DNA from: a bacterium
GTDB taxonomy: Bacteria; Patescibacteriota; Minisyncoccia; UBA6257; Colwellbacteraceae
Assembly: GCA_029548485.1 (NCBI GenBank)
Contig: JAKPNH010000008.1
Span: 1,563 to 65,562 of the forward strand
Direction of reading: 5' to 3'
DNA length: 64,000 nucleotides
Shown here: piece after piece, positions 1 through 64,000 of the stretch
How positions within the stretch are numbered: the first letter of the stretch is position 1
Layout of the letters: each line of letters begins with the position of its first letter
Notes under the pieces: model-generated
What the model saw: the letters and a program-made list of their open reading frames with translations, nothing else
Databases searched by the model: none
What the model was told of the DNA's origin: nothing
Translations under genes and position numbers: made by a program

Positions 1-207
1 GCATTTGCCGACGCTGACGACAAAAATCCGGCTAAAACCGGAAAGCGGAATTTTCAAATCTTTAACGACCAAATCCCCTTCCCGCAGAAACACGGCTTGC
101 TTGATCGCCTCTTTGGTGTCGATGGCCTGAAGTCCGGCTTCGGCGATCAAAAGCCCGGCCTTTCTCAAATCGTTTTCGGCGAGCTCGTTGAAATTGGATA
201 TTTTCAC
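1..207 (-). CDS. partial hypothetical protein (3' end outside window); possible GTG start at 205-207, 4 nt downstream of the thioredoxin-like gene stop
   Basis: Open minus-strand frame from 207 to the window edge (VKISNFNELAENDLRKAGLL...SVGKC); operon-like spacing; no SD seen; the plus strand is also open here. Confidence 0.25.
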   Translation of the reverse strand, partial: MKISNFNELAENDLRKAGLLIAEAGLQAIDTKEAIKQAVFLREGDLVVKDLKIPLSGFSRIFVVSVGKC

Positions 208-211
208 TGGT

Positions 212-580
212 TTATTGCGGCAAATCGCAGCCGCTCAAGCGGCTAAGCTCTTCTAATGTCTGGACTCCGGAGAGCCGTTCCCCGGAAAAACTCGTCCAAG
301 TCGGCACTTCGTAAATGTCCTTTTCGACGCATTTTCCCGGATCGACGTCGCAAGCGACGTAATTGACGTACCTGAAAGCGTCTTTGAACATCGCTTTCTG
401 ATCGATGCAGTGCGGGCAAGTCGCCGTGCCGTACATTATCCAGCCTTGCGTCGTCAGGCATTTTGCGAAATCGGCGTATTCCAAGTCCGGATCTTTCGGG
501 AAAAAACCCTCGATCAGAATGACCGCGCCGACAACGACGATCAGAATAAAAATTGTCGGCCAGAATTGTTTTTTGTCCAT
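212..580 (-). CDS. membrane-anchored thioredoxin-fold thiol-disulfide oxidoreductase (CPHC active site)
   Basis: N-terminal TM helix plus TCPHC motif; ATG at 578-580 preceded by GGAG (the track's longer TTG start at 598 is less likely). Confidence 0.7.
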   Translation of the reverse strand: MDKKQFWPTIFILIVVVGAVILIEGFFPKDPDLEYADFAKCLTTQGWIMYGTATCPHCIDQKAMFKDAFRYVNYVACDVDPGKCVEKDIYEVPTWTSFSGERLSGVQTLEELSRLSGCDLPQ

Positions 581-582
581 TT

Positions 583-1083
583 TTATTCTCCGCAGCAATC
601 TACCAGCTTATCGACGATCTCTTCGAGCTTCCAGGGCTCGTCTTCTTTGGCGATTTCTTTCAATTCTTCCGCGCCGATCACTTTCAGTCTGATCGCCCAG
701 AACATCGAATAGAGCTTGTAGGCGTAGTCGAAAACCTCTTTGGCTTCCTCGGGCTTTTTGTCGGTTTGGGCTTTGGTGCCGACTTCGATCAAACGCATGG
801 CGGCCGCGAGCAAATGCTTGGCGATGCACCAGGACTCACCCTCTTTCCGGTCGATCATCTTGGCGAGAAGCTTTTTCCGCATTTCCCGGACTTCCTCCAA
901 TAGGTCGAAGTACTCTTTTTTGCCGGTTTTCTCGGCGGTGAAATAAAAATGCTCCTCGAGGCTGATCAAGTTCATAATGGCGATACTCAAATCTTCCTCC
1001 GAAGACAAGTCCAAGCTGCCTCCGGCTTCCAGATCCCGGATTTTTTTCATTATTTCCTCGAAACTCACGGCTTTCTCTTGCAT
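583..1083 (-). CDS. hypothetical protein (acidic, ends in CCGE)
   Basis: 166-aa ORF tightly packed between the CcdA-like and thioredoxin-like genes; no recognisable family. Confidence 0.5.
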   Translation of the reverse strand: MQEKAVSFEEIMKKIRDLEAGGSLDLSSEEDLSIAIMNLISLEEHFYFTAEKTGKKEYFDLLEEVREMRKKLLAKMIDRKEGESWCIAKHLLAAAMRLIEVGTKAQTDKKPEEAKEVFDYAYKLYSMFWAIRLKVIGAEELKEIAKEDEPWKLEEIVDKLVDCCGE

Positions 1084-1110
1084 GAACGTATTTTAGCGTA
1101 TTTCCGCAAA

Positions 1111-1896
1111 TCAGAAAATAAGAAGCAGAATGCCGAGGACCACCAGGGCGGCGGCCGAGAAGAGCTTGAAATTCTTGGTATTCGATTTGCGCCAATCGTC
1201 GATTTTACGGGTCAGATCCCTGTCCGAAGCCATAAAGAGAATAATGAAGAGTGGAACGACGAAAATCAGATTGTAAACCATAAGATATCGGAATCCGGCC
1301 GTGAAAGTCGCTTTGTCGTGAAGCAAGGAAAGGACCACCAAATACGGTCCGCCGGTGCAGGGAAACTCGGTGAGTCCGACGAGGAGCCCGAGGAGCAGGG
1401 CCGCCCACTCCGATCCTTTCTCGATGAGCTTGGCGATCGCGGGCTTGGCGCGCTCGGGGATTCTAAGCTTTACCGGGAAAGACGGAAAAATCTCTCCGAT
1501 GATCTGGATCGATCCGAAAACGATCAAAGCGATCGCGCCGAACCGGGAGATGAAGCGCGGCACCCCGAAAATCTCGAACGCCTTCAATAACCCGAGGCCG
1601 ATCAGAAGATAGGTCGCGAAAATGGCGGCGATGAAAATAACGCCTATCCTCACGATCTTTTTCCTTTCGACGGACTCGAGGCTGAAAAGGAATCCCATGG
1701 TGAGAAGCAGCACGGAAAAAGCGCAAGGGTTCATCGAATCGAGAATGGCAGCCAAACAGATTATTGAGAGAAGCTCGGCCGGAGAACAGTTGACGGCCTC
1801 GGACGGAGAAAAGCCGGAAATCCTGGTTTTCGCGGCTACCGCTCCCAAAACGAGCAAAACCGCGATTCCGATCCAAAGCCAGATTTTTTTGGCCAT
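1111..1896 (-). CDS. ccdA: cytochrome c biogenesis CcdA / DsbD-family transmembrane thiol-disulfide electron transporter
   Basis: Polytopic membrane protein with the two conserved Cys motifs (NPCAF..., EFPCTGGPY) typical of the CcdA/DsbD core. Confidence 0.8.
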   Translation of the reverse strand: MAKKIWLWIGIAVLLVLGAVAAKTRISGFSPSEAVNCSPAELLSIICLAAILDSMNPCAFSVLLLTMGFLFSLESVERKKIVRIGVIFIAAIFATYLLIGLGLLKAFEIFGVPRFISRFGAIALIVFGSIQIIGEIFPSFPVKLRIPERAKPAIAKLIEKGSEWAALLLGLLVGLTEFPCTGGPYLVVLSLLHDKATFTAGFRYLMVYNLIFVVPLFIILFMASDRDLTRKIDDWRKSNTKNFKLFSAAALVVLGILLLIF

Positions 1897-1995
1897 AGAA
1901 TCATTGTAGCTTGATTCGGCGTTTCCGGAAACTTGACCCGAACTTCGGAAAAAGAGAAGATTCTAGAAGATCGTTCGACAGAAAGGAGAATGGCG

Positions 1996-2175
1996 ATGAA
2001 GCGGGTTTTGGAGCTCGCGCAGCGGTTTTGGAACGATCCCCGGCCTTTCCAACTTATTTTTGCCGTCTTCGGGACCGTTGTCGTTTTCAGGCTCGCGGAA
2101 AGGTTCTGGCCGGAAACGCTTTTCGTCATCCTGGTCGCCATCTCCGTCATCGCCTTGGCGAACACGAAAAAATGA
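1996..2175 (+). CDS. small membrane protein (about 60 aa), paralog of the next gene
   Basis: ATG at 1996 with GGAG 7 nt upstream; hydrophobic C-terminus; similar to the 2189 ORF (RxxWxxPxxFQ...V.G.V motif). Confidence 0.45.
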   Translation: MKRVLELAQRFWNDPRPFQLIFAVFGTVVVFRLAERFWPETLFVILVAISVIALANTKK

Positions 2176-2188
2176 AAGGAGAGCGGCA

Positions 2189-2371
2189 ATGCGGAAATTC
2201 CGGAGCGCCCTGCGGTGGATTCGGGAAAATCCCGAGTCGTTCCAGATTGTTATCGACGGCGTCATCATCCTCAGCGTCATCACCTTTGATTTAAACACGC
2301 CTTTGAGGCGGGTTCTCGGCGTAATTCTCCTTGTTTCGGCTTTCGTTTCTTTCAGAAGGCAAGTTCATTGA
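2189..2371 (+). CDS. small membrane protein (60 aa), tandem paralog
   Basis: ATG 2189 with GGAG RBS; same architecture as the preceding ORF. Confidence 0.45.
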   Translation: MRKFRSALRWIRENPESFQIVIDGVIILSVITFDLNTPLRRVLGVILLVSAFVSFRRQVH

Positions 2372-2400
2372 CGGCTCCATTTAGGAGCCGATTTTTTATT
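2372..2400 (+). terminator. rho-independent terminator (cggctcc-loop-ggagccg + T-run)
   Basis: Hairpin 2372-2390 followed by TTTTTTATTT. Confidence 0.5.
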
Positions 2401-2467
2401 TGACGGCCTCCCGGAATTAAGCTTTAAATAGGGTGGATTCGGACAAATCCTAAAGGGGGTCTTTTCA

Positions 2468-3412
2468 ATGAGGGGTTCAAACATCGTTATCATGTCCAAT
2501 AACGTGGGAAAGAGGCTTGCCGCGAGCATCGCCGAAAGGCTTTTCCAAAAAACGCATTCCGTCAAATTGGTCCGCTTCAACGACGGCGAAATCAGAATAG
2601 AGATCGGAGACAACGTACGCGGGGAAGACGTCTATATCGTCGCTCCGACGCCGGCTCCGGCGGACAACATCATGGAAGCCATACTGATTGCGGACGCGGC
2701 CCGAAGATCGTCCGCCGGGAAGATCACCCTGGTTCTCCCCTATGTCGGATACAGCCGGCAGGACCGCAAGGACAAACCCCGCGTGCCGCTTAGCGCCAAG
2801 GTCGTCTACGAAATGATGAGTGTCAGTGCGGATCACGTCCTGGCGTTGGACGTGCACTCGGAACAAACTCTCGGGTTTTTCCCGGACAGGGTCGGAGTCG
2901 ACCATTTGTTCGGATCGTATGTCGGCATCCCCTATATCCGGGACAACATTCCCAGTCCGTTTGTGATTGCCTCGCCGGATGCCGGAGGATCTAAACGGGC
3001 GCGCGGCTACGCCGACCGGCTCGGCCAGCAGAATATCGCAATATTTATCAAGTTCCGTCCGGAACCGGGTAAAATCGGGAAAGTTTCCATCAACGGCAGT
3101 GTTCGCGGAAAGAACGTCGTCTTCGTGGACGACATGATCGACACCGGCGGAACACTTGTGACGAACGCCGAAGCGGCCGTGAAAGCCGGAGCCAAAGACA
3201 TCTACGTCTTTGCGACCCACGCCCTGCTTTCCAAGGAAGCGGTGCCGAACCTCAACAAAAGTCCGATCAGGCGCATCGCGATCACCGATTCCATCGACCA
3301 AAGCGACCGCGACCTGGGAGAAAAATTCGTTGTCCTTTCCGTCGCCGACCTCCTCGCGAACGCGATCCGCCGCCTTCACGACGGCCGATCGATTTCCGAA
3401 CTGATCCTTTGA
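2468..3412 (+). CDS. prs: ribose-phosphate pyrophosphokinase (PRPP synthetase)
   Basis: Full-length match to the Prs family pattern (NDGE, VLPYVGYSRQDRK, VVFVDDMIDTGGTL PRPP loop); GGGGG RBS before ATG. Confidence 0.9.
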   Translation: MRGSNIVIMSNNVGKRLAASIAERLFQKTHSVKLVRFNDGEIRIEIGDNVRGEDVYIVAPTPAPADNIMEAILIADAARRSSAGKITLVLPYVGYSRQDRKDKPRVPLSAKVVYEMMSVSADHVLALDVHSEQTLGFFPDRVGVDHLFGSYVGIPYIRDNIPSPFVIASPDAGGSKRARGYADRLGQQNIAIFIKFRPEPGKIGKVSINGSVRGKNVVFVDDMIDTGGTLVTNAEAAVKAGAKDIYVFATHALLSKEAVPNLNKSPIRRIAITDSIDQSDRDLGEKFVVLSVADLLANAIRRLHDGRSISELIL

Positions 3413-3416
3413 CATT

Positions 3417-3444
3417 AGCAGGCCAACCGGCCTGCTTTTTTATT
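3417..3444 (+). terminator. rho-independent terminator after prs
   Basis: agcaggcc-aaccgg-cctgct stem followed by TTTTTTATT. Confidence 0.55.
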
Positions 3445-3457
3445 GATAAATATGAAG

Positions 3458-3529
3458 TGGACCCAGATGGAATTGGACCATCGGCCTTTCCGATGTGAAC
3501 GGAACGCTCTACCACTGAGCTATGGGTCC
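3458..3529 (-). tRNA. tRNA-Val (anticodon CAC)
   Basis: Cloverleaf folded by hand: acceptor GGACCCA/TGGGTCC, D-arm GCTC..GAGC, anticodon stem TTCCG/CGGAA with loop TTCACAT, T-arm GATGG TTCAATT CCATC; CCA not encoded. Confidence 0.85.
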
Positions 3530-3546
3530 GGAGCTTAATTATCAAG

Positions 3547-3581
3547 ATAACAAAAACCGGCTTTTTTGAACAGCCGGTTTT
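3547..3581 (-). terminator. rho-independent terminator downstream of rplL
   Basis: Minus-strand hairpin aaccggct/agccggtt followed by TTTGTT. Confidence 0.5.
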
Positions 3582-3603
3582 CGAATCAAAGTCTCGCTCG
3601 GAA

Positions 3604-3963
3604 TTACTGCAATTCCGCGGTGGCGCCGACTTCTTCGAATTTCTTTTTGAGTTCGTCGGCTTCTTCTTTTTTCAATCCTTCCTTGACGACTTTCGGAGCG
3701 GCGTCAACCAAGTCTTTGGCTTCTTTAAGGCCAAGGCCGGTCGCCTCTCTCACCACCTTGATGACGTTGATTTTCTGGTCACCCGAAGCTTTAAGAAGAA
3801 CGTTGAAAGACGTTTTCTCTTCGACGGCGGCGCCGGAAGCGGCCGCGGCCGCCGGAGCGCTGGCGGTAACGCCGAATTTTTCCTCGAGAGCCTTTACCAA
3901 TTCCGAAAGCTCCAAGGCGCTAAGTTTCTCGATTTCCGAGATGATGTTTTGGAATTTTTCCAT
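3604..3963 (-). CDS. rplL: 50S ribosomal protein L7/L12
   Basis: Ala-rich hinge plus conserved C-terminal domain ([27 protein letters not shown]). Confidence 0.95.
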
Positions 3964-3973
3964 GTTGGTTTAT

Positions 3974-4453
3974 TTATGCTGTTTGTTTCGACCTCTCTTG
4001 CAACACGTAAAGAAGCGAAGTGAGTGGAGCGGCGATCGTTCCGACAACCTGGCCGAGCAGAATTTCGCGGGGCGGCAGCTTGCCCATGGCAACGATGTCC
4101 GCCGCGGGGATCGTCTGTCCGGATGCGATGTCGAATCCTCCGAGCACCTTGAAGCCTTCGGCTTTGTAGATCGGACCGGAAACGGCAAAAACATCGGTCG
4201 GAGAAAAAACCGTGCCGACCTGGCCTTCGAAAGTTTCCGGATCGATAGCGACATTCGCTCTCAAGAAAATCAATTTGAGCAGCCTTTTTTTGACCACGTC
4301 GAAATGTCCGCCCAATTTCCTCATCTCGCTTCTGAAAGCGTTGAGTTTACCCGTGGGAACGCCGGTGAAATCCAAAAAAACCATTGACTGGCTGGATGCC
4401 ACGTCCTTTGCTCCCTGTCTCAAGATCTCCTGTTTTTCTTTTCTGGTAAGCAT
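3974..4453 (-). CDS. rplJ: 50S ribosomal protein L10
   Basis: L10 family sequence; immediately upstream of rplL. Confidence 0.95.
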   Translation of the reverse strand: MLTRKEKQEILRQGAKDVASSQSMVFLDFTGVPTGKLNAFRSEMRKLGGHFDVVKKRLLKLIFLRANVAIDPETFEGQVGTVFSPTDVFAVSGPIYKAEGFKVLGGFDIASGQTIPAADIVAMGKLPPREILLGQVVGTIAAPLTSLLYVLQERSKQTA

Positions 4454-4610
4454 GTGTATTTTTTATTTTCCCGAAAAGGAAATAAAAAACTGCGCTATAA
4501 ACCCGCAGTCGACCTGAATGTTTGTCCTCGGCAGGTTCCTTTAAAGGAATTAAGGCGAACGCCTGCTTTCTGCGGATATGGCTTATCTTCTCACAGATTC
4601 CCCGCTCTTG
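4454..4610 (-). promoter_or_regulatory. rplJ-rplL leader (possible L10 autoregulatory leader / promoter region)
   Basis: 157-nt non-coding leader upstream of rplJ; inferred by position only. Confidence 0.25.
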
Positions 4611-5315
4611 TCAATTCTTGGATTTCACGAGCGGCACGAAGCTGAAACCGAAATACTCCTTGGTTTCGAACTGGTCCGGCTTTATTTTATCGATGACGAC
4701 GATGCTTTGTCCGACCGGAGCGACGATGCGACCGCCGACAACGAGCTCTTCTTTCCAAGACTCGGGGATTTCCTCGGCCGCGGCGGCGGCGATTATTTTG
4801 TTGAAAGGCGGCTCGTTTTCCATTTTTTTGGAGCCGTCACCGACGACGATCCTCACCCGGCCGGAATCGATGAATCCGTATTTTCCGATATTCTCTTTGG
4901 CTTTTTCCGCCAATTCCTTGATGCGCTCGATCCCGACCACCTGTCCGGTTTCTCCGACCAGTTCGGCCAGGATGGCCGCTTGCCAGCCGCTGCCGCTTCC
5001 CACGTCGAGTACGCGCTCTCCGGGCTTCGGCCGCAAAAGCTCAAGCATGAAAGCGACGACCAAAGGCTGGGAAATGGTCTGCTCAAAGCCGATGGCCAAA
5101 GCCGAATCGAAATAAGCCTCTCCTAGAAGCTCCGGAGGCACGAAATCTTTCCGGTCGATTTTCCGGAAAGCCTCGGCGATGACCGGCGTTTGGATATATC
5201 CGTCGGTTTCGAGATGTTTTATGAGCTCTTCGTAGCTTTCGTTCACAAACCCGGAATTAGCCTCATCCTCATTTTCCGGGCTGTTTTCCTCGAAAATATT
5301 GATTTTTTCAGCCAT
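4611..5315 (-). CDS. pcm: protein-L-isoaspartate O-methyltransferase
   Basis: QTISQPLVVAFMLELL and VLDVGSGSGWQAAILA SAM-binding motif. Confidence 0.9.
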   Translation of the reverse strand: MAEKINIFEENSPENEDEANSGFVNESYEELIKHLETDGYIQTPVIAEAFRKIDRKDFVPPELLGEAYFDSALAIGFEQTISQPLVVAFMLELLRPKPGERVLDVGSGSGWQAAILAELVGETGQVVGIERIKELAEKAKENIGKYGFIDSGRVRIVVGDGSKKMENEPPFNKIIAAAAAEEIPESWKEELVVGGRIVAPVGQSIVVIDKIKPDQFETKEYFGFSFVPLVKSKN

Positions 5316-5380
5316 TTATGGTGTCATTATAATATAAAATGGTCATTCAGGCCATTTTAAGTTCCTAAACAAGAGGAGGA

Positions 5381-5992
5381 TTGGATTTGGAAGAGTCGAA
5401 AGCGTCAGGACAACAACAGGCTTCGGCAGTACCGGCGGTCCGCGTCAAAGTAACGGGGACCCCAACAGCGACGACCCTGCCCAATCAAGGCCCGAAGGAC
5501 GTTCAAGCGATCGTAGAAACGATCAAAGCCAAGGTTTCCGAAGCGGTATATAAAAAACCGCCTAGAATTTGCGTGGCGGTAACGGCAATCGAGGTAAGCC
5601 AGGCCGTTGCCGATCACTTGAGAAACCAGGGGCCGCCCGGTCGCAAGAAAACCGCCGAAGGCCCGGTCGTGGCCCAGTCATTGACGCTTGTCGTCGACGA
5701 CGAGCGCGTCTTCCAGACGAGCAAGCCGCTGAGCTGCGAACGCCATGCGTTTCCGACGGTTGTCGAACGCATGAGCGGAGTCAAGCTGAAAGAGCTGCTC
5801 CGCTCCCGCAGCAGTTTCGTTATCTATAGTCAGATTGAACGCTCCGGCAACGGCTGCCTCAGCTATGACAAAATCAAGGACTCCGGCGACCGCGACAGGC
5901 AGAACGGTTCAAACCGTCGCAACGACCGCGAAGCGGAAACCAGTCGGTTTTCGCAACCGGCCAGGATGACTCTCTTCGTCGGCCGACGCTAA
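5381..5992 (+). CDS. hypothetical protein (TTG start; AGGAGGA RBS)
   Basis: 203-aa ORF preceded by a strong SD; no family recognised; followed by a terminator. Confidence 0.4.
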   Translation: MDLEESKASGQQQASAVPAVRVKVTGTPTATTLPNQGPKDVQAIVETIKAKVSEAVYKKPPRICVAVTAIEVSQAVADHLRNQGPPGRKKTAEGPVVAQSLTLVVDDERVFQTSKPLSCERHAFPTVVERMSGVKLKELLRSRSSFVIYSQIERSGNGCLSYDKIKDSGDRDRQNGSNRRNDREAETSRFSQPARMTLFVGRR

Positions 5993-6008
5993 GAACTCGA
6001 TCAAATCC

Positions 6009-6045
6009 AAAACCCCGTCAGAGATGGCGGGGTTTTGTTGTTTTA
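6009..6045. terminator. bidirectional rho-independent terminator (aaaacccc-loop-ggggtttt)
   Basis: Perfect GC stem with U-runs on both strands between convergent ORF 5381-5992 and rpmG. Confidence 0.6.
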
Positions 6046-6055
6046 TGTCGAAAGA

Positions 6056-6232
6056 TTATTTCTTCACCTCTTTGTGATCGGTGCGCTTCCGGCAGCGGCT
6101 GCAGTATTTTTTTAAACTGATTTTCCTTTCAACCAGTTTTTTGTTCTTGCGGGTGAAATAATTGACTTTGCCGCAAACGCCGCATTTCAATCTTATGAGG
6201 TTTTCGGAAAACTTTGATTTTGCTTTAGCCAT
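6056..6232 (-). CDS. rpmG: 50S ribosomal protein L33
   Basis: Hand translation MAKAKSKFSENLIRLKCGVCGKVNYFTRKNKKLVERKISLKKYCSRCRKRTDHKEVKK (58 aa, C4 zinc-ribbon); below the ORF-track size cut-off. Confidence 0.85.
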   Translation of the reverse strand: MAKAKSKFSENLIRLKCGVCGKVNYFTRKNKKLVERKISLKKYCSRCRKRTDHKEVKK

Positions 6233-6259
6233 GTTTATTTATTGTTTTTCGCTCCTTTG

Positions 6260-6331
6260 AGCCGATGGTGAGAATCGGACTCACGACCTCTTTCTTACCA
6301 AGAAAGCGTTCTACCACTGAACTACATCGGC
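6260..6331 (-). tRNA. tRNA-Thr (anticodon GGT)
   Basis: Hand-folded cloverleaf GCCGATG..CATCGGC, anticodon loop TTGGTAA. Confidence 0.85.
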
Positions 6332-6343
6332 TGTAAAGCCCGG

Positions 6344-6415
6344 AGCCAGCAAAGGGAATCGAACCCCCGACCCACTGTTTACAAAACAGTTGCTCTGCCA
6401 CTGAGCTATGCTGGC
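6344..6415 (-). tRNA. tRNA-Thr (anticodon TGT)
   Basis: Hand-folded cloverleaf GCCAGCA..TGCTGGC, anticodon stem ACTGT/ACAGT with loop TTTGTAA. Confidence 0.85.
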
Positions 6416-6513
6416 ATGATAGCAAAGTCTCTTCAAAACGCAAAGCCTATTTTAATACGGATTCCCGATTTTTTCTTACATTCCGCTAAATAATCGCCGA
6501 AGACGATTATTTG

Positions 6514-6597
6514 TGCTGAGGGAGGGATTCGAACCCCCGTAGCCACAAGGGCGACAGATTTACAGTCTGTTGCGATTGACCGCTCCGCCACCTCAGC
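6514..6597 (-). tRNA. tRNA-Tyr (anticodon GTA), long variable arm
   Basis: Acceptor GCTGAGG/CCTCAGC, anticodon loop CTGTAAA, long variable arm typical of bacterial tRNA-Tyr. Confidence 0.85.
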
Positions 6598-6654
6598 ATT
6601 CGATTGATACGAAACAAGCCTATCAAGGCTTGTTTTATTTAAGCAGATTTCAGG

Positions 6655-6972
6655 CTAAGAAATCAAACCGCTGTCGCCGTTCTTCTTGCCGTTTTCCGAC
6701 TTGAATCCTTTGAGCTTTCCGGTAACCGCGTTGTCGGCTTTCATGATGGCGATCTTCGTTTTTCTCAAGGTTTTCTCCACAAAGCGGTCGAAGGTGTCGT
6801 CGATCTTGTCGAGCGGCAGTTTCTTCATCGTCCGCTCCCACCACAAGCCGTCTTTTTTCTGGCCGGGAGCGACGACCTCGTCGTCGACGCGCGGAATGGC
6901 GCGGCTGAAAATATAAACCGCCGCCCCGAGCGAGAGCATCATGATGATCTGAAGCAAGAAGTTATAGAACAT
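6655..6972 (-). CDS. hypothetical small membrane protein
   Basis: N-terminal TM helix followed by a charged tail; 11-nt overlap with the tsf stop. Confidence 0.45.
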   Translation of the reverse strand: MFYNFLLQIIMMLSLGAAVYIFSRAIPRVDDEVVAPGQKKDGLWWERTMKKLPLDKIDDTFDRFVEKTLRKTKIAIMKADNAVTGKLKGFKSENGKKNGDSGLIS

Positions 6973-7405
6973 AGCGGCAGAATTTCTCCACCTGGATATT
7001 TTCGCCGGTTTTGGCGACGACGCCTTTGATCAAGTTGTCGATGGTGGTGTTCTCGTCGCGGATATAAGGAGCGGCGAGCAGATCCCCTGTCGTTTCCGGC
7101 TCCATGGCCGCGATCTGCATGGCGAGGTTGCGGCCGAGCTCCTGGAAATCTTCAAGGCGCGCCACGAAATCGGTCTCGCACCTAAGCAAGAGCAGAACGC
7201 CGATCCTTTCGTTATGGATATAAGAGAATATCCGGCCGCTTCCGGTCTGGCGTTCGGCTTTTTTCTCGGCCTTGGCCAATCCGCGTTCGGCGATCAAAGC
7301 TTTGGCTTTCTCGAAATCCCCGGCCGCGTCTTCAAGGGCGCGCTTCGTGTCCATGACGCCGGCGCCGGTCTCTTCCCTAAGCCGTTTGACTGTTTCCGCG
7401 TTCAT
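6962..7405 (-). CDS. tsf: elongation factor Ts (short form)
   Basis: N-terminal TVKRLREETGAGVMDTKRALEDA UBA-like motif; downstream of rpsB. Confidence 0.85.
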   Translation of the reverse strand: MNAETVKRLREETGAGVMDTKRALEDAAGDFEKAKALIAERGLAKAEKKAERQTGSGRIFSYIHNERIGVLLLLRCETDFVARLEDFQELGRNLAMQIAAMEPETTGDLLAAPYIRDENTTIDNLIKGVVAKTGENIQVEKFCRYVL

Positions 7406-8144
7406 TGTTGCGTTTGAGGTTAGGTTCCAAATAATTCAAAACCCATTCGACGGCCGTCGAAAGCTTGTCGTTTCCCGGAATGGGATACTCGACCATTGTC
7501 GGATCGGCGTTGGTATTCAAGAAAGCCACCACCGGGATGCCGGCGTTCTTCGCTTCGTCGATGGCGAGCTTGTTTTCCGAAGGGCTCATGACGAGCATCG
7601 CTCCCGGAAGCTCGTTCATGTCTTTGAGTCCGGTGAAAATCGCCGCCATCTTGGCGATTTCTCTCTCGATCATCAATTGTTCCTTTTTGGTGTATTTCGC
7701 TAAATTGCCGGCTTCTTTGTCCGCCAGCAATTTCTTGAAGTACTGGACCCGGCCGTTGACGATCTTGAAATTGGTGAGCGTTCCGCCGATCCACCTCTCG
7801 ATGACGTAAGGATTGTTGGTTTTTTCGGCGCAGTCTTTGACCGCCTGTTTGGCGATGGCCGCCGTTCCGACCAAAAGAACGCTTTTTCCGGAATCGACAA
7901 CGGCTTTCAGAAATTCGGACGCTTTCCGGAGAAGAGCGATGGTCTGCACGAGATCGATCACTTCGACTCCGCTTCTCGTCGAGTGGATATACGGCTTCAT
8001 CTTCGGATGGGTCTTACTTTTGGCCAAGCCGTGTATCAAGCCGGCGTCGATCATCTCCTGTAACGTCAGCAAGTCTTCCGGAGACACTTTGGCCTCCTGC
8101 GTTTCGATTATTTCGTTTTCCTTGGTCTCGGTCTCTGTCGCCAT
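7377..8144 (-). CDS. rpsB: 30S ribosomal protein S2
   Basis: S2 family conserved core (GLIHGLAKSKTHPKM...). Confidence 0.95.
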   Translation of the reverse strand: MATETETKENEIIETQEAKVSPEDLLTLQEMIDAGLIHGLAKSKTHPKMKPYIHSTRSGVEVIDLVQTIALLRKASEFLKAVVDSGKSVLLVGTAAIAKQAVKDCAEKTNNPYVIERWIGGTLTNFKIVNGRVQYFKKLLADKEAGNLAKYTKKEQLMIEREIAKMAAIFTGLKDMNELPGAMLVMSPSENKLAIDEAKNAGIPVVAFLNTNADPTMVEYPIPGNDKLSTAVEWVLNYLEPNLKRNNERGNSQTA

Positions 8145-8177
8145 AAATACTAAACAATAGTAATTAAAAACGGCTTT

Positions 8178-8861
8178 TTAGTCAACTTTTCCGCGGTTTC
8201 CGGAGTGCTTTTTCTCTCCCTCCCTAAGCCGCCAGTCGGCAATCGCCCGGTGGTCTCCTTGGATCAGGACTTTCGGGACTTTCCAGGCTTTTTTCTTCCG
8301 ATCGGGAACAAAAACCTCGGGCCGGGTGTAAACCGGATAAGATCCCTTGATTGCCTCGAGCGATTCGTATTTGCCCAAAACTCCGGGTACGAACCTCGAT
8401 ACCGCCTCGACCAAGACCATGGCCGGAAGTTCCCCGCCGGAGAGGACATAGTCGCCGATCGATATTTCCTCGTCCGCGACATGTTTCGCCACCCGTTCGT
8501 CCACCCCTTCGTAGCGGCCGCAGATCATAACCAGGCGATCGTATTTGGCGAGCCTGCGCGCGCCGGCTTTGTCCAGTTTTTTGGCCGACGGACTGAAAAG
8601 GATCACCCTTGTTTTTTTCCGGGATTTGGCCGAACTCAGGATTTTTTTCACTGCGCGGTAAATCGGACCGACCATAAGGACCATTCCCGGCCCCCCTCCG
8701 TAAGGCCGGTCGTCCACTTTGCCGTGATTGTCTCCGGAAAACGAACGCAAATCCCAGAGTTTGATGCGAATGAGTTTTTTTTCGGCCGCCCTTTTCAAGA
8801 TAGATTCGTTGAAATACGACTCGAAAGCTTTGGGAAAAATGGTGAGAATATCGAATTTCAT
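8178..8861 (-). CDS. trmD: tRNA (guanine37-N1)-methyltransferase
   Basis: TrmD SPOUT family motifs across the full length. Confidence 0.95.
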
Positions 8862-8912
8862 TTTTGTTTAAAATCCGCCCCTGTATTTGAGAGGGGCGGA
8901 TCGAGTTACGCG

Positions 8913-9239
8913 TTAGAAAGCGGTTTCGGACTGGTCCATGGATGCCGCGGCCGGCTCGGAGGATCTTTCTTCCCGGGGCGCTCGGCCGCCTTCCGGTTCT
9001 TCGATCTTCAGATTGACGCGGGCGTTGTTCTTGATGCCCACGATCCGAAGCAAAGATCTGATGGATTTGGCCGTATTCCCGTCGCGGCCGATCACCTGGC
9101 CCATGTCTCGCGGATTGACCTTTAGGGACAACAAAACTCCCATTTCGTCTATTTTCCTCGAGACGACGACGTCCTCCGGATGATCGACGATGGATTTAAC
9201 TAGGAATTCCAAAAACTCCTGGTCGGAAAACTTTTCCAT
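8913..9239 (-). CDS. KH-domain RNA-binding protein (YlqC/UPF0109-like)
   Basis: GxxG KH motif (VIGRDGNTAKSIR); conserved position between rpsP and trmD. Confidence 0.8.
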   Translation of the reverse strand: MEKFSDQEFLEFLVKSIVDHPEDVVVSRKIDEMGVLLSLKVNPRDMGQVIGRDGNTAKSIRSLLRIVGIKNNARVNLKIEEPEGGRAPREERSSEPAAASMDQSETAF

Positions 9240-9276
9240 ATCTGCTATGTCTGCTTGTTTTTTATTTTTTTAAAGA

Positions 9277-9540
9277 TTATTTCGACTTTTTTGCGACTGA
9301 TACCTCTGGTCCCATCCCAGATTTCGCCATGAATCTCTTGACGGTCTCCGTGGCCCTGGCGCCGTTTTTTATCCAATAATTGATTCTGTCTTTCTTCAGT
9401 TCGAACTTGTCGGTGTGCGGGTTTACATAACCGAGATCTTCGATCGACTGTCCTTTCAGCTTTGACTTGGCTTCGGCCACGACCACGCGAAAAGCGGCCT
9501 GGCCCTTCTTTCCGATCCTTTTCAACTTGATGGCTAACAT
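9277..9540 (-). CDS. rpsP: 30S ribosomal protein S16
   Basis: S16 family N-terminus MLAIKLKRIGKKGQAAFRVVVAEAKSKLKG. Confidence 0.95.
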   Translation of the reverse strand: MLAIKLKRIGKKGQAAFRVVVAEAKSKLKGQSIEDLGYVNPHTDKFELKKDRINYWIKNGARATETVKRFMAKSGMGPEVSVAKKSK

Positions 9541-9656
9541 GATCTTGTAAAGACAATATTACCCGAGAATCTCCGCGCAGTCAATCGGTAATAACTCTCA
9601 TCCTCCAAGGGAAGGGTTCTGTTTTTTATTATAACATATCGATCGACAAAAACCGA

Positions 9657-11750
9657 TCAAGAGAGTTTCAGAGATACGACTCTCGACACCCCGTCGTCTC
9701 CCATGGTCACGCCGTAGAGCACGTCCGCCGCCTCCATGGTCGCCCGATTGTGCGTGACGATCACGAACTGGGTTTCCTTGGCGTAATTTTTGAGAAGATC
9801 GCCGAACCTGCGGGCATTCCTCTCGTCGAGGGCCGCGTCCACTTCGTCCAACACGAGAAACGGCGGAGGAGAAATGGAAATAAGGGCGAAAAGAATGGCG
9901 ATCGAAAGAAGACTTCTTTCTCCGCCGGAAAGGACTTCTAATCCTTTTATTTTTTTCTTCGGCAAAACCACGTCGATCTCTATGCCCGGCCGGATTTCTT
10001 CCGTTTCTTCGGCCTGGCTCGAACCGACCTCGCCGATTGTTCCGGCCGCGTCTGTTTCCCGGATTCTTTCCAGCTTCAGCTCAGCTCGGCCGCCGCCGAA
10101 CATCAATTTGACGAAAGACTGAAGCTCGCCGTTGATCTTGTGGAGGGCGGCGTTGAATTCGTTCCTGATCTTAAAATCAAGGTCTTTGAGCAGGGTTTTC
10201 AGATCGGCCGAGGCCTTTTCCAAATCGGCGATCTGGTTGCTTAAAAAGGCGTGCCTTTCCTCGGTGGCCTCGGCTTCTTTGACGATCGCTTCGTCGACGT
10301 CTCCCATGCTCGAAAGCTCCGCCCGAAGACGCATCATCCGGGCTTCGGCCGTCCGCTCGTCCAGGCGGATGTCCGCCGCGGCCGAAACAAAATCCTCGAA
10401 TTTCCGGGAAATGGACCGGAGTTGGTTTTCCAACTCGGATTTTTGGAAAAGCGCTTTGTCTTTTTGGAAAATCAGCTGCTGTTTTTGGTCGTCGAGTTCC
10501 TCGATCTCGTCTTTTTTGGCTTCGACCTGCCGCAGGCTCTCCCGAAAAACCTTGTTGAAGCTGTCGAGTTCGGCTTGGTGTTTTTTCTCTTCTTCGTCGA
10601 GTTCGTCCATCAGCCGGTTGAATTCTTCGAGCTTTCCGTCGACGGCCTGCGCCACGGGCATAGCTTCGGCCGCGGCCGCGTTTTCTATGTCTTCGATAAG
10701 GCTCACGATTTTTTTCAAAACCGCTTTCGGGTCTTCTTCCAATCCGGAAGACAAAGCGGCTTCGGCCAGTTCCCTGATTTCCTTGAGCAAAGATTTCAAA
10801 TCGTTTTCCGCCGGAGCCGAAGCTTTCGATCTCTGCGCCGGTTGACCGGAAGAAGCCATTCTTTTGTTGAAAAGCTCCCGACGCTTGTTTCTTAAAGCCT
10901 CGAGTTCTTTTTTGGCCTTCGGTTCGGAAACCTCGATTTTTCTGAATTCCTGCTCCAGGACTTTTTGTTCGTTTTTAAGGCGATCGATTTCCTTGTCCAG
11001 TTTTTCGATTTCCGGATCGAAAGAGCGGAGGCTTTCCGTGATCATTCTGACGCGGCCGCTGTAATAGCTGTCCTCGATCTGCCGCAGTTCTTCGGCCAGG
11101 CTGTCGCGCTTGGTCCAACGCGAGACCTGGCGCCGCAGGCTGCGCAGGTGCGGCTCGATTTCGCCAAGCTGCGCCCGCGCTTTTTCCAGATTGAAAAAAG
11201 TGTTCTTCAGCTCTCTCGAGGCGGCGTTTTTCTTCAAGAGATATTCCTTGAGCCCCAGAAGCTCTTCGATCAGTTCGCGGCGTTCGAGTGGAGTCGATTT
11301 CAATATCAAATCGCTTTCCCCCTGCCCGATCATGTTTAGCCCTCTTGCTCCGAGCTTGGCTTTGGCGAAAAAATCGACGATGTCTTTCATCCTCATTTCC
11401 GATTGATTCAAGAAAAACTTGGAATCGCCGTCGCGGTCGATGCGGCGACTGATGACCACTTCTTTGAATTCGGTCGGGAAAAAACCGGAAGAATTGTCGA
11501 AATACAAAGAAGCGGTCGCCATGCCCATGCGCGCTTTTTTCTCCGTCCCGGCGAAAATCAGATCGTCGTTTTTCCCTCCTCGGAGATTCCTCGCTTCCCG
11601 TTCGCCCAAAAGCCAGCGGATGGCGTCCGCGATGTTCGATTTTCCCGAACCGTTCGGGCCGACCACGGCGGCGATGCCTCCGGGAAAATCCAGAACGGTT
11701 TTATTGGCGAAAGATTTGAATCCTTGCAGTTCGAGCTTCTGAAGAAACAT
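9657..11750 (-). CDS. smc: SMC-family ATPase with shortened coiled coil and no recognisable hinge (mini-SMC)
   Basis: N-terminal Walker A (GPNGSGKSNIADAIRWLLGE) and C-terminal signature / Walker B / D-loop (LSGGERSLLSIA...LVLDEVDAALD...QFVIVTHN) of SMC; only about 390 aa between the heads. Confidence 0.8.
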   Translation of the reverse strand: MFLQKLELQGFKSFANKTVLDFPGGIAAVVGPNGSGKSNIADAIRWLLGEREARNLRGGKNDDLIFAGTEKKARMGMATASLYFDNSSGFFPTEFKEVVISRRIDRDGDSKFFLNQSEMRMKDIVDFFAKAKLGARGLNMIGQGESDLILKSTPLERRELIEELLGLKEYLLKKNAASRELKNTFFNLEKARAQLGEIEPHLRSLRRQVSRWTKRDSLAEELRQIEDSYYSGRVRMITESLRSFDPEIEKLDKEIDRLKNEQKVLEQEFRKIEVSEPKAKKELEALRNKRRELFNKRMASSGQPAQRSKASAPAENDLKSLLKEIRELAEAALSSGLEEDPKAVLKKIVSLIEDIENAAAAEAMPVAQAVDGKLEEFNRLMDELDEEEKKHQAELDSFNKVFRESLRQVEAKKDEIEELDDQKQQLIFQKDKALFQKSELENQLRSISRKFEDFVSAAADIRLDERTAEARMMRLRAELSSMGDVDEAIVKEAEATEERHAFLSNQIADLEKASADLKTLLKDLDFKIRNEFNAALHKINGELQSFVKLMFGGGRAELKLERIRETDAAGTIGEVGSSQAEETEEIRPGIEIDVVLPKKKIKGLEVLSGGERSLLSIAILFALISISPPPFLVLDEVDAALDERNARRFGDLLKNYAKETQFVIVTHNRATMEAADVLYGVTMGDDGVSRVVSLKLS

Positions 11751-11795
11751 GATATCGTTTGAACCTTTGAATTATAGCTCAAAAACCGTCCCGGT

Positions 11796-12800
11796 TCATC
11801 CGTGCCTGACGACAACGACATCCCCGTCTTCGACCGCGTAATCTTTGCCTTCGAGCCGGATCCAACCTTTTTGCCTGGCGTTCAGCCAGCCGCCGGCTTC
11901 GACCAGCTTCAGATATTCGACCACCTCCAGCCGGATGAAGTTCTTCTCGAAATCGGTATGGATCGTTCCGGCCGCCTGCGGGGCCTTGGTTCCTTTTTCG
12001 ACGGTCCAGGCGCGGGTTTCGTCCTCGCCGGTCGTGAAAAAACTGATCAGTCCCAAGACTTCGTAGGATTTCCTGATAAGCTCGGAAAGATCGGTCGAAG
12101 TAGCGAGATCCTGAACGACGAAATCGGCGTTCAAAGATTTTATTTTTCCCCTCAATTCCGGCTTGATATCTTCGAGTCCGCCGTTCAAAAGATAAATCTG
12201 CGGCTTGGCGGTCAAAAAACCGAGTTCTTTGACGATCGGTTCGCTTTTGACGTCCACTAGATTGACAATCAGATTTCCGGTTTCCAGGCCCGCTTTTATT
12301 TTTTTCAAAACCTCGAGCTCGCGGATTTTCTGCTTGTCTCCGGTGCGCGCCTCTCTCTCGAGGCTTCCCAGGCGCTTCCCAGTTGTTTCCAGGTCCTTGA
12401 AAACCAACTCGGTATTGATGATGTCGATATCGCGGATCGGATCGATTCCGTTTTCCACGTGGATGATCTCCGAAGACTCGAAACACCGAACCACCTGGAC
12501 AATGGCGTTCGTTTCCCTGATATTCGCCAAGAACTGGTTTCCCAGCCCTTCGCCCTGGTAGGCGTTTTTGACCAGGCCGGCGATGTCGTAAAACTCGACG
12601 ACCGCCGGAATCTTTTTCTTGGAAACGCTCATCTCGGCGAGCGTGTCGAGCCGGCGGTCGGGCACGGCCACCACGCCCACGTTCGGATCGATGGTGGCGA
12701 AAGGATAATTGGCGATATTCACCTCCTGCTTGGTCAGAGCTTTGAAAAGCGTGCTTTTTCCGACATTGGGCAAACCCACTATGCCGATAGAGAGTTTCAT
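11796..12800 (-). CDS. ychF: ribosome-binding ATPase YchF (Obg-family GTPase)
   Basis: G1 motif GLPNVGKST, NxxE specificity motif and C-terminal TGS domain. Confidence 0.9.
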   Translation of the reverse strand: MKLSIGIVGLPNVGKSTLFKALTKQEVNIANYPFATIDPNVGVVAVPDRRLDTLAEMSVSKKKIPAVVEFYDIAGLVKNAYQGEGLGNQFLANIRETNAIVQVVRCFESSEIIHVENGIDPIRDIDIINTELVFKDLETTGKRLGSLEREARTGDKQKIRELEVLKKIKAGLETGNLIVNLVDVKSEPIVKELGFLTAKPQIYLLNGGLEDIKPELRGKIKSLNADFVVQDLATSTDLSELIRKSYEVLGLISFFTTGEDETRAWTVEKGTKAPQAAGTIHTDFEKNFIRLEVVEYLKLVEAGGWLNARQKGWIRLEGKDYAVEDGDVVVVRHG

Positions 12801-12982
12801 TGCAATTCAGTGTAGCCAAAAACAGTTTTGATGACAAACAAAACCGCCTCCGCGCTTTGAACGTTCACCACGCCAACTATCATCGAGGCCGCCGATATCG
12901 AAACAGATGGCGAATCCGTAAGCCTCGTCCGATTGTCCTTGCGTCCCCTCTTCTATATAATTCGATATGATTTTTTAACCGT

Positions 12983-14002
12983 ATGCCTTATCCGAACTTC
13001 AAGAAAAACAGCCGATTCGTCGAAGCGACGGCGCCGGGCAGAATCTGCTTGGCGGGAGAAGATATCGATTGGACAACGGGTCCGTCTGTTTTGTGCGCGA
13101 TAGATCTTAAAATAACGGTCAAGGTCTCCGAACGGAAAGCCGATTATCATCTGAAAACTTCGGGGCCGTTGAATTCGGAAATCGTTTTATCCAAAGAACA
13201 AATCGGGAAATACTCTCGGCAAATCCTCGACTACACCAATGCCTCGATCAAGGTCATCGATGATTTGGGGGTCGACGCGGCTCCGGTTTCCGTGGAAATC
13301 AAAAGTAATCTTCCGGCCAAGTCCGGGTTGAGCAGCAGCGCGGCCGTTTCCGTGGCGAGCGTCGCCGCTCTGGCTAGATTTTACGGATTGAGCCTCGATA
13401 CCGCAACCGTTTGCGATTTAGCCTATAAGGTCGAAGCTGAAGAACTGCGGACCGGCGCCGGGCAGATGGATTTGTATTCGTCAGGAATGGGCGGGCTTAT
13501 CTATCTCGACAACTCAACCGAACCTCCGTCGGATATGGAAAGGTTTGTTTTACCCGACGACATCGATATCGTGATCGCCGACACGCTTGTCCCGCGAAAC
13601 ACCGCCGATGTCATCCGCGAAAAAAGAAAAAGGTTCGAGAGAAAAGAACCGTCGATACTGAAATATATCGAGACTACCACCGATGCGATCCGGCAGATGA
13701 GGAGTTTTTTGAAATCCGAGGTTCCGGACTTCGAAAACATCGGCTCCATCGTCACCCGCTGCCATCGGCTTATCCGGGATTATATGGGAGTCTCGACCGA
13801 TTTGATCGAAAAATGCGTCGACCTGTCCCTGGAAAACGGAGCGCTCGGCGCAAAACTGACCGGCACCGGCATGGGCGGATGCATGTTCGCTTTGGTCAAA
13901 AAAGAAAATACTCCGGCGCTTGTCGGCTCCCTAAGCCGGCTTCCGGTCAAAATCTACGTCACCCGTCAGGCCGAATCCGGCCTCGTTGTTTCGGAAAATT
14001 AG
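12983..14002 (+). CDS. GHMP-family kinase (mevalonate / galacto-kinase-like)
   Basis: GHMP ATP-binding motif PAKSGLSSSAAVSVA and C-terminal GHMP domain; substrate unknown. Confidence 0.75.
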   Translation: MPYPNFKKNSRFVEATAPGRICLAGEDIDWTTGPSVLCAIDLKITVKVSERKADYHLKTSGPLNSEIVLSKEQIGKYSRQILDYTNASIKVIDDLGVDAAPVSVEIKSNLPAKSGLSSSAAVSVASVAALARFYGLSLDTATVCDLAYKVEAEELRTGAGQMDLYSSGMGGLIYLDNSTEPPSDMERFVLPDDIDIVIADTLVPRNTADVIREKRKRFERKEPSILKYIETTTDAIRQMRSFLKSEVPDFENIGSIVTRCHRLIRDYMGVSTDLIEKCVDLSLENGALGAKLTGTGMGGCMFALVKKENTPALVGSLSRLPVKIYVTRQAESGLVVSEN

Positions 14003-15183
14003 CCGAGGAACTTCCTTTCCCTCAACCGTTTGTGGTAGCCGATGGCGAATCTGTGGGCTTCGTCGCGGAGCTTCAGCAAATCGTTTTTGGAAACGGCTTT
14101 CGGGATGACTCCGATGATCCGGTCGGCTTTTCTCGACGGCCCTTTGGCTATTCCCAGGATCGGGATTTTCAATCCGGCTTCGGCCAAGGCTTTTTTCGCG
14201 GCCGACATCTGGCCGAGACCGCCGTCGACCAAAATCAAGTCCGGCAAAGGCCAATCGTTCTTAAACCTGCGGCCGATGATTTCTTTCATCATTCCGGTGT
14301 CGTCCGCCTGTTTTATCGTCCTTATCCTGAACTTGCGGTATTCGTTCGGATTCAAATCCCCGTTTTCCCAAACCGCCATGCTGCCCACGGCCGAATCCCC
14401 GGAAATGTTGGAAACGTCGTATCCTTCGACGCGGAATTCGACTTTTTCCCCGGTCGGAAGATCGGAATCCCTGATCAGGGCGATATCCTGGATATGGTTC
14501 AAGCTGAAAATCTGGCGCTTGATCTTTTCGGCTTTCTCAAAATCAAGCGCTTCCGACGCCCTGGACATTTCTTTTTCCAGATTTTTGATCAAGGCTTTTT
14601 TTCTGCCTTTCAAGAACATCTTCAAGTTCGCAATGTTCTTGCGGTAGCCGGCTTTGTCCGCGCGTCCGACGCATGTTCCCGGACAAAGGCCGATTTCGAA
14701 ATCAAAGCACGGCCGCTTGAATTTTCCGATTTTTTCCGGCGGATGGATGTTCCATGGGAAAATCCTTCTCAAGATTTTCCCCGCATCCCTCACGGAAGAA
14801 GCCGAAGTGAACGGCCCGAACCTCTCGCCCTTTTTCGCTTCCCGGCCGCGGACGAGCATCACCCGCGGATAAGCTTCTTTGGTGATCTCGAAATAAAGGA
14901 AACTCTTGTCGTCCTTGTCCTTGATGTTGAAAAACGGCCGGTATTTTTTGATCAGTTCGGCTTCGAGGATAAGAGCCTCCAGGGCGGTGTCGGTTCGGCG
15001 ATAATCTATTTTTTTGATTTCCGAAACCAATTTTTCCAAACGGCTGTCGTGCGGACGCGTGAAATAACTCGAAACCCTCCGTTTCAAGTTGGCCGCTTTT
15101 CCGACATAGATGATCTCTCCGCGGCTGTTTCGCATCAAATACACTCCGGGAGTGTCGGGAAGGTTTTCGTAAAGTTTTTTCAT
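13999..15183 (-). CDS. uvrC: excinuclease ABC subunit C (short form lacking C-terminal HhH)
   Basis: GIY-YIG motif (GVYLMRNSRGEIIYVGKAANLKRR) and RNase H-like LILVDGGLGQ region; 394 aa. Confidence 0.85.
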   Translation of the reverse strand: MKKLYENLPDTPGVYLMRNSRGEIIYVGKAANLKRRVSSYFTRPHDSRLEKLVSEIKKIDYRRTDTALEALILEAELIKKYRPFFNIKDKDDKSFLYFEITKEAYPRVMLVRGREAKKGERFGPFTSASSVRDAGKILRRIFPWNIHPPEKIGKFKRPCFDFEIGLCPGTCVGRADKAGYRKNIANLKMFLKGRKKALIKNLEKEMSRASEALDFEKAEKIKRQIFSLNHIQDIALIRDSDLPTGEKVEFRVEGYDVSNISGDSAVGSMAVWENGDLNPNEYRKFRIRTIKQADDTGMMKEIIGRRFKNDWPLPDLILVDGGLGQMSAAKKALAEAGLKIPILGIAKGPSRKADRIIGVIPKAVSKNDLLKLRDEAHRFAIGYHKRLRERKFLG

Positions 15184-15184
15184 T

Positions 15185-16057
15185 TCAGTCGAGGCCGAAA
15201 AGAAAATCCAGGAAAATCTGGAGGCCGGTTTTGGCGGCCGGTTCGTATCCGGTTTTCTCGAAAATCAGCGCCTTATTGGAGTAGGCTTCGCGATAGCCGG
15301 AGGCGATGATGTCTTTCGGATCGCCGAATCCGAGCCAATCGTAGCCCGCCACCGCCGGCCGGAGCGCGATGTCGGCGTTATGTTTCAAGATCTCTTTGGA
15401 AATCTGCTGATTCATGGCCGCGAGCATGTTGCTCAAGGCGCCGTAAAAACCCTGCCATCCGATGCCCTTGGTCAGATCCGCGGAAATATCCACCCATTTG
15501 GCGGAAACGTCGACGGCGATGACGACGTCGGCTCCCATTTGTTTCACGATGTCCGCCGGAATGGGCCTCGACAATCCGCCGTCGACAAGCAGCCGTCCGT
15601 CGATCTCCACGGGCTGGAAAATCATCGGAACGCTGGCGCTCGCTTTTACCGCCGGAGCCATCAGCCCTTGATCAAGGCTGACTTCGTCTCCGGTCTTGAA
15701 GTCGGTCACGACCGCCTTGAAAGGCACGCGGCAATCTTCGAATTTCGCCTCCCCAAAGAATTCGTCGATCGTCTCTAGCATCGGCTGGTTTTTCGTGATC
15801 GACTTCGCGGATTTTCCGGCGAGGACGTTCACCACTTTCAAGTTTCTCCCCTCGAGTCCTTTTATCTTACTCTCGATGGATTCGACGGACTCGGTCAAGG
15901 CGTAGAGTCCGCCAATGATCGCTCCCATGCTCGTGCCGGCGACGAAATCGATCGGTATTCCCAAATCCTTCAAGGCCTTGATGACGCCGATGTGGGCGAA
16001 GCCTCTGGCTCCGCCTCCGCCTAGAGCCAATCCGACTTTTTTCCGCGTTTTTTCCAT
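15185..16057 (-). CDS. patatin-like phospholipase
   Basis: GGGxRG oxyanion motif (LGGGGARG), GTSMG serine hydrolase motif, DGG catalytic Asp motif. Confidence 0.85.
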   Translation of the reverse strand: MEKTRKKVGLALGGGGARGFAHIGVIKALKDLGIPIDFVAGTSMGAIIGGLYALTESVESIESKIKGLEGRNLKVVNVLAGKSAKSITKNQPMLETIDEFFGEAKFEDCRVPFKAVVTDFKTGDEVSLDQGLMAPAVKASASVPMIFQPVEIDGRLLVDGGLSRPIPADIVKQMGADVVIAVDVSAKWVDISADLTKGIGWQGFYGALSNMLAAMNQQISKEILKHNADIALRPAVAGYDWLGFGDPKDIIASGYREAYSNKALIFEKTGYEPAAKTGLQIFLDFLFGLD

Positions 16058-16100
16058 GATTATTATCCGAATTCTACCTTAAAACCCGTTGATTTAGAAA

Positions 16101-18626
16101 CTAGCGGTCAAGCGCTTTTTTCAGGTATTCTCCGGTGTAGCTTCCTTTTTTCCTCGCCACCTCTTCCGGAGTGCCGAAAGCCACCACTCGGCCGCCGTTT
16201 TCTCCGCCTTCGGGACCGAGATCGATCACCCAGTCCGCGGATTTGATGATGTCGAGGTTGTGCTCGATGACGACCGCCGTATTCCCCCTGTCGACCAGAC
16301 GTTGGATGACTTCCAAGAGTTTTTTGACGTCCTCGAAATGGAGCCCGGTGGTCGGCTCGTCCAAAAGATAAAGCGTCCTTCTCGTGTCGCGCTTGCCGAG
16401 TTCGGCCGCCAGTTTGATGCGCTGGGCTTCGCCGCCGGAAAGGGTCGTCGCCGATTGGCCGAGTTTGACGTATCCCATGCCGACTTCGTCCAAGATTTTC
16501 AGCTTGTCGCGGAGCCAAGGAATGTCTTTGAAGAACTTGACCGCTTCCTCGATCGACATCTCCAAGATGTCGTAGATGTTTTTTTCGCGGTATTCGACTT
16601 CCAAAGTTTCGCGGTCGAATCTTTTTCCCTTGCAAACATCGCAAGAGACGTAGACCGTCGGCAAAAAGTGCATTTCGATGGCGATGTATCCGTGGCCTTC
16701 GCAATGCTCGCACCGACCTCCGCGGACGTTGAAGCTGAACCGTCCGGGCTTCCAGCCGCGGATCCTCGCGTCTTCGGTCGAAGCGAAAAGCTCGCGGATA
16801 TCGCTCCAGGCGCCGATGTAGGTTGCCGGATTGGAACGCGGAGTCCGCCCGATCGGAGACTGGTCGATATTAACTACCCGGTTCAAGTATTCGAGCCCCA
16901 TGATCGCCTTCAGGGCTCCGGGCTTGAAGCTCGCGTGGTTCAATTTGTTGGCCACGGCTTTATACAAAACATCGTAGACTAAGGTGCTTTTGCCGGAACC
17001 GGAAACCCCGGTGACGGCCGTGAACCGGCCGACCGGAATATCGACGTTGATGTCCTGGAGATTGTTCTCCGTCACTCCGCGGAGCTTCAGGGTCGGGACG
17101 TCCTTGATCCCGCGGCGTTTGACGGGAATGTCTATCTCTTCCTCTTTGCGCAAATACCGCAAAGTGAGTGAATCCTTTTTCTTGTCCTTGAATATTTCCG
17201 GAATCGGGCCTTCGGCGACAATACGGCCTCCGTTTACGCCCGCCGCCGGCCCGAAATCGACGAGATAATCCGACGACCTGATGGTTTCTTCGTCGTGTTC
17301 GACGATGATGATGGAATTTCCGAGATCGCGAAGCTCGTGGAGCGTATTGATCAGCTTCTCGTTGTCGCGCTGATGGAGCCCGATCGTCGGCTCGTCGAGA
17401 ATATAGAGGGTACCAACGAGCCGCGACCCTATCTGGGAAGCAAGACGGATCCGCTGGGATTCTCCGCCGGACAAAGTGCCGGCCTTCCTGTCCAAAGTGA
17501 GGTAATCGAGCCCAACGTCGTACATGAACTTCAATCTCGCCGAAATCTCGCGCAAAGGAACTTCGGCGATCTCTTTCTGCTTGGCGGTCATTTTTTCTCC
17601 GAGACTCCGGAAAAATCCCTGGGCTTCTCCGATCGACATCCCCGTCACTTCGCTGATGTTTTTGTTCTCCACGAGAACGCTCAAGGCTTCGGGCCGCAGA
17701 CGGCGTCCGCGGCAGACCTCGCAAACATCGTCGGACCAGATGTCTTTGACGCCCAATCCGTGGCAGGCTTCGCAAGAGCCATAAGGGCTGTTAAAGGAAA
17801 AAAGCCTCGGCTCTATTTCCGGGAAAGAGAAGCTGTCCCGCGGACAAGAAAATTTGGCCGAAAAGCTCGCTTCCCGGTCGGCGTTCCTGAAAACGACCGT
17901 GTCTTCGGCGTGCTTCAATGAGGCTTCGACCGCCTCGCTCAAACGCAGACGGTTGTCTTTGTTTTTTAAGTCGAGGCCGGCCGGCAAGCGGTCGATTAGA
18001 ATCTCGATCATGTGCTGCTTGTAGCGCTCCATTCTTATTTTGTCGCGGAGCGACCGCATTTCGCCGTCGATCCTCGCCTCGCGGTATCCGGCCGACAAAA
18101 AGTCGTAAAGCATTTGGTAATATTCCCCTTTCCGGCCGCGGACCACCGGACTGAAAACGATCAATTCTTTCTCCAACCTGCCCTTCGGCGCGGAAAAAGC
18201 GATGGCGGCGTCGACGATCTCCTCGAGGCTCATCTTTTTGATCTCCTGGCCGCAGATCGGACAAAAAGGCGTTCCGGCCCGGCTCCACAAAACCCTCAGA
18301 TAATCGTAGATCTCGGTGATGGTCGCCACGGTCGAACGCGGATTCGAAGAATGCGCTTTCTGATCGATGGAAATCGCCGGAGACAACCCCTCGATCTCGT
18401 CGACGTCCGGCTTGTCGAGCCTGCCCAAAAACTGCCTGGCGTAAGCCGACAAAGACTCGACGTAGCGGCGCTGGCCTTCGGCGAAAATGGTGTCGAAAGC
18501 AAGGGAAGATTTTCCCGATCCGGAAAGACCGGTGAAAACGACCATTTTATTCCGGGGAATCTCAAGATCGATGTTTTTCAGATTATGCTCCCGCGCTCCC
18601 TTGATGATGATTCTGTCTTTGTTCAT
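16101..18626 (-). CDS. uvrA: excinuclease ABC subunit A
   Basis: Two ABC ATPase modules and zinc fingers; canonical N-terminus; 841 aa. Confidence 0.95.
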
Positions 18627-18628
18627 TT

Positions 18629-20632
18629 TTATTTCCTGTTCAATCCCGATTTCTTCAATTCGGGCTTTCTTTTCATTTGCTCGGTCAAAACCTTGATTTC
18701 ATCCCTCAAGATGGCCGCCAGCTCGAAATCGAGTTCTTTGGCCGCGGCTTTCATTTCGCGTTCTTTCTGTTTCAGCATCGCCTCCAAAGCCTTTTCCGAT
18801 CTCGGCACCGGCTTCATTTCCAAATCGAGCAGCTCGTCGGTCGGCAAAATGTCTTTCACTTCCCGGACGATCGTCCGCGGCGTGATGTGATGCTCTTCGT
18901 TGTAGGCGAGCTGTATTTTCCGACGGCGTTCGGTCTCGCTCATGGCCCGCTCGATCGATCCGGTGATCGAATCGGCGTAGATCAAAACCTGGCCCCTGAC
19001 GTTTCTCGCGGCCCGGCCGATCGTCTGGATAAGCGACGTCTCACTCCGCAAAAAGCCTTCTTTGTCGGCGTCGAGTATTGCCACCAACGAGACTTCCGGC
19101 AAGTCCAACCCTTCCCTTAAAAGATTCACGCCCACGAGCACGTCGAAGGCGCCCCGCCGCAAATTGGTAAGGATCTTGATCCTTTCCAGGGTCTTCACGT
19201 CGCTGTGGAGATAGGTCACCTTGATCTTTTGCTCTTCGAGATAAGAGCTTAAATCCTCGGCCATGCGCTTGGTCAAGGTCGTCACGAGCACCCTCTCTTT
19301 GGATTCGACCCGCTCCCTGATCCGCGGAATCAGATCGTCGATCTGGCCCCTGGCCGGACGGACAATAAGCTCGGGATCGACCAGGCCGGTCGGCCTGATG
19401 ATCTGCTCGACGATTTTTCCGCTGCGGCGCTTCTCGTGCTCTCCGGGCGTGGCCGAAGTGTAAATCACCTGGCCCACTCGCTTCTCGAATTCCGGAAAAG
19501 TGAGCGGCCTGTTGTCAGCGGCCGAAGGCAGCCTGAAGCCATATTCGATCAAAGTCTTTTTCCTCGAGGCGTCTCCTTCGTACATGCCCCTCAATTGGGG
19601 AACGGTCACGTGCGATTCGTCGATCACCACGAGAAAATCTTTGGGGAAATAATCGAGCAAAGTCGAAGGCGGTTCGCCCGCGGCCCGGCCGGAAAGATGA
19701 CGCGAATAATTCTCGATGCCGTTGCAATATCCGATTTCCCGCATCATGGCGATGTCGGCCCGGGTCCGGCGCTCCAATCTCTCGGCTTCCAAAAACAGTT
19801 TTTTGGATTCGAAAAACTTCAGCCTTTCCTCGAGTTCTTTTTCTATATTCGACAAAGCGGCTTCCCGCTCTTTGTCCAAGGTGATGAAATGCTTGGCCGG
19901 GGAAATGAAAACCTCCGGAACCGACGGAGTCTTGTCCGGCTCGTAGCCCGCGACTGGATCGATCCTCAATATTTCCGCGATTTCGCCGGATTCCAAACGG
20001 AAATTGTAGATCGTTTCCTCGTTCGGCGGCATTATTTCCCAGTTGTCTCCGCGAAGCCTGAAAGTGCCCCGTTTAAGATCGGCGTTGGTGCGATGGAACT
20101 GCATTTTAATGAATTGCCTCATCAGTTCCTGCCGCGTGATCTTGTCCCCGACTTTAAAATGAAGAATATTTTTCTCGTAAACTTCCGGGCTTCCCAAGCC
20201 GTAGATGCAGGAAACCGAAGCCACGATGATGACGTCTTTCCGGGTTAAGAGGCTCGTGGTCGCCGCGTGCCTAAGTTTGTCGATTTCGTCGTTGATCAAA
20301 GCTTCTTTGCCGATATAGGTGTCGGTCCGCGGCATGTAGGCTTCGGGCTGGTAATAATCGTAATAAGAGACGAAATAATGGACCGCGTTTTCCGGAAAAA
20401 GCTCCCGAAACTCGTTGCAGAGCTGGGCCGCCAAAGTTTTGTTGTGGGCTATCACCAATGTCGGCCGATTGACATCTTTGACGACGTTCGCCACGGTAAA
20501 GGTTTTACCCGATCCGGTAACGCCCAAAAGGGTCTGCTCTTTGAGACCCTGATTCAAGCCCGAAACCAGCTCTTCGATCGCCTTGGGCTGGTCTCCGGCC
20601 GGTTTGTTTTTGGAAATCAATTTAAACGCCAT
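18629..20632 (-). CDS. uvrB: excinuclease ABC subunit B
   Basis: Helicase motifs ([10 protein letters not shown]), UvrB beta-hairpin region and C-terminal UVR domain. Confidence 0.95.
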
Positions 20633-20801
20633 TTGAACAGCAAAATTTCCCCCGGTTTTGCTTTCATATAAGGGAGTATGAAGGGTTTATACCACAAAAA
20701 CAACGGAAAATCAAGGGAGGTTTTAATTAGTATAGACTTTAATACCCGCTTTTATTATGATAAAAAAAGTAACTTAACATTTTGCTAAGGAGGATAATAA
20801 G

Positions 20802-21329
20802 ATGGGGTCCTTAGGCACGACAATTATCATAAAACCCGATGCGTTTCTTGATAATGTCGATTGGCTTGTGATTAAGGATTTCATTGAAGCTGGCGTTCAA
20901 GTCATCTGGGGGAAATATGTCCAGATACCAGAAGAAGCCGTCAGATATCTTTACGCAGATCAAACTATGAAACCATTCTACTCTTCTATAGTGAGGTCTA
21001 TCACTATAGGTACATCTTTAATTCTTGTCGCGGTTATCGATGACATCTCACGCCTTCGCAAGATTAAGGGTGTTCCTGGTATATCTGGTATTCGTGGCAA
21101 GTATTGTCTGTCTAAAGAAGCGCTGGCATCTACTGGATTATCGGGGGAGAACCTTGAAGATAAAGTTTCGGAGAATAGAATCCATACCCCCGATTCTCTT
21201 GAAGAGACGGCTATAATTCTACAGATGTTTTTTACCGACCAGGAAATAAAAACAATAAAACTACATCCTGCATTTTCATTCCTGGAAGAATTCGATAGAA
21301 TTATAGCGCTACCTAAATTCTCTGGATAA
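20802..21329 (+). CDS. nucleoside diphosphate kinase-like protein (divergent NDK)
   Basis: NDK-like pattern: IIIKPDAF (Lys), KPFY, G...V...R...G, IRG, NRIHTPDS with a candidate catalytic His; AGGAGG RBS. Confidence 0.6.
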   Translation: MGSLGTTIIIKPDAFLDNVDWLVIKDFIEAGVQVIWGKYVQIPEEAVRYLYADQTMKPFYSSIVRSITIGTSLILVAVIDDISRLRKIKGVPGISGIRGKYCLSKEALASTGLSGENLEDKVSENRIHTPDSLEETAIILQMFFTDQEIKTIKLHPAFSFLEEFDRIIALPKFSG

Positions 21330-21330
21330 A

Positions 21331-21361
21331 AACATCATGGTATTCGCCATGATGTTTTTTG
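21331..21361 (+). terminator. rho-independent terminator after the NDK-like gene
   Basis: acatcatgg-loop-ccatgatgt followed by TTTTTTT. Confidence 0.55.
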
Positions 21362-21383
21362 TAAATCAAATTATTATTTAAAG

Positions 21384-21908
21384 ATGAATGGACATAAAAT
21401 TCATATTACTTGTATCAACGGCTCTTCTATAGATGGACGAATTACTGATGTCCATCGCCACTTTCACCAATGGTCCAGCCAAGAAGATCAGAAGTTTCTT
21501 AAATCAGAAATCAAAAAAGCCGACTGTATTATTGTGGGTTATATAACTTATAAACGTTCAGTTAATTTATTAAAGAATAAAAGAACTATCGTATTTAATC
21601 GTAGAAATATAAAATATCTTGGTAATAATATCTATTTTATTAAACCGAACAGGAAAACTCTTTTTAAAATATTACATTCTACACAATCAAGAAAAGCACT
21701 TGTAATAGGTGGAATGAACACATATTCATGGTTTATAAAACAAAATATAGTAGATAAATGGTACATAACAATAGAACCATACTTTTTTGGCACCGGGCTG
21801 CCTCTTTTAAAGATTAAGGAGTTTAAACCTAAAAATGCTCGATTAGAATCAGTTAAAAGAATTAATAATAAAGGAACTCTATTATTAAAATATAGTATCA
21901 ATAAATAG
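21384..21908 (+). CDS. dihydrofolate-reductase-like / RibD C-terminal-domain reductase
   Basis: DHFR-fold signatures (ITCINGSSIDGRI, ALVIGGMNTYSWF...TIEPYFFGTGLPLL). Confidence 0.6.
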   Translation: MNGHKIHITCINGSSIDGRITDVHRHFHQWSSQEDQKFLKSEIKKADCIIVGYITYKRSVNLLKNKRTIVFNRRNIKYLGNNIYFIKPNRKTLFKILHSTQSRKALVIGGMNTYSWFIKQNIVDKWYITIEPYFFGTGLPLLKIKEFKPKNARLESVKRINNKGTLLLKYSINK

Positions 21909-21930
21909 TTTCCTTATTACAACTATTGTA

Positions 21931-22506
21931 TTAATAAATATGCCCAAATTGATGTAAATACTTATATACAATCTCCATAGGCATGCCGTAAGCTCCGGTA
22001 TATGAACCATTGATCGATTGAACCAAAGTAAATCCGGGTGCATCAATAAACAAACCTAAACCACTCGCCATTCTTAATGGAAAATTATCTTTAAAAAGTC
22101 TTTCTAGGTCGCTACGATCAAATTTTTGATACGTAATTCTCGTCTTCGATAACTTGGTGAAGAAACCTTTTCGCGGATCGTACAAAGTTATTCCGGTTAA
22201 CGCAAGTATCTTTTTCCCGCTTTGCTTAATAGCCATACGATAAGCCTCTTCCATATCTTTAGGCTTGCCGATAGTTTCTCCATCAAGAAGAGTTAAGGTG
22301 TCTGCGGCAATAATTATCGATTCCGGATGCCTATCTCTAACTGATTCGCATTTCTCTAGTGAAATCCCCCGTACTCGATCTTCGGGATCCAAATAATCAA
22401 ACTTGGACTCGTCTATATCGGCCGGATCAATGTTAAAATCAAGCTTTGATTTTTCTAAAACAAGTTTCTTAAGAAAGGAATTTGACGCTAGGATTATCTT
22501 TTTCAT
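21931..22506 (-). CDS. maf: Maf-family nucleoside triphosphate pyrophosphatase
   Basis: Maf/Ham1 motifs: ILASNS, IIIAADTL..DGETIGKP. Confidence 0.8.
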   Translation of the reverse strand: MKKIILASNSFLKKLVLEKSKLDFNIDPADIDESKFDYLDPEDRVRGISLEKCESVRDRHPESIIIAADTLTLLDGETIGKPKDMEEAYRMAIKQSGKKILALTGITLYDPRKGFFTKLSKTRITYQKFDRSDLERLFKDNFPLRMASGLGLFIDAPGFTLVQSINGSYTGAYGMPMEIVYKYLHQFGHIY

Positions 22507-22509
22507 TTA

Positions 22510-23157
22510 TTATTTATGTTTTTTAGCTCTATATTTATTATAGACTTTATTATATGCAGAAAGATTCATCCATTCCCAAGGATATTCTATATATTGCATA
22601 GTTTCCTTCATAGATATTTTCTCGCTATATACATTAGGTTGTATGATGGCTTTTTCTCGCCAAGGGAAATCTCGTGCTCCTTTAAAATCCACAAAGTGTA
22701 AAGTCGCTATGCGAGAATCTGTATTAAACTTACGATCTATATATTTTTTTACAAATAAAGCAGTCCTGCCCGTTATATATGGTGTATCTAAAATCCAGAT
22801 CTCTCCGCCGTTCTTCATTAATTCTTTAATACTAACGCTTGAAAGATTATCTAAACCTTGCTCTAGAATAGGACGCTCTTTACTTGTATTATGATTAATA
22901 TACGATGCTATTACAGTAAATATCTTATATTTAATTTTTTTATTTTCGAAGAAATTGCACAGAATTCTAGAAAAAACCCATGCTCCACGACCTACTGAAA
23001 TAAATATTGGATGTTTACTAATCTTTTTTATCTTATGTGCGATAATCTCTGTCTGGCAAAAAATGTCATTAAAATCATACCAGATTCCATGTCCTGTTTT
23101 GTACGCCGTAAATAATCGCCGATCTTCTCGAGATCTTATTGTCTGTCTATTCTTCAT
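22510..23157 (-). CDS. type I phosphoribosyltransferase-like protein
   Basis: PRPP-binding-like loop EIWILDTPYITGRT preceded by a hydrophobic strand (IFISVGRGAWVF); substrate unknown. Confidence 0.5.
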   Translation of the reverse strand: MKNRQTIRSREDRRLFTAYKTGHGIWYDFNDIFCQTEIIAHKIKKISKHPIFISVGRGAWVFSRILCNFFENKKIKYKIFTVIASYINHNTSKERPILEQGLDNLSSVSIKELMKNGGEIWILDTPYITGRTALFVKKYIDRKFNTDSRIATLHFVDFKGARDFPWREKAIIQPNVYSEKISMKETMQYIEYPWEWMNLSAYNKVYNKYRAKKHK

Positions 23158-23226
23158 AATAATTTTAAGCCTACAATATACCTCTTATATTGACAAATAT
23201 ACTTATTTGTTATAAAAAACATATAA

Positions 23227-23784
23227 ATGAATAATGAATCTTTAGAGGATGCCTGCAAAAAACTCGTTAGCGTTCTTAATCCAGAATGGGAGACAAATCC
23301 CGACATGAAGGAAACCCCTTTAAGAATTGCTAAAATGTATGCTAGCTTCTTTAGAAACGAAGACACCACGCAATATTTTAGTAAAAGATTCCCTACTAAA
23401 AACAAAGAGTTAGTTATTTTAAAAAATATTGAATGTTTCGGTATGTGTCCACATCACCTTACGCCCGTAATTTATAATGTGCATATAGGATATATTCCGC
23501 GTGGTTGGGCTATCGGTCTAAGCAAATTAGCTAGAATTGCTATTGCTTTATGTAGCTACCCTAAACTTCAAGAGAACTTTACTTCAGAAGTAGCTAATGT
23601 CATTAATGATAATTTAAAGCCTAGAGGAGTAATCGTTGTGGTAGAAGGTATTCATAACTGTATTAGATGCCGAGGAGTTGAAAAGCTTTCAACATGTATA
23701 ACTTCTGAGATCAGAGGAGTATTTATTAATCATCCTGAAACTAAACAGGAATTTATTAGTTTAATAAGTTTAAACAATTATTGA
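23227..23784 (+). CDS. folE: GTP cyclohydrolase I
   Basis: Zinc/active-site motifs CPHHLTP...HIGYIP, GLSKLARI, VVVEGIHNCIRCRGV. Confidence 0.85.
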   Translation: MNNESLEDACKKLVSVLNPEWETNPDMKETPLRIAKMYASFFRNEDTTQYFSKRFPTKNKELVILKNIECFGMCPHHLTPVIYNVHIGYIPRGWAIGLSKLARIAIALCSYPKLQENFTSEVANVINDNLKPRGVIVVVEGIHNCIRCRGVEKLSTCITSEIRGVFINHPETKQEFISLISLNNY

Positions 23785-23813
23785 TATAAATCCATTATTA
23801 AAAATGGATAAAT

Positions 23814-24401
23814 CTACTTGTAATAAGCCCGGTTTTCCATCCGGAAATCCACGTACTGGAGGTTTTTCATTTCCCCGGATTTCATCAGTGATTCCAAAAC
23901 CGGAACCGCGAAATCCGGAGAGTTCTTGAGGCTGAAATAAAACTTGGTTCCGGAATCGATTTCGATACACGCCTCCTTAAGGGATAGATCGCCGAGATCA
24001 ATGACGCCGAAATTGAAGCCGAGCTCTTTCATGATCGCGGAAATCCGGTAAAGGTTTTCGGCTTCGCTCAAGTCAAGCGCCTGGTCTCCGGTTTTCATTC
24101 CGTCCGAAAGCGCCTTCACGGTTTTGATCAAACTCCCTTCGGTTTTCGGGGCCTCCTCGAAAAGCCTGCCGTCGCTTCCCAGCCAAAAGCATTTTTCGGA
24201 GCACCAGATGATGGTTTTTTCCGGCAAAAGAGCCGGGTCGGCCGCGTCCGGATCTCCGGACGTAATCTTCTCGTAAACGAACACCGCCTTGGCCAAAGCC
24301 CAATCCTTCAAAGAAACCAAATAATCGGGATTAGTTTTCCAAAACCACCCGATTCCGGCGACGGCGATTATAAGCGATACGAGCCGAATGATCCGGCGCA
24401 T
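23814..24401 (-). CDS. membrane-anchored hypothetical protein, possibly FtsQ/DivIB-like
   Basis: Single N-terminal TM plus C-terminal VDFRMENRAYYK resembling the FtsQ C-terminal DLRY region; ATG at 24399-24401 chosen to avoid a 35-nt overlap with serS. Confidence 0.35.
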   Translation of the reverse strand: MRRIIRLVSLIIAVAGIGWFWKTNPDYLVSLKDWALAKAVFVYEKITSGDPDAADPALLPEKTIIWCSEKCFWLGSDGRLFEEAPKTEGSLIKTVKALSDGMKTGDQALDLSEAENLYRISAIMKELGFNFGVIDLGDLSLKEACIEIDSGTKFYFSLKNSPDFAVPVLESLMKSGEMKNLQYVDFRMENRAYYK

Positions 24402-24405
24402 TGTT

Positions 24406-25641
24406 TTATCTCTGAATGGACAGCTTCTCCTTTCCGACAAAATCCCGCAAAGCTTCCGGCACCAAGACTTCTCCGGCTGCGGTCTGGTAGTTCTCCAGAA
24501 TGGCGATGAGCATCCGGCCTATGGCGAAAGCGGTCGCGTTCAGAGTATGGACGTATTTCGATTCTCCGGTGGATTTGACGCGGTATTTGATGTTCAGCCC
24601 ACGCGCCTGGAAATCGCCGGTATTCGAACAAGACATGGTTTCGCGGTATTTTCCCTGTCCGGGAAGCCAGGTTTCCACGTCGAACTGCCGGTAATCCCCG
24701 AATCCCATGTCGCCAGTGCAAATGGCCATCACCTGGTAAGGGAGCTTGAGCTTTCCTAATAGTTCTTCTTCTCTCGCGAGAAGGAATCTATGCTCTTCTT
24801 CCGAATCTTCGGGCTTGGAAAAAGAAAACATCTCCACTTTGTCGAACTGATGCACGCGTAGTATTCCTTTGGTGTCTTTGCCGTAGCTTCCGGCTTCGCG
24901 TCGGAAACAGGTGGAAAATCCCATGTAGCGCCTGGGCAACGACTCCTCGTCCAGGGTTTCTTCCATATGCAAGGGGCCGATCGAATGTTCGGAGCTGCCG
25001 ACAAGGTAAAGATCGTCTTCCTGGATGTAAAAAGCGTCTCCGGCTTCCAAGAACTTTTGCTTGCCCATTCCCTTCATGATTTCCGGTTTAGCCATCACTG
25101 GCGGGATGGTGGGAATGAATCCGTAGGGTTCTAGCGTGTCCATGGCGAGTTTTACCAAAGCGAATTCCAGCCTCGCCAAATCTCCGAAAATATACCCGAA
25201 CCTGCTCGAAGCGACTTTGGCCGCCTGTTCGGTGTTAATCAATTTCCCCGCCAGGAACAGATAATCCCTAGGCTCGAAACCGAATTCCGGCCGTTCGCCG
25301 ACTTGCTTCAAGACGATGTTTTCGCTGTCGTCTTTGCCCTCCGGAACATCGTCCGCCGGAATGTTCGGAATCTGCTCCAGGATAGCCTGCCTTTCTTTTT
25401 CCAAACCGACGATCGCCTCTTCTTTGGCCGCGATTTCTTCTTTGACGGCCTTGGCTTCGTTTCTCGATTCCGGTCCGAAAGCCTTTTGCTTGGCTCGGAG
25501 CTCGTCGATTTCTTTTTTCCCGGCGCGCCAGTCGGCGTCGAGCTCCAGAAAAGTGTCCACCAGCCCGGGATCATAATTTTTGCGCTCCATGCCCTTTCTG
25601 GCTTTTTCGGGATTCTCCCTGATTAAATTGATGTCGATCAT
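24406..25641 (-). CDS. serS: seryl-tRNA synthetase
   Basis: N-terminal coiled-coil arm and class II motifs. Confidence 0.95.
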   Translation of the reverse strand: MIDINLIRENPEKARKGMERKNYDPGLVDTFLELDADWRAGKKEIDELRAKQKAFGPESRNEAKAVKEEIAAKEEAIVGLEKERQAILEQIPNIPADDVPEGKDDSENIVLKQVGERPEFGFEPRDYLFLAGKLINTEQAAKVASSRFGYIFGDLARLEFALVKLAMDTLEPYGFIPTIPPVMAKPEIMKGMGKQKFLEAGDAFYIQEDDLYLVGSSEHSIGPLHMEETLDEESLPRRYMGFSTCFRREAGSYGKDTKGILRVHQFDKVEMFSFSKPEDSEEEHRFLLAREEELLGKLKLPYQVMAICTGDMGFGDYRQFDVETWLPGQGKYRETMSCSNTGDFQARGLNIKYRVKSTGESKYVHTLNATAFAIGRMLIAILENYQTAAGEVLVPEALRDFVGKEKLSIQR

Positions 25642-25645
25642 TTTA

Positions 25646-26989
25646 TTATTGAAGCTGTTTTTTCGGCCTTAGGGTCGGAAAGATTATTATTTCTTTCAGG
25701 GGCTTGCCGGTGATGAGAGACACCAGCCGATCGATGCCGATACCGATTCCGGCCGCCGGCGGCATGCCGTATTCGACGGCTTCGATGAAATCCTCGTCGA
25801 ACCTGGTCGTTTCCTCGTCTCCGGCCCGATAACGTTGCTCCTGGTCTTCCATGCGTTCGCGCTGGTCGATCGGATCGTTCAATTCCGAAAAAGCGTTGGC
25901 CACTTCGGTTCCCTTGACGATCAGCTGGAACCTTTCGACGAGCCGCGGATCTTTTTCGTCGAGCTTAGCGAGCGGCGAGATGGCTTTCGGGTGTCCGGTA
26001 AGAAACACCGGCTTCACCAGCTTCGGACGCACCTCTTTCTTGAAAACCTCGTCGATTTTGCCTTCGGGAATCTTCATCAGATCGCGGCCGGCGTATTTTT
26101 TCATCGCCTCCGCGTAGGTGATCCGGCCGTATTTTCCCGGAATGAATTTTTTCAGAAGCTTTTCCGTGAATTTCATCAAACCTTCGTAATCCTGGTAAGC
26201 CCAGTAAAGCTCGAGCATGGTGAATTCCGGATTATGCTCGCGGTCCATGCCTTCGTTCCTGAAATTCCGGCCGATCTCGAAAATCTTGGAGAATCCGGCG
26301 ACCAAAAGCCTTTTCAAATAGAGCTCAGGGGCCACCCTTAGATAAAAATCCGTGTCCAGTGCGTTGTGGTGCGTTTTGAAAGGCCTGGCGAGCGCTCCCC
26401 CGGGAATCGGCTGGAGCATCGGCGTTTCCACTTCCATAAATCCTTCAGAGGCCAATGTTTCCCGAAGCGAGGCCAGGATTTCCGAACGCAAAACCAGGTC
26501 TTTTTTGACGTCCTCGTTCAAAATTATATCGAGATACCGCTTTCGGAACCGCTCTTCGACGTCGTCCAGACCGAACCAACTCGAAGGGATCGGCCGCAGC
26601 GATTTCCCGACCAAACGGCAAGCTTTGGCTTCGACGCTTTTCTCGCCTTTTTTCGTTTTGAACAGGATTCCGCCGACTTCCATGAAATCTCCGGCGTCGA
26701 AGATTTCTTTCAAAAACTTGAAATCTTTCAGGTTTTTTTTCGTCAAAACAGCCTGGATTTTTCCGGTACCGTCGTCGATATCGGCGAAAATCACGCCTCC
26801 CTGATCGCGGAAAGAAATAACCCTTCCGACCAAATAGACTTTCTTCTTTTCCCGGCTGAACTTCGCAAATCCGTTCAAAGCTTCGGCCACGGACATGGTC
26901 CTTTTCACTCTCGCCGGATAAGGATTGATCCCTTCCCGGCGCAGTGTCTCCAGCTTTTTCCTCCGCGATTCGATGATATCTTCCAGCAT
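25646..26989 (-). CDS. lysS: lysyl-tRNA synthetase (class II)
   Basis: OB anticodon-binding N-terminus; FRNEGMDREHNPEFTMLELYWAY motif 2. Confidence 0.9.
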   Translation of the reverse strand: MLEDIIESRRKKLETLRREGINPYPARVKRTMSVAEALNGFAKFSREKKKVYLVGRVISFRDQGGVIFADIDDGTGKIQAVLTKKNLKDFKFLKEIFDAGDFMEVGGILFKTKKGEKSVEAKACRLVGKSLRPIPSSWFGLDDVEERFRKRYLDIILNEDVKKDLVLRSEILASLRETLASEGFMEVETPMLQPIPGGALARPFKTHHNALDTDFYLRVAPELYLKRLLVAGFSKIFEIGRNFRNEGMDREHNPEFTMLELYWAYQDYEGLMKFTEKLLKKFIPGKYGRITYAEAMKKYAGRDLMKIPEGKIDEVFKKEVRPKLVKPVFLTGHPKAISPLAKLDEKDPRLVERFQLIVKGTEVANAFSELNDPIDQRERMEDQEQRYRAGDEETTRFDEDFIEAVEYGMPPAAGIGIGIDRLVSLITGKPLKEIIIFPTLRPKKQLQ

Positions 26990-27067
26990 GGTTTTATTGA
27001 ATAATCTTAAACCATTTCTTCTTATTTACAAATTCCCCCGCTTTTGGCGGGGAACTCGAAGACTTTA

Positions 27068-27529
27068 TTATTCTCCGATCTTAGTTACGAGATAGGCGAT
27101 TTCCTGGCCGGCCGGATTCTTGAACACGGCCTCGTCCCCGACCTTCTTGCCGAGGAGCGCCCGGCCGAGCGGAGACTCGTTCGAAATCAACCCTTCTTCC
27201 GGCTTGGTTTCGTTGGAGCCGACGATGACTATCTTTCTCTTATCGCCGTTCCGCGCCACTTCGACGGTCGAACCGATGTCGACCACTTCCTGCTGGGCGA
27301 CTTTTTTAATGATGACGGCGCTTTTGATGATGTCTTCCAATTCTTCGATGCGGCTTTCGATCCGGTCCTGCTCCTCCCTCGCGTTCTCGTATTCGGCGTT
27401 TTCCGAAAGATCCCCGTATTCCTTGGCTTTCTTGATCCTGTCGGAAACCTCGATCCGGCTCACGGTTTTCAGTTCGACCAATTCTTTCTTCAACTCCTCA
27501 AGCCTTGCGGCCGACAAATAATAATTCAT
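27068..27529 (-). CDS. greA: transcription elongation factor GreA
   Basis: Coiled-coil N-terminus with DLSENAEY acidic tip and FKBP-like C-terminal domain. Confidence 0.9.
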   Translation of the reverse strand: MNYYLSAARLEELKKELVELKTVSRIEVSDRIKKAKEYGDLSENAEYENAREEQDRIESRIEELEDIIKSAVIIKKVAQQEVVDIGSTVEVARNGDKRKIVIVGSNETKPEEGLISNESPLGRALLGKKVGDEAVFKNPAGQEIAYLVTKIGE

Positions 27530-27536
27530 TTGTTTT

Positions 27537-28229
27537 TTAATTGTTTTTATTTTTCAAACGATAAACGTCCCGACGCAAACCGTAGGCGACTCGGATAAGC
27601 GGACCGAGATTGCCTCGGAAATTATTCAAAGAAGACGCTTCTCCTACGATTCCACCCGTATCCACGGTCTTGATTTTGAAACCGGCCTGTCCGGCGACGA
27701 CCACTGGCTCCCAGACAGCTCCAGGTCCGGGAAGCCTGATCTTCGGAAAAACCTGCGTTCCGCATCCGCGGCGGAATCCGGCGATTCCGGAAAACAGATC
27801 CCCGTGCTTGATTTCCAAAAGCGATTCCGCCAACCGGTTCCTGTTCTTGGCGCCCTGGGGAATGAAAACGTCGAAAATCCGCGCCTTGTCGGCCGTAAAC
27901 GCCGAGGACATCCGGGAAAGGGTTTCTCCGATTTTGGCCGCCCTGGGATCGACAACCACGAGCGACTCCCCGGCAGACGCCTCGACGGCCGCCTGTAAAG
28001 CTTTTCCGCGGTGCCCGACCGTTCCCCCGGAAACCAAATCCAAGTTCCTGACAAGCGCTGAAAAACGGCGGACTATGTCCGCCGTCTGGTCGGCCGACTT
28101 GGCGTCGGCCACGATGATTTCGTATTCGAATCCGGATTCCCGCAAGAATTTGTCCGCGCCTATAAGAGCTAGCGGCAATGATTTGCCGCTCTCATAAGTC
28201 GGAATGATGACGGAGAAGAGTGGCTTCAT
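27537..28229 (-). CDS. glycosyltransferase family 2
   Basis: N-terminal SVIIPTYE motif and GT-A fold features. Confidence 0.8.
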   Translation of the reverse strand: MKPLFSVIIPTYESGKSLPLALIGADKFLRESGFEYEIIVADAKSADQTADIVRRFSALVRNLDLVSGGTVGHRGKALQAAVEASAGESLVVVDPRAAKIGETLSRMSSAFTADKARIFDVFIPQGAKNRNRLAESLLEIKHGDLFSGIAGFRRGCGTQVFPKIRLPGPGAVWEPVVVAGQAGFKIKTVDTGGIVGEASSLNNFRGNLGPLIRVAYGLRRDVYRLKNKNN

Positions 28230-28239
28230 TTTGTAGGAT

Positions 28240-28647
28240 TTAGCGTTTGGCCCACTGCGGAGCGCGCCTGGCTTTTTTCAGGCCGTATTTCTTCCTTTCA
28301 ACCATGCGCGGATCCCTTGTCAAAAGCCCGGCGGCTTTGAGGGTCGGCCGATGGCCTGGATCCATCTTGATGAACGCCCGGGCGATCCCCAAGGAAACGG
28401 CTCCGGCCTGGCTCGGCAATCCGCTTCCGGAGGCTTTGGCGCTCACGCCGATTTTTTCCGCGGCAATCAATTTGAGCGGAGCGTAGGCGTTGACGCGGTC
28501 GCGGTCGGTCTTGAAATACTTTTTATAATCCAAACCGTTCACCGTAAGGCCCGTTTCTCCCGAAACGATCCTGACGCGGGCCACAGCCGTTTTCCTCCGG
28601 CCCACGGCCTCGAAATATTTCCCTTCTTTTTTGCTTTCTTTTGCCAT
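28240..28647 (-). CDS. rpsI: 30S ribosomal protein S9
   Basis: S9 family; basic C-terminus ...RRAPQWAKR. Confidence 0.95.
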   Translation of the reverse strand: MAKESKKEGKYFEAVGRRKTAVARVRIVSGETGLTVNGLDYKKYFKTDRDRVNAYAPLKLIAAEKIGVSAKASGSGLPSQAGAVSLGIARAFIKMDPGHRPTLKAAGLLTRDPRMVERKKYGLKKARRAPQWAKR

Positions 28648-28649
28648 TG

Positions 28650-28991
28650 TTATTTTTCTATAACGAGCCTTTTCAACCTTTTCGCCTGCAGGGAATTCTT
28701 GGGCAGCATGCCTTGAACCGCGTGCCTCAAAGCCCAGGCCGGATCTTTCGCCTCGGCCTGCTTGTAGCTCTTGGTTTTCAAATGGCCCATGTATCCCGTA
28801 TGGCGGTGATAAACTTTCTGTTCGCTTTTCCTTCCGGAGAGCTTGATTTCGCCGATATTTTTGACGATCACTTTGTCTTCCCCTTCCAAACGGGGATTGT
28901 ATCCGGCTTTGTGCTTTCCCTGAAGGATGTTGGCGATTTTCGTCGCCAAGCGGCCCATATTCTGATTTTTGGCGTCGATTACGTGTTCCAT
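28650..28991 (-). CDS. rplM: 50S ribosomal protein L13 (short)
   Basis: VIDAKNQNMGRLATKIANILQGKHKAGYNP matches the L13 N-terminal core; 113 aa. Confidence 0.9.
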   Translation of the reverse strand: MEHVIDAKNQNMGRLATKIANILQGKHKAGYNPRLEGEDKVIVKNIGEIKLSGRKSEQKVYHRHTGYMGHLKTKSYKQAEAKDPAWALRHAVQGMLPKNSLQAKRLKRLVIEK

Positions 28992-28992
28992 A

Positions 28993-29343
28993 TTAGACGA
29001 ATTTTATTTCCACCCAAGGCGCACCGTCCCTTTTGCGGCTGGTTCCCAATTTCACGATCCGCAGATAGCCTCCTTTCCTTTCTTGGTATTTCGGCGCGAT
29101 CTCGTGGTAAATCTTCATGGCCGCTTTCTTGTCCAAGCGCTTGAGAAGCAAACGGAGAGAAGCCAAGTCCTGCTTTTTCGCCAAAGTGACGAGCTTTTCC
29201 GCCAGGGGTTTGATTTCTTTGGCTCTCGCTTCGGTCGTTTTGATGGATTCGCGAATAATCAGGTTATTCAGCAATCCTTTTATGAATTGCCGGCGGTCGC
29301 CGGTTTTCCTTCCAAATTTTCTTCCTTTCTTGCCGTGATGCAT
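28993..29343 (-). CDS. rplQ: 50S ribosomal protein L17
   Basis: L17 family sequence. Confidence 0.95.
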   Translation of the reverse strand: MHHGKKGRKFGRKTGDRRQFIKGLLNNLIIRESIKTTEARAKEIKPLAEKLVTLAKKQDLASLRLLLKRLDKKAAMKIYHEIAPKYQERKGGYLRIVKLGTSRKRDGAPWVEIKFV

Positions 29344-29345
29344 GA

Positions 29346-30110
29346 TTATTCTTCTTTTTTCTCGCGAGCCGGCGATTTCTTTTTCCCGGATTTTCCGGTC
29401 TCGGCGGACAATTCCCTGACGCTTATTTCCGAAATCTTCTTGAAATGATCGAGTAGGATATTTCCGGCTTTGTGAAGGGCGTCGGAAGGAGTGATCGTTC
29501 CGTCGGTCACGATCTCGAGATCGAGCTTGTTGTAGTCGGTGCGGTCGCCGACGCGCATATTGTCAACTTTGAAGCTCACCGCCTGCACCGGCGTGAAAAT
29601 GGCGTCCAAGGCGACGACTCCGATTTCCAATTTTTCCGTTTTTCTCCGCTCCACCGGGACGTATCCCAATCCCTTGTCGACGGTGATCTCCATTTCGACG
29701 TCGGCCTTCTTGTCGGTGACGGTAAAAAGATGCTCTTCGGGATTCATCACCACCACCTGGGTATTCGCTTCGATGTCTCCGGCGACGACGTCTTTCTCGC
29801 CTTTGATTTTCAAGGTCAGCACCTGGGGTTCTTCGGCGAAAAACTGGAACCTGATTTTCTTCAGATTCAGCCCGATCTCCACCACGTCCTCCACCACCCC
29901 GGGGATGGTCGAGAACTCGTGCAAAACCCCTTTAACCTTGAATTGGGTGACGGCCGCTCCGGGTAATGACGACAAAAGCACCCTTCGGAGGCTGTTCCCT
30001 AAAGTCAGGCCGTAACCCGGATAAAGGCCCTCCACACTGAACTTTCCGATCTTATTGTCTTCGGAAATGGTTTTTATATTGACTGTTTCGCTTAAAAGAG
30101 CGTATTTCAT
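29346..30110 (-). CDS. rpoA: DNA-directed RNA polymerase alpha subunit, N-terminal domain only (no alpha-CTD)
   Basis: Alpha NTD dimerisation/assembly domain; ends after about 235 aa in a Lys-rich tail; 254 aa against about 330 typical. Confidence 0.9.
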   Translation of the reverse strand: MKYALLSETVNIKTISEDNKIGKFSVEGLYPGYGLTLGNSLRRVLLSSLPGAAVTQFKVKGVLHEFSTIPGVVEDVVEIGLNLKKIRFQFFAEEPQVLTLKIKGEKDVVAGDIEANTQVVVMNPEEHLFTVTDKKADVEMEITVDKGLGYVPVERRKTEKLEIGVVALDAIFTPVQAVSFKVDNMRVGDRTDYNKLDLEIVTDGTITPSDALHKAGNILLDHFKKISEISVRELSAETGKSGKKKSPAREKKEE

Positions 30111-30113
30111 TTT

Positions 30114-30728
30114 TTATTTTGAATAAAAGTTTACGACCAATTCCAAGTCGAAAGGCAGATCGACGTCTTTCGGTTCGGAAACCATTTCGCCGATCATTTT
30201 TTCCTTGTCCAATTTCAGCCAGGTCGGCGCCTCGTACTGCTTCAAGCGGACTTCGGCCGCTTTGGCCACCGGATGGTCAGCCGACTCCTTGCGGAAAGCG
30301 ATCTTGTCTCCGGGCCGCACGCGCATCGAAGGAATGGTCGATTTCCGGCCGTTCACCGTGATGTGCCCGTGGCTCACAAGCTGGTTCGCCATTCTCCGGG
30401 AAGGCGCGAATCCGAGTTGAAAAACGACGTTATCCAACCGGCTTTCCAGTATCTTCACCAAAGCGACGTCGGTCGGCTCTTTGCTCTGCTCGCTTTTCAA
30501 GAAAGCTTTTTTCATTTCGGCTTCGGTCAAGCCGTAGGTGAAGCGGACTTTTTGCTTCTCCGCCATCTGCTTGCCGTATTCGCTCTGGCGCCTTCGGCCT
30601 TTGCCGTGAGCCCCCGGAGCATAAGGTTTTTTCACTTCGGCGCATTTCGCCGACAAGCAACGCTCGGCTTTCAAAAAAAGCTTCGCTCCCAACCTTCTTT
30701 CTGTTTTTTCCAAAATTCTTCTGGACAT
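30114..30728 (-). CDS. rpsD: 30S ribosomal protein S4
   Basis: S4 N-terminal zinc-ribbon-like region plus S4 domain. Confidence 0.95.
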   Translation of the reverse strand: MSRRILEKTERRLGAKLFLKAERCLSAKCAEVKKPYAPGAHGKGRRRQSEYGKQMAEKQKVRFTYGLTEAEMKKAFLKSEQSKEPTDVALVKILESRLDNVVFQLGFAPSRRMANQLVSHGHITVNGRKSTIPSMRVRPGDKIAFRKESADHPVAKAAEVRLKQYEAPTWLKLDKEKMIGEMVSEPKDVDLPFDLELVVNFYSK

Positions 30729-30737
30729 TTTTTTGAA

Positions 30738-31175
30738 TTAAACTCTTCTCGGTTTTTTCGGACGCGGACCGTTGTGCGGCACCGGCGTGACGTCTTTGAT
30801 CGACATGATATTGAAGCCGTGGTTCACGAGCGATCTGATGGCCGAGTCCCGACCCACGGAAACGCCGGAGACGACGACGTCGACGTTGAAAGGCCCGGTT
30901 TTGGCGATCTTCTCGGCGATGGCGGCGATGATCTTCTGGGCGGCGAAAGGCGTCGCCTTCTTGGGTCCGGCGAAACCCAAAGATCCGGCCGAAGCCCAGG
31001 TGACGACGTTGCCGCGGTTATCCGTCACGGTAACGATGGTGTTGTTGAAAGACACCTTGATGTAAATCTTGCCGGAGTCGACGCTCTTCGAAGATTTCTT
31101 GGAAGCCGCCTTAGCCTGCTTTTCTTCTCCTTCGGCGATATTTTCTTGTTTCGAAACTACTTTCTTTTTTCCCAT
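30738..31175 (-). CDS. rpsK: 30S ribosomal protein S11
   Basis: S11 family. Confidence 0.95.
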   Translation of the reverse strand: MGKKKVVSKQENIAEGEEKQAKAASKKSSKSVDSGKIYIKVSFNNTIVTVTDNRGNVVTWASAGSLGFAGPKKATPFAAQKIIAAIAEKIAKTGPFNVDVVVSGVSVGRDSAIRSLVNHGFNIMSIKDVTPVPHNGPRPKKPRRV

Positions 31176-31182
31176 GGCGATA

Positions 31183-31566
31183 TTACTTGAGTTCCACTTT
31201 TCTCTTGCCGCTGATGGCGGTTTTTCTCACGTTCCCGCGGACCGTCCGGGAATTGGTTTTGGTGCGCTGTCCGCGAACGGGCAACTTCCTCGCGTGCCTT
31301 GTTCCGCGGTAGCACTGGATTTCTTTCAAGCGCCCGACGTTCTGGCGGACGATCTGCCTCAATTCCCCTTCGATCTTGCAGTTCTTCTCGATGAAATCCT
31401 TGAGAAGGCTCACCTCTCCCTGGTCCAGGCTTTTGGCTCTTTTGTTTGGATCGATCTTGGTTTCCGCAAGAATCCTTTTGGAGACCGCCGGTCCGATTCC
31501 GTAAATATAAGTAAGCGCCACCTCGATGCGCTTTTCGTCCGGAATATTTATGCCTATCAACCTCAT
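31183..31566 (-). CDS. rpsM: 30S ribosomal protein S13
   Basis: S13 family MRLIGINIPDEKRIEVALTYIYGIG. Confidence 0.95.
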   Translation of the reverse strand: MRLIGINIPDEKRIEVALTYIYGIGPAVSKRILAETKIDPNKRAKSLDQGEVSLLKDFIEKNCKIEGELRQIVRQNVGRLKEIQCYRGTRHARKLPVRGQRTKTNSRTVRGNVRKTAISGKRKVELK

Positions 31567-31570
31567 TTAA

Positions 31571-31687
31571 CTATCCTTGTCTTTGCTTGTGTTTCGGGGT
31601 TTTGTCGCAAACCACATAAATCCGCCCTCGGCGGCGGACAATCTTGCAATCCTTACAAATTTTTTTGACCGATGGTCTGACTTTCAT
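31571..31687 (-). CDS. rpmJ: 50S ribosomal protein L36
   Basis: Hand translation [38 protein letters not shown] (38 aa); below the ORF-track cut-off. Confidence 0.85.
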
Positions 31688-31722
31688 GCCGATGATCTTA
31701 ACCCTGTATGGAGCGCGGATTT

Positions 31723-31926
31723 TTAAAGCCTCCTCGTCACGCGCCCTCTTTTGTCGTCGTAAGGAGACAATTCCACCGTCACTTTGTCGCCGGGCAAAAC
31801 TTTGATGTGATTCTGCCTCATGCGGCCAGATAGATACGCGAGGACCTCTTTTCCGCTTTCCAACTCGACCCGAAAGTTCGCCGCCGGAAGAGCTTCGAGA
31901 ACGACTCCTTTTTCTATCATGTGCAT
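31723..31926 (-). CDS. infA: translation initiation factor IF-1
   Basis: C-terminal 67 aa of the track ORF match the IF-1 S1-like core ([29 protein letters not shown]...VTVELSPYD); the Arg-rich N-terminal extension in the track is judged spurious; start at MHMIEKG. Confidence 0.8.
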
Positions 31927-31970
31927 GGATTCTACCACAAGGGACCGCTTGGAGTCAATATCCGAGCCCC

Positions 31971-33590
31971 TTATTCGAGCGTCAAGCCGATCCGGCTTAT
32001 GTCGGCCGGGATGCTTCTCACCCAGAAAGGCCAGAGGGTGACGACCGCCGACTGGATCTCCTCGTCTCCGGCGACATGGAGGCTGAAATCTTCTTCGGAT
32101 TTTCCGGCCACGGCCGACTTGAATCCTTCGGCGTCGAAAGCCCTTGACCATTCCGAAACGATGGTTACGGGGATGATCGCCTTGCCCGTATCGAAGTTGA
32201 CGCTCGCTTCGCCGTAATCTATTTCGTAGCTTTTCATCTCGTAATCCTCGCCCGGACCGCTTGTTTCCAGCTTTTCCTCGGCCACTTTGCGGACGCTCGC
32301 CTCGTCGAAAGCCATGATTTTGGTTTCGGCGGCGAGCATCAATTTGAAGTTCCCTTTTTCGTCGACGTCTTCGATCACCTCTTCCTTGACGATGGCGTAT
32401 GAGGTCGCTCCTTCGATAGCCCGGAGAGTTTCGGGAACGGTGATGTCTTCGGCCGCCTTGACCATGGCTAACAACTCTTGCCTGGACTTTTCTTTGAGGC
32501 TCGCGATGTCCGCTTCCGTGGGCACTTTGACGTCGCCCACGAATCCGCCGGACATGGCTTCTTTGGATTCCCCGTAAAATCCGTTGAACTTTGGCGTGCC
32601 TTCGAATCCGGGTATGCGCCAGCTTTGTCCGGCCGGAAGATTGTAATCGCTCCCCGGTTTTTCCGCCGTCACCTTGACGTCGATCGCGGAGGCCACTATT
32701 TTTCCTTCGCTGATCGCCGCCCCGGGAATGGTGATCGCCTCGGTTGTTTTGAAAACCTTCCCGCCGGTGGTGATGAAGCGCGTTCCCTTGACGATCGACT
32801 GCTTGCTCGAGCTGTAGGCGTTGTAAACCGTAATGATGCCTTCGGCGCTCTGCTCAACTTTTTTGGTGCCGCTCGCCGGAGCGCTGAAAACGTTGTTTTT
32901 ATCGATGGAGAACACTTGGCCGGGAATGGTGAATCCGGTTTCGGCGCTCGCCTTGATCGAAGCGGTGATGGCGATCGGCGTTTCCCAGCGCGTTTTCGCG
33001 AGCGTCAAACGCGCCTCCGCCTTCGGCAGGAGGAAAACGGCGGCGTAAGCCAATGCTCCGGCCAAAAGGATTCCTCCGGACGAAAAAACGACTATCTTCA
33101 ATCTTCTCGATTTCCGCGGCCGATCCTCGGGCGCGGGTCTCGGCCTAGGCGGTTCAGGGCTGTATTCGCGGATTATCGGTTCGGTTTCCGGAAATTTCTC
33201 TTCTTCCGGATGAATCGGCGCGGTTTCTTCCCGGGGAACGCGCACCGGCCGCGGCTTTACGCGGGCGGAAACCGGAATGATGTCGGCCACGGCCCGTTTC
33301 ACTTTCTTAAAAACGGGGTTGATCACCTGGAAACCCGAAGCCAAAGCGAGATCGACGATGTCTTCGTCGCTTGACTCGACGATCACCTGCTTTCCCATGG
33401 CCGAAGCCTCGCGGAAAATCAGATAAAAATTGTTTCCGTTCTCTCCGAGCAAGGAATATCTCGGAACGGCCAAAATAACCTTGGACTCGCGGCTGTTCAA
33501 GATCTTTTGGATGACCGCGGCCGCGGAATCGGTTTTTTTGAGGTATATTTTTTTGTTTTCGGGTTTTTCCATCAGCTTATGTTGAGCCAT
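31971..33590 (-). CDS. hypothetical membrane protein: cytoplasmic N-domain, Pro-rich linker, single TM, large extracytoplasmic domain
   Basis: 539-aa ORF; TM segment [23 protein letters not shown] after a [14 protein letters not shown] linker; no family recognised. Confidence 0.5.
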
Positions 33591-34510
33591 TTGATGCGCT
33601 GCTTGGCGAAACGGTTGAAATTCTTATTCGAAGAAAACTGGACGAATTCGCGCTTCAGGATGTCTCCGGGATTTTCCCAGGACAAAAAAGAAAACTTGGC
33701 TCCGCCGCCGAAAGTAAAGGGCTTGGCCGAAGCGGCTATCTGATCGCACATCACGAACACCACGGGCTTTACCATTTTAGCATTATGGATCGCCGCTGAC
33801 ACGCCTTTTTCGAAAACGGAAAAATGCTTGTTGAAAACGAACCTGAATTTCTTCAGGAAATCGGCCGAGGCGTCGTTTTGGAGATAGCGGTTCAAAACCG
33901 GCGCCACCGCCTCCTTGGGGATCATCAAGTCGTCGTGGAAGGACTGCAAAAGATTGTCCAAGCCCCACTCGAAATCTCCGGCCGGACGGATGTCTCCGTT
34001 TTCCTTGGCCGCGCAAACGTGGGTTTTGTCCCTCAAGACGTTAACGAAGACGAAATTCCTGGAACGGTTCTCCTCCCGGAGCAAATGAGCCTTGACCGCG
34101 GTCGGCTCGCTTATGAAGATTATTTCCCCGTTTTTGGGCAGCCCTTGTCGGATTTTTTGGAACGTCTCGCGGCTCGCCAGAGTTTCGGCCACCCCGACCT
34201 CGATTTTCTTGGCCGGGAAGCCAATCGGATTCAAAACTTTCGAGCCGTCCACTCTCGCCGCGACGATACGGGCGTCGATCAGAAGGACGTCGATCTCCGC
34301 CACGCCGAGTTTGAAGCTCGCCGGAGTCCGTTCCCTGTCGAATACTTTCCAAATCGCCTGGGAGACCGTGTTTGACAATTCCGCTTCGTCGATTTCTTCG
34401 CGCGGACGATCGCGTTCTTCAATGATCCTCGTGTAGACCGTGAGGCTCTGTGAAGCGGGCGCGATGACGATATACTTTCCGTCGGCTATCTCCAAGAATT
34501 CAGTCTCCAC
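33572..34510 (-). CDS. hypothetical protein
   Basis: Track ORF extends to 34624, overlapping alaS by about 107 nt; true start probably a GTG/TTG near 34510; no family recognised. Confidence 0.45.
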   Translation of the reverse strand: METEFLEIADGKYIVIAPASQSLTVYTRIIEERDRPREEIDEAELSNTVSQAIWKVFDRERTPASFKLGVAEIDVLLIDARIVAARVDGSKVLNPIGFPAKKIEVGVAETLASRETFQKIRQGLPKNGEIIFISEPTAVKAHLLREENRSRNFVFVNVLRDKTHVCAAKENGDIRPAGDFEWGLDNLLQSFHDDLMIPKEAVAPVLNRYLQNDASADFLKKFRFVFNKHFSVFEKGVSAAIHNAKMVKPVVFVMCDQIAASAKPFTFGGGAKFSFLSWENPGDILKREFVQFSSNKNFNRFAKQRIKWLNIS

Positions 34511-34517
34511 GACTGAA

Positions 34518-36368
34518 TTATAAGATAACCGCTCTGATGCGTCTAATTCCCGCGGCCGCGGATTCTTCTTTCTGAATCTTGAATTTTCCCAAAACTCCGG
34601 TATGGCCGACGTGCGGACCGCCACAAATCTCGCGACTGTAAGGAGAAATGTCGTAGACCTTCACCTTGTTTCCGTATTTGTCGTCGAAAACCCCCATGGC
34701 CCCGGATTTTTTCGCTTCTTCGTAATCTATTTCTTCGCAGACAACCGGCAAGTCCCTTTTGATGGCTTTGTTCACGAAATCTTCCACCTTTTCGATTTCT
34801 TCGTCGGTCATTTTCCCGTGGTGGGAGAAATCGAATCTCAATCTCTCGGCGGTGATGTTGCTTCCTTTCTGGACAACGTGTTCTCCCAAGACTTGCCGCA
34901 GTCCGGCCAAAAGTAAATGGGCGGCCGTATGAAGCTTAGTCGTTTCCTCGCTTTGGTCGGCCAAACCGCCTTTGAACATTCCGGCCGAAGCGGTCCGGGA
35001 AAGTTCTTGGTGCTCTTTCATTTTCCTTTCGAACCCCTCTTTGTCGACGGGGATGTTTTTTTCCTTGGCCAATTCTTCGACAATCTCTATCGGAAAACCG
35101 AACGTCTGGTAAAGATCGAAGGCTTCTTCTCCGGAGACGCCGTCCGACCGGTCGATTTTGGAAAACTCCTTGAGCCCTTTTTCCAAAGTCCTCGTGAATT
35201 TTTGCTCTTCTTTTTCGAGTTCGACGTTGACGAAATCTTTGTTTTCCTCGAGTTCGGGATAAACCCTCTCGTAAATACACCGGACAATGTCGCCGATTTT
35301 TACCATCCAGACCGGATCGGATATGCCGAGCTCGCGGCCGTAAACCGCGGCCCGCCTGATCAAGCGCCGGACAATATAACCCTGGTCTTTGTTCGAAGGG
35401 CCGATCCGAGCCGGCTCGGACATGATGAACACGGCCGCTTTCAGATGGTCGCTTACGATTTCGAAAGCCCGGCGGTTGTTTTCGTATTTTTTTCCGGACA
35501 ATTCCTCGATTTTCTCGATGATCGGAGAAAAAAGCTCGGACTCGAAAATGTTTCCGCGATTATTAGCCGCCATGGCGAGCCTTTCGAGGCCTCCGCCGAA
35601 ATCGACGTTTTTGTTTTGAAGCGACTCCCAGCCTTTTGCGGTTTTCTTGAACTGCATGAAAACCGAATTGCCTATTTCCAAAAAACGGCCGCAATCGCAG
35701 TTCAGATGGCAGTATTCGCCGAATTTCGGATCGTGGGATTTGCCGGTGTCGTAGAAAGTTTCCGAATCCGGTCCGCCCAATTCTCCCAAGGCATCTCCCC
35801 TTTGCCACCAGTTCTTGTCGCGGTAAGCGAAGATCCTCTGCCGACCGAAATCGATTTCTTGTCCCGGGCCAGCTTCCCCTTTCCCCATGGTCGCCGGGCC
35901 TTCTTCGGCTTCGATCCCGTATTTTTTGAAAATGTCTTTGACTATCCCGATGGCTTCGTCGTCTTTTCCGAGCCCGATCGCCGGATCTCCGGCGTAAACC
36001 GTTTGGTAAAGTTTCTTAGGATCGAGTCCGAGCTCCTCGATCAAAAACTCGTACCACCATTCGAGCTGCTCTTTCTTGAAATAGTCTCCCAAAGACCAGT
36101 TGCCGAGCATTTCGAAAAAAGTGTCGTGTCGGCTGTCTCCGATCGATTCGATGTCTTCGGCCCGGAAGCATTTCTGGGAATTGACGAGGCGTTTCCCCGC
36201 CGGATGGCGCTCGCCCGCAAGATAAGGCACGAGCGGGAACATGCCCGAGTTCGTAAAAAGCAAAGTGGGGTCGTTTTCCGGAATCAAGGAAGCCGAAGGA
36301 ATGACCGCGTGCCCCCGGGCCTTGAAAAACTTCAGGTATTTTTTCCGAATCTCGTTGGCTTGCGTCAT
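34518..36368 (-). CDS. alaS: alanyl-tRNA synthetase (short form lacking the C-Ala domain)
   Basis: AlaRS catalytic N-terminus (FTNSGMFPLVPYL..., WGGGLER-like region) and editing domain HxxxH (HTAAHLLLAGLRQVLGEH...); 616 aa. Confidence 0.9.
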   Translation of the reverse strand: MTQANEIRKKYLKFFKARGHAVIPSASLIPENDPTLLFTNSGMFPLVPYLAGERHPAGKRLVNSQKCFRAEDIESIGDSRHDTFFEMLGNWSLGDYFKKEQLEWWYEFLIEELGLDPKKLYQTVYAGDPAIGLGKDDEAIGIVKDIFKKYGIEAEEGPATMGKGEAGPGQEIDFGRQRIFAYRDKNWWQRGDALGELGGPDSETFYDTGKSHDPKFGEYCHLNCDCGRFLEIGNSVFMQFKKTAKGWESLQNKNVDFGGGLERLAMAANNRGNIFESELFSPIIEKIEELSGKKYENNRRAFEIVSDHLKAAVFIMSEPARIGPSNKDQGYIVRRLIRRAAVYGRELGISDPVWMVKIGDIVRCIYERVYPELEENKDFVNVELEKEEQKFTRTLEKGLKEFSKIDRSDGVSGEEAFDLYQTFGFPIEIVEELAKEKNIPVDKEGFERKMKEHQELSRTASAGMFKGGLADQSEETTKLHTAAHLLLAGLRQVLGEHVVQKGSNITAERLRFDFSHHGKMTDEEIEKVEDFVNKAIKRDLPVVCEEIDYEEAKKSGAMGVFDDKYGNKVKVYDISPYSREICGGPHVGHTGVLGKFKIQKEESAAAGIRRIRAVIL

Positions 36369-36383
36369 CGATCGTTAAATTGG

Positions 36384-37652
36384 CTAATATTCTCCGAATT
36401 TCACGGATTTCTGATGCTGCCTGATTTTTTCCAAAGCCTTGGCCTCGATCTGTCTGATGCGCTCCCTGGTGACGCCGAAAATCTTTCCGACTTCTTCTAA
36501 GGTATGCGGCGTGCTGTCGCGGAGTCCGAACCTCAACTCCAGTATTTTCCGCTCTCTTTCCGTGAGATCGTTCAGCACTTCCCTGATCTGATCTTTCAGA
36601 AGCTCCCTCGAAACCACCTGAGAGGGCGAAAGCGTTTTTTCGTCTTCGATGAATTCCGAAAGAGTCGAATCCTCTTCTTCGCCGACCGGCGATTCCAGGG
36701 AAATGACTTCTTGGGAAATCTTCTGGATGTGGCGGATCTTGTCCACGTTCACGCCCATTTCGATGGCCACCTCTTCGGCCAGGGGCTCGCGTCCGAGCTC
36801 CTGCATCAACTTCCGACGCGCCTGGGTGTATTTGGAAATCGTCTCCACCATGTGGACCGGGATCCTGATGGTACGCGAATGGTCGGCCAAGGCGCGGGTG
36901 ATCGCCTGCCTGATCCACCAGGTGGCGTAAGTCGAGAATTTGAATCCCTTGCGGTAGTCGAATTTCTGGACCGCCCGGAAAAGCCCGAGGTTCCCTTCCT
37001 GGATGAGATCGAGTATGCCGAGCTGTGGGCTGCGGTTCACGTAACGCTTGGCGATGGAGACGACGAGCCTCAAATTCGCCTTGATGAGTTTTTGCCTGGC
37101 TTCCTCGTCTCCGCGGGCCACTCTTTTCGCGATTTCCCTTTCTTCGAGGGTGGTGAGAAGCGGAGTCTTGCCTATTTCCTTGAGGTAAATCTGGACGTTA
37201 TCCGGAAGCTCTCCGGTGATCAAAGTCGCGTCCTCGAGCTCTTTCTGGGTGATTTCGTCTCCCGGAAGCTCGATCAGATTGCCGACGTCGATGACGCGGA
37301 GCCCGGCTTCTTCGATGCGGTCGTAGATATGCTCGAGGAAAGAGACGTCGGTTTCGATCCGCGGAAAGAATTTAAGGATTTCTAGATCGGTGACAAACCC
37401 TTTGGCTTTGCCTTGGTTGATGAGTTCGTCCAAAACGCCCAAATCGAATTTGAACTTTCGGGGTTTTTCCTTGGCCGGGGCTTTCTTGCTAACCGGCTTC
37501 GCGGTTTTTTTGGAGGTTTTTTTCGCGATCTTGGCCGGTTTTCTGGATTTCTTCGCTTTAATCGCTTTCCGCGAAACTTTTGGTTTCTTCGCCGGCTTCC
37601 TTAATTTGCGCACCGGCTTTCTCGCGGATTTCTTTTTTTTGTTCTTAGCCAT
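36384..37652 (-). CDS. rpoD: RNA polymerase sigma-70 factor RpoD with a Lys-rich N-terminal extension
   Basis: Regions 2-4 conserved ([36 protein letters not shown]...); first about 70 aa are K/A/P-rich. Confidence 0.95.
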
Positions 37653-39411
37653 TGTTTAAAAACTTTTGGTTTTTTAAAAACTCGATTCTCGCGGTGATGT
37701 TTTGGAAATCCGCGATGTATTCGACGATCTTGCCGTCTTCTTTCTCTTCCGCCGCCTGGATCAGCGCTTTCAAGTGGTCGCGCTTTTCCGTCCAGAACTC
37801 CATCTCCAGATTCCGACAAAGCACTTCCGTTTCCGCGTTTTGGGAAACTTCGGCCGCCGAATCATCAGCCAAACCCGATCGCAGATTGATCAGATTCGCG
37901 AGTCCGGCCAGCTCCTCGCTTTCCGGAATCCTTCCTTCGGAAAGGCAATAATACACTTCGAGATACTTTTGCGGGAGGAATTCTTTGACTTTTTCCACGG
38001 CCTCTTTCGAGCCGCTGTCTCCGGAGAAGCAGCCAAGCAGCCTTTCGCTGATCAACTCCCGTCTTGATAGCTTAATATCCCGTAAATCCGGCGTCGTGTC
38101 AACTTTTTTGAGCGGCTGTCCGGAAGCGATCCCTAGCTTTTCCATCTCTTCCCGCAGGCTCGCCTCCCTGACGCCGGTCCGGTCGCTTATCTGCTTTAGC
38201 CAGTAGTCTTTTTCGATGGCGCTCGCCATTTTTCTAACTTTCTGTAGCGCCATCCTGATACCTTGTTTTTTGTCGCTGATGTCGCCGTCTTTCAGAAACT
38301 CCCGGCAATAATATTCCATTCCGCCGACGCTCTGGCCGGTCAGCTCCTTCAGAATCCCCGGCTTCAGCAAAACCAGGTCGGCCGTGTCCTTGATTTTCAA
38401 GTCTTTTTCCGCGGCCAGGTTGCCCAAGTCGAGGACTCGCGCCTCGAAATCGTTTTCGAGGGCGAGGTCGATGCTCCGTTCGGTCGCCTGCTTGCCGGCC
38501 GGATCGTTGTCGAGATTAAAAACCAGTTTGTTGGTGTGCCGATGCAGCAGTTTCAGCTGGTCGAGCGTCAAGGCGGTCCCCGAAATGCCGACCGTGTTTT
38601 TCACCCCGTCCTGATGGCTCGCGATCACGTCCATCATTCCTTCGACAATAAGAACGAATCCCTCTTCGCGGATCGCCTCTTTCGACTGGATCAATCCGTA
38701 GATGATTTTCGATTTGGAGAAAATCGGCGTTTCCGGAGAGTTCAGATACTTGGCCGTTTCCTCGGTTTCGTATTCCGGCAATATCCGGCCGGAGAAACCG
38801 ACCGGTTTTCCGAAGGCGTTCCAAAGCGGAAACATGATCCGGCCGCGGAAACGATCGAAATATTTCCCTTTTTCGCTTTTGATGGTCATCCCCGAGCGCG
38901 TCAAATCTTTGACGTCGAATCCGGCGTTGATCAGATGAAGCGTCAAATCCTCGAAGCTCTGGCCGGCGAAACCGATGTTGAAGTTTTCGACGCTTTCGGG
39001 GGTCACTCCCCTTTTCTGCAGGTACTTTCGGGCGTTTTCCGACGCCTCGAGGTTTTTCCGGTAAAACTCCGCGGAGATCCTCGCAATGTCGTAGAGCACG
39101 CCGAATTCCCGCTGGTCCGCGGGACTGACGCGCCTGAGCTCCACCCCGGCTTTTTCCGCGAGGACCTGGAGCGCCTCGTAGAACTCCAGATTCTCGTATT
39201 TCATCACGAATTTGAAAATATCTCCGCCTTCGTTGCAGCCGAAGCAGTGCCAAATCTGCCTGTCCGGCGAAACCATGAAAGACGGCGTCCGCTCTTTATG
39301 GAACGGGCAGACCGCCTTCAGGTTTTTCCCGGCCGGCTTCAAATCGAGATAACCCCGGAGAAAATCGACCAGGTCGAGCTTGGATTTTATTTCTTCAATC
39401 GGAGAGGCCAT
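37645..39411 (-). CDS. dnaG: DNA primase
   Basis: N-terminal zinc-binding [11 protein letters not shown]...CFGC motif and TOPRIM region; 8-nt overlap with rpoD. Confidence 0.9.
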
Positions 39412-40351
39412 GTTTGCGGAAAGCCGCTTGGACGACGTGATCCAAAAACTCCGTGAAACTCATTCCGCAGGCCAAAGCCTCTTGCGGCAAAAGGCTTGTC
39501 GGCGTCATTCCCGGAATGGTGTTTATTTCCAATATATATAACTTGCCGTACGGGGACAAAATCATGTCCGTCCTTGAAAATCCCGAGGCCTTGATCGCTT
39601 GATGGGCCGCGAGAGCCGTTTTTTGGATAAGCTGGATAAAGTCTATCGGCAAATCCGGAGGCGTGATTTCCTCGGAAGCGCCGGGAACGTATTTGGCTTC
39701 GTAGTCGAAAAACCCGGCCGATTTCGGAACGATCTCCGTCGGAGGCAAGGCTCTCGCGTTCCCGAGCCCGTCATCGATGACGCCACAGGTGAGTTCCCGA
39801 CCTTTTATGAATTCCTGGATCATCACGTTGTGGGAAAAAGCGAAAGCCTGTTCCAAGGCCGGATACAATCCTTCCGGTGAACGGACGATGGAAACGCCGA
39901 CGGACGAACCCTTGTCCGCGGGCTTGACCACGAGCGGCCAGCCGAGATCTACGCGCAGGTTTTCCAAATCCCCGAAATGCTGCAGCAGGAGCGATTCCGG
40001 CGGATTCAGTCCGGCGGTCCGGAAGGCCCTTTCCGACATCGCTTTGTTCATGCCGAGGGCGCTCGAAGCCGGATCGCTTCCGGTATAAGGCAGGCCCGCT
40101 TCTTCGAGAACGGACTGGATCGCGCCGTCCTCGCCGTATTCGCCATGCATGGCGATGAAAGCGAGATCGGTCAAGTCTTTAAGATGGCGCGGATCGTCGT
40201 CCCATTTTCCTTTCTTGTCGATCAAAACCGGGAAAACTTCGTATTTTTTCCTGTCCAGGAATTTGGACACGGTCTTGCCGCTCGACAAAGACACCTCGTG
40301 TTCGGCCGAAGGCCCTCCCATCAAAACCGCGATTCTTTTTTTGAGAGACAT
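39395..40351 (-). CDS. ddl: D-alanine--D-alanine ligase
   Basis: Ddl N-terminus MSLKKRIAVLMGGPSAEHEVSLSSG and ATP-grasp region; start set at the internal ATG 40349-40351 (the track's N-terminal extension is judged spurious); ATGA overlap with the gdh stop. Confidence 0.9.
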   Translation of the reverse strand: MSLKKRIAVLMGGPSAEHEVSLSSGKTVSKFLDRKKYEVFPVLIDKKGKWDDDPRHLKDLTDLAFIAMHGEYGEDGAIQSVLEEAGLPYTGSDPASSALGMNKAMSERAFRTAGLNPPESLLLQHFGDLENLRVDLGWPLVVKPADKGSSVGVSIVRSPEGLYPALEQAFAFSHNVMIQEFIKGRELTCGVIDDGLGNARALPPTEIVPKSAGFFDYEAKYVPGASEEITPPDLPIDFIQLIQKTALAAHQAIKASGFSRTDMILSPYGKLYILEINTIPGMTPTSLLPQEALACGMSFTEFLDHVVQAAFRKHGLSD

Positions 40352-41607
40352 CACAATTCTCCCCTGGCCTGCATGGCTTTGACGACCTTTTGGACGGCCA
40401 GAGAATAAGCCGCCTGTCTTAGAGTCGCCTTTTTCGTCGTCTTCGACATTCGTTCGTACTCGGCCCAGACCGCGGCGAAGGCGGAATCCATCAATTTCTT
40501 GAGCTTCGCAGAGATCTCTTCTTTTTCCCAATAATAATTCGCCAGATTCTGGACCCACTCGAAATAAGAGACGGCCACGCCGCCGGTGTTCGCCAAGACG
40601 TCGGGAACGATCAAAATTTTCTTGTTTGCCAGGATCTCTTCGGCTTTAGGAGTCACCGGGCCGTTGGCCATTTCCAGAATATTCTTGGCGTTGATTTTGG
40701 AAACGTTTTCCTCGCTCACGGCGTTTTCCAAAGCCGCCGGAACGAGAATGTCGACGTTCAGTCCGAGGACCGCCTCCGAAGGTAAAAGCTTTCCTCCGAC
40801 AAATCCCTTGAAGGTGTCGTTTTTCGCTTTGTAATCGAAAGCTTTTCTGATATCCAATCCTTTTTCGTTATAAAGGGTGTTTTTGCTGTCGGAGACCGCG
40901 ACCACTTTGTATCCGTTCTCATGGACGAACTTGGCGAAATACGATCCGACGTTCCCGAATCCCTGGATGGCCACGGAAACGGCTTTTTTTTGTTTCTTTA
41001 GTTTTTTGACGAAAGAATCGAGGACATAAGAACCGCCCAAGCCCGTGGCTTCGGTGCGGCCTCTGGAGCCGCCGAGCTCCAAAGGCTTGCCCGTGAGCGC
41101 GCCCGGGTCTTTACGGCCAATGATTTTTTCGTATTCGTCAAGCATCCAGCCCATGATTTCGGCGTTCGTGTTCACGTCCGGCGCCGGAATGTCTTTGTCG
41201 CTGCCGATCGCCTTGGCGATCAATCGGATATACCCGCGGCTCAATCTTTGGAGTTCTGATTTGGAAAGGGTTTTCGGATTGACCGCCACACCGCCCTTGC
41301 CGCCGCCGTAAGGAATGCCGACGATGGCCGTTTTCCAGGTCATCCACATCGAAAGCGCCTTCACCTCTTCTTCGGTCGTTTCCTCGTGGAATCTGATTCC
41401 GCCCTTGTAAGGCCCGACGGCGTTGTTGTGCTGGCTTCTCCAGGCTTTGAATTTTTTCGTTTTGCCGTTGTCGAGCTTCACCGAAATTTCTCCGGAAACC
41501 AGATTTTCTATTTTGAGCAACCGGTCGATCGTTTTTTTATCGAGCTCAAGGATCTTGGCTATATCAAGCAACTGCTGCCTGGCGTTTTCGAGCGGATTGT
41601 TTTTCAT
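40351..41607 (-). CDS. gdhA: NAD(P)-specific glutamate dehydrogenase (Glu/Leu/Phe/Val dehydrogenase family)
   Basis: Lys active-site region GGGKGGV and Rossmann GFGNVG motif. Confidence 0.9.
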   Translation of the reverse strand: MKNNPLENARQQLLDIAKILELDKKTIDRLLKIENLVSGEISVKLDNGKTKKFKAWRSQHNNAVGPYKGGIRFHEETTEEEVKALSMWMTWKTAIVGIPYGGGKGGVAVNPKTLSKSELQRLSRGYIRLIAKAIGSDKDIPAPDVNTNAEIMGWMLDEYEKIIGRKDPGALTGKPLELGGSRGRTEATGLGGSYVLDSFVKKLKKQKKAVSVAIQGFGNVGSYFAKFVHENGYKVVAVSDSKNTLYNEKGLDIRKAFDYKAKNDTFKGFVGGKLLPSEAVLGLNVDILVPAALENAVSEENVSKINAKNILEMANGPVTPKAEEILANKKILIVPDVLANTGGVAVSYFEWVQNLANYYWEKEEISAKLKKLMDSAFAAVWAEYERMSKTTKKATLRQAAYSLAVQKVVKAMQARGEL

Positions 41608-41707
41608 AAGTAATCTAATTCTAACGCCGATTCAGAAAAGCCCCAAATGGAAAAATGGGCTTTTCTAATCACTTAAAAAGCCGTATTTAGGCTTATTTCT
41701 CGCTTTC

Positions 41708-41737
41708 TTGACAGAATAAAACAATCTGTGTTATTAT
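41708..41737 (+). promoter_or_regulatory. candidate sigma-70 promoter (TTGACA - 18 nt - TATTAT) driving the structured leader of the 42033 gene
   Basis: Consensus -35 hexamer and 5/6 -10 hexamer in an AT-rich intergenic region. Confidence 0.35.
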
Positions 41738-42032
41738 TAATTTATAAAAGTTAAGGGGCGCGCTTCAGTCACTTCAAACAAGAAGCCGCGCGTACCCCAA
41801 AAAAAGAACCGATCCTTCAAAAAATAAACCAAAAAAGCGGAGCGGAGCGTAATAAACTCTACCGCTCCAGCCAGGCGGCGCGAAGATTCCTATTTCATAC
41901 CAATAGCGGAGAAGGGATCTATCGCGCCGTTTCTATATCTGCTTACGTGTTTTCACTTGCAATCCGTCTACTTAATTGCTATTTTAAAAATCTGTTCCCA
42001 ATATTTTCCAATATATAAGGAGGGTTTTGTTG

Positions 42033-42527
42033 ATGGAGTCGCCCCCAAGAACTTCGTCCCGATCCTGTCTCTCCCCTAGACTGCTTCCCAAAGATCGGGA
42101 AGCCCTGCCGGCAGAAATCTCAAGAATAGAAGGGACCATCACCAAGCTTCAGGAAGATCTTGAAAGCGCTAAGGAGGATGGTGAAACGGCTTGCCGCATT
42201 CGCGACGAAATCGCGAAGAAGAGAGAAGAGTTGAAACATCTCTTCGACCTTCAAAGATGCGCCGTTCTAATCTCGAGACCTCCAAGCGACGAGGTCGCGA
42301 TGATAGGCCATAGAGTGACCTATCATAATGTCTGCAGCGGCGAATCTATGGCCATAGTCCTCGGCGGCGATTGGGTCCCCAACGCGGAAAGATGCCAACG
42401 CACTACCGCCAGGACGCCCCTCTTCGCCGCTCTTCAGGGAGCGAAGTGCGACGAAAGAAGAGTTCTCTTCACCGACAAACCCAAAACAATCGTCATCGAC
42501 CGCATCGAAGCCGCCGACGACGAATAA
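42033..42527 (+). CDS. GreA/GreB-family paralog lacking the canonical acidic tip (Gfh/Rnk-like)
   Basis: C-terminal FKBP-like Gre domain (EVAMIGHRVTYHNVCSGESMAIVLGGDW...) with an N-terminal coiled coil but no DxxE tip; AAGGAGGG RBS. Confidence 0.6.
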   Translation: MESPPRTSSRSCLSPRLLPKDREALPAEISRIEGTITKLQEDLESAKEDGETACRIRDEIAKKREELKHLFDLQRCAVLISRPPSDEVAMIGHRVTYHNVCSGESMAIVLGGDWVPNAERCQRTTARTPLFAALQGAKCDERRVLFTDKPKTIVIDRIEAADDE

Positions 42528-42603
42528 GCAGACGTTCCTTGCCACAACGCTCCGGAAAATTCCGGAGCGTCTTTATTTTTCGCGAAAACCGCTTTAAAGA
42601 AGA

Positions 42604-42843
42604 TCAGTCTTCGGACGCTTTCGCGATCTTCTTCGGTTCCAGAGGAACGACAATCGCGGAAATCAAGTAGATCAATATCCCGCTGCCGATAAAGGCGAGG
42701 AAAACGAAAAGCAAGCGGAATATCACCGGGTCCACTTCGAAATATTCTCCCAGCCCGCCGCAGACCCCGAAAATAATCCTGTCGGTTCTCGACCTGTATA
42801 TTTTTCTTATTTTTTCAGTCATGTTGATTGATATCTCTTTCAA
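42604..42843 (-). CDS. PspC-domain membrane protein
   Basis: LYRSRTDRIIFGVCGGLGEYFEVDP PspC motif followed by a TM helix; true start may be the internal Met at 42822. Confidence 0.7.
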   Translation of the reverse strand: MKEISINMTEKIRKIYRSRTDRIIFGVCGGLGEYFEVDPVIFRLLFVFLAFIGSGILIYLISAIVVPLEPKKIAKASED

Positions 42844-42916
42844 TAATTATATCACAAAAGAAAACCGCGCGAGCCTGGTATAAGGCCGCGCGGCCGGACT
42901 TTGCTTTCCCCGAAGC

Positions 42917-43255
42917 TTAAAGAACAGCCTCCTGCTCTTTATCGCGAATGACGCATTTTTCGCAGGGCTGGCCGCAGAGGCACTCGATCGCCTCTCCTCC
43001 ATGGAGGCAATATTGCGTCTCGCTCTCATCGTCTTTCAGGAAATAGAAAGGGCAAACACCCATATCTATTCCCCATTCTTTCTGGATCCGGAATACGAGC
43101 TCCCTGGCCGGCATGATCGGCCAGGGACAAGTTTCTGGAAGAAGCTTTTCCAAAAGACCAGGCCTCTCGTTTTCTTTCGCTTCGCGGAGCATTTCTTCTC
43201 CGCCGATCAAATCGAGCTCTTTGAGAGCGGCTTTCACGCGGTCGGAACGCACCAC
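42917..43255 (-). CDS. hypothetical Cys-rich protein (possible metal-binding)
   Basis: CPW...CPFYF...C.HGG...CLCGQPCEKC cysteine pattern; no family assigned. Confidence 0.45.
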   Translation of the reverse strand: MVRSDRVKAALKELDLIGGEEMLREAKENERPGLLEKLLPETCPWPIMPARELVFRIQKEWGIDMGVCPFYFLKDDESETQYCLHGGEAIECLCGQPCEKCVIRDKEQEAVL

Positions 43256-43374
43256 CCAACACCTCCAAAGCTATATTCGGATAATTAACAAAATAATGTT
43301 TTTGCGAACCGCGGTCAAGGTTAGATCCTTTATTCTTGAGAAAAAACCCGTAAAAGTATAAGCTGAATACGCTT

Positions 43375-43462
43375 GGAGAGGTCGCATAGCGGTCTAGTGC
43401 GTTCGCTTGGAAAGCGAATATACCGCAAGGTATCCAGGGTTCGAATCCCTGCCTCTCCGCCA
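43375..43462 (+). tRNA. tRNA-Ser (anticodon GGA), CCA encoded
   Basis: Acceptor GGAGAGG/CCTCTCC, anticodon stem TTCGC/GCGAA with loop TTGGAAA, long variable arm, T-arm CAGGG TTCGAAT CCCTG, terminal GCCA. Confidence 0.9.
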
Positions 43463-43498
43463 GTTGGTAAAAGAGAGGAAAATCATTAAAATAGAAAT

Positions 43499-43651
43499 AT
43501 GATAAATCTAAGATTTGTAAACTTTGCAGTATTTATAATCTTTTTTGGGATTGCTTTAATTGAAGCCTTCCAAAAACAAAGTTGGTTAGAGGCAATTTTG
43601 TTTTTAGCTTTGGGCGCGTTATTCCTCTGGGCTGATTTTAGAAAAACTTGA
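43499..43651 (+). CDS. possible small hydrophobic peptide (50 aa) in the AT-rich flank of tRNA-Ser
   Basis: MINLRFVNFAVFIIFFGIALIEAFQKQSWLEAILFLALGALFLWADFRKT; weak RBS; below the track cut-off. Confidence 0.25.
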   Translation: MINLRFVNFAVFIIFFGIALIEAFQKQSWLEAILFLALGALFLWADFRKT

Positions 43652-43878
43652 AATCGTCCTTTCCGCTCCGGTTCAAGACGAGGCGGGCGAAAGGAGGTTT
43701 GGGGCGATGCCGCTCGCCGAGCCCAGCGATTTCCGTTCGGATATTCTCAATAGACACCGCAACAAGGATCGGAATCGGCGGCCGCTTCCGGGCTTGCGTT
43801 TTTTTAAGCTTGACGAAAAAAGCAAAATATCACTAACTTAAACTTAGTATTCACGGACTTTAAGTAGGAGGCGGAGAA

Positions 43879-44988
43879 ATGGCCAAGAATCGCGAAAATA
43901 AAATGACCAATGAAATAACCAAACTCGAGCTCGAAGATCTCGGCTACGACGAATTCTTCGATTCGCAACGCAGATCTTCGGGATTTGAAGGCTTACCGTT
44001 AGCCCGGGTCGTTGCCGAACACAAAGAAGCTTACAAAGTGAAAAGCCCGAACGGCGAGTATTTGGCCAAGATTACGGGGAAACAAATGTTTAAGGCCGTG
44101 AAAAGAACGGATTATCCCGCTGTCGGAGACTGGGTGGTGATTTCCGAATCGGACGGAGAAAAAGCGGTAATCCGCCATATCCTGCCGAGAAAAACCATAC
44201 TCAAGAAAAAATACAGCGACAGACAAGACGCGCAGGTCATCGCCGTGAACATCGACACGGCCTTCATCGTAGAGTCGCTGGACAGGGATTATAATCTCAA
44301 CCGTTTTGAAAGGTATCTGGTTTTGGCGAACGAAACCGGCATTGAACCGGTTATCGTGTTGAATAAAACCGATTTGGTTCCTAAAACCGAACTGGATCGA
44401 AAAACACAAGAAATAAAAGACAGGTTCGGCGACATCGATATTGTCCGGACCAGCGTCGTCGAAGAACGAGGGCTCGATGAATTGACAGATCGTATCGCCG
44501 AAGGAAAAACATACTGTTTTCTCGGATCGTCGGGAGTCGGCAAATCTTCCCTGATAAACAAATTATTGAAGAAAGACGTCATCAAGACGAAGGAAATAAG
44601 CGGGTCCACCGGCAAAGGCAGGCACACGACCACAACAAGAGAAATGTATTTTTTGGAAAACGGCGGGATCGTGATCGATAATCCGGGCACGAGAGAGGTC
44701 GGGATGGCGGAAGCGAACGCCGGCATCGAAAACGTGTTTGACGAAATAATCACTTTGTCTCAAAAATGCAAATACGCCGATTGCACGCACGTGCGCGAAC
44801 CGGGATGCGCCGTGCTCCAAGCCCTTCGGGAAGGAAAGTTGGACAAAGCCAAATACCAAAACTACCTTAGATTAAAAAAGGAAAACGAATTTTACGGAAT
44901 GACCGACGCGGAGAAGAGAAACAAAGACCGCCGGTTCGGGAAATTAGTTAAAAAAGCGGTAGACCAACTGAAAGAATTCGAGTCTTAG
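43879..44988 (+). CDS. rsgA: ribosome small-subunit-dependent GTPase A
   Basis: Circularly permuted GTPase (GSSGVGKSSLINKLL after the G4 region) and C-terminal zinc-finger CxxxC..H..C. Confidence 0.9.
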   Translation: MAKNRENKMTNEITKLELEDLGYDEFFDSQRRSSGFEGLPLARVVAEHKEAYKVKSPNGEYLAKITGKQMFKAVKRTDYPAVGDWVVISESDGEKAVIRHILPRKTILKKKYSDRQDAQVIAVNIDTAFIVESLDRDYNLNRFERYLVLANETGIEPVIVLNKTDLVPKTELDRKTQEIKDRFGDIDIVRTSVVEERGLDELTDRIAEGKTYCFLGSSGVGKSSLINKLLKKDVIKTKEISGSTGKGRHTTTTREMYFLENGGIVIDNPGTREVGMAEANAGIENVFDEIITLSQKCKYADCTHVREPGCAVLQALREGKLDKAKYQNYLRLKKENEFYGMTDAEKRNKDRRFGKLVKKAVDQLKEFES

Positions 44989-44992
44989 AAAA

Positions 44993-45880
44993 TCACAGGC
45001 TCATCTCCCGGAGTCTTTCGATCCTTTCTCCGATGGGCGGATGGGTGGAAAAAAGATGCGACACTATTTCTTTTGATTTCAAAGGATTGGCTATCCAAAG
45101 ATGGGCCGTGGCCGAAGCGGCCGATCTAAGCGGAGTTTGATCTTCCGAGATTTTTTGGAGGGCGGAAGCCAAACCTTCGGGATAGCGCGTCAAGAGCGCG
45201 GATGAAGCATCGGCCAGAAATTCCCTTTTCCGGGAAATGGCGAGCTGGATCAGATTGACGGCGACGGGCGCCAGCATGGCGAAAACCAATCCCACAAGAT
45301 ACAAGACTCCCCGGAGCTCCCGATCATTGTCGTCCCTTCCCCTCTGGGGCATGCGCATGAAAATATCCGCGAGTATGGCGACGAATCCGACGAGCACGGC
45401 GGCCGTCGTCGCTACCAAAGTGTCGCGATTCTCTATGTGGCTCAACTCGTGGCCCAAAACCCCTTCCAATTCTTGTCTGTCCAATTTTTGAAGCAGGCCG
45501 GTGGTGACGGCGATCGCCGAGCGTTCCGGACTCCGGCCGGTAGCGAAGGCGTTGGGGCTCGGATCGTCCACGATGTATATTGCCGGTTGGGCCGCGCCGG
45601 CGGCGATCGCCAGATTTTCCACCAGACGGTGGAGCTCGGGGTTGTCCCGCCGCGCCACCGGTTTTGCTCCGGCAAGGCTAAGGGCGATATTGTCGGAGAA
45701 AAGAAAACTCGTGGCGCTCATGAAAACGCTGAAAACAATCGCTCCGAGCAGGATGGCCGGATTGTCGTAAAAATACCCGAATCCCCAGCCGAGACCGATG
45801 ACCACGGCGACGAAAACCGTAAAAAGCATCCACGTCCTTTTGACGTTCGCTTCTTTTTCCGCATAAATGTTTCTGGCCAT
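44993..45880 (-). CDS. htpX: M48-family zinc metalloprotease HtpX
   Basis: HELSH zinc motif and TM helices. Confidence 0.85.
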   Translation of the reverse strand: MARNIYAEKEANVKRTWMLFTVFVAVVIGLGWGFGYFYDNPAILLGAIVFSVFMSATSFLFSDNIALSLAGAKPVARRDNPELHRLVENLAIAAGAAQPAIYIVDDPSPNAFATGRSPERSAIAVTTGLLQKLDRQELEGVLGHELSHIENRDTLVATTAAVLVGFVAILADIFMRMPQRGRDDNDRELRGVLYLVGLVFAMLAPVAVNLIQLAISRKREFLADASSALLTRYPEGLASALQKISEDQTPLRSAASATAHLWIANPLKSKEIVSHLFSTHPPIGERIERLREMSL

Positions 45881-45932
45881 TGTATTCGTTAAATCCGCGA
45901 ACGGCGAAAAACGCCTTCCGCTTTGAACGAAA

Positions 45933-46478
45933 CTAGAATTGGACTTTGACCGGTTCTTTTTCTCCGGCTTCGGTCTCGAAGAACGGCTCCACTTTGAATC
46001 CGAAAATCCCGGCGATCAGATTCGTCGGAAACCTTTGAACCCTGATGTTTATTTCCCTGACATTGCTGTTGTAGAACCTGCGGGCCGCCTGGATTTTATT
46101 CTCGGTGTCCGAGAGCTCGCATTGAAGCTCCACGAAATTGGTGTTGGCTTTCAGTTCGGGGTAGTTTTCGGAAACCGCGAAAAGGGTTTTCAAGGTTCCG
46201 CTCAAGGCGCTTTCGGCCTTGTCCCTTTCCAAGGGATTTCCTTTACTTTGAGCGACGCTCGCCCTCGCCTCGGTCACCTTCTCCAGGACATTGGCTTCGT
46301 GCGACATATAGCCTTTGACCGTTTCCACCAGATTGGGAATCAGGTCAAAGCGCCTTTTCAGCTGGACATCGATGTCTGACAAAGCCTCCTTTACCCTGGT
46401 TTTCAGGGTCACCAGGCCGTTGTAAGAGCCGATCACCCAGACGAAAATTACCGCGATTCCGCCCCATAGAATATACAT
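45933..46478 (-). CDS. lemA: LemA-family protein
   Basis: N-terminal TM plus conserved LemA core (YNGLV..., RFDLIPNLVETVKGY). Confidence 0.85.
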   Translation of the reverse strand: MYILWGGIAVIFVWVIGSYNGLVTLKTRVKEALSDIDVQLKRRFDLIPNLVETVKGYMSHEANVLEKVTEARASVAQSKGNPLERDKAESALSGTLKTLFAVSENYPELKANTNFVELQCELSDTENKIQAARRFYNSNVREINIRVQRFPTNLIAGIFGFKVEPFFETEAGEKEPVKVQF

Positions 46479-46564
46479 ATTGATGCTTTATTTGTTTTTT
46501 AGCGACTGCTTGATTATAGCACGACGGTCAGAACCGCGCTTTTCGGGCGCGGTTCCAATGGAAA

Positions 46565-48184
46565 TTAGTATTCCGGCATTTCCGGATGGTTGTGCTCCTC
46601 TTTTTTCGGAATGTCGGTGATGGCCGAACCGATGGTGAGATAGTTGCTCGCCACGGAAACGGCGTTAACGAAGGCCGTTTTCGTCACCTTGAGCGGATCG
46701 ATGATCCCTTTCTCCTTTAGGTCGCAGAATTCGTTCGTCAAAGCGTTGAATCCCCACCATTTCTTGCCTTCGGCTTCTTTTTTCAGCTGCGGGATGATTT
46801 CGTCGGGTTTTTCTCCGCTGTTCAAAACAATGGCGTTGATCGGAGCCTGGAGTGCTTTGGAGATCACTTTAGCGGCCGCAACCTCGACCGCTCCGCCGGA
46901 AATGGAGATCTTTCCCTCGACGTTGAAGAGCGCCATGCCTCCTCCAGGGATAATGCCTTCTTCCATGGCCGCCTTGGTGGCGGCAACGGCGTCTTCCACC
47001 CTTTGTTTCAGTTCTTTCTGGCTGGATTCCGTGGGTGCTCCGACTTTGATGACCGCCACTCCGCCGGAAAGCTTGCCCAAACGCTCCTCCAGTTTTTCTT
47101 TGTCGTAATCCGAATCGGTTTTTTGGATCTGCGCCTTGAGCTGGCTGATCCTGGAATCGATGACTTTCTTGTCTCCGGCTCCGCCCACGATCGTCGTCGT
47201 ATCCTTAGTCGAAACCACGCGGTGGGCCCGCCCCAAAGCCGTCACGTCCACTCCTTCAAGCTTTCTTCCGAGCTCTTCGGAGATAAATTCCGCTCCGGTG
47301 ACGACGGCGATATCCTGGAGCATTTCTTTTCTCCTGTCGCCGAATCCTGGCGCTTTCACGGCCAAGACGTTGAAAATCCCTCTTAATTTGTTGACCACGA
47401 GCGTGGCCAAGGCTTCGCCGTCAACGTCGTCGGCGACGATCACCAGTTCTTTTTTGCCAACTTTGATCAGTTTTTCCAAAAGCGGCAGAAGATCGTTGAT
47501 GGCCGATATCTTCTGGTCGGTGACGAGGATATAGGGGTCTTCGAGGACCGCTTCCATCCTCTCCGGATTGGAGATCATGTATTGTGAAATATACCCCTTG
47601 TCGAACTGCATTCCTTCGACGATCTCGTAGGAATTGCTCACGGTGTTCGAATCCTCGATGGTGACGACGCCTTCCTTGCCGATTTTTCTCATCACTTCGG
47701 CGATCAATTTACCGATCTCGCTGTTTTTCGCGGAGAGCGTAGCCACTTCTTCCACCTTTTTGTCGGCGTCGATCAATTCTTTCTGTGCTTCCAAAGCTTT
47801 GATCACCTCGTCGCTCGCTTTCTTCAAGGCCTCGGAAAGCTGGATGACGTTGAATCCTTTGTCGCTTATCTGGCGCTCGCCTTCTTCGATCATGGCGTGA
47901 GCCAAGACCACGGCCGTGGTCGTCCCGTCTCCGACGTTGTCGTTCGTCTTGTCGGCCGCCTGCTTCAACAAATCGGCTCCGAGGTTCTCGTACTTGTCCT
48001 CGAGCTCGATTTCCTTGGCGACGGTGACGCCGTCGAAGGTCACCTGCGGGGCGCCGTATCCTTTTTCGATGACCATCGCCCGGCCGCGCGGGCCCAAAGT
48101 CATGGTGACGGCGCGCGCCAATTTGTCGATTCCTTTTTTCAAAGATTTTCTCGCTTCTTCGTCGAATAAAATTTGTTTAGCCAT
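46565..48184 (-). CDS. groL: chaperonin GroEL
   Basis: Full-length GroEL. Confidence 0.97.
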   Translation of the reverse strand: MAKQILFDEEARKSLKKGIDKLARAVTMTLGPRGRAMVIEKGYGAPQVTFDGVTVAKEIELEDKYENLGADLLKQAADKTNDNVGDGTTTAVVLAHAMIEEGERQISDKGFNVIQLSEALKKASDEVIKALEAQKELIDADKKVEEVATLSAKNSEIGKLIAEVMRKIGKEGVVTIEDSNTVSNSYEIVEGMQFDKGYISQYMISNPERMEAVLEDPYILVTDQKISAINDLLPLLEKLIKVGKKELVIVADDVDGEALATLVVNKLRGIFNVLAVKAPGFGDRRKEMLQDIAVVTGAEFISEELGRKLEGVDVTALGRAHRVVSTKDTTTIVGGAGDKKVIDSRISQLKAQIQKTDSDYDKEKLEERLGKLSGGVAVIKVGAPTESSQKELKQRVEDAVAATKAAMEEGIIPGGGMALFNVEGKISISGGAVEVAAAKVISKALQAPINAIVLNSGEKPDEIIPQLKKEAEGKKWWGFNALTNEFCDLKEKGIIDPLKVTKTAFVNAVSVASNYLTIGSAITDIPKKEEHNHPEMPEY

Positions 48185-48210
48185 GGTGTTGATATTTTTT
48201 TAAATGCGAC

Positions 48211-48501
48211 CTATTCCAGGATCGCCAAGATGTCGTCTTCGTCTCCGACCAAGTATTTCTTGCCGTTGATCTCGATTTCGTCCGGACCGTATTTCTTGAA
48301 GAGGACCGTGTCGCCGACCTTGACCGACATCGGCGTCCGTTCGCCTTTATCGTTCAATTTGCCCTCGCCGACGGCGATAATTTTGCCTTTGACCGGCTTT
48401 TCTTTGTCGGCCGTGTCCGGAATGATGATGCCCGATTCCGTGGCTTTTTCTTCTTCGATCGGCTCAAGGAAAATATGGTTCGATAGGGGTTTTATGTTCA
48501 T
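48211..48501 (-). CDS. groS: co-chaperonin GroES
   Basis: GroES family. Confidence 0.95.
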   Translation of the reverse strand: MNIKPLSNHIFLEPIEEEKATESGIIIPDTADKEKPVKGKIIAVGEGKLNDKGERTPMSVKVGDTVLFKKYGPDEIEINGKKYLVGDEDDILAILE

Positions 48502-48509
48502 TTCGCCTT

Positions 48510-48545
48510 ATATTATATCATATTCCGCCGCTGTTTTGTCAAGTA
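48510..48545 (-). promoter_or_regulatory. groES-groEL promoter (TTGACA ... TATAAT on the minus strand)
   Basis: Reverse complement reads CTTGACAAAACAGCGGCGGAATATGATATAATATAAGG immediately upstream of the groES ATG; no CIRCE inverted repeat seen. Confidence 0.45.
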
Positions 48546-48596
48546 TTTTTCCGGCCGACTCCGAGCAAAAAGTCGCTCGGCGGCCTTCTTTAAAGG

Positions 48597-49634
48597 CTAT
48601 TCTTCGGATTCCGGCTTGTCCAAAACCATCGGTTCGATGTTCGCCGCCGAACCGCTGATCCGCAAAACGTCTTTGTCTATTTTGCCGAATTCCTTGTAGG
48701 CCTGGTTGTACATTCCGACCGAAGTCCCGAGATGGTTTCCCAGCTTTTTCATGTATCCTTCGTAGCTCGCCAAATGCTTACCAAGCTCTTCCACCCGTTT
48801 TTTGATCTCTTTGGCCGATTCTTCTATCTGTAAAGCCTTGAGACCCTGAAGCACGGTCTGGAGATAAGCGAGAAAGCTCGTCGGAGAAACGATGATCACG
48901 TGCTTTTCCTTGAAAGCATATTCGATCAAATCCCTCGTGTTCGTTTTAACCGCACCCACTTTGTTCACTAGTAGATCGTAATAAATCGCCTCCGAAGGAA
49001 TGAACATAAAGGCGAAATCCATGGTGTTCTCGTCAGGACGCACGTATTTCGAGGTTTCGTCGATGCGGTCTTTCAGATCGTCCCTGAATTGTTTTTCCAA
49101 CTCTTCCCTTCTTTGGGAATCGTTTTCGGACAAGATCCTTTCGTAGTTTTCCAAAGAAAACTTGGAATCCACCGGAATTACTTTGTCCTTGACGAAAACG
49201 GCGGCGTCCACGATCTCGCCGTCTTTGAATTTGTACTGCATTTCGTAGGAATTCGGCGGCAGGACATTTTTCAAGGTTTCTTCTAGGAAATACTCTCCGA
49301 GCACTCCCCTTTGTTTCGGATTTTTCAAAATATCCTGGAGGTCTTTCAATTGATCGGCCAGATTCACCACCTGTTTCTGGCCCTCGCCCACTTTGGTCAG
49401 CTCTTCGGTGATCTCTTTGATCATCCGGCTGCTTTCGCCGAACTGCGACTGCATCACTTTCGGCAATTCCCCAAGCTTAGCGTCCAGAACCCGGCTCATC
49501 TCGTTGATCTGGTTTTGAAGCAACATCAAAGCATTGTCGGCTTCAGCCGGCTTCGGCTTCCTCAAAAGCAGAAATAAGGCAACGCTCAAAAGCGACAAAA
49601 ACAAGATTATAGCCGCCCCGAAAACTATTTCCAT
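48597..49634 (-). CDS. rmuC: DNA recombination protein RmuC
   Basis: N-terminal TM, coiled coils and conserved RmuC C-terminal nuclease-like domain. Confidence 0.85.
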   Translation of the reverse strand: MEIVFGAAIILFLSLLSVALFLLLRKPKPAEADNALMLLQNQINEMSRVLDAKLGELPKVMQSQFGESSRMIKEITEELTKVGEGQKQVVNLADQLKDLQDILKNPKQRGVLGEYFLEETLKNVLPPNSYEMQYKFKDGEIVDAAVFVKDKVIPVDSKFSLENYERILSENDSQRREELEKQFRDDLKDRIDETSKYVRPDENTMDFAFMFIPSEAIYYDLLVNKVGAVKTNTRDLIEYAFKEKHVIIVSPTSFLAYLQTVLQGLKALQIEESAKEIKKRVEELGKHLASYEGYMKKLGNHLGTSVGMYNQAYKEFGKIDKDVLRISGSAANIEPMVLDKPESEE

Positions 49635-49679
49635 GAACCCATTTTAAACCAAAAATCTCCGCCTCGCCACTTGGTTATT

Positions 49680-51023
49680 TCAAGGATTTTCGGCGCCAAA
49701 AGGACTGACCAAACAGAAATCCGCGTCGCTCTGGTCGGTTACCGACTCCTTGAATCGGCAATCGCTCAAACAGTCTTCGTCGCAACAGCCGATATAATCG
49801 TAGGCGTAGCTCAAGGCAATCCTATAGTCCGATCCGATCGGACGTTCCGATCGCAGGATAACGGTTTCCGTGCCGTCATTTTCGGTGATAATCGAGCTTA
49901 TGACCGCATTTCCTTTGAGCAGACTGACGCGGATGGATTTGTCGTCAGAAACGGGGCTGGTTCCGCTGCTCCGCCAGTTCACGGTCATCTGGTCTCCGGG
50001 AGCGAAGCTTTGGCCGCCGTTCGGATAATCGACTTCTGCCCAAGCCCTTTGGTCGGTTACGGCCTCCGGAGTCGGTCTTTTTTCTCCGCCGAGGCAAACA
50101 ACATTCCTGGTCGAAGCTGGATCCGCTCTTTTTTCTCCGTTCACGACGGCTTCCGCGAAAGCCCCGAGTCCGGCCCTCGAGATCCGGCCATCAACGACAA
50201 AATCCGAAATAAAATCGATGTCTAATTTAAGCCCGGCTGCCGCAATCATTCCGCGCAGCTTTTCCAAGTCCAAAATCCTGTCGGTCAAATCGATTCTCTT
50301 GGAAAGGAGAAAATCTTCAACGTTCTTCCCGTAGTCTCCGGAAAGCGTTTGTTTCATCAGGATCGTGTCTCCGGTCAGCCGCATGATAATCGCTCCGGCT
50401 TCGAGGATGTCGGCTGGAGTTTCCAAGCTTGCGGAAGCCGTTTCCTCTAGTTTGCCGGCCGGGCCGATTCCCGAATCTTCAAAGTTCTCGAGAGATATCT
50501 CCGCTCCGGAAACATAGGGCTCGATCCAAGCCATAAACCAGCGGCCGTCGATTTTCTTTAAATAAAAAACATCTCGATCGATTTTGATTTCCGGCGGCAA
50601 TCCCCAGATATTGCTTTTGGTCTCCGCGGCCACGAAAACAGCCGCTTTGTCCGAAGAATGATCCAAGATTTTGACGTTTAAAATATCGATTATTTCGAAA
50701 CGCCTCTGTTTCGCGTTCAGGCTGTCCCGAATGAACCCGTTCGCTTCCGCGATCAAAAGCCCTTTTCCGTTATCGACGGCGTAGGCGTCTATGAAATCCC
50801 GCCAACTTTTGTTGGTGTTTATGTTCCTCGCGTAATCGGAGTAATAATCCGATACGAACCGGCTAATGGCGACTCTATCGTTTTTGGAAAGATAACCGAA
50901 CAATCCCAAATCCCCGACTGCCCAAACGGCTCCCGCAATCGCGGCGAATAGGATCAGAATATACAATATTCTCCGATTCGACGGAGGTTTCGAAGATACC
51001 GGGCGTCCCGTCTTGCGGCTCAT
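49680..51023 (-). CDS. hypothetical large membrane-anchored extracytoplasmic protein (pilus-cluster associated, candidate tip or adhesin protein)
   Basis: Start taken at the internal Met (MSRKTGRP...ILYILILFAAIAG TM); C-terminal Cys cluster (IGCCDEDCLSDC); first gene downstream of the minor pilins. Confidence 0.5.
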   Translation of the reverse strand: MSRKTGRPVSSKPPSNRRILYILILFAAIAGAVWAVGDLGLFGYLSKNDRVAISRFVSDYYSDYARNINTNKSWRDFIDAYAVDNGKGLLIAEANGFIRDSLNAKQRRFEIIDILNVKILDHSSDKAAVFVAAETKSNIWGLPPEIKIDRDVFYLKKIDGRWFMAWIEPYVSGAEISLENFEDSGIGPAGKLEETASASLETPADILEAGAIIMRLTGDTILMKQTLSGDYGKNVEDFLLSKRIDLTDRILDLEKLRGMIAAAGLKLDIDFISDFVVDGRISRAGLGAFAEAVVNGEKRADPASTRNVVCLGGEKRPTPEAVTDQRAWAEVDYPNGGQSFAPGDQMTVNWRSSGTSPVSDDKSIRVSLLKGNAVISSIITENDGTETVILRSERPIGSDYRIALSYAYDYIGCCDEDCLSDCRFKESVTDQSDADFCLVSPFGAENP

Positions 51024-51472
51024 CTTATTTCTTCGGTGAAAGTGATTTCGAGCGTGCGCACGATCTGACCGGTCGCATCTTTGCCGACGGCGTACCATTT
51101 TTCTATCAAAGCCGATCCCGGTAAGCGATTGGGATAACACTTACTCGGATCGTCATCAATGTCCGAACACCTCTTATAAACCGTAAAAGTCTGCCCCGTA
51201 TCATCGAGTTGCCCATCTTGCCCCGCGACTTCCGCCAGGCATACCGCGCCGCAACCCTGCCAGCAGCATCCGAACCGGCGCATCAATATCCTTTCGATGC
51301 CGGCGTCGGCCGAGAAAAGGGCCTGGGTCGACTGGCTGATGCTACTCGCCTGCCGCAGTTCGTAGACCACGAGCAAATTGGCCAAAGCTGTCGCTCCGAG
51401 AATGACGATCGACATCGTGAAAACCATAAAAAGCATGGTCTGTCCTCTGGATGTTTTTTTGCGGATGTTCAT
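51020..51472 (-). CDS. atypical pilin-like membrane protein
   Basis: N-terminus KKTSRGQTMLFMVFTMSIV resembles a prepilin leader but lacks Glu+5; CCxxGC motif. Confidence 0.4.
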   Translation of the reverse strand: MNIRKKTSRGQTMLFMVFTMSIVILGATALANLLVVYELRQASSISQSTQALFSADAGIERILMRRFGCCWQGCGAVCLAEVAGQDGQLDDTGQTFTVYKRCSDIDDDPSKCYPNRLPGSALIEKWYAVGKDATGQIVRTLEITFTEEIR

Positions 51473-51473
51473 T

Positions 51474-52001
51474 TTAAGAAGAGGGCCTGTAATAGAACAA
51501 CCTTTCGCTTATCGTCGTTTGGAAAGTGAGTGGACCCTTGAACAAGGAGCTTTCCACTTGTATTTTGATCGTCACCCGTGGCGGATAATTGTCCGACTCG
51601 GTGATATAAAATCTCAAATCCGTCACCCGTACATCGTCGGCGGTCAAACGCTTCGGCATCTCGGCGCCTACCTTTCTCGTGATATAATCGCCACCCGGAG
51701 GCCTCATATACGTTACTTCCTGCCCCAGGTATTTGACGAATCGCAACGAATTCGTTCCTTCCGGTGTGGAATAATTTGTGCCGGTCCTTATCTCCCGCGC
51801 CATTTGCTCTATCACCAAAGAAAGATTATCCAAAATAGCCGTCTGGTTGGCCACGTTCCGCTCTGCCTTCAAAGAATTAGTAAAAATGGAGAGAATCAGG
51901 AAAACGACGCCCACGAAAACTCCCAAAGTGACGGTTACTTCCACGAGAGTAAACCCTGATTTTTTAGAAAGATTTATCATATTCATTGTTCCGCGCGCCA
52001 A
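51474..52001 (-). CDS. prepilin-type N-terminal cleavage/methylation domain protein (minor pilin)
   Basis: KKSGFTLVEVTVTLGV class III signal peptide. Confidence 0.7.
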   Translation of the reverse strand: MARGTMNMINLSKKSGFTLVEVTVTLGVFVGVVFLILSIFTNSLKAERNVANQTAILDNLSLVIEQMAREIRTGTNYSTPEGTNSLRFVKYLGQEVTYMRPPGGDYITRKVGAEMPKRLTADDVRVTDLRFYITESDNYPPRVTIKIQVESSLFKGPLTFQTTISERLFYYRPSS

Positions 52002-52543
52002 CCGATAAAATCCGTGGCTATTTTCGACGATCTGATTTCGGCCGGGTGTCTCGGATCGTACCAGGCTACGGTCGCGATCGCTCGGATTTTAAGATCGGAA
52101 AGAGGCCTGATTTGGATCCATCTTTTAAAAATAGTCGCGGTCGTTTCTCCCGCTTCGTTATAATCGTACAGACCTTCGCCGTTGATTCTTAAAAAACGTG
52201 CTTCTCCAAAAGTAAGATCGATGTCATTTTCACTTGGACCGTCGCAAGTCAATAAATGCCGCAAATCCGATTCGGAATGCATACTCTCATAAAATACCTC
52301 GATGCAATCGTTGTCGGAAAAGTTCTCGTTCCAGGAGTCTTCGCGAACAACATTGCTATCCAGAATGTTTTTCGTCACCTCGAGGCCTTCGGCCGCCAGA
52401 TTGGCGGCGATAAATTGGTCGGTAACGACCGAGCTTGTCCGAAGGGCGCTTATCGCCAAACTAAAAATGCCGAGGACGCTAGAGACGATGATTCCCATGG
52501 CGATCATTCCCTCGACGATGAATTGCCCTCTGGTGCTTCTCAT
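51983..52543 (-). CDS. prepilin-like minor pilin
   Basis: TRGQFIVEGMIAMGI N-terminal motif (G-1, E+5). Confidence 0.55.
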   Translation of the reverse strand: MRSTRGQFIVEGMIAMGIIVSSVLGIFSLAISALRTSSVVTDQFIAANLAAEGLEVTKNILDSNVVREDSWNENFSDNDCIEVFYESMHSESDLRHLLTCDGPSENDIDLTFGEARFLRINGEGLYDYNEAGETTATIFKRWIQIRPLSDLKIRAIATVAWYDPRHPAEIRSSKIATDFIGWRAEQ

Positions 52544-52563
52544 ATTGTTTGATTATAGTCGGT

Positions 52564-53148
52564 TTAACGCACTATCGAAACCATACCCGAAGCGAGCACC
52601 CCCACTTGCCGCGGTGTCCCGGACCCGTCCCTAGCTCTTATGGTAATAATTATTCCACCGTCGCCTCCGGCTTCGGAGTCGAACACCACTGTCGGATCCG
52701 GCGGGACAAATAATATTTTCTGCTCTCCACTTACAAACTCCACAAGTGGATCAAGAGTCATAAAGTAGAGCGACCCCACGGAAGACAAATCCGTAGTTTC
52801 GCCTATCAGCGGATTAAACAAAGCATCGAAAGCGCATCCCTCGTCTATGCCTACGTCCCTAAAAATATAAGCGCGGTCTTCTCCGGGAACGATATGCACG
52901 CCGTATCCGCAAACAAGTCCTCCTTGAGGATCGGCCAGGGTGGCGATGCTCAAAAATCTCGCGTAAGTGATGAGGCTTCTCAATTCTTCCTGGCTTTTGG
53001 AAAGCGTGAATTCTCTCTTGATCGAAGCTCCGGAAATACTCATCGACATCAAAAGCAAGGAAGTGATGCCGATCGTCACCACCATTTCGACCAACGTAAA
53101 CCCTGGCGCCGATTTTTTAAGCAAGGTTGAAGAACCGAAAATAGCCAT
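52564..53148 (-). CDS. prepilin-type minor pilin
   Basis: APGFTLVEMVVTIGI class III signal peptide. Confidence 0.7.
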   Translation of the reverse strand: MAIFGSSTLLKKSAPGFTLVEMVVTIGITSLLLMSMSISGASIKREFTLSKSQEELRSLITYARFLSIATLADPQGGLVCGYGVHIVPGEDRAYIFRDVGIDEGCAFDALFNPLIGETTDLSSVGSLYFMTLDPLVEFVSGEQKILFVPPDPTVVFDSEAGGDGGIIITIRARDGSGTPRQVGVLASGMVSIVR

Positions 53149-53962
53149 TACATATATTAAAGCCCAAAAACACGATTAAGAGAATCCCGAGCGCCATAAA
53201 CGGGCCGAAGGGCAGCATGTCTTTCATTCTTTTTTTTCGCAAAAGCAAGCTCATTCCTCCGAAAACTCCGCCCAAAATAAAGGAAAGCATCAAGGCCAAG
53301 ACTATGTCCGGCCAGCCGATAAAAAGTCCGGCGGCCGCCCCGAGCTTGGCGTCGCCCATGCCCATTCCTTTACCTTTCGTGAAAAAAATCAATCCCATAA
53401 AAAGCAGTCCGCCGAAAGCCGCGGCCGCCAAATGATTCAAAAAAATGTTCTGCCGCAACCCAAGAACGCTCGCGTAATATCCGATAAACGACCCCTCGGT
53501 CAGGCCGAAAGCCTTGGTCTGCGAACCGAGCAGAACGAACAATATTCCCAACAATCCGATGAAAAGGTTCAGTTCGTCCGGTATCACCTGGAAATAAAAA
53601 TCGATGAAAGACAAAACAAGGAGGCTTAACGCGAAAAGCGCGATCAAAAGTGCTTGCAAAGTCAAACCCCATTTGAGATAAGCCGCGACGAGGATAAGGC
53701 CGGATAAAATCTCGACGATCGGATATTGCCAGGATATTCTCCTGTGGCAGTTGCGGCATCTTCCTTTCTGTATAAAAAAACTGAAGATTGGAACAAGCTC
53801 GAACCATCTAAGCGTCTCGCCGCAAGAGCGGCATTTTGACCTGCCGCCGAGATGGATGCCGACCAAAGCGGTTTTATCCGGATCGTAACGTAAAATTACG
53901 ACATTCAAAAAGCTGCCGATGCAAACACCGAAAAAAAACAAAAAGAAATAATTAGCAAACAC
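53117..53962 (-). CDS. pilD: prepilin peptidase (A24 family)
   Basis: N-terminal CxxC...CxxC zinc-binding region and polytopic membrane domain with conserved Asp residues. Confidence 0.85.
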   Translation of the reverse strand: MFANYFFLFFFGVCIGSFLNVVILRYDPDKTALVGIHLGGRSKCRSCGETLRWFELVPIFSFFIQKGRCRNCHRRISWQYPIVEILSGLILVAAYLKWGLTLQALLIALFALSLLVLSFIDFYFQVIPDELNLFIGLLGILFVLLGSQTKAFGLTEGSFIGYYASVLGLRQNIFLNHLAAAAFGGLLFMGLIFFTKGKGMGMGDAKLGAAAGLFIGWPDIVLALMLSFILGGVFGGMSLLLRKKRMKDMLPFGPFMALGILLIVFLGFNICNGYFRFFNLA

Positions 53963-53969
53963 TATATAA

Positions 53970-54440
53970 TTACCTCACGCAGTACAAATTGTCTTGTGGA
54001 AAATCCGGACCGCAATTTAATCCATAAAGTGCTCCCTCATAGCTATCTACCGGAACCCCCCTCTCCATTCTTGCTCCTAGAACGTACTCAAAACCCCTCG
54101 GGATATTCACACCATATCGATAATCTTCTCCCGACGGGTCATTATCAGGAATATCCGCCTCATCTGCTACAGTTGCTACAAGAGCATCCTTTAAAGCGTC
54201 CCAACTAGCTGGTGCAGACACACTTCCCGGAGAACAAGTCGCTCCACCAGGATAATGCCCGCATCTATTGTAATAGAGCTCCAAATAGGTCTGGACTTTT
54301 TTAAGATCAGCCATCCTCCTCGTATCTCTCGCGTTTGATTGGACACTACGCGTTCCATTGAAGACCAATCCCATCAAAATGCCGATGACCGCGATAACGA
54401 TCACCATCTCGATCAATGTAAAACCTTTTTGCGATTTCAT
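53970..54440 (-). CDS. pilA: type IV major pilin
   Basis: QKGFTLIEMVIVIAVIGIL prepilin leader and hydrophobic alpha-1 helix; C-terminal Cys pair. Confidence 0.75.
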   Translation of the reverse strand: MKSQKGFTLIEMVIVIAVIGILMGLVFNGTRSVQSNARDTRRMADLKKVQTYLELYYNRCGHYPGGATCSPGSVSAPASWDALKDALVATVADEADIPDNDPSGEDYRYGVNIPRGFEYVLGARMERGVPVDSYEGALYGLNCGPDFPQDNLYCVR

Positions 54441-54508
54441 GTTTTTTGATTTTTTACGACTTTTATTTTTACCGTTTGACCCGAGTTTATATGTTCATTC
54501 TACCCGAA

Positions 54509-55717
54509 TTACAGCGTGGAGACAAACTGGAACATCGGCAGAAGGATCGAGGCGAAAAGCCCGGCCACGGCGCCGCCGATAACGATCATTAAAACCGGCT
54601 GGATCAGCTCCACCAGGTTGCCGACGGTTTCGTCGACCTCGCGGCTGTAAAATCCGGAAAGTTTCGATAAAAGCTCGTCCAAGCGGCCGGTGGTCTCTCC
54701 GACCGCGACCATTTGGCTCACTAGCGGAGGAAAAAGCTCCTGGTTTTTGGCGAGGGACTGCGACAGCAATTCTCCCCGCCTGATGTCTTCGGCCGAAGCT
54801 TTCAGGGCCTCGCCGTAAATCATGTTACCGATGGTTTCTCCGGTGATCTCCAGTGCTTGGGCGATCGGGATGCCGCCTTTGATGAGGATGCTTGCCGATT
54901 CGCCGAACTGGGCGATGGCGATATAGCGGAATAATTTGCCGAAAACCGGCATCCGGAAAACCAACTCGTCGTAAACGATCTTACCCTCGGCCGACCGGAA
55001 ATAATCCGCAAAAAAGAAAACCAGGGCGATGATGGCGAAAAAGACCAAAAACCACCATTGGGACAAAAATTGCCCGAAAACCACCAGGGCGTGGGTAAAA
55101 CCCGGCATCTGTATCCCCGAAGAGACGAACATGTCTTCGATCTGCGGCAAGACGCCGATAACAAGATAGGCGGCGACGCCGAGGAAGAGAAAAATCGTCA
55201 CCATCGGATAAGTCATCGAGTTTTTGATTTTACCGGACAAGGTCGCCTGGCGTTCGTAATAATCGGCCAAGTAATTGGCCGCTTCCTCGAGCCGGCCGGT
55301 GATTTCCGCCGACCTGATCATGTTCACGTAAAACGGCGAAAAGACGTTCTCGTATTTTTCCAAGGCCTGCGAAAGCGCCAAACCGGAATCGATGTCTTGG
55401 CGCACTTCTTCGATGGTTCTTTTTAAAAGGGTGTTTCTGGTTTGGTCGACCAGAGTTGTGAACGTTTTGTCGAGCGGCACTTGGGCCGAAAGCAAGGTGG
55501 CGAATTGCCTCGTAAAAACCATGAGATCGCGCAGACCCACCCGTTCGCCGAAAAACGGCAAACCGGCAAGGAAAGATTTCTTTTCTTCGCTTTCCAAGGT
55601 GAGAATGAAAAGCTCGTGCCCGGTCAAAATGCCGATGGCCGATTCCCTGGTCGGCGCTTCGACAAACCCGGCTTGAAGCTCTCCTTCTTTGGTTCTCGCT
55701 GAATACTTGAATCTCAT
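54509..55717 (-). CDS. pilC: type IV pilus inner-membrane platform protein PilC (GspF family)
   Basis: Duplicated GspF domains with TM segments. Confidence 0.9.
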   Translation of the reverse strand: MRFKYSARTKEGELQAGFVEAPTRESAIGILTGHELFILTLESEEKKSFLAGLPFFGERVGLRDLMVFTRQFATLLSAQVPLDKTFTTLVDQTRNTLLKRTIEEVRQDIDSGLALSQALEKYENVFSPFYVNMIRSAEITGRLEEAANYLADYYERQATLSGKIKNSMTYPMVTIFLFLGVAAYLVIGVLPQIEDMFVSSGIQMPGFTHALVVFGQFLSQWWFLVFFAIIALVFFFADYFRSAEGKIVYDELVFRMPVFGKLFRYIAIAQFGESASILIKGGIPIAQALEITGETIGNMIYGEALKASAEDIRRGELLSQSLAKNQELFPPLVSQMVAVGETTGRLDELLSKLSGFYSREVDETVGNLVELIQPVLMIVIGGAVAGLFASILLPMFQFVSTL

Positions 55718-55723
55718 CGGTTT

Positions 55724-56794
55724 TTACATCCGCTCGAGCAAAATCCTCAATTCCGAAGGATTCAAGGAATAAAGCTCGGCGTTCTCCAAAGAAATTTCCC
55801 TTTTTTTGACGAGGTCGGCCAAGGACCGGTTTAAAGTGGTCATTCCTTCCTGCAGGCTCGTCTCGATGACGAGATCGATCTGGTAGATCTTCTTTTCCCT
55901 GATCAAATTCCTGATGGCGGAATTAACGAACATGATTTCGCAGGCCGGGACGCGGCCGCCGTCAATGCGCGGCACGAGCCTCTGGGAAACGATGCCGACC
56001 AAAGTGGCGGCGAGCTGGGACGTTATCTGGCCTTGCTGGCTAGACGGGAAAGAATCGATGATGCGGTCGATGGTCTGGGCCGCGGAATTGGTGTGGAGGG
56101 TGGAAAAAACCAGGTGCCCGGTTTCCGCCGAAGTCATGGCCGTGGCGATGGATTCGGAATCCCTCATCTCGCCGATCATCACCACGTCCGGATCCTGGCG
56201 GAGCAAAGATTTAAGAGCCTGGTGGAAATTAAGGCTGTCGGTCTTCACTTCTCTTTGGGAAACGATGCACTTGTCTTGGACGAAGAGGTATTCGATCGGG
56301 TCCTCAATGGTGATGATGTGATCCATCCTCTTGTGGTTGATCTCGTCAACCAAAGCCGCCAAAGTGCTCGATTTTCCGTGCCCAGCCGGGCCGACGACCA
56401 AAACAAACCCCTGGGAAAGGCCGGTGAATTTGTGGAGGATCGACGGCAAGTGCAATTCTTCGAGGGTTTTGATCTGCGCCGGTATCAACCGGAGCGAAGC
56501 CGCCATGAATCCGCGCTGGAAAAAGACGTTGACGCGGAAACGGGCCTTGTCCTCGAAAGCATAGGAAAGGTCGAGGTCGCGGTAAGTAAGGAACTTTTCT
56601 TTCTGTTCGTCGGTAAGCAAGGCCCCGATCAGGCCAGCGGTCATTTCCGGAGTCAAAATCTGCTCTTTCGGCATGTCGATCAAACTGCCGTCGATGCGCA
56701 TCATCGGCCTTCGGCCGACTGCCAAATGCAGATCCGAGGCGTTGCTCCTCGCGGTCATCAGGAGCAGTTCGTTCATTTTTTGCCTGTAATCCAT
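55724..56794 (-). CDS. pilT: type IV pilus retraction ATPase PilT
   Basis: Walker A GPAGHGKSST; about 356 aa; PilT-type Asp/His boxes. Confidence 0.9.
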   Translation of the reverse strand: MDYRQKMNELLLMTARSNASDLHLAVGRRPMMRIDGSLIDMPKEQILTPEMTAGLIGALLTDEQKEKFLTYRDLDLSYAFEDKARFRVNVFFQRGFMAASLRLIPAQIKTLEELHLPSILHKFTGLSQGFVLVVGPAGHGKSSTLAALVDEINHKRMDHIITIEDPIEYLFVQDKCIVSQREVKTDSLNFHQALKSLLRQDPDVVMIGEMRDSESIATAMTSAETGHLVFSTLHTNSAAQTIDRIIDSFPSSQQGQITSQLAATLVGIVSQRLVPRIDGGRVPACEIMFVNSAIRNLIREKKIYQIDLVIETSLQEGMTTLNRSLADLVKKREISLENAELYSLNPSELRILLERM

Positions 56795-56843
56795 GTTGTT
56801 TGTTTTATTCTCCGGAATTCGTTGATTTTTATTATAACACGGC

Positions 56844-58577
56844 CTATTCCGTCTCCCTCAAAACTTCTTCGATTGATATAAATCCGTCCAATACTTTCAA
56901 TATACCGTCCTGCCTCAAAGTGATCATTCCCTGGCGCTCGCCTTCGTCGACGACATCGGCTTCGGTCGGGTTGCTGGCGATTATTTTTTCGAGCTCTCTC
57001 GTCATTTTCATGATTTCGAAAATGGCGATGCGGCCGGCGGTCCCTTTTCCCTTGCAGGCCGGACATCCCGGCGAGTGGAAAATCTGATAAGGCTCTTTAT
57101 AGATCAGTTTCGATCTTACGTCTTCCGGAAGCTTGGCGATCTCTTCCTTGATGATTTTCTGGATTTCCGGCGAAGCGGTTTCGGCTTCACGGCACTTTTC
57201 GCAAAGCCTTCCCAGAAGCCTTTGGGACATCATCAGGTTCACAGCCGACGGCAAAAGAAAAGGAGGAACTTTCATGTCGATCAATCTCGGAATGACTCCA
57301 GCGGCGTTATTCGTATGGAGCGTGGACAAAACAATGTGCCCGGTCAAGGCGGCGTTCACCGCCAAACCGGCGGTTTCGTTGTCGCGGATCTCGCCGACCA
57401 TGATGATATCCGGATCCTGCCTCAATATCTGGCGCAGCCCGGAAGCGAAATCGTATCCGATTTCCGGCTTCACCTGCGACTGGTTGACGCCCTCGACGAA
57501 ATATTCGACCGGGTCTTCCAAACTGACGATGTTCACGTCCTCCTGGTTTAAAATCTTCAAAAGCGCGTAAAGGGTGGTCGTTTTTCCGGATCCGGTCGGA
57601 CCGGTGACGAGCACCATTCCGAAAGGCTTCCTGATTCCCTCCTGGATGATGTCGGCGTTTTTGCCGACGATCCCCAAGCTATCGATACCCTTCAAACCGA
57701 TGCTCGGATCGAGAACGCGGAGCGCCACTTTTTCGCCCACCGGCGTCGGGAAAGTGGCGACGCGGAAATCAATGTCCCGCCCGAAGATCACCGTCCGGAA
57801 ACGGCCGTCTTGCGGGATCCTCGTTTCGTCTATCTTCAAATCGGAAAGGATCTTGATCCTCGAGACAAACGGCTGCTGGAGCTCTATGGGTAAAGAGGCC
57901 ACCTCTTCCAAATCGCCGTCCATCCTGAATCTCACCCTGACCCTGTTTCTCATGGGCTCGACGTGGATGTCCGAAGCCTTGCGTTCGACCGCCTCCCGGA
58001 AGGTCGAGGCGACCAATTTGATGATCGGCGCTTCCTCGGCCACTCCTCTCGCTTCCTCGAGTGCCACCGGCCGCTGCATGGAAGAAACCCCGTCGCCGGA
58101 TTTGATGCCCAAAGATTTTATCGCCGCCTCAACTTCGGACTTGTAGGGATTGTATCTGCGGAGCACGAGCTCCAGATCCGCCGGAGTGATGATGAAAACC
58201 CCCAAGTTCAGTCGATTGGCTTTGGCGATGAACCTCAAAGCGTCCTGCGCCCGACTGTTCTGGGGGTCGACCATGCCGACGATAAGCATGTCTTTGGTCC
58301 GCGAAATCGGAGCCACCTTGTAAGTTTGGACCGTTTCCTTCGGCACCAAAGCCAAAAGATCGTCGGTCAAAGACTCCACGTTTATTTTTTGGTAAGGAAT
58401 GCCGATGATCTCGCTTTTGATTTCGGCGATCTTTTCTTCGGGCACGGTCCGCCGCAAATAAAGCAGGTCTTCAACCGGCCTCTGGGAAACCGCCGATTCT
58501 TTCAAAATCTGCTCGCCGGCTTCTTTGGTGAGCAGATTCTTTTTGACGAGGGCCTGCGTTAAAACCTGGGAATCCAT
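56844..58577 (-). CDS. pilB: type IV pilus assembly ATPase PilB (GspE family)
   Basis: N-terminal GSPII domain plus Walker A GPTGSGKTTT and C-terminal CxxC tetracysteine. Confidence 0.9.
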   Translation of the reverse strand: MDSQVLTQALVKKNLLTKEAGEQILKESAVSQRPVEDLLYLRRTVPEEKIAEIKSEIIGIPYQKINVESLTDDLLALVPKETVQTYKVAPISRTKDMLIVGMVDPQNSRAQDALRFIAKANRLNLGVFIITPADLELVLRRYNPYKSEVEAAIKSLGIKSGDGVSSMQRPVALEEARGVAEEAPIIKLVASTFREAVERKASDIHVEPMRNRVRVRFRMDGDLEEVASLPIELQQPFVSRIKILSDLKIDETRIPQDGRFRTVIFGRDIDFRVATFPTPVGEKVALRVLDPSIGLKGIDSLGIVGKNADIIQEGIRKPFGMVLVTGPTGSGKTTTLYALLKILNQEDVNIVSLEDPVEYFVEGVNQSQVKPEIGYDFASGLRQILRQDPDIIMVGEIRDNETAGLAVNAALTGHIVLSTLHTNNAAGVIPRLIDMKVPPFLLPSAVNLMMSQRLLGRLCEKCREAETASPEIQKIIKEEIAKLPEDVRSKLIYKEPYQIFHSPGCPACKGKGTAGRIAIFEIMKMTRELEKIIASNPTEADVVDEGERQGMITLRQDGILKVLDGFISIEEVLRETE

Positions 58578-58578
58578 T

Positions 58579-58881
58579 TTACAAAGCGGCGAAAGGATTT
58601 TCCTTTCCGAGGCTGTTCGGTCCGATGACCGGAAGATCGACCGACCTTCGCGGCGTTTCCGAAGAGAAGAATTCGTCTTGAAGAATTTCCTCCGGATTGA
58701 ATTTCAAACCGCTCAAATCGGCCACGGACTGGAGATTGGCCGGCAGGATCGCCTCGATGAGCGGCGCCGGGGTGAAAAAGAGATAATAGGCGCCGATGGC
58801 GAGAATGGCCAGAGCCGACGCCGCGGAAATTAGAATGAACGTTCTCGACCCTCTTTGATTCGGTTGGATGATGACTGCCAT
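58579..58881 (-). CDS. small membrane protein of the pilus cluster
   Basis: Single TM (FILISAASALAILAIGAYYLFF); position between pilO-like and pilB. Confidence 0.4.
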   Translation of the reverse strand: MAVIIQPNQRGSRTFILISAASALAILAIGAYYLFFTPAPLIEAILPANLQSVADLSGLKFNPEEILQDEFFSSETPRRSVDLPVIGPNSLGKENPFAAL

Positions 58882-58882
58882 T

Positions 58883-59443
58883 TTATTCGTAATATGTGTT
58901 GATTATTAATTGAAGGGAATAAATATTGGCTCTGCCGGAGGCGCTGACATTCATCGAGGAAACGTCCATCAGCCTCATATTGTTCTCGATATCGCGGATA
59001 AAAGCTTTGAGGTTTTCGTAAGAGCCCTCGGCTCTGACCGTAGCCCGCAAAACCCCGTAAGCGGAAACGAGAGAGTTCCCGTTAGACTGCATCGGCGGAT
59101 GCTGGAAACTGACGCTCGCCACCGTCACCTGGTTCGCGGCCGAAAGTCCGTGGATCTGCGCCAAAACTTCGGGGATTTCTTCGTCTGGAGGCAAAGAACG
59201 GTCGAGATCGTCTTTGTACTGGAAGCTGTCCTCGTATTGCCTCGCCAAATTGGCGAAAGCCTCCACCTGGGCCGCGGCCCGGCTCAAAACAACGGCCGCG
59301 GCGTCCCTATCCGCCCTGAGCTGTTTGACGCCGTTCTCTCCCTCGAATTCCGGCCTGATGAAATTGGTGAACACGAAAACGGCCGCCACCAAAAGGGCGA
59401 TGCCTCCCAGAATGCTCAAGAATCTTTTAAAGGAAGAAGCCAT
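58883..59443 (-). CDS. pilO: PilO-like pilus assembly protein
   Basis: N-terminal TM plus coiled coil; position downstream of pilN-like. Confidence 0.55.
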   Translation of the reverse strand: MASSFKRFLSILGGIALLVAAVFVFTNFIRPEFEGENGVKQLRADRDAAAVVLSRAAAQVEAFANLARQYEDSFQYKDDLDRSLPPDEEIPEVLAQIHGLSAANQVTVASVSFQHPPMQSNGNSLVSAYGVLRATVRAEGSYENLKAFIRDIENNMRLMDVSSMNVSASGRANIYSLQLIINTYYE

Positions 59444-59972
59444 TGTTAAAAATTATTTGCATTTGGAAAGAGACCCCGGTCTGTCCGAGAGTCGCCCCGC
59501 CTATGGAAACGCTTTCCACCTCCTGAAGATTCCGGAAAACGTCGAGCTGGCTCGCCAAGGCTTCGTAGTTTACGGCCGTTCCGCTCAAATTCGCCGTCAA
59601 GCTCGGAATGTCGAGGTCCATCGAGCTGTAGGCGACGTCTTGACGGGTATTCGTCTCGAGAAACGGAAATACGTTCGAAGAAAAAACATGCCTCGAAAGC
59701 AGCGTCTTCAAGTTTTCTATCTGGGAATAGAAATCTATGAAGGCCTGTCTGTCTTGCGGGGAAACCTGCTCGTCGAGAGCGTCGATCTGCGCTTTTATAT
59801 CCTCGGTGTTGCTTAAAAGAAAAGGCTTGTACCCGTAAGCCAATCCGAAATAGCTTACTCCGAGCAGAATGAGGATGAATAAGGAAAATATCAAAAGTCT
59901 TGTCGGCCAACCGGCGGGTTCTCGGCCGACGTTGAATCTCTGATCGATGTTTGTTGAATATTGCGGTGGCAT
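59427..59972 (-). CDS. pilN: PilN-like pilus assembly protein
   Basis: Short cytoplasmic N-terminus, TM, periplasmic domain; follows pilM. Confidence 0.5.
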   Translation of the reverse strand: MPPQYSTNIDQRFNVGREPAGWPTRLLIFSLFILILLGVSYFGLAYGYKPFLLSNTEDIKAQIDALDEQVSPQDRQAFIDFYSQIENLKTLLSRHVFSSNVFPFLETNTRQDVAYSSMDLDIPSLTANLSGTAVNYEALASQLDVFRNLQEVESVSIGGATLGQTGVSFQMQIIFNNGFFL

Positions 59973-59975
59973 TTT

Positions 59976-61064
59976 TTAAAATTGCCTTAGTCCGAGGCCG
60001 ATCGCGACCGCGAGCGTCCCTCCCAATTCGTTCACCACTGGCTGGAGCGCCGGCGGATAGCTCAAAGCGGAAAAAGGACTGGGCCGTTCGACTTTCATTT
60101 GCAGGAAATCCGCGGCGTATTTATCCAAGCCGGCAAGCTCGCCGCCTCCGCCGGAAAGGATCAACTTTCCGATTTGGCCGCGATAGTTCTTCTCGAAATT
60201 GTCTTTCACTCGTCTTACTTCATTAAGTATAACATCGACGTAAGGCAGCATTAAAGTGGACAACTCGTATTCTCCGCCCATCCCGAGCAAACCCCGGCGT
60301 TTTTTCAATTCTTCGGCTCTTCTCACGTTGATGTTCAAGCCGTTCGAGACCGCCTGGCTCATGGATCCGCCGGCATAATCGAGATAAGCGCTCGACAATA
60401 AATATCCGTTTCTCGCGACGTAAAGTCCGGTCGATCTTCCGCCGATGTCGAGGATCAAAGAGAGCTCTTCGTCTCCTTTCGTAAAAACCCGGGCGAGGCT
60501 CATCCCTTCGATTTCGATCACCCTCAAGTTCAGACCGGCGGCCTGGAAAATGCTTTTGTATTTCTCGACGATATTGTTCGGCATGGCCGAAAGAAAAACC
60601 TGCTGCTTTCTCTGCCCTTTTTCGTCTTCGAATTCGCCGACCACCGACCATTCGGTGGCAACCGAAGCGATTGCCGCCGGCACCAAGGCCCGCGCCTGGT
60701 AGGACATGATCTGGTCCATCTCGTTTTTCGGCATCAGCGGCAGCTCGAGCAAGGTGGTGAAAGCGGAAAAAGGTGGCAGAGAAGCGAAAACCGCGGCCGC
60801 TCCGGGCTTCACTTGCCTGACGAGTGTTTGGAGCATGTTGGCCGCCTCCTTGTCGTCCATTTTGAGACTGCTCGTCTGGATGGCGCTGTTTTGCCGGGAA
60901 AGATGGCTGTAGGTTTCGAGCAGCCCGTAATTTTTGAAATTCGGCCGGTCGGCGACGATGGCGAGTTCGACCAGCTTGATTGAAGTCGTTCCGATGTCGA
61001 CCCCGATGGCCGACTGAAAAGAAAGCAGGGGTTTTAAGGGCTTCAAAAAATCGAGTATCGCCAT
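59976..61064 (-). CDS. pilM: type IV pilus assembly protein PilM (actin-like ATPase)
   Basis: Actin-fold phosphate motifs (VGVDIGTTSIKLVELA). Confidence 0.8.
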   Translation of the reverse strand: MAILDFLKPLKPLLSFQSAIGVDIGTTSIKLVELAIVADRPNFKNYGLLETYSHLSRQNSAIQTSSLKMDDKEAANMLQTLVRQVKPGAAAVFASLPPFSAFTTLLELPLMPKNEMDQIMSYQARALVPAAIASVATEWSVVGEFEDEKGQRKQQVFLSAMPNNIVEKYKSIFQAAGLNLRVIEIEGMSLARVFTKGDEELSLILDIGGRSTGLYVARNGYLLSSAYLDYAGGSMSQAVSNGLNINVRRAEELKKRRGLLGMGGEYELSTLMLPYVDVILNEVRRVKDNFEKNYRGQIGKLILSGGGGELAGLDKYAADFLQMKVERPSPFSALSYPPALQPVVNELGGTLAVAIGLGLRQF

Positions 61065-61088
61065 GAATTGCTATTATTAATGATAGCA

Positions 61089-61778
61089 CGAATGCCGAAT
61101 CCCACGAATATCAAAGAACGGCTTCTGGATCTCGTTTTTCCGAAGCTTTGCCTGAATTGTCATCGTCTTCTCGAAGAACCGATCGATAAAGAAAACCTCT
61201 TGTGCGGCCGCTGTTTCGGTTCGATCGTCGTCAACCGCCTGATATTCCCGGAACCGGGATTTTTTCTCGGCAGCGCCACTCTTTACAAAATAGAGGCCGC
61301 GAGAAATCTGATTCATTTCCTTAAATACGAAGATTTTCCCGGAGTGAAGCATCCGATCGCTAAAATAATCAAAGCCTATCTCCGAAAATCCGCTTTTATC
61401 GATCTTTTCCGCAACGCCAAGCCGGAAATCGTTCCCGTTCCCCTTTATTTCCTGAAATCCATAAACCGCGGATTCAATCAGGCCGAAGACATCGCCGAGG
61501 TTTTGGCCGGCGAAACCGGCTGGCCGACCCGAAACCGCTTGCTTCGAAGAATCAGAAACACGCGATCCCAAGCCAAGCTCGAACAAAAATCAGAAAGACT
61601 GGAAAATATGGCCGGCGCCTTTATTTTAAAAAGCGGTTTAGAAGAATACGTCGTCGGAAAAAGCTTTATCGTTGTCGACGACGTTTACACTTCGGGCGCA
61701 ACCATGTCCGAAGCGATCAAGGTATTGAAATCCGGCGGCGCCAAAAGCGTCGCCGGATTCGTATTCGCGAAAGGATAA
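61089..61778 (+). CDS. comF: competence protein ComF (zinc-ribbon + phosphoribosyltransferase domain)
   Basis: N-terminal CxxC...CxxC and C-terminal PRTase motif FIVVDDVYTSGATM. Confidence 0.8.
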   Translation, partial: RMPNPTNIKERLLDLVFPKLCLNCHRLLEEPIDKENLLCGRCFGSIVVNRLIFPEPGFFLGSATLYKIEAARNLIHFLKYEDFPGVKHPIAKIIKAYLRKSAFIDLFRNAKPEIVPVPLYFLKSINRGFNQAEDIAEVLAGETGWPTRNRLLRRIRNTRSQAKLEQKSERLENMAGAFILKSGLEEYVVGKSFIVVDDVYTSGATMSEAIKVLKSGGAKSVAGFVFAKG

Positions 61779-61780
61779 AA

Positions 61781-63214
61781 TCAGCAAGGACCATCTACGC
61801 AACTCCAGGATCCACTCCAACCGCCATGAGACGAGCATCTGCTAAGGCAAGTTTCGGGGCCTCCCACATATTGGCATTTTACTCCGGCGCCCAAACTTCC
61901 TGACGGCGTATAACCATCGTTGCAGGTGCAACTCCAACTTCCCGGGCTGCACGATTCGCATATAAAGATCCAGTTGCAAAACTTTCCGGATGAACAATCG
62001 GAATCACTGCAACATTGGCAACAGGAAGTGCTGCAGCCTAAAGAAGTCTCCGAACCGGTTCCAGAACAACTGCCGCCGCTACAGACTTGGGTAACTTGTA
62101 TTCTGTTACAGAAAGAGCAGGTATAGCCTGTGCCGCAATAATTTCCATCTGTGTCTCTCGAACAACCGCAAGATCCGGATCCCCCGGAGAAAGTTCCATC
62201 GGCATTGCAGGTGCTTGTCGTTGTCGTGCCGCTGGCCGATTCATCACAACTAGACGAATAATTACAAGAGCAGCCTCCCGTGGTGACTGTTCCCGGATAA
62301 ACGCTCGCACTATTATCGTTACAATCGATGCCGCCGGAATTCAAAGTGTTTCTGCGTTTTCCATTTGTTGGAGCCGCATCTTGAAGATATTGAGTGGCGT
62401 TCGCCGGATAGGTGTCGTTATCAAAATCAACCATCCAAATATTGGTTTTTCTAAGCGCTCCGTCCTCTCCCAAAGCGATCGCTCCGTTTACGGTAATGGT
62501 TTTCCCGGAATTGAAGGCGAAGGGAGCGTTAAGCGTCAGGGTAACTCCTCCGTTGATCGTTAAATTGCCGTTATCCACTCCGTCGGCCGTGGAAATAGAA
62601 CAGTTGCTGCTCAAAGTGGCGTTTCCGCCCATGGGAATGCCGCAGGCGTCGCTCCAAGCCAAAGTGATCGAGTTTTCCCGTCCGGCCGCGTCTTTGGCCA
62701 AGAAAACCGTGTGATAGACGGAATCATGGGTGTCTTTGACGATCCATTCTCCTTCGTATAAAGACGCTCCACGCTGTTTCGGCGTTGATTGGAATCGCCT
62801 TAAAAACTCTTTGAATATATTTTCCTCTCCTGTTTCTTTGATGGAGGATGCTGCTGATTCTGTTTGTCTTACGAATTCCAAGGGCAGAATCACGACGTCG
62901 TTATCGGTCTCGATATGCGCTTCGACCGAAACGATTTCCGCATCGTCGTCGACAACTACCGACAATTTCTGCGTGTTTCCGACATGGACATCGACCGGAT
63001 CGATGATCGCCTCGACAAACTTCGGCCAAGTTTCTTCGGCCTGACTGATGTGGTACACCTGCCTGCCCTCCGGAAGAACAAGCTTTTTCCCGACGGCGCT
63101 CGGCGATTCCGGGTTTCTATTCATAACGGCGTCGATGGCAAAAAGGGCGAGAACGATCAAAATAACGACAGCGGCGATTTTTCCGGCGTCGATTTTCTTG
63201 AAATCAAATTTCAT
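61781..63214 (-). CDS. membrane-anchored cysteine-rich surface protein (about 40 Cys in the C-terminal 200 aa; Gly/Ser/Thr-rich)
   Basis: N-terminal TM anchor, beta-rich middle, then dense Cys repeats (CSCNYSSSC..., CCQCCSDSDC...). Confidence 0.6.
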   Translation of the reverse strand: MKFDFKKIDAGKIAAVVILIVLALFAIDAVMNRNPESPSAVGKKLVLPEGRQVYHISQAEETWPKFVEAIIDPVDVHVGNTQKLSVVVDDDAEIVSVEAHIETDNDVVILPLEFVRQTESAASSIKETGEENIFKEFLRRFQSTPKQRGASLYEGEWIVKDTHDSVYHTVFLAKDAAGRENSITLAWSDACGIPMGGNATLSSNCSISTADGVDNGNLTINGGVTLTLNAPFAFNSGKTITVNGAIALGEDGALRKTNIWMVDFDNDTYPANATQYLQDAAPTNGKRRNTLNSGGIDCNDNSASVYPGTVTTGGCSCNYSSSCDESASGTTTTSTCNADGTFSGGSGSCGCSRDTDGNYCGTGYTCSFCNRIQVTQVCSGGSCSGTGSETSLGCSTSCCQCCSDSDCSSGKFCNWIFICESCSPGSWSCTCNDGYTPSGSLGAGVKCQYVGGPETCLSRCSSHGGWSGSWSCVDGPC

Positions 63215-63223
63215 GTTTTTGTT

Positions 63224-64000
63224 TTATTTGACCTTTAGGCCTGTTCCCGGTTCCGCGTCTTTGGGAACGTTCGGCCATTCCAGATAGTCAAACCTCGGCG
63301 CGGTCAGCCGGTAAGAGACTTCGAAATCCCCGCTTGTTTTATCTGAGCTTCCCGCAATCAAAATGCGGTTATTCGCGACGTCTTTTTCGTAATAAACTTC
63401 GCCTTTGAATCCGGGCGTGAGGAGAATACTCAAATTTTTCCATTGTTCTCCGAAATTGGTCGTGCTGCGGAAAAGCCAGAAATCAGATCCCTTGTCCGCG
63501 AAGGCGAAATTGATTTCTCCCGAAAATTCACCGTTGCCGATGTCGGTCAGTTTCAAAACGCCGGTCGTTTCTTCTTTCACTCCGGTCATGCCCGGAGTAT
63601 AAGTCGAATACTGCTCGCCGTTAATGTTGAAGAGCGGGTCCACCGTACCCACGGTCAGTTTTCCGGACCCGCCACCGACAACCACCGTGTCTCCGGCCGC
63701 GGTGCCGAAACGCGCCGTAGTCGCGCCTCCGCTTACGACATCGAGTTTATATCCCGGAGCGGTTGTTCCGATACCGACTTTGCTAGCGTCGTCGATGCTG
63801 ATCGCCGCCGCCGAAAGAGAACCATCCGTTTGGATAACGCCGATGTCTCCGAATGAATTATCTCCGGTCCGGCGGCCTCCTTTGATATAAATACCCCTAT
63901 CGTTTGAATGGTTGATCCTCACTATTGCCGCCGAATTATCGGTGTCATTCCCTCCCTCGAAACGGGCCACTTCGACTTCTCCGGCGATCGTGGCGGCAAG
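63224..64000 (-). CDS. partial Gly-rich fibre/tail-fibre-like surface protein (5' end beyond the window)
   Basis: The frame stays open to the window edge; contains the IGTTAPGYKLDV motif typical of phage tail-fibre / endosialidase-chaperone-like repeat proteins. Confidence 0.5.
   Translation of the reverse strand, partial: LAATIAGEVEVARFEGGNDTDNSAAIVRINHSNDRGIYIKGGRRTGDNSFGDIGVIQTDGSLSAAAISIDDASKVGIGTTAPGYKLDVVSGGATTARFGTAAGDTVVVGGGSGKLTVGTVDPLFNINGEQYSTYTPGMTGVKEETTGVLKLTDIGNGEFSGEINFAFADKGSDFWLFRSTTNFGEQWKNLSILLTPGFKGEVYYEKDVANNRILIAGSSDKTSGDFEVSYRLTAPRFDYLEWPNVPKDAEPGTGLKVK

Follow-up and report, generated by a model that had tools for sequence, protein, structure and literature searches.

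A rare CPR gene module with a proposed guanine-to-pterin function in an AT-rich island of a Candidatus Colwellbacteria genome

Introduction

What do the five intact genes of a compact AT-rich island (positions 20633-23813, ~3.2 kb) do in the genome of a Candidatus Colwellbacteria member of the CPR (Patescibacteria), and where did they come from? A preliminary description regarded the island as an acquired module of nucleotide and pterin metabolism, and the five ORFs that it listed are all present, as are the motifs NRIHTPDS, CPHH and GLSKLARI. Here, we analyze the composition of the island, its proteins, and its relatives in other bacteria.

Results

Composition and borders of the island

The island is limited by the start of uvrB (20632) and the stop of the downstream gene (23814), both on the minus strand. 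It is the sole low-GC block in the window, i.e., the whole 64-kb stretch of DNA analyzed, with a GC content of 0.332 against 0.518 in the remainder. The abrupt drop was thus placed correctly in the preliminary description, as was its island value (approximately 30–35%; 0.33 here), whereas its 55–60% for the flanks is slightly too high (0.51–0.55 in the flanking genes). The codon usage shift noted there is also evident. GC3 is 0.22–0.36 in the five island genes versus 0.64–0.71 in uvrA, uvrB, the downstream gene, and the SerRS and LysRS genes; ORFs outside the island have a mean of 0.62 (sd 0.085). In the sliding-window comparison of tetranucleotide distance (3-kb windows, 111 of them background), the island is the top outlier of the 64 kb (z = 19.7). 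The "FtsQ-like" label given to the downstream gene is not backed by any Pfam or NCBIfam model.

On the left side, GC steps from 0.60 (20550–20599) to 0.32 (20600–20649). The insertion boundary is resolved no more finely than the 169-bp left junction, which must contain the uvrB promoter. On the right side, host-like composition returns within the gene after the island. As described previously, the borders lack recognizable mobility features: the genes called in the 10 kb on each side include no integrase or transposase family, no tRNA lies within 14 kb, and no convincing border repeats were found at the edges. The island is transcribed in three directions (Table 1).

Table 1. Features of the AT-rich island and its junctions.
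Feature	Position	Strand	Remarks
Left junction, intergenic between uvrB start and NDK-like gene	20633..20801	.	169 bp, GC 0.32
Divergent nucleoside diphosphate kinase (NDK-like), 175 aa	20802..21329	+	Pfam NDK 2e-15; GC 0.40, GC3 0.36
Intrinsic-terminator-like hairpin	21328..21359	+	Directly after NDK-like stop codon; 14-bp stem then U-run
DHFR/RibD_C-superfamily NADPH reductase (DHFR-like), Thermotoga maritima DHFR type, 174 aa	21384..21908	+	Pfam RibD_C 1e-13
Maf-family NTP pyrophosphatase, distinct subtype, 191 aa	21931..22506	-	Pfam Maf 1.4e-30; 3 bp downstream of PRT-like gene
PRTase-like (PRT-like) protein, type I purine-PRTase fold, non-canonical PRPP motif, 215 aa	22510..23157	-	Fold model
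Divergent intergenic region, PRT-like/Maf pair versus FolE	23158..23226	.	69 bp, GC 0.17
GTP cyclohydrolase I (FolE), 185 aa	23227..23784	+	Pfam GTP_cyclohydroI 6.3e-46
Right junction, FolE stop to convergent host-gene stop	23785..23813	.	29 bp, GC 0.14

Proteins encoded in the island

All five earlier functional assignments survived closer analysis: four in Pfam profile searches (Table 1), with the NDK-like protein as a divergent NDK, and the PRT-like protein in a fold test. The NDK-like gene has a ribosome-binding site (AAGGAGG) directly ahead of its ATG. Its product scores 57 bits against the Pfam NDK cut-off of 27 and matches 47 NDK entries in the PDB (best 3q83, 3e-9), but it is far under the cut-off of every NCBIfam NDK equivalog (55 versus 155). 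The context of the catalytic His is NRIHTPDS instead of the canonical NIIHGSDS. The Lys of IKPD, a Tyr, and an Asn are retained, 12 residues are inserted, and the Arg of the canonical TIRGDF is displaced or lost. The hairpin after the stop codon has a dG of -17.2 kcal/mol versus -6.1 ± 2.0 for shuffled sequences (z = -5.6; 0/200 as good), suggesting that the NDK-like gene is a separate transcription unit.

The DHFR-like gene has the lowest GC of the island genes (0.28, GC3 0.22). Its product is over the RibD_C cut-off and narrowly below that of DHFR_1 (3e-5; 24.1 bits versus 25), and it matches the PHROG dihydrofolate reductase family (9e-8). Among solved structures, it is closest to T. maritima DHFR (1cz3; E 1.8e-19 across 149 residues) and shares the W-S-S-x-E-D-x-K block with it.

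FolE contains the zinc/catalytic motifs CPHH and C-x-R-G, and its NCBIfam FolE subfamily score is 160 bits against a cut-off of 162. Its nearest relatives are metagenomic FolEs of 71–53% identity. The promoters of FolE and the PRT-like/Maf pair are presumed to lie in the divergent intergenic region between them, where a TTGACA hexamer was seen by eye (23191–23196); the promoter scan was no better than chance in such AT-rich DNA. No Rfam riboswitch matched this region.

The Maf protein matches Bacillus subtilis Maf in the PDB (1e-22) and retains the catalytic signature (S, K for R, D/E, K, D, K). Its specificity triad is L-T-D. All nine module-linked Mafs have the triad [L/I/T]-T-D and a 2-residue insertion in SGLG[LF]FxD[AS]PGF. 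The characterized triads are R-T-Q in YhdE and W-Q-E in YceF (PMC3899018), and at the base-recognition position, Asp is invariant in the module Mafs, in place of the Glu of the purine-specific YceF. By these signature residues, the module Maf is a new specificity subtype.

The PRT-like gene is the defining gene of the module. Its product belongs to no Pfam family (no PF00156 match), and NCBIfam Xpt gave only 0.003. The family is very rare: an exhaustive search returned 14 of 1.84e9 cluster representatives at E <= 1e-10. An AF2 model built from the family alignment (pLDDT 90.2, pTM 0.87) had purine PRTases as all of its top 50 Foldseek matches in the PDB (best 5vog, E 4e-10, TMt 0.75). The PRPP motif is D-T-P-Y-I-T-G-R-T, compared with D-E-V-D-D-S-R-V-T in 5vog, so that two of the three acidic residues are missing. 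No family member has the second acidic residue or the Asp that precedes T/S-G, while GRG[GA]W, APWR, and YPWE are conserved; W60, Y86, E94, Y139, and W166-R167 are invariant and particular to the family. In 6-oxopurine PRTases, the motif Asp contacts purine N7. Because this Asp and the second acidic residue are missing, ordinary guanine may not be the substrate of the PRT-like protein.

The module in other lineages

PRT-like genes were found in at least 10 CPR-like lineages. The gene order is NUDIX, FolE, QueD, PRT-like, Maf, ADK-like, HD_4 in L029, L014, L016, and L030; FolE, 2H-like, QueD, PRT-like, ADK-like, SDR in L015 (Candidatus Dojkabacteria); FolE, ADK-like, Maf, QueD, PRT-like in L025 and L026; SDR, ADK-like, PRT-like, Maf, SDR, FolE, NDK, Ham1 in L027; and LysRS, FolE, ADK-like, PRT-like, Maf, NUDIX, Ham1 in L031 and L032 (human oral metagenome). 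Partial contexts occur in L021/L022, L017/L028, L018, and L024. Of the sister loci, L029 alone has a large serine recombinase and tRNAs in its vicinity; an att-like repeat was looked for there, and none was found.

The conserved unit comprises PRT-like, Maf, the ADK-like kinase, which is an NMP kinase resembling adenylate kinase, and FolE; of these, the ADK-like kinase and FolE are usually present. In almost every context, Maf comes directly after PRT-like, and the two genes often overlap or abut. In the six lineages with contigs long enough to show it, FolE is always present. The island FolE is 71% identical to that of L010, 58–59% to those of L029 and L014, and 57% to that of L011, and the island Maf is 57% identical to the L029 Maf. 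The FolEs of the module come from two distant clades (~30% identity), which argues for functional coupling. QueD, NDK, the pterin-type reductase (DHFR-like here, SDR elsewhere), and the additional house-cleaning NTPases Ham1 and NUDIX are variable. Therefore, the five-gene combination noted in the preliminary description does recur, most closely in L027, but not as a conserved unit, since the NDK and reductase slots vary; the NDK-like and DHFR-like genes are tied to the module through two lineages only (L027 and L015). The island lacks the ADK-like kinase and QueD, both of which its closest relatives carry. An analogous CPR cluster (L011/L012) contains QueD, a radical-SAM gene, FolE, a small PRTase, kinases, a methyltransferase, and Ham1.

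FolB/K/P/C and QueC/D/E are absent from the island and 10 kb on either side, in agreement with the earlier view that it is neither a folate nor a queuosine operon, and QueD and QueE homologs are absent from the whole window. No description of such a FolE/PRT-like/Maf operon was found in the literature, as previously surmised; the core is apparently a rare, undescribed operon.

Discussion

Proposed function and alternatives

We propose that a rare accessory operon circulates among CPR bacteria and that the island is a rearranged copy of it, obtained by lateral transfer. The PRT-like protein would join a salvaged guanine-type base to PRPP, and kinases, here the NDK-like protein and a host NMP kinase, would convert the resulting NMP into the triphosphate. 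FolE would turn GTP into 7,8-dihydroneopterin triphosphate, Maf would take pyrophosphate off a guanine-like or pterin triphosphate, and the DHFR-like enzyme would reduce the dihydropterin ring. This salvage-fed chain matches the chemistry suggested in the preliminary description and is the most parsimonious one; we infer every substrate and the end product, and the assignment is tentative, at somewhat less than even odds. If true, a cell without de novo purine synthesis would gain a self-contained line from guanine to reduced pterin.

PRTase, NMP kinase/NDK, FolE, and pterin reductase catalyze known reactions that link up without a gap. The reductase slot is held by two unrelated pterin-type enzymes, the DHFR-like protein here and the SDR of L027, whose top NCBIfam matches include pteridine reductase and dihydromonapterin reductase. 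The invariant Asp of the module Maf, at the position of the Glu of YceF, also fits this chain. However, the residues lost from the PRT-like protein include the N7-contacting Asp of 6-oxopurine PRTases, and both dedicated kinases, such as the divergent ADK-like copy adjoining the housekeeping Adk in L025, and Ham1/NUDIX suit a non-canonical nucleotide better than GTP supply. QueD, present in three sister lineages with the QueD-type PTPS motif CxxxHGH, acts on dihydroneopterin triphosphate directly, which makes Maf awkward as a dihydroneopterin-triphosphate pyrophosphatase in those lineages. No pterin-dependent enzyme was seen near any module copy. As the active sites of PRT-like and Maf are non-canonical, a non-canonical substrate seems equally open for both.

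A serious rival, in our view rather unlikely, is a non-canonical nucleotide pathway with the logic of tubercidin or toyocamycin. FolE, with QueD where present, would make a heterocycle derived from guanine, which would be a 7-deazapurine if the genome has a QueE outside the locus and otherwise a pterin, e.g., CPH4. PRT-like would couple it to PRPP, the ADK-like kinase and NDK would phosphorylate the product, the reductase would tailor the ring, and Maf, Ham1, and NUDIX would either keep the cellular NTP pool free of the analog or release it. In the published route to tubercidin, the enzymes are exactly GCH-I, CPH4 synthase, radical-SAM CDG synthase, deazaguanine PRPP transferase, NADPH reductase, and Nudix hydrolase (PMC6112128). 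QueD in the sister loci, the combination of QueD and a radical-SAM gene with a close FolE in L011/L012, and the dedicated kinases fit this scheme. So do the missing N7-contacting Asp, replaced by Gly in the L011 PRTase, and the new Maf triad, as Mafs favor modified nucleotides. However, a radical-SAM QueE is beside none of the 10 PRT-like loci, and even QueD is missing from the window and from L027. An exporter, a transglycosylase (Tgt/DpdA), and a GMP-reductase-type enzyme were all unseen, and the reductases found are pterin-type. To our knowledge, N-ribosylation of a pterin has no precedent.

Alternatively, there may be no single pathway, and the island would be a patchwork of ordinary genes for salvage and for sanitation of the nucleotide pool (purine PRTase, NDK, Maf, DHFR for thymidylate recycling, and FolE) that tend to lie together in reduced CPR genomes; transfer from another CPR organism would have replaced or supplemented it here. 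Accessory metabolism in CPR bacteria is described as patchy and shaped by lateral transfer (PMC7304191). The differing gene order and content among lineages, the varied nucleotide-pool enzymes at sister loci (NUDIX, Ham1, UMPH-1 nucleotidase, HD_4, and Ppx-GppA), the terminator and three transcription directions in the island, and decay in the oral lineage, where ADK-like is frameshifted and PRT-like split, are consistent with such a patchwork. We nevertheless consider it improbable: a general CPR salvage enzyme would be far commoner than PRT-like, and a special Maf subtype follows it almost everywhere. Moreover, FolE, which is not a salvage enzyme, occurs in every lineage with sufficiently long contigs and was recruited from two distant clades.

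Origin of the island

A phage-derived nucleotide-pool kit (prophage auxiliary metabolic genes), raised in the preliminary description, or a known anti-phage defense system is very improbable. PHROG families exist for FolE and the DHFR-like protein, and FolE is common in phages (406 records); however, phage FolEs are all <= 38% identical, compared with up to 71% for cellular metagenomic relatives, none of 50,697 phage records matches the PRT-like or the DHFR-like protein, and phage matches of the NDK-like protein are generic (26–28%). IMG/VR contains no relative of any island protein, the PRT-like family, or the module-type Maf, no plasmid similarity or PADLOC model match was found, and no phage structural or integration gene lies within 10 kb. 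No link to phages, plasmids, or defense systems was thus found. An assembly or binning chimera joining low-GC DNA of another organism into a high-GC contig, which only the abrupt composition change at both gene boundaries would favor, is negligible because both junctions are identical (>= 99.8% identity) in seven independent assemblies, obtained from different samples with different assemblers (SPAdes-style NODE, MEGAHIT k141, JGI, and Logan); among them are contigs of 237 and 71.5 kb as well as short ones that cross the entire island. The flanks differ by a few SNPs; within the island, the sole difference is an A/G polymorphism at 20675, and there are no coding differences.

The outlying composition and these shared junctions bear out the earlier reading as foreign DNA in a housekeeping region, and the island is very probably an acquired copy of a conserved CPR module, although no mobility gene, tRNA, or repeat at its borders explains its entry. 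The nearest FolE, PRT-like, and Maf homologs are on uniformly low-GC contigs (0.29–0.39), where the module matches its surroundings; this points to a low-GC CPR organism as the most likely donor. Module GC is also below the flanks in L031 (0.40 versus 0.51) and in the L011 analog. Overall, an acquired and rearranged copy of a rare CPR operon combined with the proposed guanine-to-pterin line is our best explanation, with a probability of roughly 0.5.

Comparison with known systems

The island shares a sharp composition break, patchiness, and metabolic cargo in a housekeeping area with classical genomic islands and the laterally acquired accessory metabolism of CPR, but its borders differ in lacking an integrase, tRNA, and direct repeats (PMC7304191). 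PRT-like shares its fold (TMt up to 0.75–0.81) with 6-oxopurine PRTases (Escherichia coli XGPRT/Gpt, yeast and archaeal HGPRT, and N. gonorrhoeae 5vog) and keeps the PPi loop G-R-G-G, the 5'-phosphate loop T-G-x-T, and the C-terminal (Y/F)PW(E/D). Identity is 13–20%, and every member has substitutions at the second PRPP acidic residue and at the Asp ahead of T-G. Like YhdE and YceF, the island Maf has a full-length domain and the catalytic S-(R/K)-(D/E)-K-D-K, whereas its triad type corresponds to neither that of YhdE (dTTP/UTP/pseudo-UTP) nor that of YceF (m7GTP), and module Mafs have an aromatic residue one position earlier and the 2-residue insertion in the base-binding loop (PMC3899018).

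In the tetrahydrobiopterin (FolE, PTPS-II, and sepiapterin reductase) and E. coli tetrahydromonapterin (FolE, FolX, and FolM) pathways, FolE is followed by a pterin-type reductase, as in the module, in which a pyrophosphatase step is plausible too. Unlike the module, these pathways have no PRTase, NDK, or NMP kinase; the module in turn has no PTPS-II (CxxxxxHGH), FolX, or nearby pterin-dependent enzyme, and the PTPS of sister loci is QueD-type.

The tubercidin and toyocamycin clusters of Streptomyces (TubA-G and ToyA-M) differ from the module in their radical-SAM CDG synthase (QueE/TubB), UbiD decarboxylase, and exporter, which the module lacks, and in a reductase of GMP reductase type (DHFR/RibD_C- or SDR-type in the module), a Nudix instead of a Maf hydrolase, and actinomycete instead of CPR hosts; the PRPP motif of the module is also non-canonical (PMC6112128). 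Their QueD-type CPH4 synthase has counterparts in the sister loci but not in the island. Both systems start with GTP cyclohydrolase I and share a purine-type PRPP transferase for a GTP-derived base, an NAD(P)H reductase, and a house-cleaning-type hydrolase (PMC6112128).

Composition and borders of the island

The low-GC island is sharply bounded, lying between the uvrB start (20632, minus strand) and the point where the next gene on that strand stops (23814). Its GC content is 0.332, compared with 0.518 for the other 60.8 kb of the window, in which every kilobase has a GC content of at least 0.45. GC3 is 0.36, 0.22, 0.34, 0.25, and 0.26 in the five island genes and 0.71, 0.70, 0.66, 0.64, and 0.65 in the host genes uvrA, uvrB, 'FtsQ-like', SerRS, and LysRS, respectively. 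When 3-kb sliding windows are compared with the remaining sequence, their tetranucleotide distance is greatest on the island (z = 19.7). The preliminary description of this block as an AT-rich five-gene island without mobility genes was correct overall, except that the GC content of the flanks is 51–57% and not 55–60%. Its label 'FtsQ-like' for the gene at 23814 finds no profile support in Pfam or NCBIfam.

Within 10 kb of the island, one flank encodes a GHMP kinase, UvrC, patatin, UvrA, and UvrB, and the other encodes SerRS, LysRS, GreA, and a ribosomal-protein/RpoA cluster. The genes called in these flanks include no integrase, transposase, or phage family, none of the five tRNAs in the window is closer than 14 kb, and the direct and inverted repeats at the borders are short and at the chance level for AT-rich DNA. 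The block shares deviant composition with integrase-borne genomic islands, and lacks their integrase or transposase, flanking tRNA, and direct repeats. No native paralogues of the island genes were found in the other 61 kb of the window. Elsewhere in the window, the ORF at 11779–12837 may be a wrong-frame ORF, and the gene with a Baseplate_J match is an odd neighbour of the cluster that it adjoins.

Exact FolE and UvrB proteins are present on contigs of at least seven assemblies (ENA ERZ795030 and ERZ27257401; JGI 3300010344, 3300009720, 3300037067, and 3300025682; Logan SRR22315506), with one gene order across both junctions. The contigs carrying the junctions are 4 to 237 kb long and are 99.8–100% identical to the window. 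Variation among assemblies amounts to one intergenic A/G difference and zero coding changes in the island, and up to seven SNPs in one sample in the right flank. A chimeric assembly is ruled out because the junctions are common to seven independent assemblies. Within this population the island is fixed. Identical proteins carry the name 'Candidatus Colwellbacteria bacterium' at NCBI, which makes the host a member of the CPR/Patescibacteria. The split call of uvrB in one of the JGI contigs (L003) stems from a nonsense variant or from an error in sequencing.

Positions of the island genes and of other features in the window and in related loci
Sequence	Positions	Feature	Remarks
Window	11779–12837 (minus strand)	352-aa ORF	GC3 0.35 at GC 0.53, unlike all other long non-island ORFs
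Window	16101–20632	uvrB-uvrA	Adjoins the island
Window	18629–20632 (minus strand)	uvrB	Two ORFs called (343 + 308 aa) in L003 (JGI 3300009720), single mismatch
Window	20633–23813	Island	Five genes
Window	20802–21329	NDK-like	Pfam NDK, 57.3 bits (cut-off 27)
Window	21328–21359	Hairpin	Directly 3' of the NDK-like stop codon; perfect 13/14-bp stem and U-run; dG −17.2 kcal/mol, z = −5.6
Window	21384–21908	DHFR-like	DHFR/RibD_C-superfamily reductase; RibD_C, 52 bits (cut-off 24)
Window	21931–22506	Maf	Full-length; Pfam Maf, 1.4e-30
Window	22510–23157	PRT-like	No Pfam family; marginal sequence matches to Xpt and PDB 5vog
Window	23227–23784	FolE	GTP cyclohydrolase I, full-length; Pfam, 156.5 bits
Window	23814–24401 (minus strand)	'FtsQ-like' gene	Small protein; N-terminal hydrophobic segment; no Pfam or NCBIfam family
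Window	25646–27500	GreA-LysRS neighbourhood	GreA, LysRS, SerRS, 'FtsQ-like', island
Window	about 31971–33590 (minus strand)	539-aa gene	Precomputed Pfam Baseplate_J match; adjoins infA/S13/S11/S4/RpoA cluster
Window	43000–45000	Mild GC dip (0.45–0.48)	AT and GC skew turn positive; adjoins tRNA-Ser (43375–43462)
L010	1817–3307	Ppx-GppA	Before FolE
L011/L012	3545–17884	FolE/QueD/radical-SAM/PRTase cluster	Between uvrB and uvrA; LexA upstream
L021	850–2382	Photolyase	4 kb upstream of module
L021	4641–4712	tRNA-Met	280 bp upstream of PRT-like
L029	18–629	LexA	9 kb upstream of module
L029	2435–4741	tRNA-Arg, tRNA-Ser, 439-aa large serine recombinase	5–7 kb upstream of module
L029	11908–12429	HD_4 (RelA/SpoT-type hydrolase domain)	After ADK-like kinase
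L031/L032	6510–9409	GreA-LysRS	Module follows directly
L031	9412–9989	ADK-like	Split over two frames

NDK-like, DHFR-like, and FolE genes

Two of the original assignments, the NDK-like and the PRTase-like proteins, had been regarded as doubtful, and both survive. The NDK-like protein passes the Pfam threshold and matches 47 solved NDKs in the PDB, while missing every NCBIfam equivalog cut-off (55 versus 155). Its catalytic His lies in the context NRIHTPDS, where NRIH aligns to NIIH and retains the N-x-x-H pattern. The Lys, Tyr, and Asn residues are kept, and the TIRGDF element is broken by a 12-residue insertion. The hairpin after this gene is likely an intrinsic terminator, possibly a bidirectional one because it is preceded by an A-run; apart from this hairpin, promoter and terminator scans were uninformative in the AT-rich DNA. 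No riboswitch was detected in the island at E ≤ 5, or at the gathering score in nine sister loci.

The DHFR-like protein scores just under the DHFR_1 cut-off (24.1 versus 25 bits), and among solved structures it is closest to Thermotoga maritima DHFR (PDB 1cz3, E = 1.8e-19). These matches place it in the DHFR/RibD_C superfamily, with folate, another pterin, or ribosylaminopyrimidine as candidate substrates. FolE has the Zn and catalytic motifs (CPHH and the downstream Cys) in its translation and falls just under the NCBIfam subfamily cut-off (160 versus 162). It is a canonical GTP cyclohydrolase I.

The PRT-like protein and its active site

The PRT-like protein scores 17 bits against NCBIfam Xpt (cut-off 138) and fails the Pfam gathering-score test for PF00156; a precomputed weak PF00156 match exists for only two distant members of its family. 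An AlphaFold (AF2) model from the family alignment had a pLDDT of 90.2 and a pTM of 0.87 (a single-sequence prediction with a pLDDT of 47 was discarded). In a Foldseek search of the PDB with this model, the 50 best matches were all purine PRTases, including Sulfolobus APRT/HGXPRT, Pyrococcus PRTase, yeast HGPRT, and E. coli XGPRT. The best match was 5vog (E = 3.7e-10, TMq 0.63, TMt 0.75), and the modelled protein has the type I PRTase fold. The structure 5vog was crystallised with ppGpp.

Two loops are retained across the family, T-G-x-T and the PPi loop GRG[GA]W. A canonical PRPP motif has a pair of neighbouring acidic residues and, three residues further on, T/S-G-x-T. In the window protein the motif is D-T-P-Y-I-T-G-R-T (with L before it), aligned with D-E-V-D-D-S-R-V-T in 5vog. 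Its second position is T, A, G, or S in all 15 family members and never acidic, whereas 5vog has D-E at this pair. The position before T-G is I, V, L, H, Q, N, S, K, or G across the family, again never acidic, and is D in 5vog. The invariant Asp preceding T/S-G is the purine N7 general acid/base of HPRTs, a role known from HPRT enzymology and from the titles of PDB 1i0l and 1i13. The active site of this putative phosphoribosyltransferase is unusual.

When 1.84 billion cluster representatives were searched exhaustively with HMMER, only 14 relatives were recovered at E ≤ 1e-10. A word-indexed search with the protein returned nothing beyond the protein itself, and little more with the family profile; the family was revealed only by the exhaustive search and by tblastn on fetched loci.

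Maf proteins linked to the module

Maf proteins have the catalytic signature S-R-E-K-D-K, and their specificity triads are R-T-Q in YhdE (dTTP, UTP, pseudo-UTP, m5UTP, and m5CTP) and W-Q-E in YceF (m7GTP) (PMC3899018). The window Maf has this signature in S8, K13, D/E32-33, K52, D69, and K81. All nine module-linked Mafs keep the catalytic residues, the second being Arg (4/9) or Lys. The window Maf has the triad L-T-D, and 9/9 module-linked Mafs have [L/I/T]-T-D, which matches neither YhdE nor YceF. They also carry an aromatic residue one position earlier, and their base-binding loop is longer by two inserted residues (SGLG[LF]FxD[AS]PGF). The invariant Asp occupies the position of Glu in the purine-specific YceF, suggesting that it may recognize a guanine-like or pterin-like ring. 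By these signatures, the module-linked Mafs form a new subtype.

A recurrent operon in other lineages

PRT-like genes recur in an operon with Maf, ADK-like kinase, and FolE genes in a sample of ten lineages, several of them on short contigs. Maf is present in eight of the nine lineages whose contig permits a call, the ADK-like kinase in eight of ten, and FolE in all six with contigs long enough. Three lineages have QueD, three have a reductase, and two have NDK; Ham1 or NUDIX is present in four. We infer the CPR nature of contigs other than the window and L015 from their gene content.

Gene order around PRT-like in related loci
Locus	Genes
L029/L014/L016/L030	NUDIX, 101-aa ORF, FolE, QueD, PRT-like, Maf, ADK-like kinase, HD_4
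L015 (Candidatus Dojkabacteria MAG)	FolE, 2H-phosphoesterase-like ORF, QueD, PRT-like, ADK-like, SDR
L025/L026	FolE, ADK-like, Maf, QueD, PRT-like; gene ends overlap
L027	SDR, ADK-like, PRT-like, Maf, SDR, FolE (opposite strand), long NDK, Ham1
L031/L032 (human oral metagenome)	GreA, LysRS, FolE, ADK-like (split over two frames), PRT-like, Maf, 131-aa ORF, NUDIX, Ham1
L021/L022	tRNA-Met, PRT-like, Maf, ADK-like
L017 and L028	(ADK-like,) PRT-like, Maf
L024	PRT-like, Maf
L018	ADK-like, PRT-like

The FolE proteins fall into two clades, window/L010/L011/L014/L029 and L025/L027/L031. Because the clades are only ~30% identical, FolE has been recruited to the module more than once. Locus L027 repeats the window set of FolE, PRT-like, Maf, NDK, and reductase without QueD, although its reductase is an SDR; the top NCBIfam matches of this SDR include pteridine reductase and dihydromonapterin reductase, all under cut-off. 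The PRT-like protein of the oral lineage (L031/L032) is indexed in 96 blocks. In addition to the split ADK-like gene in L031, the protein cluster of P0128/P0141 contains PRT-like fragments of 51 and 134 aa on 31 contigs, and the module seems to be decaying in the oral lineage. The HD_4 gene in L029 and the Ppx-GppA gene in L010 place (p)ppGpp-related genes next to module FolEs.

Origin and neighbourhood

The closest group to the island comprises L010, L014, L029, L015, and L024 (FolE 71–58%, Maf 57–54%, and PRT-like 41–34%). The contigs of this group have a uniform GC content of 0.29–0.39, and the module therefore matches its surroundings there. The GC content of the module in the oral lineage is 0.40 against 0.51 in its flanks, and that of the analogous cluster of L011 is ~0.37 against 0.44. 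The simplest account is that the module was transferred repeatedly out of CPR lineages with low GC. Compared with L029, the copy in the window has lost QueD and the ADK-like kinase, its FolE is inverted with respect to PRT-like and Maf, and NDK-like and DHFR-like genes have been added.

As for the vehicle, an integrative element was rejected, since the island has no tRNA, repeat, or integrase and the recombinase and tRNAs of L029 come without an att-like repeat of the tRNA ends. Searches of PHROGs, INPHARED (tblastn), and six IMG/VR scans including family alignments gave no support for a phage origin, no similarity to plasmids was found, and PADLOC matched no known defence system. A tRNA also precedes PRT-like in L021.

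The neighbourhood of uvrB-uvrA in the window, the uvrB/uvrA and LexA genes around the L011/L012 cluster, the photolyase of L021, and the LexA of L029 are repeated DNA-damage-gene neighbours, which could reflect chance or a shared damage-response context. The GreA-LysRS neighbourhood is common to the window and the oral lineage. Although the composition is foreign, this may point to a location that is preferred or ancestral.

Possible pathways

We propose a guanine-to-pterin chain in which each enzyme acts by its known chemistry. This is the most parsimonious reading, essentially that of the preliminary description, and we assign it a probability of roughly 0.35–0.4. The PRT-like protein would convert a guanine-type base and PRPP to the NMP, and the ADK-like kinase (other lineages) and NDK (window) would raise it to the triphosphate. 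FolE would convert GTP to 7,8-dihydroneopterin triphosphate, from which QueD, where present, would make 6-carboxytetrahydropterin; QueD in L014/L029, L015, and L025 carries CxxxHGH, the QueD/PTPS-I signature (PMC5041015). A pterin-type reductase (DHFR-like or SDR) would reduce the ring, and Maf would hydrolyse a guanine-like or pterin triphosphate to the monophosphate.

Four facts count against this chain and fit better with a non-canonical nucleotide as the module product. PRT-like is without the residues needed by ordinary 6-oxopurine PRTases, the kinases are divergent extra copies beside housekeeping Adk, additional non-canonical-NTP hydrolases (Ham1 and NUDIX) accompany the module, and QueD uses the triphosphate directly. 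The closest precedent for such logic is the published tubercidin pathway (PMC6112128), and in L011/L012 a CPR cluster sited between uvrB and uvrA encodes FolE and QueD together with a radical-SAM enzyme and a small PRTase. However, QueE is not found beside any PRT-like locus. PRT-like would then be a new kind of phosphoribosyltransferase acting, in place of a normal purine, on a FolE-derived (and QueD-derived) heterocycle, either a pterin (for example 6-carboxytetrahydropterin or a dihydroneopterin-derived one) or a deazapurine made by an unrecognised route. The module would yield a hitherto unrecognised CPR nucleotide analogue (a cofactor, antimetabolite, or nucleic-acid precursor), with the Maf subtype, Ham1, and NUDIX as dedicated pool protection, and would spread laterally as a self-contained trait. 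We consider this full scheme unlikely, and give only a minor chance to the module encoding new nucleotide chemistry. A third reading, in which the block is a loose cluster of pool-maintenance genes, is weakened because the PRT-like family is rare and tightly coupled to a special Maf, and because FolE was recruited repeatedly.

Significance and comparison with known systems

CPR/Patescibacteria are thought to live on scavenged nucleotides, without most cofactor synthesis. A compact, laterally mobile operon that starts with FolE and carries a PRTase-fold enzyme, an NTP pyrophosphatase of putative new specificity, and kinases of its own points to a defined guanine or pterin chemistry in these bacteria, and the operon also occurs in a widespread human-oral lineage. 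Two uncharacterised enzyme subfamilies, PRT-like (the window protein being outside Pfam) and the L-T-D Maf, have clear sequence signatures. A simple guanine-to-pterin line would fill a gap in CPR metabolic maps; a non-canonical nucleotide would extend tubercidin-type chemistry to ultrasmall episymbionts. Lateral gain of accessory metabolism in CPR has been described previously (PMC7304191). We found no description in the searchable literature of the operon, a PRT-like family with an altered PRPP motif, or the L-T-D Maf subtype.

The island differs from a folate biosynthesis operon, as none of the genes called up to 10 kb away on each side is FolB, FolK, FolP, or FolC. Prophage remnants, phage auxiliary genes, and defence systems also differ from it, with no close phage homologues or synteny and no defence HMM match. 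Clusters for 7-deazapurines (preQ0/tubercidin-type) contain QueD and the radical-SAM QueE, whereas tblastn with the sister-locus proteins found no QueD or radical-SAM homologue in the 64-kb window. QueD is present in L014/L029, L015, and L025; no radical-SAM gene adjoins any PRT-like locus. The tetrahydrobiopterin pathway uses PTPS-II (CxxxxxHGH) and sepiapterin reductase, whereas the island has no PTPS, its reductase is DHFR-like and not an SDR, and the PTPS of the sister loci has CxxxHGH. The individual enzyme families of the module are known, and we class the operon as a gene cluster for a GTP cyclohydrolase I-initiated pathway.

Follow-up and report, generated by a model that had tools for sequence, protein, structure and literature searches.

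What kind of machine is encoded by a run of type IV pilus genes that lacks a secretin, and what would it do for the cell that carries it? Within the window, the 64,000-nucleotide stretch of DNA that we analysed, we found an intact secretin-less cluster for a retractile type IV pilus, together with a neighbouring comF gene, in an ultra-small, metagenome-assembled genome of Candidatus Colwellbacteria (Patescibacteria/CPR). We consider it very probable that this locus is a conserved type IVa pilus (T4aP) operon of the monoderm type, carried by a Candidatus Colwellbacteria cell. The initial annotation had described a pilus locus of twelve minus-strand genes with a divergent comF, and its named components were borne out, PilN and the minor pilins at the level of fold or family only. 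The count was too low: 14 tightly packed minus-strand genes, with ORFs verified at their coordinates, occupy positions 49680-61064 and encode PilM, PilN, PilO, a 100-aa membrane protein, PilB, PilT, PilC, the major pilin, PilD, four minor pilins and a 447-aa protein that is not a pilin. Spacing between genes ranges from -32 to +68 nt, indicating an operon-like cluster, and the 68-nt gap 5' of the major pilin gene is its sole sizeable intergenic gap. The same locus was independently assembled from several samples.

The core components could be assigned by HMM search with Pfam and NCBIfam profiles. The extension ATPase PilB (56844..58577) contains a T2SSE domain (PF00437, 418.6 bits) and an MshEN domain (51 bits); among NCBIfam profiles, TIGR02538 PilB (554 bits) scored above GspE (498 bits) and ComGA (236 bits), all under equivalog cutoffs. 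Its motifs include a Walker A sequence (GPTGSGKT), DPDIIMVGEIRD, a His box and CEKC...CPAC. The retraction ATPase PilT (55724..56794) is matched over its whole length by TIGR01420 pilT_fam at 425.9 bits (cutoff 319.1), and has Walker A and Walker B motifs, a His box and AIRNLIRE. Rather than pointing to a type II secretion (T2SS) or Tad system, the profiles assign these ATPases to type IVa pili, with PilB scoring above GspE and PilT exceeding its curated cutoff. The platform protein PilC (54509..55717) carries two T2SSF domains (PF00482, 179.6 bits), and NCBIfam profiles for GspF (330 bits) and Thermus-type PilC (315 bits) both match it under their own cutoffs. Because PilB, PilC and ComF score under the NCBIfam equivalog cutoffs, we regard them as divergent. 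The bifunctional prepilin peptidase/N-methyltransferase PilD (53117..53962) matches A24_N_bact (98.7 bits) and Peptidase_A24 (46 bits), and contains CRSC...CRNC and the two catalytic Asp contexts IPD and GMGDAK. By motif scan, the catalytic motifs of PilB, PilT, PilD and ComF are all intact.

The alignment proteins lie at the opposite end of the cluster. The actin-like cytoplasmic protein PilM (59976..61064) is matched over its whole length by PF11104 PilM_2 (98.5 bits, cutoff 27), and by TIGR01175 at 130.4 bits against a cutoff of 133. The product of 59427..59972 had no direct Pfam match in the profile search; PF05137 PilN matched 5 of 12 homologues, with a best E value of 4e-4. It has the layout of a bitopic alignment protein, with a short cytoplasmic N-terminus, a TM helix, a coiled coil and a ferredoxin-like domain. 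When its AF2 model (pLDDT 77) was searched with Foldseek, the top matches were the C-terminal domains of PulL/EpsL/XcpY, PilO, Thermus PilN and EpsM; the predicted fold thus supports its identification as PilN. PilO (58883..59443), with a single N-terminal TM helix, matches PF04350 PilO (33.6 bits, cutoff 22) and T2SSM_b (23.7 bits). In the position of pilP lies a gene for a conserved single-pass membrane protein of about 97-100 aa (58579..58881), with the motifs MAIxxEE, a TM helix, YYxFF..PEL and a C-terminal GRxNPF. It matched no Pfam or NCBIfam profile, its orthologues have no recorded Pfam domain, and its family profile found no match in the PDB. It lies directly 3' of pilO in 52 of 54 related loci, at a length of 94-119 aa.

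A motif scan detected Glu5-type class III signal peptides in four window ORFs, all of them within the pilus locus. The 156-aa product of 53970..54440 (MKSQKG/FTLIEM, with Phe1 and Glu5) has a C-terminal Cys pair and matches N_methyl (38.2 bits) and TIGR02532 (34 bits, cutoff 16.3); its position and size make it the probable major pilin. Minor pilin 1 (52564..53148; G/FTLVE), in the PilH/GspH/ComGD position, matches N_methyl (24.6 bits) and, weakly, ComGD (E 1.5e-4), and all 17 of its 17 orthologues retain Glu5. Minor pilin 2 (51983..52543; G/QFIVE), in the PilI/GspI/ComGE position, has no direct Pfam or NCBIfam match; 4 of 12 family members match N_methyl, and the family profile weakly matches pilin N-terminal helices in the PDB. 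Glu5 is retained in its orthologues, and a YLAAEGIE motif is conserved. Minor pilin 3 (51474..51986; G/FTLVE), in the PilJ/GspJ/ComGF position, weakly matches ComGE/ComGF (E ~6-8e-6) and GspJ (6e-3); its family profile matches pilin N-terminal helices (E 1.7e-4), and its orthologues likewise retain Glu5.

Minor pilin 4 (51020..51472; SRG/QTMLF) has no Glu5 and a conserved ALFSADAGIE motif. The initial annotation had noted this absence correctly but called the protein atypical; in fact Glu at +5 is absent from 18 of 18 family members in related loci, as expected of tip-capping pilins (PilK/GspK/ComGG). The only recurrent Pfam match of the family is PilX_N (PF14341), which remains sub-threshold (best E 1.1e-3) and was seen in 9 of 10 close relatives and 6 of 14 diverse members. 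GspK, PilK, PilX of P. aeruginosa and ComGG are likewise encoded last of four minor pilin genes and have a prepilin-type N-terminus without Glu5 (PMC10191384), and minor pilin 4 shares its weak PilX_N match with these capping pilins. However, at about 120-150 aa it is far smaller than GspK, and its globular domain has no significant sequence match. We interpret it as a putative PilX_N-like capping pilin of the PilK-GspK-ComGG type. Where three or four minor pilins had been proposed, we count four, on evidence at the fold or family level; their number, order, Glu5 pattern and sub-threshold matches lead us to infer a putative H/I/J/K identity.

The last gene of the cluster (49680..51023) encodes a lineage-specific, membrane-anchored protein of 447 aa. 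Its start overlaps the stop of minor pilin 4 (ATGA), indicating translational coupling, and its N-terminus bears a TM helix but lacks a prepilin signal. A Kre9/KNH-type Ig-like domain (residues ~330-406) precedes a Cys-rich tail; a full-library search showed residues 330-406 to be a repeat domain that recurs in large surface proteins with strong PF10342 scores. We found only three close relatives, and the protein is absent 3' of minor pilin 4 in other related loci. Its AF2 model was unusable (pLDDT 39). We regard it as a candidate pilus-associated adhesin.

The same gene order recurs in a comparison set of 76 related loci, with counts taken over subsets of 46, 54, 16 and 18: a divergent comF adjoins pilM in 34 of 46, the small membrane protein in 52 of 54, and minor pilin 4 closes the pilin series in 15 of 16. 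Our data demonstrate the gene identities, intact catalytic motifs and conserved order of the cluster, which is real but ordinary, and already described across CPR. A single-locus, explicitly pilQ-less T4P with PilA, minor pilins, PilD, PilB, PilT, PilC and PilM is known from the Microgenomates genome Ch65, with proposed functions in adhesion, twitching and DNA uptake (PMC7143001). Unlike at the Colwellbacteria locus, PilN, PilO and the small protein are unreported there (PMC7143001), probably because standard annotation misses them, as it does at our locus.

Nanosynbacter lyticus TM7x T4P-1 and Southlakia epibionticum T4P1 also combine PilM, PilN, PilO, PilB, PilT, PilC and PilD at a single locus with a single small major pilin and roughly four to five additional pilins, and no secretin is listed among the components. 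The TM7x locus, whose gene set matches, is essential and tied to twitching (PMC11623550), and the Southlakia T4P is essential for epibiotic growth (PMC10633639); the machinery is better conserved than the strongly divergent pilins, as at the Colwellbacteria locus (PMC11623550, PMC10633639). A large, non-canonical tip candidate without a PilD signal, PilX1, is reported there too (PMC11623550, PMC10633639), comparable to the 447-aa protein, although PilX1 is described as a jelly-roll and the latter has an Ig-like domain. The available text mentions neither an adjacent comF nor the ~97-aa protein (PMC11623550, PMC10633639). Colwellbacteria and Saccharibacteria belong to different classes, and the likeness described here is one of gene set. 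Among monoderms, T4aP of Streptococcus sanguinis and Clostridium spp. have PilMNO and PilT, lack PilP, PilQ and outer-membrane parts, and form a retractile fibre that serves adhesion and twitching (PMC6916266). S. sanguinis differs in having a smaller number of core minor pilins and additional PilI/J/K motility proteins, whereas the Colwellbacteria locus has a full four-member H/I/J/K-like set, like diderm T4aP, T2SS and Com pili.

In line with the initial annotation, no secretin, PilP or TsaP was found among the scanned window ORFs or in the 10 kb past the window end, and a search for ComEC, ComEA and DprA yielded none there either; these results apply to that DNA alone. A T2SS-like pseudopilus that exports proteins without forming a surface pilus is suggested by several matches: the best NCBIfam matches of PilC and the major pilin are GspF (330 bits) and GspG (42 bits), both under cutoff, PilO also matches T2SS M-type families, and the predicted PilN structure is similar to the C-terminal domains of GspL. 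We judge this very unlikely, given a PilT above its cutoff, which T2SS lack (PMC10191384), PilM and PilN encoded separately rather than as a fused GspL, a PilB profile that outscores GspE, no GspC or GspD in the scanned ORFs or the neighbouring 10 kb, and reports of T2SS from diderms only (PMC10191384). That the locus is a decaying, non-functional remnant or an assembly artefact is scarcely credible: several proteins do score under curated equivalog cutoffs, but nothing specific favours decay, every ORF is intact with every catalytic motif present, independent samples yielded the same locus, and its order is kept among relatives whose PilN is 24-40% identical.

A dedicated Com-type pilus, used primarily to capture DNA for transformation or as a source of nucleotides, with adhesion secondary or absent, is somewhat less improbable, though still unlikely. 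One argument for it is comF (61068..61778, plus strand; 228 aa if translation begins at the alternative start, 61092), which lies head-to-head with pilM here and in 34 of 46 related loci. It encodes a ComFC/GntX-like phosphoribosyltransferase-fold protein (Pribosyltran, 31.9 bits, cutoff 26.3) whose N-terminus bears a double zinc ribbon (DZR_2, 22.9 bits, sub-cutoff) and which contains two CxxC motifs and IVVDDVYTSG; its best NCBIfam match is TIGR00201 comF (80 bits, cutoff 233), followed by GntX. The best, weak NCBIfam matches of the minor pilins are to ComGD/E/F; in one relative, DprA lies near a pilNO module; and CPR genomes are reported to lack nucleotide synthesis, with pilus DNA uptake proposed (PMC7143001, PMC10633639). 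In addition, the comABCDEF locus of Haemophilus influenzae (NTHi) links homologues of the pilus alignment genes (pilMNOPQ) to comF (PMC4644294), but NTHi is a diderm with PilP and PilQ homologues (comD, comE), and its comF is co-directional within the operon, not divergent. Against this reading, Com pili lack PilMNO and PilT (PMC10191384), both present here, and PilB scores 554 bits versus 236 bits for ComGA. In Saccharibacteria, the only genetically tested CPR, pili are indispensable for twitching, host binding and growth as epibionts, comEC is required for transformation, comEC, comF and dprA are dispensable for growth, and thin-pilus mutants transform normally (PMC10633639, PMC11623550); the authors consider T4P essentiality unrelated to competence (PMC10633639). 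Because these com genes are dispensable and thin-pilus mutants transform normally, a DNA-uptake role for the Colwellbacteria pilus is unproven, and because the pili are essential whereas growth does not require comEC, the part of the functional claim that concerns scavenging of DNA or nucleotides is less secure than host attachment.

For the monoderm-type T4aP that we favour, we infer the following assembly order, tip complex and function. PilD would cleave and methylate five prepilins, and the four H/I/J/K-like minor pilins would form a priming complex, capped by the Glu5-less fourth pilin, that comes to lie at the tip of the fibre. PilB, as a hexamer, would then polymerise the 150-aa major pilin through the PilC platform while PilM-PilN-PilO, probably assisted by the conserved ~97-aa membrane protein, keep the machinery in position, and PilT would depolymerise the fibre for retraction. 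A secretin and PilP would be dispensable because the fibre would cross only the cytoplasmic membrane and wall. The comF-pilM linkage, the unnamed ~97-aa protein and the lineage-specific protein with an Ig-like domain are minor new points. The combined host-attachment and DNA-uptake role proposed in the initial annotation agrees, its DNA-uptake half more weakly, with the CPR T4P literature, which supports host attachment and twitching and treats the DNA-uptake link as proposed but unproven (PMC7143001, PMC10633639, PMC11623550). The Colwellbacteria pilus probably serves mainly to attach its cell to a host cell or a surface and to move it there; by retracting, the pilus may also deliver DNA to an uptake pathway of ComEC/ComF/DprA, a role consistent with the conserved head-to-head arrangement of comF.

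We found that the locus at window positions 49680-61778 consists of 14 minus-strand ORFs in a row and, divergent from them on the plus strand, comF. The gaps between the minus-strand genes range from -32 to +68 nt and several stop and start codons overlap, among them the ATGA overlap of the last pilin gene with the ORF for a 447-aa protein. Identical contigs from four samples, gene-called independently, carried the same gene set. Scans with promoter and terminator consensus sequences revealed no enrichment over shuffled sequences, and a promoter-like site (9/12) just upstream of the major pilin gene (54525-54497) was not significant; the operon structure is thus read from gene spacing only. 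The remainder of the window is occupied by housekeeping genes (UvrABC, SMC, ribosomal proteins, tRNA synthetases, DnaG, RpoD, GroEL/ES and RmuC). The PilB relative at 89% identity belongs to a Patescibacteria group bacterium MAG.

Pfam profiles identified PilM (PF11104, 98.5 bits) and PilO (PF04350, 33.6 bits) above their cutoffs, and recognized the T2SSE (418.6 bits) and MshEN domains of PilB, two T2SSF domains in PilC, and both PF06750 (A24_N) and PF01478 (Peptidase_A24) in PilD. PilT matched TIGR01420 with 425.9 bits (cutoff, 319.1). When motifs were checked, the Walker A, Walker B and His boxes of both PilB and PilT proved intact; PilB also carries two CxxC motifs, PilT the AIRNLIRE motif, and PilD two CxxC motifs (CRSC and CRNC) together with both Asp contexts (IPD and GMGDAK). 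The gene that the initial annotation had called PilN-like gave no direct profile match, but 5 of 12 homologues matched PF05137 PilN. Its topology is that expected of PilN: a short N-terminus in the cytoplasm is followed by a single TM helix and a long helix, and the C-terminal part forms an alpha/beta domain. Furthermore, its AlphaFold model (pLDDT 77) was closest to the periplasmic ferredoxin-like domains of PulL/EpsL/XcpY, PilO, Thermus PilN and EpsM. On homologue matches, topology and predicted fold, we accept this gene as the putative pilN, in support of the initial assignment.

Together, the locus encodes class III pilins, a prepilin peptidase, PilB and PilC, PilM-PilN-PilO, and PilT, the components that define a type IVa pilus (T4aP). 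The PilM-PilN-PilO alignment subcomplex is specific to T4aP. To place the system among its relatives, we compared scores of PilB against NCBIfam models. The PilB model scored best, with 554 bits, which lies below that model's equivalog cutoff of 675, followed by GspE (498), ComGA (236, below its cutoff of 300) and a TadA-like model (51). A type II secretion system, whose ATPase model came second, was rejected: GspC and GspD were not found among the ORFs scanned, PilM and PilN are separate genes rather than a fused GspL, and PilT is present. The Com pilus of monoderms is defined by a ComGA/ComGB/ComGC-G set and lacks both PilMNO and PilT; all four of PilM, PilN, PilO and PilT are present here, and this alternative was likewise rejected, as was a Tad/T4cP system, which would bring a TadA-type ATPase, TadB/C, a Flp pilin and TadV, given the 51 bits of the TadA-family model versus the 554 of the PilB model.

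A diderm T4aP would bring a PilQ secretin with the PilP linker, and TsaP or a pilotin. We found no match to secretin, PilP, TsaP-like/LysM, ComEC, ComEA or DprA families in the scanned ORFs of the window, which comprised those of the locus and, outside it, all that were unassigned or ambiguous; the evident housekeeping genes (SMC, UvrA/B/C, YchF, tRNA synthetases, ribosomal proteins, DnaG and GroEL/ES) were named from sequence or precomputed Pfam matches. Nor was any of these families among the precomputed Pfam matches in the 10 kb beyond the window end. Since the ATPases are assigned by profile to neither T2SS nor Tad, their motifs are intact and no secretin was found nearby among the ORFs scanned, the initial reading of a secretin-less T4aP stands.

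We scanned metagenome contigs with a PilN profile, which yielded 73 loci with PilN identities of 24-91%; these and three loci obtained earlier, 76 relatives altogether, were compared by means of locally built iterative HMMs. The loci follow one stereotyped order: divergent comF, then pilM, pilN, pilO, a small TM protein gene, pilB, pilT, pilC, one or more pilin genes, pilD and the genes for minor pilins 1 to 4. A fourth pilin after pilD was present in 15/16 loci. Two related loci showed variations on this order: the minor-pilin set of L057 (1-3700) lies upstream of comF, and L083 carries two extra pilin genes between pilM and pilN. A PilB intein in the related locus L005, suggested by a long tblastn span, was rejected, as PilB there is 577 aa long and the matched span extended into pilT. 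Similarly, a 530-aa gene upstream of pilN in loci of the L023 type was rejected as a PilM substitute, as it gave no PilM signal. This gene is the orthologue of a 539-aa protein encoded in the window at 31971-33590 (minus strand), downstream of dnaG-rpoD-alaS, which has only weak GlxA beta-barrel and Baseplate_J matches. Synteny with alaS is kept in distant Patescibacteria loci (L023, L024, L041 and L043), where the orthologue lies directly upstream of a pilN-pilO-small-protein module without an adjacent pilM.

The small TM protein (58579..58881, minus strand, between pilO and pilB) belongs to a family of ~97-aa proteins (94-119 aa) encoded directly after pilO in 52/54 loci. Its members share a MAIxxEE N-terminus, one TM helix, the motif YYxFF..PEL and a C-terminal GRxNPF. 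There was no Pfam match on record, and a PDB search with the family profile returned no credible match. This protein could replace PilP as a stabilizer of PilN-PilO, or could tie the machinery to the cell wall or S-layer.

T4aP pilins are characterized by a class III signal peptide, with Gly-1, Phe or Met at +1 and Glu+5, and by a hydrophobic alpha1N helix. A six-frame motif scan of the 64 kb revealed only four Glu5-type class III N-termini, all at the locus: those of the major pilin and of three among the four genes that follow pilD. The major-type pilin has 156 aa, an MKSQKG/FTLIEM N-terminus and an N_methyl match of 38 bits, and also matched TIGR02532. The fourth minor pilin (51020-51472, minus strand) has a prepilin-like N-terminus, SRG/QTMLF, without Glu5, and the initial annotation had considered it atypical. 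We found that Glu5 is kept in minor pilins 1-3 in 17/17 related loci with the full series, and that it is missing in 18/18 members of the pilin-4 family. This family-wide absence indicates that the protein is not atypical but the expected fourth core minor pilin. Four co-encoded minor pilins after pilD, the last of them without Glu5, match the pattern of a core minor pilin set of the PilH/I/J/K type (GspH/I/J/K, ComGD/E/F/G). Members of the pilin-4 family have in common the motif A-x-F-[AS]-A-D-[AST]-G, and their only recurrent Pfam signal was PilX_N, sub-threshold throughout (best E, 1.1e-3), in 9/10 close and 6/14 diverse members. Minor pilin 1 gave a sub-threshold match to ComGD, and minor pilin 3 to ComGE/F and GspJ. 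Family-profile PDB searches with minor pilins 2-4 matched the generic pilin N-terminal helix only, and searching PDB with the single sequences of PilN, minor pilins 1-4 and the 447-aa protein returned nothing meaningful. In the related locus L075 (14534-15538), the pilin without Glu5 is longer, with 334 aa, and may have gained a domain.

The 447-aa protein (49680..51023, minus strand), encoded after the fourth minor pilin, was seen only in close relatives; in other loci it is not what follows the fourth pilin. A full-library search showed that its residues ~330-406 form a repeat domain that also occurs in very large surface proteins, and those proteins score strongly for the Kre9/KNH Ig-like family. 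An AF2 model built from a 4-sequence alignment was unusable (pLDDT 39). This protein, whose translation is coupled to that of the fourth pilin and which carries an Ig-like domain, could serve in this Colwellbacteria lineage as a host-specific adhesin that the tip complex displays.

At the other end of the locus, ComF matched Pribosyltran above the Pfam cutoff and DZR_2 just below it, and its best family was TIGR00201 comF (80.3 bits, below the cutoff of 233.55). It contains a zinc ribbon with two CxxC motifs and a PRPP-loop-like IVVDDVYTSG, and thus combines the type I phosphoribosyltransferase fold and N-terminal four-Cys zinc ribbon of ComFC/GntX proteins. Among related loci with enough upstream DNA, divergent comF adjoins pilM in 34/46, with a gap of -54 to 243 nt. 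In the window, the pilM and comF start codons stand head-to-head, 3-27 nt apart (61064-61092), and therefore the promoter of each gene must sit inside the coding region of the other; small gaps are common in the relatives too (median about 40 nt). In L024 (10759-11790, minus strand), DprA (PF02481) and topoisomerase I are encoded just downstream of the pilN-pilO-small-protein module, loosely another pilus-competence gene linkage. Next to comF are two genes without a Pfam match, one for a TM-anchored, very Cys-rich 477-aa protein (61781-63214, minus strand), the other starting within the window (63224-64000, minus strand) and continuing past it as a 693-aa gene. Both are kept in the 89% relative, L025, and not in the more distant L021; their products may be surface proteins.

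Established knowledge of T4aP suggests how such a machine would work. PilD would process the five prepilins. Assembly would be primed by the four minor pilins, which would come to lie at the tip, topped by the Glu5-less subunit. Polymerization of the major pilin would be driven by PilB through PilC, with PilMNO holding the machine, and PilT would retract the fibre. A cell that has no outer membrane would need neither a secretin nor PilP, as is the case for monoderm T4aP (PMC6916266).

The initial annotation had proposed both host attachment and DNA uptake. DNA uptake and host interaction have also been proposed as functions of T4P in CPR, where T4P are widespread; one CPR genome has all T4P genes at one locus, with pilQ explicitly stated to be absent (PMC7143001). 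A study of TM7x describes a 'locus one' with the same components as here; it reports T4P from nearly all members of the group, the machinery being conserved and the pilins strongly divergent, and finds the PilT-containing system to be essential and linked to twitching (PMC11623550). A second study reports that ComEC, ComFC, DprA and T4P are kept throughout CPR, that epibiotic growth requires the T4P genes, and that comEC is needed for transformation but not for growth; its authors see no relation between T4P essentiality and competence (PMC10633639). Attachment and motility are thus better supported as the function than DNA uptake. Given the conserved comF linkage and the precedent of the NTHi comABCDEF locus for linking comF to pilus genes (PMC4644294), DNA uptake via this locus is plausible but unproven.

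Elsewhere in the window, a low-GC island (20700-23800; GC 0.34-0.39 versus ~0.52 elsewhere) lies between uvrB and serS and encodes NDK-like, RibD_C/DHFR-like and Maf proteins, an unknown 215-aa gene product and GTP cyclohydrolase I. It resembles a nucleotide/folate-metabolism cassette acquired by horizontal transfer; it is not a chimera, because several independent samples gave this arrangement on assembly. At 2468-3412 (plus strand) lies a PRPP synthetase gene; this gene and the NDK of the island indicate that some nucleotide-salvage capacity is encoded, although the initial annotation had taken nucleotide biosynthesis to be lacking.

We conclude that the locus is real and that its initial reading was essentially correct, yet that it represents an already known and widely conserved CPR feature. 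Modestly newer are the ~97-aa component, which is conserved and has no name, the count of how often comF is linked to pilM, the Glu5-less fourth pilin as a family-wide trait and the lineage-specific Ig-like add-on. We consider it rather doubtful that the small protein, the fixed comF and the Ig-like add-on make the Patescibacteria T4aP operon one that holds core parts beyond those in the CPR pilus literature compared. A comF fixed head-to-head with pilM would imply co-regulation of pilus retraction and ssDNA hand-over. Current understanding is unchanged, and these results mainly guard against over-reading a 'secretin-less' or 'atypical pilin' feature in windows of this kind. For annotation of this group, standard profiles miss pilN, the minor pilins and the ~97-aa protein, a Glu5-less fourth pilin is normal, and comF usually sits beside pilM. 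Few surface machines are common to almost all CPR/Patescibacteria; type IV pili are one of them, and in cultivated members they are essential on the host. This locus provides an example that is clean and complete, from a Colwellbacteria lineage that is uncultivated.

What the first reader, a model, noticed from the sequence alone, without database searches (positions are those of the whole stretch)
61781..64000. Cysteine-dense membrane-anchored surface protein plus tail-fibre-like Gly-rich protein adjacent to the pilus locus
ORF 61781-63214 has an N-terminal TM anchor and a C-terminal region of about 200 aa with about 40 cysteines in CxC/CC/CxxC arrays, embedded in a G/S/T-rich sequence, suggesting a disulfide-knotted extracellular domain. 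The next gene (63224 to beyond 64000, partial) carries the IGTTAPGYKLDV motif seen in phage tail-fibre / endosialidase-chaperone-type repeat proteins. Sitting next to the pilus and comF genes, these are candidate host-attachment adhesins. The thioredoxin-like / CcdA pair at 212-1896 could service their disulfides.
Basis: partly seen in the sequence, partly recalled or inferred. Interest (0 to 1): 0.55.

Follow-up and report, generated by a model that had tools for sequence, protein, structure and literature searches.

The report
Pilus-mounted fibre and cysteine-knot partner
Next to the type IV pilus genes of an ultrasmall (Patescibacteria) bacterium sit two linked genes, a giant pilin whose tail looks like a phage tail fibre and a secreted or membrane-anchored protein ending in a knot of 28 cysteines; they are probably a two-part device for grabbing host cells, but neither has been studied experimentally.

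Summary
Both ORFs are real, but they lie on the minus strand. ORF A (61781-63214, 477 aa) has an N-terminal hydrophobic helix. It has 30 Cys, not about 40, and 28 of them fall in the last 180 aa (15.6% against a 0.72% background). The frame is under strong purifying selection, so it is not an artefact. The partial gene B (63224 to the window end) is 693 aa in the identical public contig. It starts with a prepilin signal (G|FTLME), so it is a modular type IV pilin. A pilin domain is followed by a tail-fibre/MAT-type shaft with three capping-loop motifs, including IGTTAPGYKLDV, and then a conserved C-terminal beta-sandwich. It has no S74 chaperone domain.

The new point is that A belongs to an unnamed Patescibacteria family (521 clusters at E<=1e-30). 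In 27 of 36 informative loci, members of this family sit just downstream of a fibre gene carrying B's C-terminal domain. A dedicated pilin-like gene is often nearby or fused.

Best reading: a pilus-presented fibre plus a disulfide-knotted partner/adhesin, analogous to CofB/CofJ. Binding between A and B is inferred, not shown. The Trx-like/CcdA genes exist but lie 60 kb away. I rate this a new variant of a known kind, of moderate interest.

The parts
63224..64000 (-). 3' part of gene B: the last 258 codons plus the stop of a 693-aa modular type IV pilin. The 5' 435 codons lie beyond the window end.
   Evidence: Translation. The full gene is in L001:7910-9991, a contig identical to the window over 12,220 nt. 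The N-terminus MRKTKKGGLPLGDAANRILKTKIRG|FTLMEMLVYLGVF scores 21.6 bits on PF07963 N_methyl, cutoff 21.2.
63743..63778 (-).
   Evidence: Motif scan. Profile matches to Bdellovibrio MAT fibres run through this motif. The motif is defined in PMC10769870.
63227..63670 (-). Conserved C-terminal domain of B (B residues 546-693), a beta-sandwich with two helices. It is shared with many signal-peptide fibres of Patescibacteria.
   Evidence: 70 homologues at 40-64% identity. AlphaFold pLDDT is 83-97 for residues 141-240 of the partial protein. It matches fibres located upstream of A homologues at E=1e-30 to 1e-57.
61781..63214 (-). Gene A: a 477-aa extracytoplasmic protein of an unnamed Patescibacteria family. 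Its start is 9 nt after the stop of B.
   Evidence: ORF and junction sequence. No Pfam, NCBIfam or PHROG hit. 77 homologues; 521 clusters at E<=1e-30.
63125..63193 (-). N-terminal hydrophobic helix of A (about residues 8-30). It is either a signal anchor or a cleavable Sec signal peptide (possible AIDA|V site).
   Evidence: Hydropathy. AlphaFold helix. Family-wide uncharged runs have a median of 17 residues.
62462..63076 (-). Conserved core of A (residues 47-251). It comprises a beta-sandwich (about 51-186, with the conserved DVHVGD and DTHDxxYHT motifs) and a short beta-solenoid-like segment with the invariant pair C191/C205.
   Evidence: BLAST coverage of homologues. Conserved columns (numbering there is one lower because Met1 was left out). 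pLDDT above 90. Only weak Ig-like PDB matches.
62285..62461 (-). Single MopE-type 'putative metal-binding' repeat unit in A (residues 252-310: WMVDFDNDTYP...IDCNDNSASVYPG).
   Evidence: This stretch aligns 24 times to the repeats of P0180, full-sequence E=1.6e-31. P0180 and P0235 are strong PF11617 proteins. A itself is below the Pfam reporting threshold.
61784..62323 (-). Cysteine-rich tail of A (residues 298-477): 28 Cys, 47% G/S/T, pI 4.1. It is specific to this lineage.
   Evidence: Counts. 51 synonymous against 3 non-synonymous differences versus L007, with all Cys conserved. No homologues beyond close relatives. No PDB match. Low model confidence for residues 358-477.
61092..61778 (+). 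ComF-like phosphoribosyltransferase gene. It lies in the opposite orientation, wedged between A (2 nt gap) and pilM (27 nt gap).
   Evidence: Pribosyltran and DZR_2 hits. Gene calls in L001. The same arrangement occurs in L004 and L007.
51474..61064 (-). Type IV pilus assembly operon: pilM, pilN-like, pilO, a 100-aa ORF, pilB, pilT, pilC, a 156-aa pilin, a prepilin peptidase (53117-53962) and three pilin-like genes.
   Evidence: Pfam hits. Prepilin motifs GFTLIE/GFTLVE.
212..1896 (-). Their link to gene A is unproven.
   Evidence: PDB sequence match to 3kp8/3kp9, E=1.3e-11. DsbD_TM at 27.1 bits, equal to the cutoff. Sequences.

Best explanation
B and A form a two-gene surface module, probably one transcript, placed at the head of the type IV pilus locus of a Colwellbacteria-like Patescibacterium.

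B is a modular minor pilin. A 24-residue leader would be cut by the locus-encoded prepilin peptidase (inferred). The pilin domain inserts into the pilus, most likely at the tip (inferred). It carries a tail-fibre/MAT-type beta-helical shaft with three capping-loop motifs and ends in a conserved beta-sandwich domain (shown by sequence and model). By analogy with MAT fibres and with CofB, the shaft would trimerise (inferred).

A is exported through Sec. It folds outside the cytoplasm into a beta-sandwich plus a short solenoid with one invariant disulfide, then a MopE-type metal/Ca-binding unit, then a tail knotted by about 14 disulfides (architecture shown, disulfides inferred).

A-family genes follow fibre genes carrying B's C-terminal domain in most genomes, and both of these parts are conserved while A's tail is variable. 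I therefore propose that A's conserved core docks onto the fibre's C-terminal domain and that the variable Cys-knot tail is the exposed surface that contacts the host cell. A retractile pilus would thus present a fibre-plus-adhesin complex, working like CofB/CofJ or phage gp37/gp38. The docking and the adhesin role are inferences.
For: - Identity of the continuation: the window matches L001 with 0 mismatches over 12,220 nt.
- Prepilin signal and N_methyl hit in full-length B.
- Prepilin peptidase and complete assembly genes lie in the same locus.
- B residues 25-256 are homologous to stand-alone 261-269-aa pilin-like proteins (E=7e-41 and 3e-32). B residues 510-692 are homologous to the C-termini of the signal-peptide fibres that precede A homologues in distant genomes (E=5e-39 and 3e-30). 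This is a Rosetta-stone type fusion.
- Capping-loop motifs and MAT-fibre profile hits. Viral tail-protein fold matches.
- Gene order: a fibre gene with the B C-terminal domain lies upstream of the A gene, on the same strand and within 2.2 kb, in 11 of 15 genome loci and 16 of 21 informative metagenome loci.
- Tandem duplicated fibre+A pairs have diverged equally: 0.58 for the fibre domain and 0.58-0.60 for the A core.
- There are 9 nt between the B stop and the A start, and a TATAAT lies upstream of B.
- Extracytoplasmic disulfide signature: even Cys counts in 72 of 74 tails and an invariant Cys pair in the core. Purifying selection on the tail.
- Homologues carry adhesin-type modules (LRR, Laminin_G_3, Glug, Ig-like) in place of the Cys tail.
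- Precedents: modular pilins, including a pilin+S74 architecture (PMC8179133). PilX2 acts as a pilus adhesin in Saccharibacteria (PMC12206443). CofB trimer plus secreted CofJ (PMC6048534).
Against: - No test of A-B binding was possible.
- Gene adjacency can reflect co-regulation only.
- The association is not universal. 9 of 36 A loci lack the fibre, and 2 of 4 fibre-side loci lack A nearby.
- Most fibres with this C-terminal domain carry Sec signals, not pilin signals; only about 3 of 70 do. The module therefore does not generally depend on a pilus.
- If A's N-terminal helix is an uncleaved anchor, A could not ride on a pilus tip.
- The N_methyl score of B is only just above the cutoff, and the TIGR02532 score is just below its cutoff (15.4 against 16.3).
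- The model of the Cys tail has low confidence.
- No expression or localisation data exist.
Confidence: 0.45

Rival explanations
1. A is an independent cell-surface protein, such as a membrane-anchored adhesin or an envelope/S-layer-associated protein. It is merely co-transcribed with fibre genes, and the two products act separately on the cell surface without binding each other.
For: The N-terminal hydrophobic helix is compatible with a signal anchor. 9 of 36 A loci have no fibre gene nearby. One homologue carries a PG_binding_1 domain. Small anchored proteins or unrelated genes are sometimes inserted between the fibre gene and the A gene.
Against: The fibre-then-A order on the same strand is kept across very divergent lineages, down to 30-40% identity, and through a tandem duplication in which both genes diverged equally. 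The parts that are conserved are exactly the fibre C-terminus and the A core. That pattern is expected for an interface.
Confidence: 0.25
2. A is an extracytoplasmic maturation factor for the fibre. In this reading it is a membrane-tethered chaperone or trimerisation helper that replaces the missing S74 intramolecular chaperone or a phage Tfa-type assembly protein, and it is not part of the final structure.
For: B and its relatives lack the S74 domain that chaperones folding in the related fibres. In phages the gene downstream of a tail-fibre gene is typically its chaperone (general knowledge). The A core is conserved and lies directly downstream of the fibre gene.
Against: Chaperones are usually small and conserved throughout. 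A instead has a long, lineage-variable C-terminal part rich in disulfides or replaced by LRR, lectin or Ig modules, which is typical of exposed binding proteins. The non-S74 MAT fibres of Bdellovibrio fold without such a partner (PMC10769870).
Confidence: 0.15
3. The pilus is a competence (DNA-uptake) pilus, and B and A serve DNA capture rather than host-cell adhesion.
For: comF is embedded in the locus. Modular minor pilins can bind DNA, for example ComZ, mentioned in PMC8179133. B's N-terminus gives weak ComGF/ComGD-type hits.
Against: All ectodomains are acidic, with pI 4.1-6.0 and only 5 K+R in the 180-aa tail. The shaft and motifs are those of glycan or cell-surface binding fibres. The NCBIfam competence hits cover only the generic pilin N-terminus and fall far below cutoff.
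Confidence: 0.08
4. The pair is a prophage remnant, that is a tail fibre plus accessory gene, or the Cys-rich ORF is a frameshifted low-complexity artefact.
For: Tail-fibre-type motif and viral fold matches. The composition of the tail is unusual.
Against: There are no phage genes around: the flanks are housekeeping and pilus genes, conserved in three species. There is no PHROG hit of known function and no tblastn hit in 50,697 phage records. B carries a pilin signal. The tail shows 51 synonymous against 3 non-synonymous changes with all 30 Cys conserved, and the alternative frames are full of stops or not conserved.
Confidence: 0.02

Closest known systems
CofB / CofJ of ETEC CFA/III (and TcpB / TcpF of Vibrio cholerae): a trimeric modular minor pilin plus a secreted partner from the same operon (PMC6048534, PMC9565799)
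   Same: Both have a large minor pilin with a long leader and extra beta domains after the pilin module. Both have a Sec-exported non-pilin protein encoded in the same operon. In the known systems the partner binds the C-terminal domain of the pilin trimer at the pilus tip and mediates attachment. That is the mechanism proposed here.
   Different: There is no sequence similarity: the PDB sequence search with full-length B found only a Bdellovibrio fibre. B's extra module is a tail-fibre-type beta-helix, not a beta-repeat/H-type lectin. A is far larger than the CofJ binding peptide logic requires, and it is Cys-rich. Binding is untested here. The host is a monoderm-like Patescibacterium.
Modular type IV pilins (PilB/PilC of Streptococcus sanguinis; catalogued architecture IPR012902-IPR030392 = pilin + S74 domain; PMC8179133) and PilX1/PilX2 of Saccharibacteria TM7x (PMC12206443)
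   Same: B has a class III signal peptide and a pilin module with a functional module grafted at the C-terminus. Many catalogued examples come from CPR phyla. PilX2 is needed for host binding by a Patescibacterium. A pilin+S74 architecture implies that tail-fibre-type shafts on pilins already exist in databases.
   Different: B lacks the S74 domain and any other named domain, so an InterPro-based survey would miss it. Its C-terminal domain is instead shared with Sec-type fibres. A dedicated partner gene such as A has not been described for these pilins.
Mosaic adhesive trimer (MAT) fibres of Bdellovibrio bacteriovorus, non-S74 subgroup (Bd2133, Bd1334; PMC10769870), and S74-type phage tail fibres/endosialidases
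   Same: They share the repeated capping-loop motif (V-G-x-G-x-x-x-P-x-x-x-L), with profile E-values of 5.6e-12 and 4e-9. The beta-helical shaft is followed by a beta-sandwich tip instead of an S74 chaperone. Both are used by a bacterium that lives on other bacteria.
   Different: MAT fibres start with a signal peptide and a conserved 130-aa beta-rich domain, whereas B starts with a pilin. In MAT and phage fibres the C-terminal tip is the variable part, whereas here it is the conserved part. No downstream partner gene is described for MATs.
MopE-type 'putative metal-binding motif' repeat proteins (PF11617) and the cysteine-rich large extracellular proteins noted in Peregrinibacteria (PMC4736985)
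   Same: A residues 252-310 align with the PF11617-type repeat. CPR genomes were already noted to encode large Cys-rich exported proteins thought to act in attachment.
   Different: A has a single divergent unit that is below the Pfam threshold. The 170-aa Cys tail has no detectable relatives outside its own clade. The Peregrinibacteria proteins are much larger and are not linked to fibre genes in that paper.
PilY1 / PilC non-pilin tip adhesins of type IVa pili
   Same: PilY1/PilC is a non-pilin, Sec-exported protein encoded beside minor pilins. A conserved 'carrier' part docks on tip pilins and a variable 'effector' part binds targets. A shows the same pattern of conservation.
   Different: A has no beta-propeller (PF05567). 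Its conserved part is N-terminal and its variable part C-terminal, the reverse of PilY1. There is no sequence or fold similarity.

Membership tests
Type IV pilin (class III signal peptide, PF07963 / IPR012902) - gene B | Leader ending in Gly, hydrophobic residue at +1, Glu at +5, followed by about 20 hydrophobic residues | tested here: met
   The N-terminus reads ...KIRG|FTLMEMLVYLGVFSVASVFLTNILL. PF07963 scores 21.6 bits against a cutoff of 21.2. TIGR02532 scores 15.4, just under its 16.3 cutoff. The signal lies outside the window, in a contig identical to it.
Type IV pilin - gene B | Globular pilin module homologous to other pilins | tested here: met
   B residues 25-256 match stand-alone pilin-like proteins of 261-269 aa at E=7e-41 and 3e-32. 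One of these scores 28.4 bits on N_methyl.
Type IV pilin - gene B | Prepilin peptidase and assembly machinery (PilB, PilC, PilM/N/O) encoded in the genome | tested here: met
   Peptidase_A24 lies at window 53117-53962. T2SSE x2, T2SSF, PilM_2 and PilO lie in the adjacent operon.
Type IV pilin - gene B | Processing by the peptidase and incorporation into the filament | not testable with these tools
   This needs biochemistry or cryo-EM of pili.
S74 / MAT-type trimeric beta-helical fibre - gene B | Capping-loop motif V-G-x-G-x-x-x-P-x-x-x-L repeated along a beta-helix | tested here: met
   There are three copies, at B residues 238, 413 and 510. The profile hits 8ond (Bd2133) at 5.6e-12 and 8ojn/8onc (Bd3182) at 4e-9, both through this motif. 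The motif is defined.
S74 / MAT-type trimeric beta-helical fibre - gene B | C-terminal S74 intramolecular chaperone/protease domain (SDxxxK) | tested here: not met
   There is no Pfam hit other than N_methyl at E<=10 on the full protein and none on the C-terminal 258 aa. B therefore resembles the non-S74 subgroup at most.
S74 / MAT-type trimeric beta-helical fibre - gene B | Conserved about 130-aa beta-rich N-terminal domain after a Sec signal (Bdellovibrio MAT definition) | tested here: not met
   B's N-terminus is a pilin module.
S74 / MAT-type trimeric beta-helical fibre - gene B | Homotrimeric intertwined assembly | not testable with these tools
   Only monomer prediction was available. 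The shaft part of the monomer model has low confidence.
Phage tail fibre / prophage element | Sequence or fold similarity to phage tail proteins | tested here: inconclusive
   No PHROG of known function. No tblastn hit in 50,697 phage records. However, 9 BFVD matches at E<=1e-3 to tail, tail-fibre or endosialidase-like models, with low TM-scores of 0.15-0.31.
Phage tail fibre / prophage element | Phage structural or lysis genes in the neighbourhood | tested here: not met
   The flanks are HhH-GPD, CYTH, NUDIX and HD genes on one side and comF plus the pilus operon on the other. The same synteny is found in L004 and L007.
MopE-type Cys-rich repeat (PF11617) - gene A | Match to the Pfam model above the gathering score | tested here: inconclusive
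   A gives no hit at E<=1. Even so, residues 252-310 align to 24 repeats of P0180 (E=1.6e-31), which scores 335 bits on PF11617. 2 of 78 family members hit PF11617 directly.
PilY1 / PilC tip adhesin - gene A | C-terminal PilC/PilY1 beta-propeller | tested here: not met
   No Pfam hit. The model shows a beta-sandwich plus solenoid, not a propeller.
Disulfide-bonded extracytoplasmic protein - gene A | Export signal, and cysteines in even numbers and conserved positions | tested here: met
   Hydrophobic N-terminus. 72 of 74 family tails have an even Cys count. Two invariant Cys lie in the core. 30 of 30 and 25 of 30 Cys are conserved in two relatives. The disulfides themselves were not observed.
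CofB/CofJ-type pilin-partner pair | Physical binding of the secreted partner to the C-terminal domain of the minor-pilin trimer | not testable with these tools
   Only gene order (27 of 36 loci) and equal divergence of duplicated pairs speak for it. There is no sequence similarity to CofB or CofJ.

The most novel reading that the evidence does not exclude
Patescibacteria possess a widespread, so far unnamed two-component host-capture device. It consists of a phage-tail-fibre-like trimeric fibre whose conserved C-terminal domain carries a separate protein of the A family (more than 500 clusters, a new fold combination), and that protein's hypervariable disulfide-knotted or lectin/LRR head sets host specificity. 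In this lineage the fibre has been fused to a type IV pilin, so that a retractile pilus fishes for host cells with a tail-fibre-plus-adhesin tip. The A family would then be a new class of fibre/pilus tip adhesin, functionally parallel to phage gp38 and to CofJ/PilY1.
Probability: 0.3. Interest if true: 0.72.

Novelty: new variant of a known kind. Interest (0 to 1): 0.57.

Why it matters
How ultrasmall Patescibacteria recognise and hold on to their host cells is a central open question for a quarter of bacterial diversity. So far only a few pilins of cultivated Saccharibacteria have been tested.

This locus offers a concrete, testable candidate. It contains a pilin that carries a tail-fibre-type shaft, and a conserved partner family with a variable, disulfide-knotted head. 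The recurrent fibre-partner gene pair is found across Parcubacteria-type lineages and Saccharibacteria bins, which would make host-range determinants predictable from metagenomes. It also links three fields that use the same fibre module: phage tail fibres, Bdellovibrio MAT fibres and type IV pili.

The A core is a large family with no Pfam model, so it is worth defining. If the pair does not interact, the result is still useful, because both genes can now be annotated correctly as a modular pilin and an exported Cys-rich MopE-related protein rather than 'hypothetical'.

Tried and rejected
- For A, the PDB Foldseek search gave only weak Ig-like matches, E>=2e-3 and TM about 0.15. For the B tip it gave E>=0.04. 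No fold assignment is claimed from these.
- The search for related loci with the full gappy alignment A1 failed. It worked after I trimmed the alignment to the 113-residue core, A3.
- Searching with the Cys tail alone returned one close relative and nothing in the PDB. The core profile against the PDB gave only chance-level hits, E>=0.26.
- PHROGs and NCBIfam gave nothing for A.
- tblastn of B's C-terminus against phage genomes found no match.
- The prophage reading and the frameshift-artefact reading were rejected.
- The DNA-receptor reading was judged unlikely because the ectodomains are acidic.
- A mirror-tree correlation between the fibre C-terminus and the A core (Pearson 0.84, Spearman 0.39) is reported but not relied on, because shared phylogeny alone could produce it.
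- The promoter/terminator scan found no more sites than in shuffled sequence.
- I could not decide between a signal anchor and a cleaved signal peptide for A, because no SignalP or TMHMM tool was available.
- I mistakenly left out Met1 of A in alignment A1 and in the structure job, so residue numbers are one lower than the true numbering.


Full report
**Observation.** Both ORFs of the finding are on the minus strand.

ORF A (61781-63214) encodes 477 aa. It has one strongly hydrophobic stretch near the N-terminus. The enrichment is nonetheless extreme: 15.6% against 0.72% in the other inferred proteins of the window, binomial P = 2e-28.

The ORF that runs off the window end (63224-64000, 258 codons) contains KVGIGTTAPGYKLDV. 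It lies upstream of A, and its stop is 9 nt before A's ATG.

A ComF-like gene (61092-61778, plus strand) and a complete type IV pilus operon (51474-61064, minus strand) follow.

**Beyond the window.** The exact protein A is encoded on JGI contig Ga0116243_10000057 (237 kb) and in MAG GCA_035367625.1. Locus L001 from the JGI contig is identical to the reverse complement of the window over all 12,220 shared bases. It therefore supplies the missing 5' part of the upstream gene.

Full-length B is 693 aa and begins MRKTKKGGLPLGDAANRILKTKIRG|FTLMEMLVYLGVFSVASVFL. This is a class III (prepilin) signal with Gly at -1, Phe at +1 and Glu at +5. It scores just above the Pfam N_methyl cutoff, 21.6 against 21.2 bits, and just below the TIGR02532 cutoff. 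The prepilin peptidase, a 156-aa probable major pilin and three further pilin-like genes lie in the same locus.

B is therefore a large, modular pilin and not a free tail-fibre protein.

**Anatomy of B.**
- Residues 25-256 are homologous to stand-alone pilin-like proteins of 261-379 aa from distant Patescibacteria, E=7e-41 and 3e-32. Those proteins themselves end in an 'LGxxxxW' element and a GNVGIGxxxPxxxLEV loop.
- B has three such loops, at residues 238, 413 and 510.
- A profile of B's C-terminal relatives hits the crystallised Bdellovibrio 'mosaic adhesive trimer' fibres Bd2133 (E=5.6e-12), Bd3182 (E=4e-9) and Bd1334, precisely through this element. Caulton et al. define it as the capping loop of the intertwined trimeric beta-helix shared with S74-type phage fibres (PMC10769870).
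- The AlphaFold model of the last 258 residues is confident only for the final beta-sandwich, pLDDT 83-97. It still retrieves predicted phage tail, tail-fibre and endosialidase-like proteins from BFVD: 9 hits at E<=1e-3, best 1.1e-8, with low TM-scores.
- Against a literal phage origin: there is no S74 domain, no informative PHROG, no tblastn hit in 50,697 phage genomes, and the flanking genes are housekeeping and pilus genes.

**Anatomy of A.** No Pfam, NCBIfam or PHROG model matches. Seventy-seven homologues were found, all from Patescibacteria where named. A profile search of 1.84 billion representatives finds 521 clusters at E<=1e-30.

The conserved part is residues about 47-306, and the C-terminal part varies. 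Residue numbers are one lower than the true numbers used below, because I omitted Met1 from those jobs. AlphaFold (mean pLDDT 75) gives the following:
- a helix at residues 10-31;
- a confident beta-sandwich at about 51-186;
- a run of short strands, like a small beta-solenoid, at about 199-262;
- three long strands at 310-352;
- low confidence for residues 358-477.

Invariant residues include C191 and C205 and the motifs DVHVGD, DTHDxxYHT, AWSDACGIP and DGVDNGN. PDB comparisons give only weak Ig-like matches.

Residues 252-310 (WMVDFDNDTYP...IDCNDNSASVYPG) align 24 times to the repeats of a 2391-aa protein (E=1.6e-31), which Pfam identifies as Cu-binding_MopE 'putative metal-binding motif'. 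A thus contains one divergent unit of that repeat.

The Cys tail itself has no relatives outside its own clade and no PDB match.

**Is the Cys tail real coding sequence?** Yes.
- Against the orthologue in L007, residues 298-477 show 51 synonymous and 3 non-synonymous codon differences, and all 30 Cys are conserved.
- Against L004 (56% identity), 25 of 30 Cys columns are conserved.
- Across the family, the region after the core is Cys-rich in general (median 7%), and 72 of 74 tails have an even number of Cys. This is the signature of fully paired disulfides in an exported protein.
- In other members the tail is replaced by LRR, Laminin_G_3, Glug or Ig-like modules, which are binding modules.

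**The gene pair.** This is the main new result. I examined A-family loci from GTDB genomes, from metagenomes and from individual look-ups. In each I searched six-frame ORFs with the window's proteins or with profiles.

A gene carrying B's C-terminal domain lies upstream of the A gene, on the same strand and within 2.2 kb, in 11 of 15 genome loci and 16 of 21 informative metagenome loci. That is 27 of 36 in total. In many loci the two genes abut or overlap. In others a small anchored protein, a toxin-antitoxin-like pair or a reverse 464-aa gene intervenes.

In two Colwellbacteria-type genomes the pair is tandemly duplicated (fibre-A-fibre-A), and the two copies have diverged equally: 0.58 for the fibre domain and 0.58-0.60 for the A core.

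In L005, L006, L012, L026, L037 and L045, a separate pilin-like gene homologous to B's N-terminal module sits one to four genes upstream of the fibre. In the window clade (L001, L007, L004), and independently in L020 and L028, the pilin and the fibre are one polypeptide. This is a Rosetta-stone type fusion. It argues that the pilin-like protein and the fibre work together physically.

The link is not absolute. Most fibres with this C-terminal domain have Sec-type signals followed by a conserved WTNPSxxPPGG-like N-terminus. Two of four fibre-side look-ups showed no A gene nearby.

**Mechanism.** Shown: the architectures, the export signals, the pilin signal, the conserved gene order, and the pattern 'conserved fibre C-terminus + conserved A core + variable A tail'.

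Inferred: B is processed by the locus peptidase, enters the pilus (probably at the tip, as argued for bulky modular pilins in PMC8179133) and trimerises through its shaft. A is exported, oxidatively folded, and docks by its core on the fibre's C-terminal domain. It then exposes the Cys-knot tail as the contact surface for the host cell.

The best documented parallel is ETEC CofB, a trimeric modular minor pilin. Its C-terminal domain binds the secreted CofJ, encoded in the same operon, and CofJ bridges the pilus to the host (PMC6048534). Phage gp37/gp38 and PilY1 follow the same logic. In Saccharibacteria a minor pilin with an extra C-terminal domain (PilX2) is required for host binding (PMC12206443).

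I give this reading 0.45. The main rivals are an independent surface protein that is only co-transcribed (0.25), an extracytoplasmic fibre chaperone replacing the missing S74 domain (0.15), and a role in DNA capture by a competence pilus (0.08; the ectodomains are acidic). A prophage or artefact reading is essentially excluded.

**The redox genes.** ORF 212-598(-) is a membrane-anchored thioredoxin-like protein with a CPHC motif. It is homologous to the oxidising Trx-like domain of Synechococcus VKOR, E=1.3e-11. ORF 1111-1896(-) is DsbD_TM/CcdA-like at exactly the Pfam cutoff. They could take part in extracytoplasmic thiol chemistry. However, they are 60 kb away, CcdA-type proteins normally deliver reducing power, and no VKOR or DsbB was looked for outside the window. 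The proposed servicing of A therefore remains speculation.

**Novelty and verdict.** Modular pilins, including a pilin+S74 architecture, have been catalogued and are frequent in CPR phyla (PMC8179133). MAT fibres are known from Bdellovibrio. Cys-rich exported proteins were noted in CPR genomes (PMC4736985).

What appears new is threefold: the non-S74 pilin-fibre fusion, the large unnamed A family, and above all its recurrent pairing with fibre genes bearing one particular conserved C-terminal domain. I rate this a new variant of a known kind, with interest 0.57.

Noticed in passing
window 20800-24000: Low-GC island (GC 0.34-0.39 against about 0.52 elsewhere). It encodes nucleoside diphosphate kinase, a RibD_C/DHFR-like protein, Maf, GTP cyclohydrolase I and two ORFs without hits. 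It may be a horizontally acquired block of nucleotide/folate metabolism genes.
   Followed up: partly
window 212-1896 (-): A stand-alone, membrane-anchored VKOR-type thioredoxin-like protein (CPHC) has no VKOR domain attached. It lies two genes from a DsbD_TM/CcdA-like protein, with an unrelated acidic 166-aa ORF ending in CCGE between them. Which way electrons flow is unclear.
   Followed up: partly
window 61064-61781: comF lies antisense between gene A and pilM. There are only 2 nt to the end of A and 27 nt between the divergent comF and pilM starts, so the promoters must lie inside coding sequence. The same arrangement is conserved in L004 and L007.
   Followed up: no
L005:1025-2572, L006:2973-4478, L020:4451-5983: A conserved 500-515-aa multi-pass membrane protein with a QxxRW-like motif sits directly upstream of the pilin-like gene of the cassette in three distant genomes. 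It gives a weak Glyco_trans_2_3 hit (18 bits, below cutoff). It might glycosylate the pilin or fibre.
   Followed up: partly
L020:7265-9030: In one genome the pilin-fibre fusion (P0080, 400 aa) is followed by a signal peptidase I (Peptidase_S26) gene and then an extremely glycine-rich 356-aa exported protein, instead of by an A-family gene.
   Followed up: no
proteins P0078-P0136 (homologues of B's C-terminus): Many Sec-type fibres share a conserved sequence right after the predicted signal-peptide cleavage site, A|W-T-(N/D/E)-P-(S/T)-x-x-P-P-G-G-N. It could be the attachment point of the fibre to the cell or to the pilin-like protein.
   Followed up: no
L009:5015-10588 and L010:5550-11113: Tandem duplication of the whole fibre + A pair (fibre-A-fibre-A) in two Colwellbacteria-type genomes. 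The A copies carry 34 and 56 Cys in their tails.
   Followed up: partly
L019:2475-3866, L046, L048, L050, L052: In one subgroup a conserved 464-aa secreted protein (9-10 Cys) is inserted on the opposite strand between the fibre gene and the A gene. Several of these bins are labelled Gammaproteobacteria, which may be mis-binning.
   Followed up: no
L001:241-2068 (outside the window, same contig): A BglII-type restriction endonuclease, an N6/N4 DNA methyltransferase and an HTH regulator lie at the contig end, about 6 kb beyond the window.
   Followed up: no
window 49680-51140 (-): A 486-aa ORF directly after the three minor-pilin-like genes gives only a weak Kre9_KNH Ig-like hit. It may be a further non-pilin component of the pilus locus.
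   Followed up: no
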